Source of the DNA: Macrostomum lignano
Lineage: Eukaryota
Length of the DNA stretch: 64,000 nucleotides
Assembly (NCBI GenBank): GCA_002269645.1
Contig: NIVC01000100.1
Span: 620,001-684,000 of the forward strand
Reading direction: 5' to 3'
The notes below the pieces were generated by a model. It was not told where the DNA came from. It was given only the letters and a program-made list of their open reading frames with translations, and made no database searches. Both the position numbers and the translations under genes were made by a program. Below, piece after piece: positions 1-64,000 of the stretch. Position 1 is the stretch's first letter. Every line of letters starts with the position of its first letter.

Positions 1-3000
1 TCTCAGCTTCAGAGTTTCATGAACGATCTTCTGAGCCAGAGTTTGTGGATAATGAGTCTGGGTGAGGAGCGTGAAAAATTCTTCCTTATTGCCAGTATAA
101 ATTGACATTTTGTTCAAATTGAACAAATATATTGTATCCTGTACAAAGGGTATTGTGAATGGCCGTGGTAAAATTATTTTTCCGCATTTCCTGCACAGTC
201 TGCACAACTTGGCTCACTCAACGCCTCTACGGCCAAGTGCTGCTAGGAATTATCATGTGCCCACCACCAGTGTTGCGTCAGATGCTACTGAATTTTCAGA
301 TGACGATACTGGGTAAGTTATATTAATGGTTTTAATGGTATGCTTACGACTCGAAAGTGTACAAATACGTACAAATACGTACAAATTATTTGACTCAAAT
401 AAGAGTAGTGTGGGTAGTTTTATTGCCAATATGAAGCATATCCCGTCGTCAAATATGAGATATTATACTTATATTATACTAATTCGAATAATTTTAAAAC
501 CTATTTAACTTGAAACTTGTTAACTCTAACTCAAGTTCCATTTGCCTGGTTTTTAATTCTCATGTGTTCGCCTTTTACTCAATAGATCTGATACCGCATA
601 TAGGCCGGAACCTCAGGCGCATCAACTGGGCCGCATGAGACAGCCATGCCAGCACTGCAATGCCTTGCGTTGGAAGGGAGAGCCTCCAGGTCTCTGCTGT
701 TCATCCGGCAAGGTGAAGCTGCCCGCAAAGGCTGTGCCGCAGATTCTGCTGGACCTGTTTGTCGGGCGCCACCCTCGGAGCGGTGATTTTGTCGAAAACA
801 TCAGGAGCTACAACGCTGTGCTACACCTCACAACGATGAAGGCTAACCTGCGTCCGATGAGGGGCTACTGTCCCAACTTCATCCTCAGTGGAGAGCTGTT
901 CCACAACATCCCGCCTCTGCGTGCTGGAGATTCGGATGTACCTCATGGCTGGCAGGTGTACTTCACCGACAAGGAGCTGGAGAGTCGCCTGCAGCTTAGC
1001 AAGAAGGTGGAACGGGAGCTGCTGAACTTGCTGCAGGCTGTGTTGCATGACTGCAATGAATATGTTCGCAGTCTTAAGGCTACCGCCCAGAGGATTTCGG
1101 AGCAGCCTCAGCTAGGTGACGCTCGTATTGTGATTCATCCTGACCGCCGTCCGCCTGGCGAGCACATTCGGTGAGTCCAGGTGCTGGGTTCTCAATTTAT
1201 GAACAGTGACGGTGACGTTTATTCATTTTGTACAACAGGTGAATCCTGAGTTAAAGGAGTAATCTGTAAATAAATATATAAATATTTCACCGTTCAATTG
1301 CCTATTTTTCCGTGTAGTCGTACCTACTCTTGAGTCTACATTTGAATGAAAAAACTTTTGCTTCTAGACGCTTGCAAAGGCAGAAAAGTATCTTTCGCAC
1401 GCAAATTTCATTCCCCAGGAGGTACAATCTGCCTGAGGCAAACGAGGTTGGTATCCTCATTGTTGGCGACGTCTCGGATCAGGCGGTTACGTCACGAGAC
1501 GTAGTGATTGAGCTGCGGCATCCTGCCGATGGAACCCAAAGGCGTCCATTGTCAGTCTCGGTAACGCATCGAGCGTATGATCCACTTCAGTACGTGCTGT
1601 TCCTGCCATACGGAGAGGACGGCTGGCACCCGGAACTCCGGATGAACGGAGGCGGCAAGCTGACGCCTCGCAAGTACTACACTAGCGAGATTATGGTGCG
1701 ACCCGGCCAGTTTAATTTGCTTCATTACGGCCGCCGCCTGTTGCAGCAGTACCTGGTTGACCAGTGCGCAAAAATTGAAGGCGAGAGACTGACTTATCTC
1801 CGCACCCACCAGGACGATCTCCGCAGCGAGACCTACAGCGGCCTGCGGGACGCGTTGTTTGCTGCTGATGGAGTGCGAAATGATGCCGACCCAAAATCAG
1901 TTGGGAAGCAAGTGTTTCTCTCCTCCAGCTTTGTGGGAGGGCCCCGCTATATGATGGAGCGACTCCAGGATGCGATGGCCTACGTGCACAAATTCGGCAA
2001 GCCGGATCTGTTCGTGACGGCCACATGCAACACCAGATGGCAAGAGATCACAGACGAGCTGCTGCCCGGACAGAAGCCTGAGGACCGGCCGGACATTGTC
2101 AGCCGCGTGTTCCAGCTTAAGAAGAAGGCTCTGATGGACAGGCTGAAGAAGAGATTTGGAACTGTGGTTGCGCACATTTGTTCGCTGGAATACCAGAAGC
2201 GCAGTGAGCCAGTCAGTCCTTTTTTGCTGACCTCATTATTTAGTATTTCGGAATTTCTGTCTTTAGCCATTTTTAGTTCGTAGCTTACATGGTTAATTTA
2301 CTTTTTGAATTTAACTTTGATCCGTATTTTGAGCCTAAATATTTTGTTTGAATTTTCTAGGCATAAATGGGATGCTAATATTTTGGATTTTTACCAAATC
2401 ATAATTTTCACATCGTTTACCAAACACTCTTCTGTGTATTCAGCTCACTGATCTGTATATTCTACCCAGGTCTGCCGCACGTGCACATTCTTCTTTGGAT
2501 GGTGAGCGGGAACCGCGTGACTCCGGACCGATACGACGAGATTGTCTGTGCAGAGATCCCGGATCCTCGGACTCAGCCATTACTGCACGAGCTGGTAAAG
2601 ACACATATGATTCACGGGCCGTGCGGGACAGTGAATCCGAACTGTGTCTGCATGGAGGGCGGAAGATGCACCAAGAACTTTCCGAAGGAATATCTGTCGG
2701 CCACTCTGGTTAATGACTTCGGCTATCCGCACTACAGACGGCGATCCCCGGAAATGGGAGGATTCGTAGTGGACAAGCCGTTCAGAGGCCGAAGCGTTCG
2801 AATGGACAATCGGTGAGTCAGCAAGGCATCTTGCAAGGAACTAAGCTTGCATGAGTGCTCACTTTTACTATTGGCTTCTCTGATCTCACTCACTCACTCA
2901 CTGACTCAATCACTCACTGACTCACTCACTCACTGACTCACTCACTCAGTCATTCACTCACACCTTTTGCCCCGTCGTTCACTCACTCTTTTATTTGTAT

Positions 3001-6000
3001 TTTCAGCCACTATATACCCAGTTTTCTGCTCCTGAAAACTCTCCAGGTTTGTTGTGCCCTACAATCCTAGCCTGCTGCTGGAATTCGAATGCCACATGAA
3101 CGTAGAAATCTGTGCCTCGGTGAAATCAGTTAAGTACATAATTAAGTACTTATTGAAAGGCGGTGATATGGCATCCTTTCGGGTGACACAGGCGAATGGC
3201 TCCGCACAGTCCGAGCAGTCGGCAGCCAGCGAGGCGCCGCAGGCTGGGAAACAGCGAGACCAAGGTGCAGCAGTTGCGCAAGCACGCGATGAAATTGCGG
3301 AATACCTGTCTGCTCGGTACATTGGTCCAATGGAGGCAGTTAATACTATCCTGGGCTTCGAAGTAAGTGCAGAGAATTTATTTTTAAATTGTCAATGGTA
3401 TTCTTCCATGCCTATTTTTTCATGCGTGAGCATGTATTTGTTCATTCCATTTAATCTGATGCGTCTGTGGCCCTTTAAATTAAAGAGAAAATCAGTTCTA
3501 AAATTCCGCTTTCTACCAGGTCCACAACAGATCCCCAGCCGTCATTCGCCTGTGCGTGCACAATCGCAATGAGCAGCTGGTTTACTTCAACGAAGCAACC
3601 GCGAGCGCAAGGGCGAGGGCGCCAAAAGATTCTACATTGACGGCTTTCTTCAAGCTATGTCGCACTGATGAGTTTGCTCGCAGACTGCTCTATACGGAAG
3701 TGCCGTCTTACTTCACGTGGCACCAGAGCGCCAGGGAGTGGCGTCGCGCCAAGCGCGGTGCCGAAGTTGAAGGACATCCGGGCGTGAGGCGGAGCACCAA
3801 CATCTCTCGAATGTACACCGTGTCTCCGAGAGCTGGCGACCTGTTCTTCACGCGTCTTTTGCTGCTGCACGTGAGGGGACCGACCAGCTATGAGGCACTG
3901 CGGACCGTGGACGGCGTGCTGTTTGCTGATTCGAAAGCTGCGTGCATGGCTTTGGGTCTGCTGCAGCGAGATGATCACTGGCAGAGGTGCCTAGCGGAGG
4001 CTGTGCAGTCACGGATGCCGCGAGCTCTGAGGCACTTGCTGGCAGTCATCCTCATTTGGGGTGAACCTTATGACGGCGAAAATCTGTGGCGCAGCTTTGC
4101 CGATGACCTGTGCGAAGATCTGCGTTATTATCACCCGGAGCTGAGCGTCGAGGAGGTGACCGACTTGGCGCTGCGCGAGGTGCAGGACATGCTGACAGCC
4201 ATGGGCGGCTTCAGCTTGCAAGAGTACGGACTGCCTACGGCCTCTGCTGCAACCCAAGTAGGGCTGCTGCAGTTCGACCTGGTCGAGCAGGCTGAGATCG
4301 CCGAGATGCGAGTTCCACAGCTGACCGAAGAGCAACGGGTTGTGTTCGACTCCATCACTGCGGATCTGACCACTGGCACTGGCGGTCTGCACTTTGTAGA
4401 TGCGCCGGCAGGAACCGGAAAGACATTTCTTCTGGAGGTGCTGCTGGCTTTCGTACGCAGCAGGCGAGAAGTCGCCATTGCTGTCGCAGCATCCGGCATC
4501 GCTGCCACCCTGCTGCCTGGCGGAAAGACGGCGCACTCGACGTGAGTTTATTTGACAAAAATATGGAAACAAAACACAAAACAGCTTCATGTAGTACGAG
4601 TATGCAGTAATGTATGTCTCACATTACATAAATCTGCCTTCTTGGATAGATAAAATAGCATTCAATTTTCACTTACAGTTCAACAGGATTCCTTTTTTTG
4701 TAAATTTTGCTGCTGGATGTGATTGTATTAGAAAATTGTTTGAAACCTGCATAATTTGAATTGAAACTTCCTGGCTGTCCAGGTTCGGTATTCCGGTTCG
4801 CCTGGTGCGCTCAGACAGGGACGTCTGCAGTGTCGGCGCTCAGTCGCAGAAGGCTGCCTTTCTCAGGAGCGACCGCCTCATTGTCTGGGACGAGATATCC
4901 ATGACCCACCGGAAGGACTTGGAATCCGTCGACAGGACCCTGCGTGACGTCCGGAAGCAAAATTCTCTCTTTGGAGGAGTGGTGCTGGTGTGCGCTGGGG
5001 ACTTCCGCCAGCTGCTTCCAGTTGTGAAGAATGGCACCAGGGCTAACAATGTTGAGGCCTGCGTCAGCAGATCCGGCTTGTGGCAGTCGTTCCGGCGGGC
5101 ACCGCCTGACAAGGAACATCCGGTTGCTAAGCAGTTCTGATGATGCGCTGTCTCAACGGTATTCGCATATGCTGATGCAGGTGTGTTTGAGGGTAGTAAT
5201 CATATATGTTAGTTGGTTTCTTGTGTTTCTCCTGTGACATTTCCTTCTTCTATTTATTCTGTTTTCCTCCTTGTCGGATATCATCGTTAATTTTGCTTGG
5301 TGATAATAGATACGGCATGATATAGATAGATACCCTCCGTCTTCAGATCGGTTCTGGCACTACCGAGTACGACTCAGAGGGGGGAATCTCCCTTCCTTCG
5401 GAGATCCTGCTGCCGCCAGACGCCTCACTGGGAGACCTGATCGAGTTCGTCTATCCCTCGTTCGAAGCATCCGAGGTCAGAGACAGTTTCTTTGCGACCC
5501 GTGCGATCTTGGCGCCGTACAACGACTCGGTTGACGCAATCAACGATCAGTGTCTGGCGATGTTTCCCGGCAGCCAGCGCGAGTACCGGTCGATTGACAG
5601 CGTGCCCGATGAGGACTCGGCCACCCACTTCCCGCCGGAACTGCTCAACCGGTTGGACGCACCGAACTTGCCAAAGCACCAGCTCAGGGTCAAAGTGGGC
5701 ATGCCGGTGGTCCTGCTGCGGAACATCAACCCGCCTCGGCTGTGCAACGGCACCCGGCTCATCGTCCTGGCACTAGGAGACAATGTACTGCGCTGCAAAG
5801 TGGCGGCCGGCCAGTACGTAGGCGATGAAATACTGCTGCCTCGGATCCCGCTCGTGCCAAACAACGCAGACTTGCCAATTCGCTTCAAGCGGCTACAGTT
5901 TCCGATCAAGGCCAGTTTCTGCCTGACTATTCACAAGTCGCAGGGCCAGTCGCTGGAGACCGTCGGCATCGACCTGGCTGATGGCTGCTTTGCCCACGGG

Positions 6001-6111
6001 CAGCTTTACACGGCGTTGTCTCGGGCCAAAGATGCTGCCAATGTTCGCGTCCGCATTTCCGGTAATAAGACGCGTAACATCGTGTACCCAGAGGTGCTTT
6101 CTAGAGATTAA
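1..6111 (+). mobile_element. Helitron (autonomous-type, Rep + PIF1 helicase); 5' end lies upstream of the window and 3' terminus is not resolved
   Basis: Zn-like CQHC..CC N-terminus, HUH Rep motifs (PDLFVTATCN; EYQKRxLPHVHILL; YIIKYLLK) and PIF1 motifs (DAPAGTGKTF, DEISM, GDFRQLLPV, TIHKSQGQSL, QLYTALSR) in order on one strand. Confidence 0.95.
1..6111 (+). CDS. Spliced Helitron RepHel protein. Exons <1-61, 199-312, 586-1170, 1419-2203, 2470-2812, 3047-3362, 3520-4541, 4783-5180, 5347-6111; one +1 frameshift at 5097-5099
   Basis: Eight GT..AG introns (62-198, 313-585, 1171-1418, 2204-2469, 2813-3046, 3363-3519, 4542-4782, 5181-5346) each join flanking exons in frame. The last six restore conserved motifs (EHIR|RYNLP, QKR|xLPH, DNR|FVVPYN, GFE|VHNRSP, TAHST|FGIP, LMQ|IGSG). 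The first two introns rest on frame and splice consensus only. Stop TAA 6109-6111, AATAAA at 6121. Confidence 0.88.
2886..2961. repeat. (CACT)n microsatellite inside Helitron intron 5
   Basis: Direct reading of CACT/GACT tetranucleotide runs. Confidence 0.9.
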
Positions 6112-7336
6112 GAGACCCTTAATAAAGACGTGCCAGTTAGCCGCCTTTAGACCAGTTAATAGAACACTAGCCCTCTAATCGACTGACCAGTTACGAGCTA
6201 ATGAGCCTCTTAATTAGGGGCAAGTTGGTGAGTAGATAAGAGACCAATTGATGTGTTGCTTTAGAAGGCAGTCAGCCAGCATTATTCCTGAGACTTTCTA
6301 TACTTAATCTGTTTTTTAAATTAAAAATTACAGTTGTTTCCGCTTGTATCTGCTGCTGTTTTTTCTTTTCCCTTTGTATTGAATCGATAAGTGATTTTAC
6401 TTACTTATTACTCAAAAAAGCATAGATATTTTGGCTTCTTAAAGTGAGTCCACATATTGAATTTTATTTACAAACATTGGCCCAGTTATATTAGCACGAT
6501 TTTTAGTAGCGTTTTTCATTATTTCGATGTTGGTGACTGCCTTGACAACTAGCAGCAAGCATTATCTGTATTAAAAGTGCAGTATATTTTCGATATCAAC
6601 TTCATGGCAGTGCATGTTATTACAGCAGTTTATGTTTAATAGTCTAAAATATTTACAAGGTCGATTTCGATTAAAAACAATCTAATATAGCACTTTTCGT
6701 ACAATCGGATTGCTTGCTGTTGCATCAGGGAAGGGCCTCCCTCTCGGTTATCAAGAAACCCTGATGAACAGAAGTCAAGGCAAAAGGAAGCAGACAACTG
6801 GCATTTTCTGTGACAGTGGCTAACCTGAAAAATTATCTCAAACAATTTTACTGCCCGTATAAACTTCACTGCTTAAATTAAAAACTCTGCCAAATAGCCA
6901 TGCGATTGATTGTCTGCTTCTGAGTCACAACGAGAGGGAATTGAGTTCTTTTTAGGAAGCTATCAATGTCAAAAGGCCTAGCTTCCTTCTCAAACCTTCT
7001 GAAGTACACTCGTTTATAAATACTTTATTATTCGCTAAATGAGAATAACTTGGCTATCCATTTCCTATTGCCAATTAGAAATAGGAGGTTGGGGCCTAAA
7101 AAAATTCGGTGCTCATTATTTTCGTACTTTTGTCCCAGGTGAATTGACATTGCACAGTCACCAACATTGAGGAATGTAAAATTTTAGAGCTTTTTAGAGC
7201 TCTCAGTAAAATTGGTATTAAAACTGTTTAGAGATTTCCTACTGCGGAACTCCTTGGGGATTAGTAGCATTTGCTCAGCGACTGTGCAAAACTACTTATA
7301 GACAAGCGCTAAACTACTAAGAAGCCACCCGGAGGG

Positions 7337-7611
7337 GGCCAGTCGCTGGTGACCGTTGGCATCGAACTGACTGACGGCTGCTTCGCCTACGGCCAACTGT
7401 ATACTGCGCTGTCTCGAGCAAAAGATACTGCCAATGTTCGTGTTCGGATATCAGGCAATCGAACGAGAAACATTGTGTACCCAGAGGTGCTTTCTGATGA
7501 TTAGGCTGCTCAACATTGTAATTGCCTCGAGTTTTTTTAATAATCCTCGACGCTTTTAATAATTTGGAATCTTGAGTAAGCTTGAGCCGAGTGGCTATAC
7601 ATAATACGTAG
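7337..7611 (+). mobile_element. 5'-truncated 3' tail of a second, diverged Helitron (last 55 aa of helicase plus putative 3' end)
   Basis: 7337-7504 translates GQSLVTVGIELTDGCFAYGQLYTALSRAKDTANVRVRISGNRTRNIVYPEVLSDD*, matching 5944-6111. Small hairpin AGCC-GAGT-GGCT at 7585-7596 lies 11 nt before GTAG|T (CTAG-like). Confidence 0.85.
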
Positions 7612-7619
7612 TGCGTGCT

Positions 7620-8600
7620 ATCTAAACGCTCAGCCTTCGACAATATTTTGCTGATGTAGTGCACTGGACGACCCTCCTGGCTCAGAATTCCTCCCAGGGC
7701 CTTCTGCGAAGCATCGAACTCGAGCTCCACAGGCCGATCTGGATCATAGGCCGTTAGCTGCGCAGCTCTAGATATTGAAGCTTTGGGGTTTCCCAGCGCC
7801 TTGCTCTGTTTCGGTCCCCACTCGAAGGGTACATTTTTTTGCTTCAGCTGCATCAGCGGAGCAGTCAGGTCACCTAAATTCTGAATGAACCGTGAGCAAA
7901 ATGCCACTAAGCCCAGGAATGATTCTAGCTCAGCCAGGTTTTTAGGCGCTTCCATGTCTTTAATTGCACGAACTTTTTCTTCGTCTGGGTAAATGTTGCC
8001 GTTTTCGAGTATGTGGCCCAAAAACCGAATCCTGCTTTGATTCCGCTGGCACTTCTTATTTACACGAAGTCCCTCTGCTTCCAGCCGCTGCAGAACCTCC
8101 TCCTCTCTTGACAACAGCTCGTCCTCGTTCTTTCCACCGATCAACACATCATCTATGTAGGCTATAGATCCATTAATTCCCTGAATTACTTCTGAGATAT
8201 ATCTTTGGAAAATGGACGGCGCCGTTTTTATCCCGAACACTAGTCTGTTATATTGGTAATTCCCAAATGGTGTTGACATCACTGTTAGCGGCTTTGATCC
8301 GGCATCCAGCTCGATTTGATTGTAGGTTTTCTCCAAGTCGAGCAGTGTGTGTCGCTTGCAGCCAGATACTACTGAAAACGCCTCTTCCGGAGTCGGCATC
8401 GGGTAGCTGTCAGGTACCAATTGCGGGTTTAGAGTCCTTTTGTAATCCACGCAGAGCCGAATTCCTCCACGTTGTTTCGGCACGACCACAATAGGCGATG
8501 CCCACTCTGCGAAACGTACAGGCTCTATGATTTCCTCCTGGAGCAATCGATCTATCTCTCTCGAACAGCTTCACGTTAGGCAGAAGGCAGCGGCCTTGCC
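7620..8600 (-). pseudogene. pol: Gypsy (Mag-like) pol: reverse transcriptase and partial RNase H; integrase absent
   Basis: EWASPIVVVPK, LCVDYK, YIDDVL, FLGH and DASQKALGGILSQ motifs. A stop and a frameshift lie just upstream of the RT; homology is lost near 7620. Confidence 0.9.
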
Positions 8601-8699
8601 TTTATGTGATTCGGTGTCGCGCCCGCCTTTAACTCTAGATGCGCTTTCATAGATGCACAAGGTGCCGCCTCTCCCACAGCCTGACTTGATTCCAGATGG

Positions 8700-8990
8700 A
8701 CACAAGGCACGTCCCTTCCAAGAAGAGCGTAGCTCTTGTTCACTTTCACAACTTCAAATTGATTGACCGAAATTTGCCTTCGATATCAACAGTTGCTTCA
8801 TACCTTCCCAATACATGAAATGTATGGTCACTCGCATAGCCTCCCAGCTTTACGTCCGAAGGTCTTAGAGTTGGGCGACCAAGTTGGTTCCACAAGGCTT
8901 CTGACAAGATCGACACTCCAGCTCCCGTATCGAGCTCGAAACGGATGGGATGCCCTCTGTTTGCTTCGAGAATCTTCACCGTGATAGCAA
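8700..8990 (-). pseudogene. Gypsy aspartic protease (frameshifted)
   Basis: FELDTGAGVS catalytic motif; LLGRD motif follows in a shifted frame near 8715-8730. Confidence 0.85.
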
Positions 8991-9024
8991 TCGGCTATCG
9001 AGGCTGCTGTCGCTGACAACACCT

Positions 9025-10197
9025 TCAGGCTTCCGCCGCGAAAATGTTTCCACTCCCAGCTACATGTTGTACAGAATTTCCGCCTGATGTCCTGCTTTTA
9101 CTCTCACCATTTCTGCAGACCTTCGCAAAATGATTAGGCTTACCGCACTTATTGCAACTTTTCCCAAACGGGGGGCACTGCATCCTGGCATGTGCGCGTC
9201 GACACTTTTGACACGCCTTCTCGAGACCCTTTCCGTGAGTCTGATTGCTCTTCTTTTCGACGGTTCTAGGCGGTTCTAGTTGTACAGAATTTCCGCCTGA
9301 TGTCCTGCTTTTACTCTCACCATTTCTGCAGACCTTCGCAAAATGATTAGGCTTACCACACTTATTGCAACTTTTCCCAAACGGGGGGCACTGCATCCTG
9401 GCATGTGCGCGTCGACACTTTTGACACGCCTTCTCGAGACCCTTTCCGTGAGTCTGATTGCTCTTCTTTTCGACGGCTCTAGGCTTCGATAAATCGACCT
9501 TTAGGATGGACCCAGCATCAGTTTTTGGTGCACTCTTCATAATAGGAGTCTCCAACAGACTTGCATGCGCTTCTGCTTCGCTAGCTGCGTCCTTAAAACT
9601 GAGCTTCTTGTGATCTTTGACGATAAGCTTCCTAATAATGCCTTGGTTGTTTCGGCCGCAAATGAACTGATCACGCAGTCTTTCGTCCTTGTTTTGAAAC
9701 TCACAATTTTCTGCCGCTTTGATCAATCGCTCGGAGAACACTCGCACTGTTTTGTTTGGTTCTCGTCTTTTACTTTGAAAATTGAATCTTTCGGCAAGGA
9801 CGTACGTTTTGGGCAGCATTATTTCCTCCAGCGCTGTTTTCAGCTCGTCGAATTTCTTATCTCCAGGCTTTTTGGGCGCCAGATAGTCCGCCAGTTTTTC
9901 AAACAGCTGCGGTGCGAGTCTCAAAAGCAGCACCTGAGCCTTGTCGGTCGCGCTCCAGTTGAAGAACTTCGACGCGATCTCGAGGCGATCCATCCATCGC
10001 TCCAGGCTAGAGTTCTCGTCCAATCGCTCTATTTCGGCCATTCTCGACGTTGGACGGCTGCTTTGGTTCGACAAAGTCGCATCCTGTGAGAGCATGCTCG
10101 GAGCTATTGCTGCAATCTTCACTGTAGACTTCACTGGTGTCTTACCAGGTACTTTTCCTGGTGACTTCGACATATCTCGCAAGTTGACTAAGTCCAA
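9025..10197 (-). CDS. gag: Gypsy gag with four CCHC-type zinc knuckles (two duplicated pairs); first ATG at 10173
   Basis: LRDQFICG capsid-type motif; CQKCRRAHARMQC and CNKCGKPNHFAKVC each occur twice. Confidence 0.88.
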   Translation of the reverse strand: MDLVNLRDMSKSPGKVPGKTPVKSTVKIAAIAPSMLSQDATLSNQSSRPTSRMAEIERLDENSSLERWMDRLEIASKFFNWSATDKAQVLLLRLAPQLFEKLADYLAPKKPGDKKFDELKTALEEIMLPKTYVLAERFNFQSKRREPNKTVRVFSERLIKAAENCEFQNKDERLRDQFICGRNNQGIIRKLIVKDHKKLSFKDAASEAEAHASLLETPIMKSAPKTDAGSILKVDLSKPRAVEKKSNQTHGKGLEKACQKCRRAHARMQCPPFGKSCNKCGKPNHFAKVCRNGESKSRTSGGNSVQLEPPRTVEKKSNQTHGKGLEKACQKCRRAHARMQCPPFGKSCNKCGKPNHFAKVCRNGESKSRTSGGNSVQHVAGSGNIFAAEA

Positions 10198-10200
10198 AAG

Positions 10201-10212
10201 CTTGCGACGCCA
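10201..10212 (-). promoter_or_regulatory. Putative primer-binding site of the Gypsy element, next to a putative LTR end at 10214
   Basis: Minus strand reads ...TAGCA-G-TGGCGTCGCAAG directly upstream of gag. The TGG start is complementary to a tRNA CCA end. The other LTR boundary is not resolved. Confidence 0.5.
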
Positions 10213-10609
10213 CTGCTATGTATGCACTAAGGAGACTGAGTCATTCGGTCGTTGTCAGACGATTGCGAGAGTTTTGTACTCATATATTTCAGAGCGCTCA
10301 CGCCAAGCGTCTTCTAGGCCTCTTGGCTTTCTTTAATTTCTGCTCTGATGTACATTATAAAATAAAATTACTGTGGTGGTTCCCAGGTGTCTATGGCCCT
10401 GAGCCCACACACAGCATTTTCAGTATTCTCACAGTATTCTCTCAATGTTTAACAGCGCTTGTTGCCAAACGTTCTGCCAAAAAGTCTGCCAGCTGGCAGA
10501 AAAAGCGTTGCGCCAATATTTTGGCAATTGGAAAGAAAAGCCGCCTCCCCACTTGGTGGTCTTTCGTGCTATGAACTGACTAAAAAACTAACCCTTGCTA
10601 CAGCTGCTC

Positions 10610-10910
10610 CTGCTGCAGCTGCTACTGCTGCAGCTGTTAGTGCGCCGACTGCCCGTGCGGCAGCTACTCCAGCTGCGGCTGCTCCTGCCGTCCCGACTGC
10701 TCCTGCCGTCCCGACTGCTCCTGCCGTCCCGACTGCTCCTGCCGTCCCGAGTGCTCCTGCCGTCCCGACTGTTCCTGCCGTCCCGAGTGCTCCTGCCGTC
10801 CCGACTGCTCCTGCCGTCCCGACGTCTGCTGCTGCTGCTGCTGCTTCTCATAATTCTGGGACTGGGGCTGGGGCTGGGGCTGGGGCTGGGGCTAGGGCTG
10901 TGGCTGGGGG
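10610..10910. repeat. GC-rich minisatellite: 18-bp GCTCCTGCCGTCCCGACT units plus (GCT)n and (GGGGCT)n
   Basis: Direct reading. Confidence 0.9.
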
Positions 10911-10959
10911 TAGGTGCGTTGTGCAATAGTGTTGGGCACTGTATTGATTAGCGATTCTA

Positions 10960-11165
10960 GAGGTGGTTTATGACCGATTCTAGGGGTGGTTTTGACCGAG
11001 TCTAGGGGTGGTTTATGACCGAGTCTAGGGGTGGTTTATGACCGATTCTAGGGGTGGTTTATGAGCGACTCCAGGGGTGGTTTATTAGCAATTCTAGGGG
11101 TGGTTTATTAGCGATTCTAGTGGTGGTTTATGACGATTATAAAGATGGTTTATGAGCGATTCTAG
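10960..11165. repeat. ~23-bp tandem repeat TCTAGGGGTGGTTTATGACCGAG
   Basis: Direct reading, about 8-9 degenerate units. Confidence 0.85.
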
Positions 11166-11689
11166 GAAGTGGTTCATTCATTCTGTTGACTCCGTTTTGC
11201 GTTCCCACTTGAATTAAAATTGAAATATTGAAATGTTTTTATGCTCTAAATATATAAAGCATCTTTAATTGTTTACCAAGGAAAACTTGATAACTCAGGA
11301 CCGGAAACGAGCCAATTCATGGCGAAAAAAGTATGAGGCTCGTTTAAAAGCATTGTTCTATGGCCCATCCGTATGCGCATGCTTTCAGTTGCCAATGTAT
11401 ACGCGTATCATATTTGACTTTTTGATAGGCAGTCAGAAGGCGGGTGCAGGGTCGGTTTTCTTGAATGTTGAAGTTTGATTGCATAAAGTAACCGTCGTGA
11501 AAATACACAATGGGTAAGCTGTACATGCAGCACATGTATAAGGAAACTCGAGAAAAATTTACGATTTTTTCTTTATCTGAACTACAAACAGAGAGGAAAA
11601 TAGCTCGTAACAGTCACAGAACGGGACAAGAGCTGACCATGATAAATAGTGAAGTGTTTGCTCCAGGTTCGCTCACTGTCCACTCAGCT

Positions 11690-12694
11690 TCAGTATTTTT
11701 CTATCGTGCACTTTATCCGGCGAAGGAGCGCTCTTTGCTCCTCGTTGAACATAACCCTTGAAGAAACAGTTGGTGAGGCGCACGCAGCATCCCAGAACAT
11801 CTGCTTCAGGGAAGTAAAACTCGCCAACGGCAGCAAACAATTTGCGCACTCGCAAAGCACATGACGGTGATCGCAGCGAAATGAAGCATCCGAAACAAAG
11901 GCAAGCAAAATTGAACAGCCACTTTGGCGGGTGCTTCAACTTTCCCCGGGAAATCATTTCAGTGAATTCACCGAGTGGGGTGTTTAAAGTTTCGGCAGGA
12001 TCATCACCGGCAATTTTCTCCTTAAACGTTATGTAGCCTGAAATGTTATTATTATGCCTAAGTTGTCCTTCGCCTCAGCAATCGTTATTTCCATCCAAGT
12101 TCAAGTAACACAAATGCATGCCTTACCTGCAATATAATAAACAGATGCCTTTTCGGCCATTGATAGGCTCTCAGCTTTTACGTAGCAGTCATCGAGCGTC
12201 GAATTTTCTTCGTCTGAAAGGGGCGTGTCGCAGCAAAGTCCTTTGTTGTGCACGAATTCATCCAGCTCTAACACAGTGTAGAGTTTCATTCGTCGGAGTC
12301 GAGCGCTGAGAAGAACTTGCTCTACTGAGATAAAGTAATTGCCTCCGCTCATTTGGCGATAAACACCAAATTCTGCTTCCAGAGGATCACTTTGCAACTC
12401 CGCTATGAGAATGTACGTTGCACCAGATTCGCAGAGCAGTCGTTCGCATACTCGTAGTTCTATGATTGCATGAATAGTGTAAGCTAATGACCTCTTCGTC
12501 TCTGACATCAGAGATTGGTGTCTTGTTCTTCCCTTTCCACTGCGCATCTCCTCAATCAATTCGCAAAGCGCACGCAGGAACTTGATGTTTGGATCTTGAA
12601 CTGAATAGACAGCCCGTCTGTCTGGGTCATTAAGTCTAACATGAAGATGCGGGTTCTTGCAGTTCACAATTTTCCAGAATTTAACCGAAAGCAT
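11690..12694 (-). pseudogene. P-type transposase C-terminal region (element 1)
   Basis: LQSDPLEAEFGVYRQMSGGNYF motif carrying the third catalytic E; SRGKLKHP C-terminal motif; broken frames. Confidence 0.85.
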
Positions 12695-13069
12695 CGCACG
12701 GAATAGTTTGGTGAAACGAAAACCCGCAGAACCATTTCGGCATTGGCGCTTAACGAGAAGATAAACACCTCCTCTTGAACAATGGTAACAATAAGCTGAT
12801 ATGCTTTGATGACGTCTGAACAGTGAATGGATGCTCGGAATTCAGTCCACGATGGCAGCGTGTCACGCTCTCGAAATTCTACTAGTTCATCGTGGAAAAG
12901 GCATCGTTCGGACAACAGCACGCCCCTTCCCTCAGCCTGTCGACTGGCACGCACTGCAATATCCAAGCACGCATCTTAGTGTTTCGTTTCGACCCTATTT
13001 GATTGAGTGCAAATGCGCTCGAATATTAAAATTAAAGCAGTAGAACTTCACAAACTTTGTGTTTGAACG

Positions 13070-13419
13070 AGGCAGGACTGCGGGACTCCGTCGAAAACTG
13101 ATGGTGGATGTAGCGGCCTTTCATTTCTTCCCTTTTTTATCATTGGTGCATCTTGAGGCCAGTGCTTAGCACACACGCCCATGTAGTCTGTCACGGTCTA
13201 AACAACAACAAAATTGTTAATGAATTCATGGGGCCAGGCTAAATCTGATTCACAAAGCACATTTGTAGAAAGTCTTACCGTCAGTTGATTAGGCAGTGAC
13301 AGCCGCCAAGCCTCTCGTTCAGTTGTTGCATCCTTAGGAAACGAAAATACTGCAACATTCCGATCACGGTTACTATTGTAATTTGCACAACAAAAAATGA
13401 CGCTGCATTTTCTCGGCAT
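13070..13419 (-). pseudogene. THAP zinc-finger N-terminus of P-type transposase (element 1)
   Basis: MPRKCSVIFC...VFSFPKD...W...P...LC pattern; PPSVFDGVPQSCL follows in a shifted frame. Confidence 0.8.
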
Positions 13420-14649
13420 GATATTTAGTTTCAGCGAGAATAAAATTTCTCTCTCTCAATTGCAAGTGCATGCGAAGAACTCAATTTTCAGCTCAGATTT
13501 CTTCGCTTTCGTAGCTTTGGATGGGCCATAGAACAATGCTTTTAAACGAGCCTCATACTTTTTCGCCATGAATTGGCCGTTTCCGGTCCTGAGTTATCAA
13601 GTTGTCCTTGTTGTTTACTTAATGCCAACGCAATTAGCGGGCTAAACTCATAGGTCAGTTAAACTAAGCGTCTGTTTCAATGTTTTTTCTATGTCCGAAA
13701 CCCACTTTCTTGGCATTTAATTTAATAAAAAGGGACACAAAAATTCTTTTTTTCCTATTTGCTGTTAAATTGTGCAATTTTTTTCTTATCCAGTACGTAC
13801 TACTTACAGCAGTTTGCTATAAATGTTTTAGTTGTAACGTATTTTTTGTTTTAAATGCAATCTTCTAAAATATCAAACAACTGTCAACTTTGTTTTAACT
13901 GTTGTCCGCCTTTTTATCTTAGGGGGTACTGCTAGTAATTTATACGAATAGTTATTTATTGTTGTAAATATTAATTTGCTTTATGCACTCTTTTTTTAGT
14001 TTGAATCTTTACAGTACTATATTTTGCAATTTTTTATTTATCGAGTACTTTAAGTTTTGTAAAATGAGTTGAGTAATAAATAATATTAATAATGCTAAAT
14101 GCTGTTACTAAGTAGTGTAGGAACTGCATTTATTTATTAATTTAATATTTATTATTATATTTCAACAGTTTTGTATAAACTTTGTTTAAATTAAATTATA
14201 GACATAGCCTATAACTAAGATTTTTAGTTCTTCATATGTCATAGCCATAAAAGATAAAAACACAATATAGCTTTTTATTTAAGTTCTTAATTTGGGTTTA
14301 ATAAACAGGTCATGGCCATAAAAGTTACAAACATTAAAACCATCGTCCCACCTTTGAAGACGACAGCGTCTTCATTCACTAGTTATTTACTTGGCGCATG
14401 CAATACAAAGCCCACCCTTCTCCTAAACAGCCGCCAATCCCCAACCCCAACATGAAAGATTACGACAGCTACTGAGGTAGGGTGTGTATATTATGACTAT
14501 AGTACTCGTAGTAGCTAACTTAGCGTTTAATTTTCCAACCAATCATAGAATTCCCTGTTCAAATTTGTTTAAATATCTCATTTTGTTTGAATTTTTGTTT
14601 GTTTGAATCTTGCCTTTTTGTTTGAATGCGTCCCCCATTTTTCCCAAAA

Positions 14650-15360
14650 TTTAGTATAAAAGGAGGCGAGTTGGCCAAAAAAAATTGACCTGGTGTTACC
14701 TGATTAACTATCGAGAACTCTTAGTAAGCAAACTTGAAGTTTTTGGCTAAGACTTATCTCGCTATTTCTTTCATAAAAAGTAAAACCAGAGGTCGTGGAG
14801 ACCCTAGACCAGGATTCTAGATAGGAAAACCAGAGGTCGTGGAGACCCAAGACCAGGATTCTAGAGACGGCAGTCAGAGGTCGTGGAGACCCAGAACTAG
14901 GTATCTGGAATAGGGAAATTTGAGGTCGTAAAGACCCAGAATAGAGGTTAAAGGTGGGGATCTTGAGGTCGTACAGACCCTAAGAAAGCCGTACAGGCTA
15001 ACAATAGACATTAGGCACTAGGAGATTAGATATTAGGGACGTAGGTTAGTTGCCGCTGGACACCCTTGATCCTCGGAAAACGCTAGGCTTTCGGACTGAA
15101 TTAAGGAATTAGACAGTGTCTTACCGCTCGGGCACTACACGCTATCACAAGGTTTCTAGGAAGCCGTGTGAAATTAGAAGTTTCTAGGAGAGAGTAATAG
15201 ATTAGGGCTGCGAACGCTACTCAAAGTAGATATATTAGTGACAATTTATAGGATAGGGAGATTAGAACTAAAGAACTGCAGCAAATTGGTGAGATAATTT
15301 CAGTAGGAACCACAAGGGCTAGCACACTACTATAACTTTGCAGAAATCATTAGACAATTG
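14650..15360 (+). mobile_element. LTR-like remnant containing ~44-bp tandem repeats (CAGAGGTCGTGGAGACCC core, 14786-14990)
   Basis: TATAAAA near 14656. Segment AGACAGTGTCTTACCGCTCG resembles AGATCAGTGTTTGCCGCTCG in the PBS-bearing LTR at 19.5 kb. Boundaries unclear. Confidence 0.35.
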
Positions 15361-15367
15361 TGATTTC

Positions 15368-16260
15368 TCATATTCTCTCAATTATCAACAGCAGTAAAAA
15401 CTCTTCACCGTTGAAATCAACGCCCACCCCATCTTCAGTCTCAAACTGTAGCACAATCTCGTGAATCTCCTTATTACTCAATGCTGCAACTCTTTTCACT
15501 GGATTTGGTTTCTCTACCAGTATTTGTCCTCCAGCTACAGAGTTAGAGATGTTGTACAAAATATTCGTTCGCTTTCCCTTAAATACCCAATCTAGACTGA
15601 GATCTGAGATCTAGACTGAGATTCTAATCTACTGATTAGAATATTCAAACCCTTTACAATGTCTGCAATATTGGGTGCTAAGAACAAACCGCTTACACTT
15701 TCCCGGGCCATGCAAACGACCCCCGATGATTTCGGCGCTTGAGTGCCGGTCCGCGCCGTGGATTTTACCTTATTAACTTTCTTTTCGAATCCCAATTCCC
15801 TATACTAAGTGTCATCTTTAAACTCAACCTCCGCATCTTTGTGAACTTGCATGACCACTCTCATTACAGTGAGATCATAGGCTAGTTTGACAGGGAACAG
15901 TTCTGGCTTAATCGGATCAGGTGTCTCAAAATGGCCTCTTTTAGTAAAGACGTTTTCTAGAAAGTAATTGTAGGTATCCACACTTTGCGTGCTCACAGGG
16001 AATACCACAGGTTCTGCTGCCGCACCTTTCCATTAGTAATAAAACTTATTATTTGCTGCCGTCACATTGGGAACGTTTGATCAACCAGTGAAGTCGTTAA
16101 GATAGACATGGTAATAAGCACCTGGATCCAGGCGAACCGCCTGCTCTAATTTTTGAACAAATATCTTGTTTGAGTCATTAATTCGCCCAGTTATTGTAAT
16201 AGGATTGCTCTCCTTAGAGTGAGAAATAATATTATTTAGTCTTTCAGCAATCGCTTCCAT
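15368..16260 (-). pseudogene. Polinton/Maverick (adintovirus-like) minor capsid protein (penton)
   Basis: Stitched translation: ITITGR..F.QKLEQAVRLD..Y.VYLNDFTG*SNVPNVTAANNKFYY...LGF...APNIADI...LYNISNSVAGGQILVEKP...IHEIVLQFETEDGVGVDFNGEEFLLLLII. This follows the Maverick penton pattern. Four in-frame stops and one frameshift. Confidence 0.82.
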
Positions 16261-16279
16261 TTTTTGTCCTAAAATTTTT

Positions 16280-16490
16280 TTAAACTTCACTGGATGAATT
16301 GTCGATCATGTTAAGCTTCACCTTCCTCTCAAATGCATAGATAATGTACAGGTCCACGGGTGTTGCGACAGTCCTCTCAATGTTAGTCACAATATTCACA
16401 GGGCTGTTATCAGTAGGCATTTGTCTGGCAGACACATCAGCGCCAAACATCGGATATAGAGTTCCATATTGAAGAGCAGTGATAACAATT
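16280..16490 (-). pseudogene. C-terminal fragment of Polinton/Maverick major capsid protein
   Basis: GIVITALQYGTLYPMFGADVS...SPVNI...LYIIYAFERKVKL resembles the MCP C-terminus; its stop lies 20 nt upstream of the penton ATG. Confidence 0.65.
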
Positions 16491-18131
16491 CCATTGTTCT
16501 CTTTCACAGCCAAGTCGACCAACTCGACTCTCCTCCATTTCCACTTGCTCCCCAACCCTCGTTTTTCACTATTTTACTTCAGTTTACGATCTCTATTTTA
16601 CATTTTCAGCTTCCCCAACAACGATGTTTCCGCAGCGCTACAAACGAGTCTGTGCTCGGCCGACTTTGGAGTAAGTGTGGGAGTCACAAGACTGTGAAGA
16701 TAGCCAGGACCAGTCTGCAACGAGCCTTGAACCTAAGGAGCCAGTCAATCCTAATTCTGTAACTGTTTTCTCTCTCTTTGTCGTATTTTCCTCTTTTCTG
16801 CAAATGATAATAATAATATAACACTCACACGAAACGAAATTGCCTTTTGCCTCGCTGTTTTATCGCAGACTGCAACCTACGGTGGCGGTCAACTGGCGGA
16901 GGACTCTGGAGCTGATGACATTCGGACTAAGGAACCGGACAACCGGACAAAGGCCTACGAACGCGAAGACGAAGACTTCGACCATGGAGGCGGAGCTGAT
17001 GTAAGCTTCGACGAACAGTTGACTTTGTTTAAGAATGTCCCCTCCGGTTGTAACAAGCGAATCGTTTTTGCTGCGGCTTTCCTTCTTCTGCAAATTTCGT
17101 GCAACATGACCAAAGTAGCGCTTAGAGAAATCTGAAGCTAGCCAACTTTTTGGGGCTAATTTTCCAGTTGATTCGAGGACTTCAAAGGGAACCGTTTATT
17201 CTGAAATCGAGGATTCCAGGGCGTGGATGAGCTGCTTCGAAGTGTGTCTGACTTGTTACCATTTTCGCTCTAGTTGTGTGTGCAGTGGTAGTGCGTACGG
17301 CGAATTTTACACCATCGATGTTGAGCGCCAGGTTACTGTCATTATTAAGTCCTTTTACAAGGACATAGAAAGGCACTTTCAGTTGATGAGACATGGCTAT
17401 CAGGACGACTTAACTTAACTTTGCTCTAAAACCAGAGCTGCAATGTCAGAAGTCTGAGTATTGTATGCTTTAGTAGTGCTACTTCTCTAGTTTGTAATAA
17501 CTGCAATAATCTTTTGTAATTGGCTCGTAATTCGATGTGGTCTATAATTGCAAACATCAACTGATTCACATGGAGACCGATTGTCAAACTCTAGCTTTGC
17601 TCCACTTTTAATTTGCGAATTTTTGCTACAATGTTTGTTTAGTGTTTGCATTATATTTGTGTACGTCATGTTTCAGCTCTTTACTTTAGCTGATTATAAA
17701 GATGGCCACATTGTAGTGACATGAAAGTGAATGTTTGTGATTAGAAGTGTTTGTTTTATTTGCTCATTGAATATTGTAAAACCCTGGCTGAGCAATTCAA
17801 AGCTGCCGTTATGAGTTCTGACCCCGGGGAAAACCAGAAGCCACGCCGTGCCCCCAAGATCAAAAGATGTTGCTAGATTAGAATGACTGATTTGTGTAAG
17901 TAGCATTTAAATTAGCACAAAAGTCCATGATATTTTCCTATTACATAGGGTCCTTACAAGCCTGCAGATCTGGCCAGAATTGCATACAAGGTCTAAGGGT
18001 AAAGTCTTTAAGATCATGCAAGAATCCTATAATATCATGCAAGATAAAGCAGATCTTACATGATCTTATCTCTAAGATATGCTTCAGAGTGTACGGCACT
18101 CTGAACGTCAATTCATTGTCATCTAGGGCAG

Positions 18132-19050
18132 GTGCGCGACGCGGAGCTGCAGAGTGTACGGCACACAATGCATTGTTTGCAAATTAAGCATCAGCGGCTC
18201 AAGGAAGATTGCATCGCGAAGGACCTTGACATCGCCAGGTTTCAGCAGGAAAGCACTGCAATGTGTCTCCGTATTTCGGGTCTGGAGAAGGAGCTGGAAA
18301 AGCTACAAGCGGAGTTGGTCCAGGTGAGCAGCACGGGGCCCAAATGTATACTCAGCAACATTGAGAAGTTGCCACTCTATGCGCAGGTGAGCAATTTCTC
18401 TTGGATTATTATGAACTAAAAGATACGAGAAAACTAATCGGGGTAGCTTTAACCCGTCCAACCCTCGCACACCGCTCCCCCCATTTCATTCCTCAACTCA
18501 AGTCTTCCACGGCGTAGCTAAGTTGCCTCACTCGCAAAGATTGAGACTTTAATCTGCACTCTCAAAAGTGGCGATCACAGATGGAATCTTCTGTGATGGC
18601 GACTTTTCAATGTTGCTGAGTATATATTCGCACATGCAGAAATGTCAAGGCTGTACAGTCAAGCCTTCACACTTTCTATTACTAAGGTAGAGCAAGACAG
18701 TTCCACTTCAAAATACAGGGCACAATATAGGGTGGCATACAGGGCACAATTTCTCCGCATCGACCATTTCGTTGATGCTATTAGAGACGCAGCCAGCAGC
18801 AATGCACCAGCAGCACATCCAGTCGCGGACACGGACGTTTTTGCGTCTGGAAAGCTAGCTGAGTTGATGGGCATTCCATTGGACGCGCCACATTGCGGCC
18901 ACTGTGTCAGTTGCCGCTACAGCATTCCCGCTGCTCGTTGCCGATGTTGCCGCTACTGCTGAAGCCGACACCACCGGCACCGGTGTCGTGGCCGATATGA
19001 CCGATATGGTCTATCTGATTTCTAGGGCACCCATACAAGTGAGGCAGGCC
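18132..19050 (+). other. Degraded, probably multi-exon coding fragment (coiled-coil-like), identity unknown
   Basis: GC-rich blocks with heptad-like LRISGLEKELEKLQAELVQ ending at GTGAG donor-like sites; no recognisable domain. Confidence 0.25.
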
Positions 19051-19179
19051 CGATATATTTTAATATTCGCGTATCTACCATTTTGAATTCCCGCCAAAAT
19101 ATGCCTAACTACGAATTTTGTTTAAATAGGATATTTGTTTTAATGGTTTAAATTTTATATTCAGGAAAATTATTTTGTT

Positions 19180-19658
19180 AGAATGATGTAAAAGAAATTT
19201 GTTTATTCATGTCCCGCGCACCCCACCTCCTTTTTCGAGAGTATGGTTCTATTTATTTATATTCTATTCTATTTCTATTTATTTATATGTGGTGTTCACA
19301 AGCGTGTTCGGGCTGTTTATTTCTTCGCCCGCCGATTCTTTGATTCGGTCTAAAGAAGCAAAATCGTGTTGGCTCAGTTCTCGAAAAGCAGTAGAAAGAA
19401 AAAAGCCGTAAGAGGCCAGTAAAGGAAGTAAGCGGTCGGCCAGTCGGGCAACTCCATCCTAGGATAACCTGTTTAGGACTGGATAGAATAGAAATTAGAA
19501 ACTCAGTAGCCAGAAATTTAGATCAGTGTTTGCCGCTCGACACTGCTACCAGGACTACTTGTATGATTCAAGGAATTCTAGATTAAATTTGGTTTGGGAA
19601 TTTTTCTTTAGGAATAGTATCATATAACCAGCGAAAACTTGGTGGCAGCGGTGGGATT
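19180..19658 (+). mobile_element. Gypsy-type LTR remnant with tRNA-Leu primer-binding site (19643-19658)
   Basis: TGGCAGCGGTGGGATT is a 16-nt complement of the conserved tRNA-Leu 3' end (AATCCCACCGCTGCCA). No gag follows; LTR start is approximate. Confidence 0.65.
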
Positions 19659-21059
19659 TGTAGAAGGACAGGAGTTTCCCCTACAACACAAGGTTTCCTT
19701 CCTTTTGATAATGATCACGATAATGAAAAATTGACGATTACTTCTAATACACAGCACACTTTTCCACCTCCTTGCTTCCACATATAGATCAAGCTGAGAA
19801 GCTACTCAGAGGTGTTGTCCGCAACAGAAGAGAACAAGCGGGTGCGGTCCAGCCTGAAGTCTCTAGTGAAGGACTCTACTGCGCGCGATTTTCGCGGAAA
19901 AAGACATCGCGACGAAATTGTTGACCGGCCGGACTCGCAACCAGGGTACCCGCGAACTGGTGCCATCAAGTATCCTGGATGTTGTGCAGTCATACTTGGT
20001 GCGTGCCGGACCATTTTCTTCTCTTCTCTTCTCTCCCCTTCCCCTCTCTCCACTTCCCCTCTCTTCCTTTTCCCTCTCTCCCCCTTCTCGCCTCTCCTCT
20101 TCTTTCCCTTCTTTCTCATTTCTCTCTTCTCCTCTCTCCCTTTTCTCATCTTTTCTCTTCTTTTCCTTTTCGATTCCCTCTCCACTCTCTTCTCCTCCCT
20201 CTCCCCTCTCTCCTCTTTTTTCTGTCTCGCCTCTCCTCATATCTCATATCTCTCCTCTCGTTTTATCTCCTGCATCTCCTCTCTTCTCTCATCTCTAATT
20301 TTCTATTTCTTATCCTTTCCAATCTCATCTGGCTTGCCGCCATGAGCTGGATTCTTCTCTACCTGGCCCTTAGGGTAAAATAGTTTGCCGACCCTTGGAC
20401 TAGAAGTTATTGCTTCTAATCTGGAAAGAGTACCGGTAAGCGAAATCAGAGACCGATGAAATAGGGGAAGCCTGTGTGTTAGCTAGACATGCCCTGGGAG
20501 GAGATAAGAGACGAGGAAGAAAATCATAAACAGTCGTTTGTTTTTCATTGTGAAAAAGGGAGCGATAAAATCAACGAAGGCAAGAGTCAAAGTTGGTTCA
20601 ATCAGGGCGGGACTGAGAACCGGAACAGTCATACCATTCATATTTGTGACCGAGAAGCACTAGCATTCAATTCATATTCGAGTTATCACATATTCATACG
20701 TGCGTAAATCATTCGCATTGGATACAATCACGCCTAAGCCAGTTTCTTTTACAAGCTTGTATTCGAGTGTGGTGAGAGTGGTTTTTTCCCTCACTTCCTT
20801 TCCCCCCTCCCCCTCTCAAGCCTCCTGCAAGTTGGCCCAAAACCCCCACTCAGCCCCCAGTTTGTTGTGTATGCTCGTTTTACCAGTATAAATATCATAA
20901 AGCATTCTTCCACTTTACTTGCGAGCTCGGCTAGAGATAACATCTGCCAAACGGCAAAAAATACTATGGGATACCCTTAGTATAAAAATTTTGCAATGCC
21001 CCCTTCCCCGGTCTGCCTCTTTCTTCACTCTACCCTAGGCTTTCTTCCCTGGGACAGGG

Positions 21060-22943
21060 CGCGGACCCCGGGATTATAAGCAACTGGACTGGAAGGAGAG
21101 ATAATTTTATTTTCCACCCTATACCACAGGGGGGCACTGCTTCTCCCTTCTGTCCCCCAGTTGGGGGCTTGGGGTGTTTGTTCCACGAGGGAAGGAAAGC
21201 TTTCGTTGTACACTAAAAAGCTCTCTCTACAATGTACATTCCAATTCGTCCCTGTTCGTATTTCGGCCGGGGTTGTGGCCTATAGTGGACTACAAGAATC
21301 GCTGCACTGTACAGCATGTCCTAAAAACGATCTCTCCTTGTTTTTGCTAACTAGCACTCATAATTGTCTGATCGACTCTGAGAGTGAAGACGACTAATGG
21401 TGAAGGCTTGCTCAGCGTACGGATGCTCAAATCGAGCAAATGGAACTGTCGCAGGAGTCAGCTTCCATAGTTTTCCATGGAAGGACCCCGCCCTTCTGGA
21501 AAAGTGGAAGCGAGCCAACCCAAGTCAGGAGTTTGAGCCAACAAAAAGCTCAAGGATTTGCTCCAGACATTTTCATCCGGACGACTTCCATGGATACAAA
21601 CGTCGCACGTAAGAAGAGCAAGGAGCAACTACTAAGACGCCTTTTGAAACAAGGGGCTGTGCCGTCCATCTTTCCCAACGCTCCATCCTACCTGTCCTCT
21701 GAAAAAAAGCCGCAGAGATCAACAGCGGCGACTTCTTCTGAACGTCTGGAGCGGGAACTCAGTGCCCTGCAAAGCAGCATCGACACCTTTCAGGAAGCCG
21801 ACTCAATTGCTGATTGCGGCCTACACGACGTGCGCTCCAGACTTGATCAGGAGGAGAGTAAGCCAGCAGGTTTTCAATTCTCTCTGTGTGACGGCAAGCT
21901 GTGCATTTACATGCTTGAGATGGAGCCCAATTTTCATGTTGCGTGCTATATTTGCTTGGCTGAAGACCTCACCGTCACATTTGGATTCCGTGGATTGCCT
22001 CTGAAGATGAATAGGTTTGTCGATCTGTTGACTAATGGCAAGGTCTCGACCCTTAGCCAGCTTGTTAACATCATGTCGAGAATCAAGATACGGCCGAGTC
22101 TGACGATAAAGTTTCGCATCTGCTGGATATGGCTGAAGACCTGTTAGAAGAGGTGGAAGAGCTGGCAGAAAACCGAACGGTGAGCTTTGCTTTGGAGCAA
22201 TTGAAGTTGAGTAGGAAGCCAGCCTCTGCTCGCAGGTACTCGCAGGAGCTTCTCGTTTTTGCGTATTTAATTTACTCAATCAGTGCCGCTGCATACAAGA
22301 CCATGCTGGAGCAGGAGGCACTTTGTCTGCCATCTGATCGCACTTTGAGGTCCATCACAGCTAGAGTTGGTTCTAAGGTAGGTCTGGATAACGAAGGCTA
22401 TCTTAAACTTCGGGCATCTAAGCTTGAACAAGTTGAGAAAGTTGTCGTCCTTGCGATCGATGAGATCTACATTGCCAATCGGGTTGAGTACAACAATGGT
22501 CAGTTGAATGGACTGGATGCAGATGGAGCTACAGCAAAGACACTCTGCTGCTTCATGATCCGCTCTGTAGCGAGTCAATACAAGGACATGATTGCGATGC
22601 ATGCCGTTGCAACATTGACTGCGAAGAAACTTACAGAATGGTTTCACCAGGCGATGAGTGTCTTAAGAAAGTTGAATTTCACCGTTTGTGCAGTGTGCGT
22701 TGATAATGCCGCAGTGAACCGCAAGTTTGTCAGAGGCCTGTGCGGCAACAACTTCAACCCTTGCTTCATGGATGAAGTAACTGGACAGCCTGTTTTTTTG
22801 CTGTTCGATCCAGTGCATTTATGTGATTTGTGTTAGCAATTCATGCCCCTCTGCAGATAAGCTGTGTAGGAAACTAATGCCCCCTTGTGGTATGGGTTAT
22901 TTTTAGCCTTCCAGTCCAGTTGCTTATAATCCCGGGGTCCGCG
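21060..22943 (+). mobile_element. P-superfamily (THAP) DNA transposon lacking the 3' half of its transposase
   Basis: Perfect 37-bp TIRs (21060-21096; 22907-22943) CGCGGACCCCGGGATTATAAGCAACTGGACTGGAAGG; 7-bp TSD GACAGGG at 21053-21059 and 22944-22950. Confidence 0.93.
21397..22836 (+). pseudogene. THAP domain plus N-terminal/core P-type (THAP9-like) transposase, frameshifted and truncated
   Basis: MVKACSAYGCSN..FHSFP..W..ICSRHF and LKQGAVPSIF (THAP); LCLPSDRTLR, AIDEIY, CVDNAAVNRKF, FDPVHL (transposase core). Frameshifts near 21600 and 22130. Confidence 0.9.
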
Positions 22944-23775
22944 GACAGGGCTAGTAGTGACAGGCAAACTCCAAGTATCCCCATTTTTATTCTGATAGCA
23001 CATACAACTGGAATGCCTCTGACTTAAAGTTGTAAAGCTTCTGCTTTGATAAATTTTGCACTCGGTGCTCGGTGCTCATACTTATGAGGGCAGATAACTT
23101 GGATTTGGGCCCCAAAGCAAAGGAGTTCTAAAGATAGCATCAATAGTGCTATGCAGTTAGGAAGCAGAGGGGTAAAAGTCAGCACTTGTGAGTCCCACGA
23201 GGTTCGCCCTTGTTACTTTTCAGCAATGCAAAATTATATTTCAATTAGAAGTATACTGCGAATGTTGTGTATACGCTCGTACTTGTGCTAGCTAGCTATA
23301 CGAGTAGAAAAATTACTGCTCTCGAACGCAACACACTTAAAACACGAATGCATGCAGGGATGAAAATAAGCCAGCCAGCCTCGTCAGCTGCTAAAGACCA
23401 GCCTCGTAAAAAATTACTAGTTTCCCGTCCCGGTGTTTGAGTAGTCCCTGAATGCATGTATATTGATTGCAATACCCACTGTAACACAGCACTTACATAA
23501 ATGCTTCATTTTCATAGTATATTCTCTATTCTCATCATATTGTTTCTGTATTTTAAAACCCGACGTCAAAAAACCCTTTTTGGGCATGCGAGGAGACAGT
23601 AAATTGTCAATGCAAATATACCAAAAATTTAATCTAGCTATATGTGTGGTAGGGCTCCTGAAATTCATCGTTAATTACGCGAATTATTATTTATTATTAA
23701 TGACTCAAGTGAAAATACTAACGTGCGCAATTAATTCACTAGGAACTCTTGCACATCCGAAACCGAATAGGATAC

Positions 23776-24342
23776 TGTAACGTTGTGCCAAGAGGCCTAC
23801 CAGTTGTTTTAATGCACTCATTCTGCGGGTATATAAATACCGCGCGCACCAATTTGAATTGGCTCTCGCTCTCGCACGCGCACTTTTTCCGCGCTTACTC
23901 TCCTCTGGTTGCCCCGAGTGTGCAACTTAGCCCGGACTGTGTGCTCTAGTGTAGTATTGCCTTGTAAGATCGGCCCGGTGTGCCTGACAAACTATTAGTC
24001 CATGACTAGTTATTAGTAACTATTGAGTCTTAGTTGAGCACTGCTCCTAAGTACTAAGTTAGTTTAGCCAACTAAATCTTAGCTCTAACAGACTGTGTTA
24101 GTAAGGACACAGGAGGCCGAGCTTATTTTTGTGTTTTTGTCTTTTAATTTTGTTAAGGTTAATTATCATTTTCTGCTGGTGCGCTAGTTCCAATATTTGT
24201 TAATTTATCGTTTAATAATTACAATTGATAGTTCGTTAAGTTACTGGTTAATTTAAGTTCTAGTTCTAACTCAATTTATTCAAATCTCTTTGATAGCGGT
24301 TTTGGCTCAGTCATTTGATCATAGCTTCGATTGGTGGCAGCG
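23776..24342 (+). mobile_element. Putative Gypsy LTR remnant with partial PBS
   Basis: Starts TGTAAC, contains TATATAAATA near 23831, and ends at TGGTGGCAGCG (24332-24342), the same motif as at 19640. Confidence 0.45.
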
Positions 24343-24809
24343 AACTACCTTTCGTGACATATTTAGTTTGGGAATTGATTATCGATACATTGGGGAACGT
24401 AACTCATCAAGAAATTATTGGCATTGCTCTATCAGACCATCTCAGGGTACTGCTCTTCGACTGGTGCAAAATAAGCAGTTTAGCCTGAGGCCAATTCTCG
24501 GAAAGCTACCGAAAGTTAAAGTTATTTGGGACTCTTGTCCACCCGGAAATAGAGGAACCAGTCACTCCGTTCACTAAGAGTTCGCGGACAAGAGGTCAGT
24601 CTGAGCAAGGTCAGACGCTGAATCATCAGAGTGCTAGAGTGCGTGTGAGTCATAGTCTGCCGACGAACAAAGACTCTAGGAACCACGAGGCCCAGAGTTA
24701 CTCGGTTCATACAAGAAGTTACTAGATTCAGATAAAGTTACTAGCCACATGGATAGAGTTATTAGGCCCATAGAAGAAGTTACTAGGTCCATAGAAAAAT
24801 GCTGTCTCA

Positions 24810-26500
24810 GATAATGCTGTCTCCCTGAGTGACGGAGAGATAATGCTGAGTGACAGAGAGATAACGCTGAGTGACGGAGAAAGAGAACGCTGAGTGACGG
24901 AGAAAGAGAACGCTGAGTGACGGAGAGAGAGCGCTGAGTGATGGATAGAGAACGCTGAGTGACAGAGAAACAATGCTGAGTGACGAAGAGAGAACGCTGA
25001 GTGACGGAGAAAGAGAACGCTGAGTGACGGAGAGAGAACGCTGAGTGACGGAGAAAGAGAACGCTGAGTGACGGAGAGAGAGCGCTGAGTGATGGATAGA
25101 GAACGCTGAGTGACGGAGAGAGAGCGCTGAGTGACAGGGAGATAATGCTGAGTGACGGAAAGAGAACGCTGAGTGATGGAGAGACAACGCTGAGTGACAG
25201 AGAGATAATGCTGAGTGACGGAGAAAGAGAACGCTGAGTGACGGAGAGAGAACGCTGAGTGACGGAGAAAGAGAACGCTGAGTGACGGAGAGAGAGCGCT
25301 GAGTGATGGATAGAGAACGCTGAGTGACGGAGAGAGAGCGCTGAGTGATGGATAGAGAACGCTGAGTGACAGGGAGATAATGCTGAGTGACGGAAAGAGA
25401 ACGCTGAGTGATAGAGAGACAACGCTGAGTGACGGAGAAATAGAACGTTGTAACGGCGAAAAAAAGCTGAGTGATAGAGAGACAACGCTGAGTGACGGAA
25501 AGAGAACGCTGAGTGACGAAGAAAGAGAACGCTGAGTGACGGAGAGAGAGCGCTGAGTGATGGATAGAGAACGCTGAGTGACAGAGAGATAATGCTGAGT
25601 GACGGAAACAGAACGCTGAGTGATGGAGAGACAACGCTGAGTGACAGAGAGATAATGCTGAGTGACGGAGAGAGAACGCTGAGTGACGGAGAAAGAGAAC
25701 GCTGAGTGACGGAGAGAGAGCGCTGAGTGATGGATAGAGAACGCTGAGTGACAGAGAAATAATGCTGAGTGATGGATAGAGAACGCTGAGTGACGGAGAG
25801 AGAACGCTGTAACGGAGAAAAAAAGCTGAGTGATAGAGAGACAACGCTGAGTGACGGAGAGAGAACGCTGAGTGACGAAGAAAGAGAACGCTGAGTGACG
25901 GAGAGAGAGCGCTGAGTGATGGATAGAGAACGCTGAGTGACAGAGAGATAATGCTGAGTGACGGAAAGAGAACGCTGAGTGATGGAGAGACAACGCTTAG
26001 TGACAGAGAGATAATGCTGAGTGACGGAGAGAGAACACTGAGTGACGGAGAAGGAGAACGCTGAGTGACGGAGATAGAGCGCTGAGTGATGGATAGAGAA
26101 CGCTGAGTGACAGAGAGATAATGCTGAGTGACGGAAAGAGAACGCTGAGTGATGGAGACAACGCTGAGTCACAGAGAGATAATGCTGAGTGACGGAGAGA
26201 GAACGCTAAGTGACGGAGAAGGAGAACGCTGAGTGACGGAGAGAGAGCGCTGAGTGATGGATAGAGAACGCTGAGTGACAGAGAAATAATGCTGAGTGAC
26301 GGAGAGAGAACGCTGAGTGACGGAGAAAGAGAACGCTGAGTGACGGAGAGAGCGCTGAGTGATGGATAGAGAACGCTGAGTGACAGAGAGATAATGCTGA
26401 GTGACGGAGAGAGAACGCCGAGTGATGGATAGAGAACGCTGAGTGACGGAGAGAGAACGCTGTAACGGAGAAAAAAAGCTGAGTGATGGAGAGATGATGC
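24810..26500. repeat. Minisatellite of 19-23-bp units with GCTGAGTGA core and higher-order periodicity
   Basis: Roughly 80 units such as GCTGAGTGACGGAGAGAGAAC and GCTGAGTGATGGATAGAGAAC, recurring in ordered blocks. Confidence 0.95.
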
Positions 26501-26539
26501 TGAGAAATTTTGCAATTCAAGATTCTGCTTTACTCACCT

Positions 26540-26908
26540 TTAAAGTTATGAACCGGTTTCGCTGACCGCAGTTCACTCGAGGCACCAATCTAAGAACACC
26601 TTATATGCTCTTCTTTTTAAGACTTATTAAGTTTAATAAGTAAACTTAATCGTTGGCTCAGTGTTCACCGCGTCATCAAGTACGACTTGCACGATGACGG
26701 TGTCGTACCATTCAGATTCATACTCGGCTTTAACCTTCAGTTTTTCATCACAGAATCTTTGCGAAGAGCCGAAATTCTCCCATGTCTCTACAGTAAATTC
26801 TTGAAATTCACATAGGGAAACTTCACTGTAACCTGCCTCAATTACTTGCTTATCATCTAGAAACAACACTATGAAGCGGATGCTTTCCATGCTTGTACAG
26901 TTGTACAA
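26540..26908 (-). CDS. Small spliced ORF divergent from CACTA transposase A (possible accessory gene)
   Basis: MESIRFIVLFLDD...WYDTVIVQVV ORF; a second exon at about 26540-26588 is bounded by AG and GTGAGT on the minus strand. Confidence 0.3.
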
Positions 26909-27372
26909 TAGTATAGTTTCTAGAATTTAAAACACAGTTTGAACCAAAAAGATTGCTGGTTGGACTACAGACTGCAGATTATAGTTGGATATACTACTTG
27001 AAATACAAACGTATGTATAGCGTGCCAATAGAATTTTTGGCTAATAGAATTGGTGGGCTGTAAAAAGCTCGCTTTTCTGCTCCAATCACGAACCCTCGAT
27101 TGAATGAACATGGTCTTTCCTTCTCGATTCAGTTCATTCCGTTATTCCGCATATTTTTGCTATACTCAGTTTTAATACAAACTTACGAAAGAACCAATTA
27201 AACAAATTAAATTAAATTCTTCAGTAAAACAGCTTGATTCTATACTACTTTCAACCAGTTCATTTAGTTCTAGTCTATCCCATTCAATTGTTATCGATCC
27301 TACTTTTATATCCAAAGGTATGACTAAAAGGAGAAAGATTTTTATTCCAACTCTAGGAGAGAATTTAGTAAT

Positions 27373-29650
27373 GTGCTATTAGATACCAAATTAAGCGCAC
27401 AGCAAAATGAAGTAGAAGACATACCCGACGAACTGCTTGACAACCAACCCGACGAACTGCCTCCTTGTGCTGACAGCGTAACCGCAAATCACGAGTTCGA
27501 CCCGCAACACCTTGCACAATACCTGTTGTCCGTAGAACTGCCAGAAGAAGATTTATGCGAAGGAGATTGAAGAGTCTATGAAGAAGAAGAGCCAGCTAAG
27601 CCCACTCTGGACTCTCTGGACGAAGAGTTGTTGGTACTGTTCCTGCTCTACGGCATACCTCACAGAGCGATGCATTTTCTATTAAACGTACTTCACAGCC
27701 CAGAATTGCCCGTCTCGAAATCTCTGTACTTGTTAACAACCAAGGACGGGAAAAAGAAGATTCTCAAGTATTCCATGGGTGCAGGCGATTTCGCTTACCT
27801 AGGTATTGCCTCCAACATAGCCTACCTGCTTAAAAACAATCTGCTGAAGTTGAGTCAGGCAGTTGCACTTTCGGACGGTTCGGATGGATTCGAACTGGAC
27901 TTAAAAATAGGCATTGATAGGCATTGGCCTATCTATAACTCATCCAACTTTAGTGCCTGGCCCATCCTAGCAACAATCGCCGGATTTGCTCGACTCGTCC
28001 CCATTGCATTGTATGCCGGAATCGGTAAGTTTGAGAATATAATTAAAGCTTAAAAGAAAAAGAGCGAGAGATTGACTGACTGAGATTATGTTAATTAATT
28101 TCACTCTAAACTTTAAAATACTACTACCAGGAAAACCACCTCTTGATGAGTATCTGGCCGAATTCTGTAAGGAGGCTACAGAGCTGATGCCTAACTTCGC
28201 GACGATTGAGGGAGTAAACATCAAACTGCGCAACTTGAATTTTATCTGCGATGCACCAGCTCATTCCTTCATCACGAAAACGCTCGGCCACAATTCACAT
28301 TTCGGCTGCTTTTATTGCAAAAGTCCCGCATATACCGTAGATAGACGAATCGTCTATCCAACAACAGCAGGAGAGTCTCGTACAACTGAAGATTATCGCG
28401 CAGGATGGTCAGTTAATTCCACTTCCTCCCTTTGATCTCCCATCCCCAGCTCCCTTCATCTCTCACCCCCTTACTTCATCCCCTATTTCCTCCCTTTGAT
28501 CTCCCATCCCCTCCCTTCATCTCTCATTCCCTTACTTAATCTCCTATTTCCTCCCTTTGATCTCCCATCCCTCCCTTCATCTCTCATTCCCTTACTTCAT
28601 TTCCTATTTCCTCCCTTTGATCTCCCATCCCCTCCCTTCATCTCTCATTCTCTTACTTCATTTCTCATTCAAATTGCAGTGAGTCAAACCAGCGAGCCGG
28701 ATCCGGTCCACTTATGCAACTGCCGGGGTTGGAGTTCCCTAAGTGCATACCACCGGACTATATGCATCTTGTCTGCCTTGGAACAGTGCGGAAGCTGTTT
28801 CACTTTTTGTTCTCGACAGATGACGGCCGCCGTTGTAAACTGAGGCCCGGTGAAATCACAGCGCTGTCCGAGGAGATCGAAAGGGTTGCTCCCTTCACTC
28901 CGTCACAATTCCAGCGACGTCCTCGTCGGATTGACCAAGAATTAGCACATTTCAAGGCGTCTGAGTAAAAAAACTATTTTCTTTACTTCGGTATAGTTCT
29001 GTTCCGGTGATTCTTTCCTGATCAACTTTTCAAGAACTTTCTTCTTTTACATTTTGCAATCTATGAGTTTATGTCATTCGACTACTGCATCAATCCTGAA
29101 GTGTGAATACGCCGCAACTTGCCTGAAGGAGTTTGTCGCCCAAGCCCACGAGCTGTACGGTGACACCGTCATGAGACACAACACCCACGTACTGGTGCAT
29201 CTCCCTGAATTCGTTCAAATCTTTGGGTGCTTAAGCAACTTCTCAGCGTTCCCTTTTGAGAACTACTTATCACAAATTAAGAAGCGGCTTCAAGTGACGC
29301 GTTTTGTCACTTCACACTTGCTAACGCAAATGCTTAATGTCCGCGACCTGCTAAGCAAGAGTCCGCTATCATCTCTGCGATACAGCTCAAATGCGCCCGA
29401 TAATTGTTGCATGATTGGAGACCATGTAGTGCGCATAGCCGCAGTCCATGGCAACAAAAATGTCTATGGAGTTGTTCTCACCTTGACCGGCACCTTATAC
29501 AACTACCCCTACCTTTCGTCACTCCTACGGATCGGCTACTAGTCTGATTCGCGTCAAACTATTACGGGAGTGCCCACGACGAAGTGCATAATGCTGCCGC
29601 AGCCAGACTGTTACCTCATTGTACCACTGGTGTCACTGTCAAGTGACTAG
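27373..29650 (+). pseudogene. CACTA/EnSpm-type transposase, copy A, with introns 28025-28130 and 28408-28679
   Basis: IGID..SSNFSAWPIL, CDAPAHSF..GHNSHFGCFYC, DYMHLVCLG, FQRRPR, HNTHVLVHL, FSAFPFENYL. Both introns restore the frame; several premature stops. Confidence 0.85.
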
Positions 29651-30510
29651 GTCTAATCAACTAATTCCTGTACGTGTAAAGACGGCGGCGGGTAGCAAAA
29701 GTTGTGTTTAATATCTATTGTTTGTCTACGGTGACCTATTTTTTAATGCTGCTCACTGACTGTCTCTCCCCATTGTCTGCTTTTCACGTGGGGCTTGTAA
29801 GCATAGCTTCCGTCATCGATCAATTTTCCATATTCCACAGACAAAGAACTCCCACTTGACTGCGCATCCCGTATTGCGTATGGGCTTATTTTTTGTCAAA
29901 ATGACTGTAAAAAAGGTGCCTACTCATTATATTGCAAAGGTAATTAACCCACCTTCCCTCAGCCCTAACCCCCAACCGAGCGATAGAGATAGAGAGACCA
30001 CAGACCAAGAAATCTAACTAGAGTGCGTATGTGGGGAAAATGTTTTTCCTCCTTTCCAGTAAGTAAAATGGAAGCTATTGTAACGTTGATAGGAAATAGG
30101 AAGAAATTATAACGTTGTACGCAAGCCCCTTGCTCGCCTGGCTGCTGGGTCACGCCACTGCATGCAAATCTCTCTATTATTTGTCATCGTTTAAAGACCT
30201 ATGCTAAAAAATAAACTGGAAACTCGATCTCTTTGCTTGCTTGCTAAATTCTACTTTCTACTAAGTACTTTAACATACGAGCGTACTAGCTAGCAGTAGC
30301 AGATAAGGTCAGTAAAACCTAATATCTAAGAGTTTTGTAAAACTATAAAAAGTTTGGATGTAAAGTGTCTTAACTACTATCGTTTATTATTATATACATT
30401 TAGTTAGACTCCCTTGGGGCTCCGGTTCATTATACTGTTGTTGTTCTGTAGATATGAAAGAAGGGGGCAGTGTCTTTTCCTACTAACATGATCAATCATT
30501 TGGGGTAGGG

Positions 30511-30650
30511 CAGGGGTCGGCAACTTTTTATCCTAAGGGCCAGATAAGGACAGCTCATGGCTGCGGGCCAGATGAGAGCTATAGTGGAAAGGAGAGAGAA
30601 GAAAGAGGGGATAAAAGATGACAAGAGAGGCGAGATGAGATGCTATGAGT
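30511..30650 (+). mobile_element. hAT-like MITE 5' fragment (same family as 49552-50051)
   Basis: CAGGGGTCGGCAACTTTT..CCTAAGGGCCAG followed by a GA-rich body similar to 49552-49710. Confidence 0.6.
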
Positions 30651-31944
30651 AGGGTTTGCAATCCTGGGATCCCGGGACGCTGGCAATTATATCGAATACA
30701 TATGCAGAAACTGAAACCTCGATAATGCTAGACTGTTTTTTCTGCTTGGATCTCTTAGTCTCTTTGTGTCAAGATGACGAGACAGGAAACAGCTGGTGTG
30801 GTGTGGCTATAAAAATGTCGAGAGGATTTGCGTTGCTCCACACACTATAGCTATCCCTCGCAATTCAGTTCGAAATGAAATTGATACATACTTCCCCAAC
30901 CGCTTGCTACTACACTGGCCGCTTTTTTGCGATCACTATCAAAGTGGCCTTTGTGAAATGGTTCCTTTTCTGTTCCAACTCGGTCTCCCATAAAGTAAAC
31001 AACCATATAATTTTTAATGAATGTGTAAAGCATACCCTCAATGACTTCTAAATCTAGTCTAGAAGTCTAGAAGCCCTTGCATACTCTTTAAATACTAATT
31101 TGTACATGTATCATTATGAGTTTATTCAGCTCTATCAGCTTTTGTTTCTTTAATACATATAACTTTTAACAACTTCATATTTCTTTTCGGTTCTGCAAGC
31201 AAATTTCGTATCTACTGCGTAATCGGGGCACATCCCTATTTGCTATAATATATGGGTGTTGTTAGGATTTCGTTCTTTTCAGTTTCCTTTTTCAGAGCTC
31301 CGTGGGAGAGGCAAATCATGAATTAGTAATCATCTAACCCAGGCTCCCCAAACTTCTACGGGCGGCGGGCCGCATTGACAGCTGGCTCCGGGTAGCTAAC
31401 CCGACCTTTCCCATTCTTGCAGATGATACATTCACTGCATCATAAACGCCTCGACGCGTCTCTGTGTTCCCATGACAGTTTTATTGTCACTCGATCATTC
31501 TTCCTTCATTTTCCCGCGAATCCTGGAGTCAATGAAAAACTGCTGCTGGGCGCCAACATCCACTCACAAATATTCTCACCACCAAAGTTTTCTTCGTTTG
31601 CGATCGTCTTTTACAACTCGAAGTCAAAAAATCCTGTGAGCATGTGGTATGGAGCTCTGAATGTAAAAGTTGTAGATAAGCTGTGAATTAATTACAGACA
31701 GCAGATAGGAGGCACCAAACCACACGGAGAATAACTTAAATTTGGTTCAACCTATTCTTAGTTACTGAAGTTACTGCTACACTTCTGACTGCTCTTTGAA
31801 TGTTATGAGCTCCGGGCTGCCTGCCTCTCCAGTTTCTATAGTTTTTATAAAATGGATAAAGCAGCCACTGGCCTACACAAGATAATTTTTTGCCTTTCGA
31901 ACGAGCTTACAAGTTACAACCCTTACGCCCCTCTAATGTATATT

Positions 31945-32310
31945 ATCATGGCACCCTCCAGTGTATATTATGGCGCCTTTCTACTCTAGAGCATATTATG
32001 GCGCCCCTCTAGTGTATATAATCGCGCCCCCCTAGTGTGTATAATGGTGCCTCTCTAGGGTGTATTATGGCGCCCCTCTAGTGTATATAATGGCGCCTCT
32101 CTAGTGTGTATTATGTTGCCTCTCTAGTGTGTATTATGGCGGCTCTCTAGTCTCTAGTGTTTATTATGGCGCCCCTCTAGTGTATATAATGGCGCCTCTC
32201 TAGTGCATATTATGGCGCCTCTCTAGTGTGTCTTATGGCGCCTCTAGTGTATTATGGCGCCCCTCTAGTGTGTATTATAGCGCCTCTATTGTATGTATAT
32301 TGGCGCCCTG
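31945..32310. repeat. ~23-bp minisatellite CTCTAGTGTGTATTATGGCGCCC
   Basis: Direct reading, about 15 units. Confidence 0.9.
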
Positions 32311-33234
32311 GCGCCCCTGTTTGCTTCATGTTTGAAACCCTGAAACCCCGTCATACTTTTTGTCTGTGACTGGCGGCATGCATGGACCTCCTTTGTATTA
32401 GATCCTATTAGGTTCTATGGACCATGGAGTCTATGGAGTCCATGCGGTATGTCAGCCCAGCATAGCCAGCATAGCGAAGCGACCCAAGCCCCCCTCATAT
32501 CCCGCCTCTGCTAAAAGAAATTCCCGTCAGTTCGAAGTCGGATCTAATTGGACGGTAGTGGCTGAAGATTCTGAAGAAGCAACTTTTTTGCCGAGAATGA
32601 TTTTGATAACATACGAGCGTATTAACTACTCGTATAACGGTTGATTTTGGGAAGGTCCGTCGGGCTGATGCCGGCCTCTAGCACCGCGGCAAGGTGCTCC
32701 CTCGGGGTGTACCACCTCCCCCGGGGTGTACCTCCAGCAGGGTGGGCGTCCAGCGGGTTGGGCCTCCGGCGAGTGTACATCCGGCAGGGGGAATCCCGCC
32801 CCTCCCACCAATGTCGTGTGCATGCGGTTTGCCACTATACGGTAGGGGGGTGTAGGAAGGGGTTTTTTAACCCCGATGCTGACGCAGCCCTGTAAAGAGA
32901 GCAGCCCCCTGTAGCAGGATGTGGGGGGCAGAGAGCAGCCCTGTCAGAGGGGTGTGTTGGGACAGAGAGTGCGTGGAGGCACGAGTTCGGATAGCCGCCT
33001 TGGCATGTCGCAGCACGCGGCGTGGACACAGAGGTAGTATGAGTCACACACCCCGCGAAGAGAGGAATCAGCCCCTGTAGCAGGAGGCGCGGGACAGAGA
33101 GGCAGTGTGTAAGTCACACACGGAGAGAGCCGTACAAAGAGCTCCCCCAGGGCTGCAGAGGGATAGAGCAACCGCGCGCAGTGTCATTTCAAACCATTAA
33201 ATAGAAGCAGTGTACAAACTTCTCTATATAGACC

Positions 33235-34041
33235 ATGGAGGAGGATATAACTGATAGGCCCTATGCATCGAGAGTGTGCGCGACAGAATACCCCTCATTG
33301 AAAGATTGTTATCGGACACTAGGAAAAGAATCGGGGATTGACCGAGAAGGAGCGCTTAAAATTCACACATCTGGCTCGGCTGGCATTCGTAACTGAAGTA
33401 AACATTGAGGAGAGAGAGGCATCGTTAACGAGGGAGGAAGCAGAAGAAGCGATAAAAACAGGGTCCTGTATGGTCACAGCCAATCTATGGAGTGCGGCAA
33501 AACACCTCAATGACACGAGGGGGTTAATTGACACAGAGTTAGTTAGACAACTTCACACACGCGTGTGCAGAGGACTGCTCCCAAATGCGGGATCGTATAG
33601 AATTAAACACGCCAAGCCAGCAGGTGCGAGTATGTCACACATTATGGTGTATTACAGCGTATTACAGCGTATTACAGTGTATTACAGCGCCCCAGAAAAT
33701 ATCGAACGGCAGCTGGTAAAATTAACTAGAGACCTAAACGAGCCACAATTCCTGCAAGACGCAGTAGTGACAGCAGCATATTTCCTAGAAAAGTTTCTCA
33801 CCACCCCTTTAGCGACGGCAATGGTAGAACTGCTAGGCTGTTATTATCAAAGTTGTTCAAGCGGATTCTGCCAGAACCCGTATCATTTGCGTATGCTAAT
33901 GGAGACACATATCTCAACTGTCTTTACGAAGCGCGCAGCAGGAACCGGGGGCTCCTAGCGGCGTATTTACTTTTATCAATTGAGAGAACTGTCCTACAGT
34001 GGAGGGAATGGTTGGAAATCTGTTCAGACGGCAGCCTATAA
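33235..34041 (+). pseudogene. Intronless Fic/Doc-domain gene with two frameshifts (near 33320 and 33800)
   Basis: Complete Fic motif HPFSDGNGRTAR at 33802-33837. Upstream ELVRQLHTRVCRG..AGSYR is typical of Fic helices. ATG in accATGG context. Confidence 0.85.
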
Positions 34042-34044
34042 ATA
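34037..34044 (+). promoter_or_regulatory. TATA-like box overlapping the Fic stop codon, 31 nt upstream of the next ATG
   Basis: TATAAATA; TAA stop at 34039-34041; ATG at 34076. Confidence 0.4.
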
Positions 34045-34075
34045 GATAAAATTGGTATTTCTCAACAAAATCAAA

Positions 34076-34631
34076 ATGTACTGGCAATGGGAAATAGTAT
34101 ACGCCTACGTTGACAACGCAGTGCTCGAAGTGAGATATTGGGACCCAAACGAGCCGCGTTTCCGCATCCACTGTCAAAACTGTAGCTGCCCAGGAGCCGT
34201 GTTTAGTCGAGCACAATGGCATCGAATGAAATTTCTGTGCATTAGCTGCACATATTACGATCTCGAAGGCGGCGCATCTATCAAAGTTATCGAAGGGAAG
34301 CGACTGTACGTAAAAGGAGACTGCGAATTTCACCTGTCAGACAAAATACTTGCGGCAGTTAAAAGAATAGAGTCGACAATTTCTTCCACTATTTCTTTCT
34401 CGACGAATCTGACGAGTCAGAGGAATGAGCTGGATTTCTCGAGACTATCCGCTATTATCGAGCAAAGAAAGGGCAGAGTACGAGACCCTGAAAAAGTCCA
34501 CAGACTGGTTATGCATTTGTCACGGCAAACCAATTCCCGAACGATTAGTCACCTTTAATGCCGAGGTAGACGAAATTGGGCAAGGGCCTTACAGCACCCA
34601 AGAATATACAGATGCCCGAATTGACTTCTAA
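34076..34631 (+). CDS. PC4-like ssDNA-binding protein candidate (probably frameshifted near 34400-34430)
   Basis: AVLEVRYWDP and GAVFSRAQWHRMK align by eye with PC4 VLIDIREYWMDP and GISLNPEQWSQLK. Confidence 0.45.
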
Positions 34632-34643
34632 TTTAGAGATAAG

Positions 34644-34937
34644 ATGCATTTCAAAGCCAATCTTCAAAGAATGGAGCAGATAATTACCCCGATATTACAG
34701 GAGGATCATCGTGAGAAAATACGGTACCGGAATCACCAGCCGCTTGCTCCCTCGTGTACGGAACACCAAAAGATATGGCTACCTAAACATAGTAGACCGG
34801 TGCTAGTGAAGCTGACTATTATCCCCCACTGCAGCTGCATTCATGACACACCCAAAACCCCTCGACCAGAAGATCGAAACAAAAGGTATATTTTTTCCGG
34901 ATTTCCAACACCGGAAAATGTCGTTAAAGGACTATAA
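34644..34937 (+). CDS. Hypothetical protein (97 aa) in compact cluster
   Basis: ATG-initiated, non-repetitive ORF 12 nt after the previous stop; no motif recognised. Confidence 0.3.
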   Translation: MHFKANLQRMEQIITPILQEDHREKIRYRNHQPLAPSCTEHQKIWLPKHSRPVLVKLTIIPHCSCIHDTPKTPRPEDRNKRYIFSGFPTPENVVKGL

Positions 34938-34974
34938 CAAAAACGCCCAGCCACCCTACCCTCCGCCCCAAGGG

Positions 34975-34982
34975 TATATAAG
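34975..34982 (+). promoter_or_regulatory. TATA-like box for ORF 35028
   Basis: TATATAAG in GC-rich context, about 46 nt before a Kozak-type ATG. Confidence 0.45.
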
Positions 34983-35027
34983 GAGGCGCTCAGGGGGGCG
35001 AGACCCACTCTCAGCAGCAGCAGCAAC

Positions 35028-35396
35028 ATGGATACCGTTCAAGACTACAATAGTGTTAGGATCGACCTATTCTCTCTCAAGTCGAGAGGTCCAAGCTACA
35101 ATGCAACGGAGACGTACGACTTGGAGTACGACGAAGAGGGTCCTCTCTATCTTGCCAATGCGACGCCCGTACTGATTTTCAAGGGTGTGATAACCGACAA
35201 TGAAGGTCACGAATTCATCATTCTTTCCCAAAAGCACTTGGAGAGCTGCATACCAGAAGCGTTCAATTCCGTGTGTCACCAGCTCTCTATCCAAGGAATG
35301 GCGCTATTGGGGTACAACCCCACTTTTGGCTGTGACAGCGCTGCATTTGGATTGGCTCACGACTTTAAAATGTACGACAAGAGCGGCAAGTTGTGA
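35028..35396 (+). CDS. Hypothetical protein (122 aa) in compact cluster
   Basis: aacATGG start with TATATAAG 46 nt upstream; globular composition. Confidence 0.5.
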   Translation: MDTVQDYNSVRIDLFSLKSRGPSYNATETYDLEYDEEGPLYLANATPVLIFKGVITDNEGHEFIILSQKHLESCIPEAFNSVCHQLSIQGMALLGYNPTFGCDSAAFGLAHDFKMYDKSGKL

Positions 35397-48624: not shown

Positions 48625-50051
48625 GATATCTTTAGAACTCCTTTGCTTTGGGGCCCAAATCCAAGTTGATAGTTGCCATTCCCATGACATCTGCCCTGCC
48701 CCCTGTATCTATCTGCCCTCATAAGTATGAGCACCAAGTGGCAAAATTTATCAAAGCAGAAGCTTTACAATTCTTTAAGTCAGAGGCAGTTTAGTTGTAT
48801 GTGCTAGACTGCCTCTGACTTAAAAGGATGCTATGACTATGACTTAGAGACTGTGCTATGTGCTAGTATTTTATTTTTTATCTTGTACTAGCTTGTACTA
48901 GCCCTGTCGCAGGGAAGAAAGCAGGTGGATTGAACAAAGAGGCAGACTGGGGAAGGGGGCAATGTAAGAAACTTTATACTAAAGGTATCCCATAGTAATT
49001 TTTTTTCCGTTGGGCAGATGTTATCTCTAGCCAAGCTCGTAAGTAAAGTGGAAGAAGAGCTTTATGATATTTATACTGCTTTAACGAGCATATACAACAA
49101 ACTGGGGGCTGAGTGGGGGGTTGTGGCCAACTTGCAGGAGGCTTGAGAGGGGGGAGGAAAGGAAGTGAGGGAAAAAAACCACACTCGAATACAAGCTTGT
49201 AAAAGAAACTAGCTTGGGCATGATTGTACCCAATACGAATGATTTATGTGATAACTCGAATATGAATTGAATGCTACAGTGCTTCTCAGTCCCAAATATG
49301 AATGGTATGACTTGCTCTGGTTCTCAGTCCCGCCCTGATTGAATCAACTTTGAATATTGCCTTCGTTGATCGTTGTCGCTCCCTTCTTTCTTTTCACAAT
49401 GAAAAACAAACGACTGTTTATGCTTTTCTTCGTCTCTTATCTCCTCCCAGGTTATGTCTAGCAAACACACAGGCTTCCCCTATTTTATCGGTTTCTGATT
49501 TTGCTTACCGGCACTCTTTCCAGATTAGAAGCAATAACCTCTAGTCTAGTCCAAGGGCCGGCAAACTTTTACCCTAAGGACCAGGTAGAGAAAAATCCAG
49601 CTCTTGGCGGCAAGCCAGATGAGACTGGAAAGGATAGGAAACATAAAATTAGAGATGAGAAAAGAGAGGAGATGCGAGAAAAAGGACGAGAGAAGAGATA
49701 TGAGATATGAGGAGAGACGAGACAGAAAAAAAGAGGAGAGAGGGGAGGGAGAAGAGAGGGGAGAGAGGATCGAAAAGGAAAAGAAGAGAAGAGAGGAGAA
49801 AATGAGGGAAGAGAATAGAGAAAGGAGAAAGAAGGGAATGAGAGGAGAGGGGAGAAGGGGAAGAGAGGGGAAGGGGAGAGAAGAGAAAAATGGAGAGAAT
49901 AGGAGAGAGGAGAGAAGGGAGAGAAGAGAAGGGGAAAGAGAAAGCGACCTGAGAAAAGACAAAACTTGAGCGAGCCGAATTGCTATTGTGAAGTTTCAAA
50001 GGACCCGAGGGCCGGATAGAGAGACCCGCGTACAAAGTTTGCCAACCCCTG
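48625..50051 (+). repeat. Second copy of the composite repeat, including a GA-rich hAT-like MITE at 49552-50051
   Basis: Reverse complement of the 20-23 kb copy without the P element. Termini CAAGGGCCGGCAAACTTT and AAAGTTTGCCAACCCCTG; no matching TSD seen. Confidence 0.8.
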
Positions 50052-50880
50052 CACGGTAAAAATGATAAAAACGGTGACTTAGATATTTTGTCCAAAGTCT
50101 ATTTTTCTATCAGTCAGTAGAAACCAATTCGTAGACGCATGGACCGCAAACAAAAAACAATGTGGTAAGAATATTCAAGCGGGCGGATGTGGGTGTTCAG
50201 CTGCAGTTTCCACTGACTTGGAATTCAGAATGGAAGGATCGATTTGACAATAAAACTGTCATGTGAATGCAGAGACGCATCGGACGCTTATGATGCAGTG
50301 AATTTATTCATCTTAAAAAATGCCAAAAGCCGGGGTTAGATGAACCCCTTCTACCTTTCCAGTTCTCCCTTACAATTCTTCAATGGGTCTTTGAATCATA
50401 TATCATTTAGTCCAATCTTTTCGTTGTTCCCTCCAGCTCACAGGGCTTTCTTTTTCTCTATCTTCTATAACTATAAAAAATCTAAACTGTGTGTCGCTTT
50501 AGTTTTATCAATCCTCTTTGTTCAAATTTGACACAAACAATTTTCGGGAGAAACACCTGTCCGTAAAAGCTTTCCAAAACTTCCGTTTTTTATTGCTATA
50601 TATATTGCCCCTATCAAGCTCCTATCCCTTCCAAAAGACAGCCATGGAAGCATTAGCTCATTAGCTAAGTATTTGTACTAATATCTGTCGTATTGATGTA
50701 TTCAAAGTAAATTAAAAAAGAACGGTTTGATTCTGTTAAAGAGCAGTAAAATTCTGATAGCATTAGGCAAAGCCAGAGAAGAACTCAGCTACAGTTTGAG
50801 TCAGCTGTCATGTATTTGCATGTACTCGTAGAAATAACGATGAAGCTGAGTAGCCATAGTTTATTCAGCGAGCTACTCAG

Positions 50881-52640
50881 CTACTCAGCTTCGGCAAGAG
50901 GAATAACTAGCCAAGCTCCAGAACTTCGGGGGAACAAGAAACATTTCTTCTGGGGAACGCCTACAATTACAGATCGCGTCTCAACAAAAATTCCTATTCC
51001 TAATTTGGAAGACTCGTATGTATAATCATACACGTTGGATTTAAAAGTTAAAACAGCACCACTCACTTTGTGGCCAAGCACACTAGTTAAGCGAATGACC
51101 TTGCTATCCACAATGCAGCAGTTGTCTGGACTTTTAGCTGAATACCTTACAGGGGAAATTTGGTCAGTAGTTAGCAACTCGCGAATACATAGCATTTGAT
51201 TCAATAAGTGAGCGGAAGCAAAACGCGTTACACGGAGCCGACGCTTAAGGTGAGACAGATAATTCTCGAATGGAAAAGCTGAAAAATTAGAGATGTTTCC
51301 AAGTTGCTTGGCAAATGCGGGCAGGTGTAAAAGTACATGGGCATTGTGTGTTAAAAAAAAACTATCACCGTACAGTTGGTAGGCATCGTAGAAAAATAGA
51401 CGAATGGCGGCTTCAGCCATCTCAAAAAGCTCAGCATCTCGGAGGAGGTCTGAGCATAGAATATAGCAGGCGAAGTGGAATAATAGAAAATGCCTGTACA
51501 GTTCACTCGGCAGAAATTTACGCAGAAAGTAGGGGCGTAAATACGTAGCTACGTAGCTACGTAGAGTACCCAAGTGCGGAATTCAGTTGCATTGAAATGA
51601 CTCAGTTCCTGGTCAATTCTGCGTGGGCACCGCTGAAAGTTTGTCGGCGTGAAGGACTGGCGCGCTTCGGTATAATCAGACAAGCTGGTGATCGCATCAG
51701 GCCGAATATTGCGATGCCGACCGTCAACGGCGAACAAAAAGTGAAACAGTCGCCTGGCAAAGCCAAGGAATAGCAGGTGCATCGGCTCAGGTGGGCAAGC
51801 TTCAGGCAGCTGGATGCCTGGAAGCAACAGCAAAGGACTCAAATCTTTCCGCTGATTTGACTCCCTGCAAATAAAAAATTAAATGGTCAAAGAAAGATGG
51901 TGTTACCTAATGTACCAAGATTATCTACACCAAATCTACCCTTTCTACCGAATCACCTTTCTATTTAAGCTCCCCAGTCTACTATCTATCATGTCTACCC
52001 TGCCTTTATTAAGAAGCATAAAAGGAGGACTTACATTTTAGCTCGGTGGAATTCGGCTGTGCGAAATTCTGGAGCTTGTTTCGGGTAGACAATTCGCCGG
52101 TCGACTGTCTTGGCGACCGCCCTACAATAAGGGCATCCATGGTGCGCGGTATGACCCAATGTAGAAGTAATGAAGGCCCGAGTTGGTGAATCACAGATAA
52201 AAGTGGCTCGTCGGATGCGGATAAGGACTCCCTCGACTTCGATGAAACCAGCCATGAAGGACTCCAGCTCCTTGCAGAAATCAGTCAGATATTCATTGAG
52301 AGGGGCTTGCCCAAACAAGCGTACACAGCGACAGGAAGAGGGCGAGAAAAACAAGAAAATTTTGCCAAAATCGGCCAAGCGGCATAATTGGAGGAGTTGT
52401 ACATTGGCATGCCATCAATACAAAAATCGGCATCAACCTCGTACCCTTGTCTTCCATCGGAAGTTTTTGTTGGATTGATCAGAGCCAACATTCCGCTCCG
52501 GTGTAAGAAAGCAAGGTTCGAAGCAATTCCGAGATAGGAGAAGCGGCCATTTCCCATGTTGAACTTCTTTACTGACTCACGGGTCGATTTAGTAAGTCGG
52601 TAAAGTGTTTTTGCAACAGGCAGGCTGACCAACGCATTTA
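50881..52640 (-). pseudogene. CACTA/EnSpm-type transposase, copy D (closest to copy A), 5'-truncated, intron 51865-52034
   Basis: CIDGMPMYNSSNYAAWPIL, CDSPTRAF..GHTAHHGCPYC, EPMHLLFLG, FQRCPRR, HNAHVLLHL, FSAFPFENYL. Frameshifts near 52310 and 51555. Confidence 0.88.
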
Positions 52641-52861
52641 GAAGAAACTAGCAATCTACGCCCCCCGTTGGGGAGCTAAAGAAATGAAATAAACGTTTTT
52701 TAATAAGCTACATGTAGCCTTGAAATCTTAAAAAATCTCCTGTCAAACTTCCTTGACATGTCAGTAATCCCCCCCACAAGCTTTAACATATCAACTTCCC
52801 CCCTTGACATCTCAGCGATGCTCCCCATAAGCCATGAAATCTAAAAAAATCTGTCAACTTT

Positions 52862-52915
52862 CTAACCCTAACCCTAGCCTAACCCTAACCCTAACCCTAA
52901 CCTAACCTAACCCTA
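52862..52915 (-). repeat. Interstitial telomere-type (TTAGGG)n tract, slightly degenerate
   Basis: (CTAACC)n on the plus strand. Confidence 0.9.
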
Positions 52916-53779
52916 AAACATTGACATTTCAGTAATTCTCTCTAAGAGTCATTATACATGTAGCACTCGTCTTGGAGAGAATAGCGATAGCGATTCCCCG
53001 CAAGCCTCCACATCCAAATGAATCTCTAAACTTCGACATGAAGCTTCTTTTATTTTTTACATTACGCTTTTTCTACCAGCGATCCCTCCCGTGAGAAGCC
53101 AACAAATAATGAAAAAAAGTTTTCAATAAACTACATGTACATGTAGCTTCTGATTTTAGCCTTGACATCTCATTTATTCCCCCGTGAGCCTTGACATCTC
53201 AGCTATTCCCCCCGTAAGCCTTGACATGTCAGCGATGCCCCCCCCCCATAAACCTTGATATCTGAAAAATCCCCTGTTAACCTTGAAACCCGTAAAACCC
53301 GTAGAATCCCCTGTAAAATCTAACCCTCAACCCAAACCTGACCTAAACCTAACTTTAACCCAACCTAAAGCCTTGAAATCTCAGAAATTCTTCTCCCCTA
53401 AGCCTTGACAATTTAGTGATTCTTGCTTCAAGAATCACAGCACTATAGCGATTCCCTCCAAGCCTTGACATCGTAGCAATTCCTAAATGAATCTTTTAAC
53501 TTCAACATGACTCTTCTTTTATGTATACATAGTGCTTCTTTTGTTTTTTGCATGAGTCTTCTTCTATCAGCGCCCCCCCCGTGGCAAGCCAACAAAGAAT
53601 GTAATTAAAAATTGAGTAAACTACATGTACTTTGAAGTAGCTTCTGACTTTTGCTTTGACATCTCAGAAACCCCCCCCGTAATCTCAGTTATTCTCCGTG
53701 AACCTTGACATCTCAGTAATTCTCCCCAGCACAGCACAATAGCTTCATTAAATTTTTAAATGACACTTCTTTCATGTCT

Positions 53780-55060
53780 GACATGGCGCTTCTATGATTG
53801 TTTACATGACGCTTCTATGATTGTTTACATGACCCTTCTATGATATTTTACATGACGCTTCTATGATTGTTTACATGACGCTTCTATGATTGTTTACATG
53901 ACGCTTCTATGATATTTTACATGACGCTTCTATGATTGTTTACATGACCCTTCTATGATATTTTACATGACGCTTCTATGATTTTTTGCATGACGCTTCT
54001 ATGATTTTTACATGACGCTTCTATGATTTTTTTCATGACGCTTCTATGATTTTTACATGACGCTTCTATGATTTTTACATGACGCTTCTATGATTTTTTT
54101 CATGACGCTTCTATGATTTTTTACATAACGCTTCTATGATTTGTTACATGACGCTTCTATGATTTTTTACATGACGCATTTATGATTGTTTACATGACGC
54201 TACTATGATTTTTACATTTTTCCACCAAGCTTTGACATCGTAGCAATTCCCAAATGAATCTTTTAACTTCGACATGACTTTTCTTTTACGTATACGTAGT
54301 GCTACTTTTATTTTTTCCATGACTCTTCTTCTATCGGCGCCCCCCGTGGCGAGCCAACAAAGAATGCAATAAAAAAATTGAGTAAAGTACATGAACTTTG
54401 AAGTAGCTTCTGACTTTTGCTTTGACATCTCAGAAACCCTCCCCCCGCATAATCTCAGTTATTCTCTGAGAGCCTTTACGTCTCAGTTTTTCTCCCCAGC
54501 ACAGCATTATAGCTGCATTTAATTTTTACATGACACCCTTCATGTCTGACATGATGCTTCTTTTATTCTACCATGATGCTTCTTAATTTTTTAAATGACA
54601 CTTTCATGATTTTTTACATGACGCTTCTACAATTTTTACATGACGCTTCTATGATTTTTTAAATGACGCATCTATGATTGTTTACATGACGCTTCTATGA
54701 TTGTTTACATGACGCTTCTATGATGATTGTTTACATGACGCTTCTATGATTATTTACATGACGCTTCTATGATTGTTTACATGACGCTTCTATGATATTT
54801 TATATGACGCTTCTTCGATTTTTTACATGACGCTTCTATGATTGTTTACATGACGCTTCTATGATTGTTTACATAACGCTTCTATGATATTTTACATGAC
54901 GCTTCTTCGATTTTTTACATGACGCTTCTATGATATTTTACATGACGCTTCTTCGATTTTTTACATGACGCTTCTATGATTGTTTACATGACGCTTCTAT
55001 GATTGTTTACATGACGCTTCTATGATTGTTTACATGACACTTCTATGATATTACATGACC
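53780..55060. repeat. 22-23-bp satellite ACATGACGCTTCTATGATTGTTT (two blocks, unit L)
   Basis: Direct reading; the blocks are separated by a duplicated spacer at about 54230-54600. Confidence 0.93.
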
Positions 55061-55859
55061 TTTTCTTGTTTAATATCGTCTTTATTAATTTGCAACGAAA
55101 AATCTAATACACGTATTAGCAAAATGGAATCTGAGAGAATCATGCATACTAAGTTCTGACTGAAATGAAATTGGACCTAATGCAATCATTCGAGTTGATT
55201 AAAACAATCGCTGCTACTACTACTACTAACACGAAGCAGTTATGACACAATAAATTTGTTTTAAATTAAACTAAATTAGTCTATTAAACTGAACAATATC
55301 GTCTTTATTAATTTCCAACGAATTATCGAATAAAGACAGAACAGTTCAAAGCTATAGTCAAAAGGATAAGAACTAAGATGTTTTTGCAGAAGGCTTCGCC
55401 AACAAGATTGGTAAAATTAATAAACAGACAAGAAAATATAGCTTTCACAAAGATCACAGTCATTACCCCTAAATAAAAAATATTCCCAAGACAGCAAGCA
55501 TCCCCCCAGTAGCAAGCATCCCCTAATACTCCTAGCAAGCATCCACCCAGATAGCAAGCATCTGCAGATAGCAAGCATCTTGCAGATAGCAAGCATCTTG
55601 CAGATAGCAAGCATACCCCAAATAATGTAGAAGCATACTTCCAGATAGCAAGCATCCCCCAAATAATGTAGAAGCATACTTCCAGATAGCAAGCATCCCC
55701 CAAATAATGTAGAAGCATCCTTCCAGATAGCAAGCATCCCCCAAATAATGTAGAAGCATCCTTCCAGATAGCAAGCATCCTGCACATAGCAAGAATCCCT
55801 AAATAGCAAGCATCCCTGGATAGAAATAATCCTATACATGTAGCCAAGCTTATCAAGCG

Positions 55860-57462
55860 CAGTAATCCTTGGCTATCGAGTGCAGTAATCCTTGGTTTAT
55901 TAATAGCAATAATCCATGGCTTATCGAGTGCAGTAATTCTTGGTTTGCCAAGTGCAGTAAGTAATCCTTGGTTTATTAATAGCAATAATCCATGGCTTAT
56001 GAGTGCAGTAATCCTTGGTTTATTAATAGCAATAATCCTTGGCTTATCGAGTGCAGTAATTCATGGTTTATTAATAGCAATAATCCTTGGCTTATCGAGT
56101 GCTGTAATCCTTGGTTTATTAATAGCAATAATCCTTGGCTTATCGAGTGCAGTAATCCTTGGTTTATTAATAGCAATAATCCTTGGCTTATCGAGTGCAG
56201 TAATCCTTGGTTTATTAATAGCAATAATCCTTGGCTTATCGAGTGCAGTAATCCTTGGTTTATTAATAGCAATAATCCTTGATTAATCAAGTGCAGTAAT
56301 CCTTGGTTTGCCAAGAGCAATAGTCCTTGGTTTATAGAGTGCAGTAATCCTTGGTTTATTAATAGCAATAATCCTTGGCTTATCGAGTGCAGTAATCCTT
56401 GGTTTATTAATAGCAATAATCCATGGCTTATCGAGTGCAGTAATCCTTGGTTTATTAATAGCAATAATCCATGGCTTATCGAGTGCAGTAATTCTTGGTT
56501 TGCCAAGTGCAGTAAGTAATCCTTGGTTTTTTAATAGCAATAATCCATGGCTTATCGAGTGCAGTTATCCTTGGTTTATTAATAGCAATAATCCTTGGCT
56601 TATCGAGTGCAGTAATCCTTGGTTTATTAATAGCAATAATCCTTGGCTTATCGAGTGCAGTAATCCTTGGTTTATTAATAGCAATAATCTATGGCTTTTC
56701 GAGTGCAGTAATCCTTGGTTTGCCAAGTGCAGTAATCCTTGGTTTATTAATAGCAATAATCCATGGCTTATCGAGTGCAGTAATCCTTGGTTTATTAATA
56801 GCAATAATCCTTGGCTTATCGAGTGCAGTAATCCTTGGTTTATTAATAGCAATAATCCTTGATTAATCAAGTGCAGTAATCCTTGGTTTGCCAAGAGCAA
56901 TAGTCCTTGGTTTATTGAGTGCAGTAATCCTTGGTTTATTAATAGCAATAATCCTTGGCTTATCGAGTGCAGTAATCCTTGGTTTATTAATAGCAATAAT
57001 CCATGGCTTATCGAGTGCAGTAATCCTTGGTTTGCCAAGTGTAGTAATCCTTGGTTTATTAATAGCAATAATCCTTGGCTTATCGATTGCAGTAATCCTT
57101 GGTTTGCCAAGTGCAGTAATCCTTGGTTTATTAATATCAATAATCCATGGCTTATCGAGTGCAGTAATCCTTGGTTTATTAATAGCAATAATCCATGGCT
57201 TATCGAGTGCAGTAATTCTTGGTTTGCCAAGTGCAGTAAGTAATCCTTGGTTTATTAATAGCAATAATCCTTGGCTTATCGATTGCAGTAATCCTTGGTT
57301 TGCCAAGTGCAGTAATCCTTGGTTTATTAATAGCAATAATCCATGGCTTATCGAGTGCAGTAATCCTTGGTTTGCCAAGAGCAATAATCCTTAGCTTATC
57401 GAGTGCAGTAATCCTTGGTTTGCCAAGAGCAATAATCCTTAGCTTATCGAGTGCAGTAATCT
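55860..57462. repeat. 48-bp satellite made of two 24-bp subunits (unit L)
   Basis: AGTGCAGTAATCCTTGGTTTATTA + ATAGCAATAATCCTTGGCTTATCG. Confidence 0.95.
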
Positions 57463-57531
57463 AAGTGTTTTTATTTAGTCCTTTAATAAAAGCTTTTAAT
57501 AAAAAAATTTACACTACTACTTTTAAACTAC

Positions 57532-57595
57532 TTAGATTCGAACCCAGGTTGCTGCATTAGCAGTCTGGTCTGTTCAGCTCTAGGCTAGCTCTCAT
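57532..57595 (-). other. tRNA-derived relic (Ser-GCT-like) or SINE head; copies at 62243-62306 and, degraded, at about 60755-60815
   Basis: Minus strand has B-box GGGTTCGAATC, anticodon-loop-like ACTGCTAAT and a weak A-box; stems do not close into a cloverleaf. Confidence 0.4.
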
Positions 57596-58482
57596 CGAAG
57601 TTATCAGTGAATTTGTACCACTTATATAATTCAACACTCACACCAAGTCAGGTAGAGTAAAAAGTCACACGAAGCAGTTATGACATAATCAATTTCTTAG
57701 GCAAGTCAGTACCAGTGTCTATGAAAGCTAACAATATGGTTACGTAATATAAATTCAGTACTGCACTATGCTTTCACACTCAAAGCTGTGATGCAATTCA
57801 ATTGAGTGTCAAATTCAGCCAGTACACAGACGATAAATAAAGTGTATCGTGATGCAATCTATTTCAGAATCAGAATTCAACCAGTCAGTTTTTCTGCTAG
57901 CATTCTTACAATGCATTTCAAGTCGAAAGAGCTGCTTGACCTTTGCAAAAAAGCATGTTTTTCGAATATTTCATCCCTTTAGCATCGAGCAATTTCTTAG
58001 CCACGATGCATGTACCGTCACGGAAAAATTTCTGATCGAATGGTGCAAGTTTGAACAAATTCGGTTGAGCCATTTTTGCTAAAATCGATCACACACACAT
58101 ATACCGACAGACCATTTTTAGTATATGGACTAGCAATCTAGCGCCCCCCTTCGGGGTGGCCAATAAGCAAGGGACGAATCCTTAAAACTGAAAAAAAATT
58201 CTTAGGGAGGGGGGCTAGGAATCGAATTCTCATTTTAATTCCAGGCTTATGTACCAATAAAACATGTTTGTGCAGAATTTTATAACAGACATTGAAATTC
58301 AACCATACTTGCCTTCTTTCAGAGCTACTTCTACCAGTATGCTTCAGTACGCTACCAGTACCCTTGTAAGCCTTGACATGTCAGCAATCCCCCCCCCCAC
58401 AAGCCTTAACATATCAACTCCCCCCTTGACATCTCAGCGATGCTCCCATAAGCCTTGAAATCTTAAAAAATCTGTCTACTTT

Positions 58483-58522
58483 CTAACCCTAACCCTAACC
58501 CTAACCCTAACCCTAACCCTAA
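58483..58522 (-). repeat. Interstitial telomere-type (TTAGGG)6 tract
   Basis: Perfect (CTAACC)6 at the homologous position in unit M. Confidence 0.93.
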
Positions 58523-59479
58523 AGCATTGAAATTTCAGTAATTCTCTCTAAGAGTCTATAGCACTACTACAGCATTATAGCGATTCCCTGCAAGCCTCGA
58601 CATCGTAGGGATTCCCAAATGAATCTCTTAACTTCGACATGAAGCTTCTTTTTTTTTACATTACGCTTTTTCTATCAGAGATCCCTCCCGTGAGGAGCCA
58701 ACAAATATTGTAATAACTTTTTTCCAATAAACTACATGTAGCTTCTGACATTAGCCTTGACATCTCATTTATTCCCCTGTGAGCCTTGACATCTCAGCTA
58801 TAGATAGATAGATAGATAGATTCCCCTCGTAAGCCTTGACATGTCAGCGATGCCCCCCATAAACCTTGAAATCTAAAAAATCCCCTGTTAACCTTGAAAC
58901 GCGCTAAAATCTAACCCTCAACCCAAACCTGACGTAAACCTAACTTTCACCCAACCTAAAGCCTTGAAATCACAGCAATTCTTCTTCCCTAAGCCTTGGC
59001 ATTTAAGTGATTCCTTCTTTAAGAATCACAGCACTATAACGATTCCCTCCAAGCTTTGACATCGTAGCAATTCCCAAATGAATCTTTTAACTTTGACATG
59101 ACTTTTATTTTATGTATACATAGTGCTCCTTTTATTTTTACATGACTCTTCTTCTATCAGCGCCCCCCCCACCGTGGCAAGCCAACAAAGAATGCAATAA
59201 AAAAACTTAAGTAAAGTACATGTACTTTGAAGTAGCTTCTGACTTTTGCTTTAACATCTCAGAAACCCCCCTGTAATCTCAGTTATTCTCTGTGAGCCTT
59301 GACGTCTCAGTGATTCTCCCCAGCACAGCACTATAGCTTCATTTAATTTTTATGACACTTGTTTCATGTCTGACATGACGCTTCTTTTGATTTTTACGTT
59401 ACGCTTCTTTTATTCTTCCATGATGCTTCTTAATTTTTTAAATGACACACTTTCATTAGTTTTTATATGAGGCTTCTAT

Positions 59480-60695
59480 GATTTTTTCATGACGCTTCTA
59501 TGTTAACATGACGCTTCTATGCTTGTTTACATGACGCTTTTATGATTGTTTACATGACGCTTCTATGATTGTTTAAATGACGCTTGTATGATTTTTACAT
59601 GACGCTTCTATGATTGTTTACATGACGCTTCTATGATTTTTACATGACGCTTCTATGATTTTTACATGACGCTTCTATGATTTTTACATGACGCTTCTAT
59701 GATTTTTTACATGACGCTTCTATGATTGTTTACATGACGCTTCTATGATTGTTTACATGACGCTTCTATGATTTTTTATGACGCTTTTATGATTTTAACA
59801 TGACGCTTCTATGATTTTTTACATGACGCTTCTATGATTGTTTACATGACGCTTGTATGATTGTTAACATGACGCTTCTATGATTTTAACATGACGCTTC
59901 TATGATTGTTTACATGACGCTTCTATGATTTTTACATGACGCTTCTATGATTTTTACATGACGCTTCTATGATTGTTTACATGACGCTTCTATGATTGTT
60001 TACATGACGCTTCTATGATTGTTTACATGACGCTTTTATGATTGTTTACATGACGCTTCTATGATTGTTTACATGACGCTTCTATGATTGTTTACATGAC
60101 GCTTCTATGATTGTTTACATGACGCTTTTATGATTGTTTACATGACGCTTCTATGATTTTTACATGACGCTTCTATGATTTTTACATGACGCTTCTATGA
60201 TTGTTTACATGACGCTTCTATGATTGTTTACATGACGCTTGTATGATTGTTTACATGACGCTTCTATGATTTTTTATGACGCTTTTATGATTTTAACATG
60301 ACGCTTCTATGATTTTTTACATGACGCTTCTATGATTGTTTACATGACGCTTGTATGATTGTTTACATGACGCTTGTATGATTTTAACATGACGCTTCTA
60401 TGATTGTTTGCATGACGCTTCTATGATTTTTTTATGACGCTTCTATGATTTTTTACATGACGCTTTTATGATTGTTTACATGACGCTTTTATGATTTTTA
60501 CATGACGCTTTTATGATTTTTTTATGACGCTTCTATGATTGTTTACATGACGCTTTTATGATTTTAACATGACGCTTCTATGATTGTTTACATGACGCTT
60601 GTATGATTGTTAACATGACGCTTCTATGATTGTTTGCATGACGCTTGTATGATTGTTTACATGACGCTTGTATGATTGTTTACATGACGCTTCCA
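59480..60695. repeat. 22-23-bp satellite ACATGACGCTTCTATGATTGTTT (unit M)
   Basis: Direct reading, about 50 units. Confidence 0.95.
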
Positions 60696-61082
60696 TAATT
60701 TTTTTTTGTCTTGGCGTTAAAAAGCTTTAATTAAAAAAACTCCACTCTCTAAAAATTCGAACCATCGTCCCTGCATTTAGCAGTTTAGTTTGTTTACCTC
60801 TAGGCTAGCTCTCATGAGTTTTAGTCATTACCCCTAAATAGAAAATATTCCCAAGACAGCAAGCATCCCCCCAGTAGCAAGCATCCCCTAATACTCCTAG
60901 CAAGCATCCACCCAGATAGCAAGCATCTGCAGATAGCAAGCATCTTGCAGATAGCAAGCATACCCCAAATAATGTAGAAGCATCCTTCCAGATAGCAAGC
61001 ATCCTGCACATAGCAAGAATCCCTAAATAGCAAGCATCCCTGGATAGAAATAATCCTATACATGTAGCCAAGCTTATCAAGC

Positions 61083-62172
61083 GCAGTAATCCTTGGCTAT
61101 CGAGTGCAGTAATCCTTGGTTTATTAATAGCAATAATCCATGGCTTATCGAGTGCAGTAATTCTTGGTTTGCCAAGTGCAGTAAGTAATCCTTGGTTTAT
61201 TAATAGCAATAATCCATGGCTTATGAGTGCAGTAATCCTTGGTTTATTAATAGCAATAATCCTTGGCTTATCGAGTGCTGTAATCCTTGGTTTATTAATA
61301 GCAATAATCCTTGGCTTATCGAGTGCAGTAATCCTTGGTTTATTAATAGCAATAATCCTTGGCTTATCGAGTGCAGTAATCCTTGGTTTATTAATAGCAA
61401 TAATCCTTGGCTTATCGAGTGCAGTAATCCTTGGTTTATTAATAGCAATAATCCTTGATTAATCAAGTGCAGTAATCCTTGGTTTGCCAAGAGCAATAGT
61501 CCTTGGTTTATAGAGTGCAGTAATCCTTGGTTTATTAATAGCAATAATCCTTGGCTTATCGAGTGCAGTAATCCTTGGTTTATTAATAGCAATAATCCAT
61601 GGCTTATCGAGTGCAGTAATCCTTGGTTTGCCAAGAGCAATAGTCCTTGGCTTATCGAGTGCAGTAATCCTTGGTTTGCCAAGTGCATAATCCTTGGTTT
61701 ATTAATAGCAATAATCCTTGGTTTATCGAGTGCAGTAATCCTTGGTTTATTAATAGCAATAATCCTTGGCTTATCGAGTGCAGTAATCCTTGGTTTATTA
61801 ATAGCAATAATCCATGGCTTATCGAGTGCAGTAATCCTTGGTTTGCCAAGAGCAATAGTCCTTGGCTTATCGAGTGCAGTAATCCTTGGTTTGCCAAGAG
61901 CAATAGTCCTTGGTTTATTGAGTGCAGTAATCCTTGGTTTGCCAAGAGCAATAGTCCTTGGCTTATCGAGTGCAGTAATCCTTGGTTTGCCAAGAGCAAT
62001 AGTCCTTGGTTTATTGAGTGCAGTAATCCTTGGTTTATTAATAGCAATAGTCCTTGGTTTATTGAGTGCAGGAATCCTTGGTTTATTAATAGCAATAATC
62101 CTTGGCTTATCGAGTGCAGTATTCCTTGGTTTGCCAAGAGCAATAATCCTTAGCTTATCGAGTGCAGTAATC
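61083..62172. repeat. 48-bp (2x24) satellite (unit M)
   Basis: Same subunits as in unit L. Confidence 0.95.
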
Positions 62173-62989
62173 TAAGTGTTTTTATGTAGTCCTTTAATAA
62201 AAGCTTTTAATAAAAAATTTTACACTACTACTTTTAAACTACTTAGATTCGAACCCAGGTCGCTGCATTAGCAGTCTGGTCTGCTCAGCTCTAGGCTAGC
62301 TCTCATCGAAGTTATCAGTGAATTTGTACCACTTATATAATTCAACACTCACACCAAGTCAGGTAGAGTAAAAAGTCACGCGAAGCAGTTATGACATAAT
62401 CAATTTCTTAGGCAAGTCAGTACCAGTGTCTATGAAAGCTAACAATATGGTTACGTAATATAAATTCAGTACTGCACTATACTTTCACACTCAAAGCTGT
62501 GACGCAATTCAATTGAGTGTCAAATTCAGCCAGTACACAGACGATAAATAAAGTGTATTGTGATGCAATCTATTTCAGAATCAGAATTCAACCAGTCAGT
62601 TTTTTCTCTAGCATTTTTACAGTGCGTTTCAAGTCGAAATAGCTGCTTGACCTTTGCAAAAAAACATGTTTTTCGAATATTTAATCCCTTTAGCATCGAG
62701 CAATTTCTTAGCCACGATGCATGTACCGTCACGGAAAAATTTCTGATCGAATGGTGCAAGTTTGAACAAAATCGGTTGAGCCATTTTTGCTAAAATCGAT
62801 CACACACACATATACCGACAGACCATTTTTAGTATATGGACTAGCAATCTTCGCCCCCCGATGGGGGACATCTGGATAGAATCTCTGTTCTCTACAAGTA
62901 ACAAAAAGACAGCCAAAAAATCCTTCACAAAGACAACAGACAAACTGCTCAAATGAAGTGAATTGCAATAAGAAATCTTCCCAAGACCA

Positions 62990-63480
62990 CAAGCATCCCC
63001 CAGATAGCAAGCATTCCCCAGATAGCAAGCATCCCTCAAATAGCAAGCATCCCCCAGATAGCAAGCATCCCCCAGATAGCAAGCATCCCCAGATAGCAAG
63101 CATCCCCAGATAGCAAACATCCCCCAGATAGCAAGCATTCCCCAGATAGCAAGCATTCCCCAGATAGCAAACATTCCCCAGATAGCAAGCATCCCTCAGA
63201 TAGCAAGCATCCCCCAGATAGCAAGCATCACTCAGATAGCAAGCATCCCCCAGATAGCAAGCATCCACCAGATAGCAAGCATCCCCCAGATAGCAAGCAT
63301 CACTCAGATAGCAAGCATCCCTCAGATAGCAAGCATCCACCAGATAGCAAGCATCCCTCAGATAGCAAGCATCCCCCAAATTGCAAGCATCGCCCAGATA
63401 GCAAGCATCCCCCAGAAAGCAAGCATCCTCCAAATAGCAAGCATCCCCCAGATAGATAGCATCCCCAAATAGCAACCATC
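62990..63480. repeat. 18-bp satellite GATAGCAAGCATCCCCCA; shorter related arrays at 55490-55820 and 60857-61040
   Basis: Direct reading. Confidence 0.93.
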
Positions 63481-63589
63481 CACCAGACAATAAGTAGCTA
63501 GAGCGACAATTTCCTTAGCTTTATAGTGGCTCCTTTAAATTGGCATGGCGCTTTATACCTTTACATTTGAAATTGTATATCTTGAATGT

Positions 63590-64000
63590 TTGATATGGTG
63601 GCTCTTTTATGTTTGACATAGTGGCTCTTCTATGTTTGACATGGTGGCTCTTCTATGTTTGACATGGTGGCTCTTTTATGTTTGACATGGTGGCTCTTTT
63701 ATGTTTGACATGGTGGCTCTTTTATGTTTGACATGGTGGCTCTTTTATGTTTGACATGGTGGCTCTTTTATGTTTGACATGGTGGCTCTTTTATGTTTGA
63801 CATAGTGGCTCTTCTATGTTTGACATGGTGGCTTTTTTATGTTTGACATAGTGGCTCTTCTATGTTTGACATGGTGGCTTTTTTAGGTTTGACATGGTGG
63901 CTCTTTTATGTTTGACATGTTGGCTTTTTAATGTTCGACATGTTGGCTTTTTAATGTTCGACATGGTGGCTCTTTAATGTTCGACATGGTGGCTTTTTAA
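63590..64000. repeat. 23-bp satellite GACATGGTGGCTCTTTTATGTTT
   Basis: Direct reading. Confidence 0.93.

Follow-up and report, generated by a model that had tools for sequence, protein, structure and literature searches.

Capsid-gene remnant in the window

The capsid-gene remnant was located on the minus strand of the window (the whole 64-kb stretch of DNA that was analysed), where positions 16526–15368 consisted of the last 81 codons of a major capsid protein (MCP) gene, a 19-nt gap and a broken penton gene. The MCP portion (16280–16526; coding 16525–16283, stop 16282–16280) had lost its 5′ 347 codons and retained codons 348–428 and the stop in an intact frame. In total, 78 of the 81 residues (96%) were identical to residues 348–428 of a natural 428-amino-acid (aa) MCP encoded by another family copy in the same genome. 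The penton (minor capsid) pseudogene (15368–16260) began with an ATG at 16260 and ended with a stop at 15370–15368. Its frame was interrupted by three in-frame stops (~16083, ~16035 and ~15807) and shifted by a 23-nt insertion near 15628. Its pieces matched a natural 287-aa copy at 186 of 211 and 68 of 79 residues, and open-frame natural copies from the same genome showed 86–96% protein identity to the window pieces.

The original prediction of a Polinton/Maverick MCP tail followed by a penton gene was borne out by the identity of the MCP tail and by the predicted folds of open natural copies. The short ORFs could be joined into a single penton gene, with three stops and one frameshift, and the two genes were adjacent as expected, the gap measuring 19 nt and not 20 nt. 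Pfam analysis of the window's own three pieces gave no match (0/3), a PDB sequence search with the X-read penton returned no match, and PDB sequence searches with both alignments returned nothing significant. The capsid identity of the window pieces rests on the modelled folds of the open natural copies. Because these copies are predicted to fold as capsid and penton proteins, jelly-roll matches, whose lack had been named as the evidence against a capsid module, were obtained. An Rfam scan of 13500–18500 gave no match. When 13 family ORF products were compared with the 64-kb window using tblastn, only two (MCP and penton) matched; no pPolB, integrase, ATPase or protease of the family was detected in the window, in agreement with the expectation that replication and packaging genes were missing nearby.

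Structural identity of the two capsid proteins

The natural 428-aa MCP gave a weak Pfam match to the double-jelly-roll family PF21738 (E 6.7e-4, under cut-off), and its nine database homologues, with 43–77% identity, all carried PF21738. The structure model of the MCP was of low confidence (pLDDT 52). Foldseek analysis of this model revealed the Sputnik MCP as the best match (E 1.7e-10), with PBCV-1 and iridovirus capsid chains also top-ranked. In VIA-align, the top six rows were all viral double-jelly-roll entries (Z 8.8–10.9), the first ranks being occupied by faustovirus, orf virus scaffold, ASFV p72 and PBCV-1 (Z 10.1–10.9), and the superpositions gave an rmsd of 7.5–8.7 over 260–279 residues.

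The natural 287-aa penton had no Pfam match, and its 13 database homologues (39–65% identity) carried neither a Pfam family nor a name. The penton model (pLDDT 76) had the mavirus penton as its best Foldseek match (E 1.2e-8; VIA Z 12.7, rmsd 7.2 over 236 residues), and also resembled the Sputnik, PBCV-1 and adenovirus pentons; among predicted viral structures it matched the MELD-virus penton and adomavirus LO5. A penton profile search collected 821 representatives at E ≤ 0.001; ten of the 150 remote homologues listed were checked for names, and the three that were named were all 'hypothetical protein'. ESM Atlas recognition values for both proteins were below the 2300 mark and are read as leads only. 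Judged from the models, the parent family encodes a double-jelly-roll MCP and a single-jelly-roll penton. The database proteins nearest to the family were unnamed, and the family may already carry a name in Repbase or Dfam.

Architecture of the remnant locus

Polinton-derived DNA extended from 16526, where it is cut inside the MCP gene, through the penton gene to the inner terminal repeat at 15327, and resumed at 14472–14379. The position originally given for the module was therefore correct and its bounds (15368–16490) were too narrow, the Polinton-derived DNA comprising 14379–14472 and 15327–16526. Two minus-strand pieces represented the inner end of the terminal inverted repeat of the Polinton. 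The first, at 15327–15361, includes one copy of a target duplication made by a long terminal repeat (LTR), and the second, at 14453–14472 on the far side of this LTR, was identical at 18 of 18 bases to the repeat of a full element on contig C1 (E 1.6e-5). The two pieces were uninterrupted in the C1382 copy of the locus, and about 55 bp of the inner repeat is left in the window.

The intervening DNA (14473–15326) is an 854-bp solo LTR of the Ty3/gypsy type, a non-Polinton sequence that was inserted into the remnant later, which confirmed the LTR-like appearance noted earlier for the left flank. It had TG...CA ends, 44-bp tandem repeats and a 4-bp target duplication at 14469–14472 and 15327–15330, and the C1382 copy of the locus represented its empty site. 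The solo LTR was 86% identical over 548 bp to the 748-bp paired LTRs on C1098, which were 99.7% alike and flanked a gag-pol element with the order protease-RT-RNaseH-integrase. As the LTR lies inside Polinton DNA with a duplication of its own and is absent from the C1382 copy, it did not carry the remnant. Only the C1382 copy carried a related 1.1-kb LTR-like insert (L025:7052–8160; site equivalent to window 16638–16641), which was 79% identical to the window solo LTR and separated by 110 bp from the remnant's other end.

Beyond the second repeat piece, a 73-bp minus-strand stretch (14379–14451) corresponded to the 3′ part of the family's PLA2 gene. It was 81–93% identical in all ten fetched loci, each of which also held integrase and PLA2 matches. 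In full elements the PLA2 gene is located on the other arm and on the other strand relative to the window arrangement; the junction at 14451–14453 thus joins opposite arms, with an overlap of at most 2 bases. Because the PLA2 piece comes from the other arm and strand, this junction requires two adjacent inverted copies, an exchange of ends or a template switch, and cannot arise from a single deletion in one ordinary element.

No outer repeat end and no Polinton target duplication survived at the window locus, which is not a complete element by these two features or by its other core genes. Its capsid, repeat and PLA2 pieces all matched the parent family, from which the locus descends as judged by sequence. 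On the left it was flanked by a pile of other repeats (13611–14144 and 14133–14384). The right flank (16527–17254) is single-locus sequence with no Polinton match, common to the C5131 and C1382 copies.

Copies of the locus and neighbouring elements

The window copy represented one locus present on four contigs (C100, C5131, C327 and C1382). C5131 and C327 were 99–99.8% identical to the window over 10–17 kb, with C327 ending at window position 16500. C1382 shared blocks with the window from ~7.6 to 40 kb at 95–99% identity and carried different transposon insertions. Independent insertions on C5131, C327 and C1382 were excluded by the flanks, which were common over many kb. Another locus was likewise present in three near-identical copies, which indicates that haplotypes or duplicated segments are represented in the assembly. 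The right flank at 16527–18100 matched C100, C5131 and C1382 only (four matches from four candidates), and the junction 16526/16527 was spanned on the same three contigs only, among the best 40 scored of 230 candidates. With the right junction and flank confined to copies of one locus, there was no sign that the fragment had been captured or moved by another element, as had been suggested. A comparison of flanks had been proposed as a check; the right flank was shared only with copies of the same locus, and the left-flank LTR was absent from the C1382 copy.

The window was dense in other transposons. A THAP-domain, P-element-like transposon (11277–13610) with closed 94-bp inverted ends and an 8-bp duplication was located 0.8 kb from the remnant, and was unmatched in the C1382 copy of the locus. 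A Helitron Rep/Pif1 helicase split over several frames (1318–6108; Pfam Helitron_like_N, PIF1, Pif1_2B) was located ~8 kb away, and other Helitron copies ended their match at ~6103. The window also contained a truncated LTR-retrotransposon pol (7320–10416), a TNP-like transposase (21404–22833) within 37-bp inverted ends (21060–22943) and a DUF1258/Transposase_21-like ORF (39495–40394). The window and C5131 shared a stretch of ~3 kb (17255–20223) that the C1382 copy lacked.

Parent Polinton family

A full copy of the parent family could be delimited on C1 (1410497–1425919; L064, L023, L024). It was ~15.4 kb long, with AGTAG termini, a 6-bp target duplication and 622-bp terminal inverted repeats that were 97.9% alike. 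A 6-bp target duplication was also present in C2023; the outer ends could be resolved in two of the four pairs examined, those of C51 and C687 being the exceptions. Compiled from several copies, the gene order ran from an inverted repeat through PLA2, on the opposite strand, to integrase, pPolB and protease; a group of opposite-strand ORFs, the ATPase among them, came next and was followed by MCP, penton and an inverted repeat. The position of the protease was taken from C28 and C2829. Pfam analysis of family ORFs drawn from four copies revealed rve (integrase, E 3.9e-9), Pox_A32 (ATPase, E 7.6e-7), Peptidase_C5 (adenain-type protease, E 2.2e-4) and a PLA2-like domain (Phospholip_A2_4, E 1.2e-13); four other family ORFs scanned by Pfam gave no convincing family. 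The pPolB matched DNA_pol_B_2 (PF03175) under the cut-off (E 1.2e-4), and polymerase motifs A, B and C were present. An endonuclease VII (HNH-type)-like insert with a weak Pfam match (Endonuclease_7, E 1.2e-4) was observed in the family pPolB (L023:2312–4018). With pPolB, integrase, ATPase, protease, MCP, penton, terminal repeats, target duplication and a matching size, the parent family is a Polinton/Maverick.

The pPolB was split over several frames in all four copies with ORFs listed (C1, C51, C1412 and C2829; three frames in C1), and part of it was gone in C2023 and C3859. These splits may be real or assembly errors. That the gene is split in all ORF-listed copies counts against full autonomy of the family.

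When the genome was searched with the DNA of 15368–16520, 407 candidates were obtained; the 40 that were scored were all 90–100% identical over nearly the whole query. An integrase search produced 1540 candidates and 116 scored matches at 90–100% identity. The expectation of an isolated dsDNA-virus fossil therefore held locally only; genome-wide, many close relatives could be found, and the proposed search for intact ones succeeded with the 15.4-kb full element on C1. The 20 best loci were compared: four were the window locus and 16 were other places, two pairs among the latter being near-identical and probably the same locus twice. These 16 copies matched the window from 16526 to 15327 or 15364 and no further, and three of them also lost the match inside the MCP gene. 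The penton frame was open (285–287 codons) in 12 of the 16 and the MCP frame (429 codons) in seven, and the copies were on average 3.2% apart by substitutions (120 pairs).

Several rearranged relatives were observed. On C2829 (~75–93 kb; L071/L072/L073), two family copies lay in tandem, the first apparently without protease, pPolB and integrase. A 3.3-kb internally deleted Polinton (L083:2606–5893; also L082 and L084), consisting of repeat, PLA2, integrase, half a penton gene and repeat, had intact ends and a 6-bp target duplication and represented one locus on three contigs. At L080:2259–3229 and L086:2593–4588, the 3′ end of the penton gene and a terminal repeat were located beyond PLA2 on the left arm, an arrangement that suggests the exchange of one element end for the other. 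A second, different Polinton-like element was located on C986 (~309–318 kb; L033:1308–9999), ~10 kb from a copy of the family. By eye, its ORFs were pPolB-, ATPase-, capsid- (450 aa), penton- (273 aa) and integrase-like, and its 450-aa and 273-aa ORFs had no Pfam match.

Sequence decay of the remnant

The window copy differed from the 16 other copies by 5.1–6.0% substitutions (94–95% identity), and the four copies of the locus grouped as one long branch. At 252 codons invariant in the 16 others, the window copy had acquired 4 silent, 13 missense and 3 nonsense changes (pN/pS 1.11); the same count gave a pN/pS of 0.66 for the C1382 copy. Between the window and C1382 copies, 4 silent and 20 missense changes were observed. 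The median pairwise dN/dS among the 16 other copies was 0.325. In binomial tests based on small counts (20 and 24 changes), the two sets departed from the 0.325 ratio (p 0.015 and 0.003) and agreed with neutrality (p 1.0 and 0.63). The window copy is therefore likely to be changing as expected under neutrality. The window and C1382 copies, which were 2.2% apart, had two stops and the frameshift in common; the first stop and the LTR were not shared, and the C1382 copy had three small frameshifting indels of its own.

Public sequencing runs

No public run on record as RNA held the stretch. Four of 24 runs were examined, all as contigs; three were presumed to be RNA and one was likely DNA. Beyond 16526, the contigs of the three presumed-RNA runs continued into sequence that differed from the window, a behaviour also seen in family copies. 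No GT..AG joint could be seen in 13611–18100 in these three runs; neither result bears on whether the stretch is transcribed. The run contigs gave no support to a putative small exon that had been proposed by eye at ~16611–16671. In the likely DNA run, the capsid stretch had a summed depth of ~4,000–15,000 and the unique flank one of ~30; these values, which are not copy numbers, are consistent with a family of high copy number. Run contigs skipped 16222–16536 (X1) and 15545–15937 (X1, X16) with non-canonical ends. These are deletion variants, that of 16222–16536 being one at the window locus: a single contig joins 16221 to 16537, so the MCP tail has been lost in some allele.

Origin of the remnant

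The best explanation, to which we assign a probability of roughly 80%, is that the stretch derives from the capsid end of an abundant Polinton/Maverick family, of which truncation, rearrangement and breakage have left a remnant that is likely non-functional and decaying neutrally. As the family is present in many, often far more complete copies, the scrap is likely an ordinary dead remnant. It would have started when the integrase inserted an element that was either full-length or already deleted internally; this origin remains an inference, since the locus keeps neither a target duplication nor an outer repeat end. Probably two copies lay head to head, or one copy had exchanged ends, and deletions would then have removed the remainder, joining the inner terminal repeat directly to a short part of PLA2. 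Comparable damage is common in the family, as in the three copies that lose the match inside MCP and in the 3.3-kb internally deleted copy. Points that weigh against this explanation are the junction between PLA2 and the repeat, the MCP tail that is still open at 96% identity, the small counts of the selection test together with the pN/pS of 0.66 for the C1382 copy, and the low confidence of the MCP model with its Pfam match under the cut-off. The order of events follows from marks shared with the C1382 copy and marks that are private. Truncation, two stops and the frameshift would have come first, the copies of the locus would then have split, and the third stop and the solo LTR would have been added last in the window's lineage. 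The capsid roles of MCP, penton, ATPase and protease are established for the Polinton virus lineage. A full copy would supply MCP trimers and penton pentamers for an icosahedral capsid, which the A32-type ATPase would fill and the adenain-type protease would mature. From the remnant, neither MCP nor penton can be produced in full.

The rival that survives best proposes a patch, in which two Polinton pieces (the right arm and the left-arm PLA2 bit) were copied or ligated into a chromosome break and a full insertion never existed. The source was possibly a freely replicating element whose arms were held side by side by paired repeats, and the product would be equally dead. Both ends of the remnant are internal cuts without target duplication, the 14451–14453 junction joins opposite arms with almost no overlap, and no other family gene occurs in the window, all of which suit a patch. 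However, the left-flank repeats at 13611–14144 and 14133–14384 could have replaced lost Polinton DNA, end exchanges that place penton 3′ ends beside PLA2 occur in integrated copies (L080, L086), and no empty site was found in the assembly. We consider a patch distinctly unlikely.

Capture and movement by the LTR element, by the Helitron at 1.3–6.1 kb or by the THAP transposon is very improbable and largely refuted. The idea draws on the transposon density of the window, with the Helitron 8 kb and the THAP element 0.8 kb away, but the LTR lies within the remnant and is missing from the C1382 copy, the THAP element has its own closed ends (11277–13610) and 8-bp duplication, and other Helitron copies end their match at ~6103. 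Moreover, the junction 16526/16527 occurred on three contigs only, all copies of one locus sharing ~7.6 to 40 kb. Retention by the host, whether the remnant served as a co-opted piece of protein or gave rise to small RNAs directed at the active family, is scarcely credible: the remnant is present in all four copies of the locus within a transposon-rich tract, but its stops, the frameshifts that differ between locus copies and the neutral substitution ratios speak against a protein, and the contig joining 16221 to 16537 reveals loss of the MCP tail in some allele.

Comparison with known elements and significance

Polintons are described as 13–25 kb long, with inverted repeats of 100–1500 bp and target duplications of 5–8 bp (10.1101/2023.08.22.554363). 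The parent family agrees with them in its pPolB, rve integrase, A32-type ATPase, adenain-type protease, MCP and penton, and its size, repeats and duplication are within these ranges. The window locus differs in consisting of only an MCP tail, a broken penton gene, ~55 bp of inner repeat and 73 bp of PLA2. A parvovirus-type PLA2 gene is called characteristic of the virion modules of Alpha (Mayetiola-class) adintoviruses (PMC8502044). The integrase, adenain, hexon- and penton-like genes and parvovirus-type PLA2 described in that source are also found in the parent family, whose PLA2 match covers the PLA2-like domain (E 1.2e-13). The family PolB gave only the weak PF03175 match (E 1.2e-4) and carries the endonuclease VII-like insert; no OTU match occurred in the split family ORFs scanned, and sequence searches with the family proteins returned no named adintovirus protein. 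Of these features, it is the PLA2 gene that suggests an adintovirus virion module of the Alpha type. Homing-endonuclease inserts have been described in Polinton pPolBs (PMC11161782; 10.1101/2023.08.22.554363), and an HNH insert is called unique to the pPolB2 of oomycetes and terrestrial nematodes in one of these accounts (10.1101/2023.08.22.554363).

Degraded Polinton pieces are described in many animals (PMC8502044, PMC9683012). The degraded Mavericks of placental mammals and birds, which have a reported age of ~100 million years and no intact relatives in their hosts, share with the remnant broken capsid genes, lost terminal repeats and the absence of a sign of selection (PMC9683012). In contrast, the window remnant is 5–6% from many open-frame relatives in the same genome. 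In C. elegans, Polinton remnants are reported to rearrange host loci (10.1101/2024.01.15.575659). Polinton remnants with terminal-repeat pieces left after rearrangement are common to both cases; the effect on host loci is reported for C. elegans. Literature searches returned no paper describing a domesticated Polinton capsid gene.

The scrap itself matters little, since broken pieces are to be expected in any genome rich in Polintons. It is useful as a pointer to the parent family, which is the more interesting object. This family, in a host that the look of neighbouring genes and elements suggests to be an animal, is numerous and young, with capsid frames open in many copies, and so bears on whether animal Polintons still make particles; the split pPolB in every copy with ORFs listed stands against particle-making. 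A more speculative proposal, which we hold to be rather unlikely, combines a two-arm patch, copied into a chromosome break from Polinton DNA that replicated freely, with a parent family that is still cycling as a germ-line virus and has hundreds of candidate copies, open capsid frames under purifying selection and near-identical terminal repeats. If the proposal were true, the host would offer a natural setting for a search for Polinton particles.
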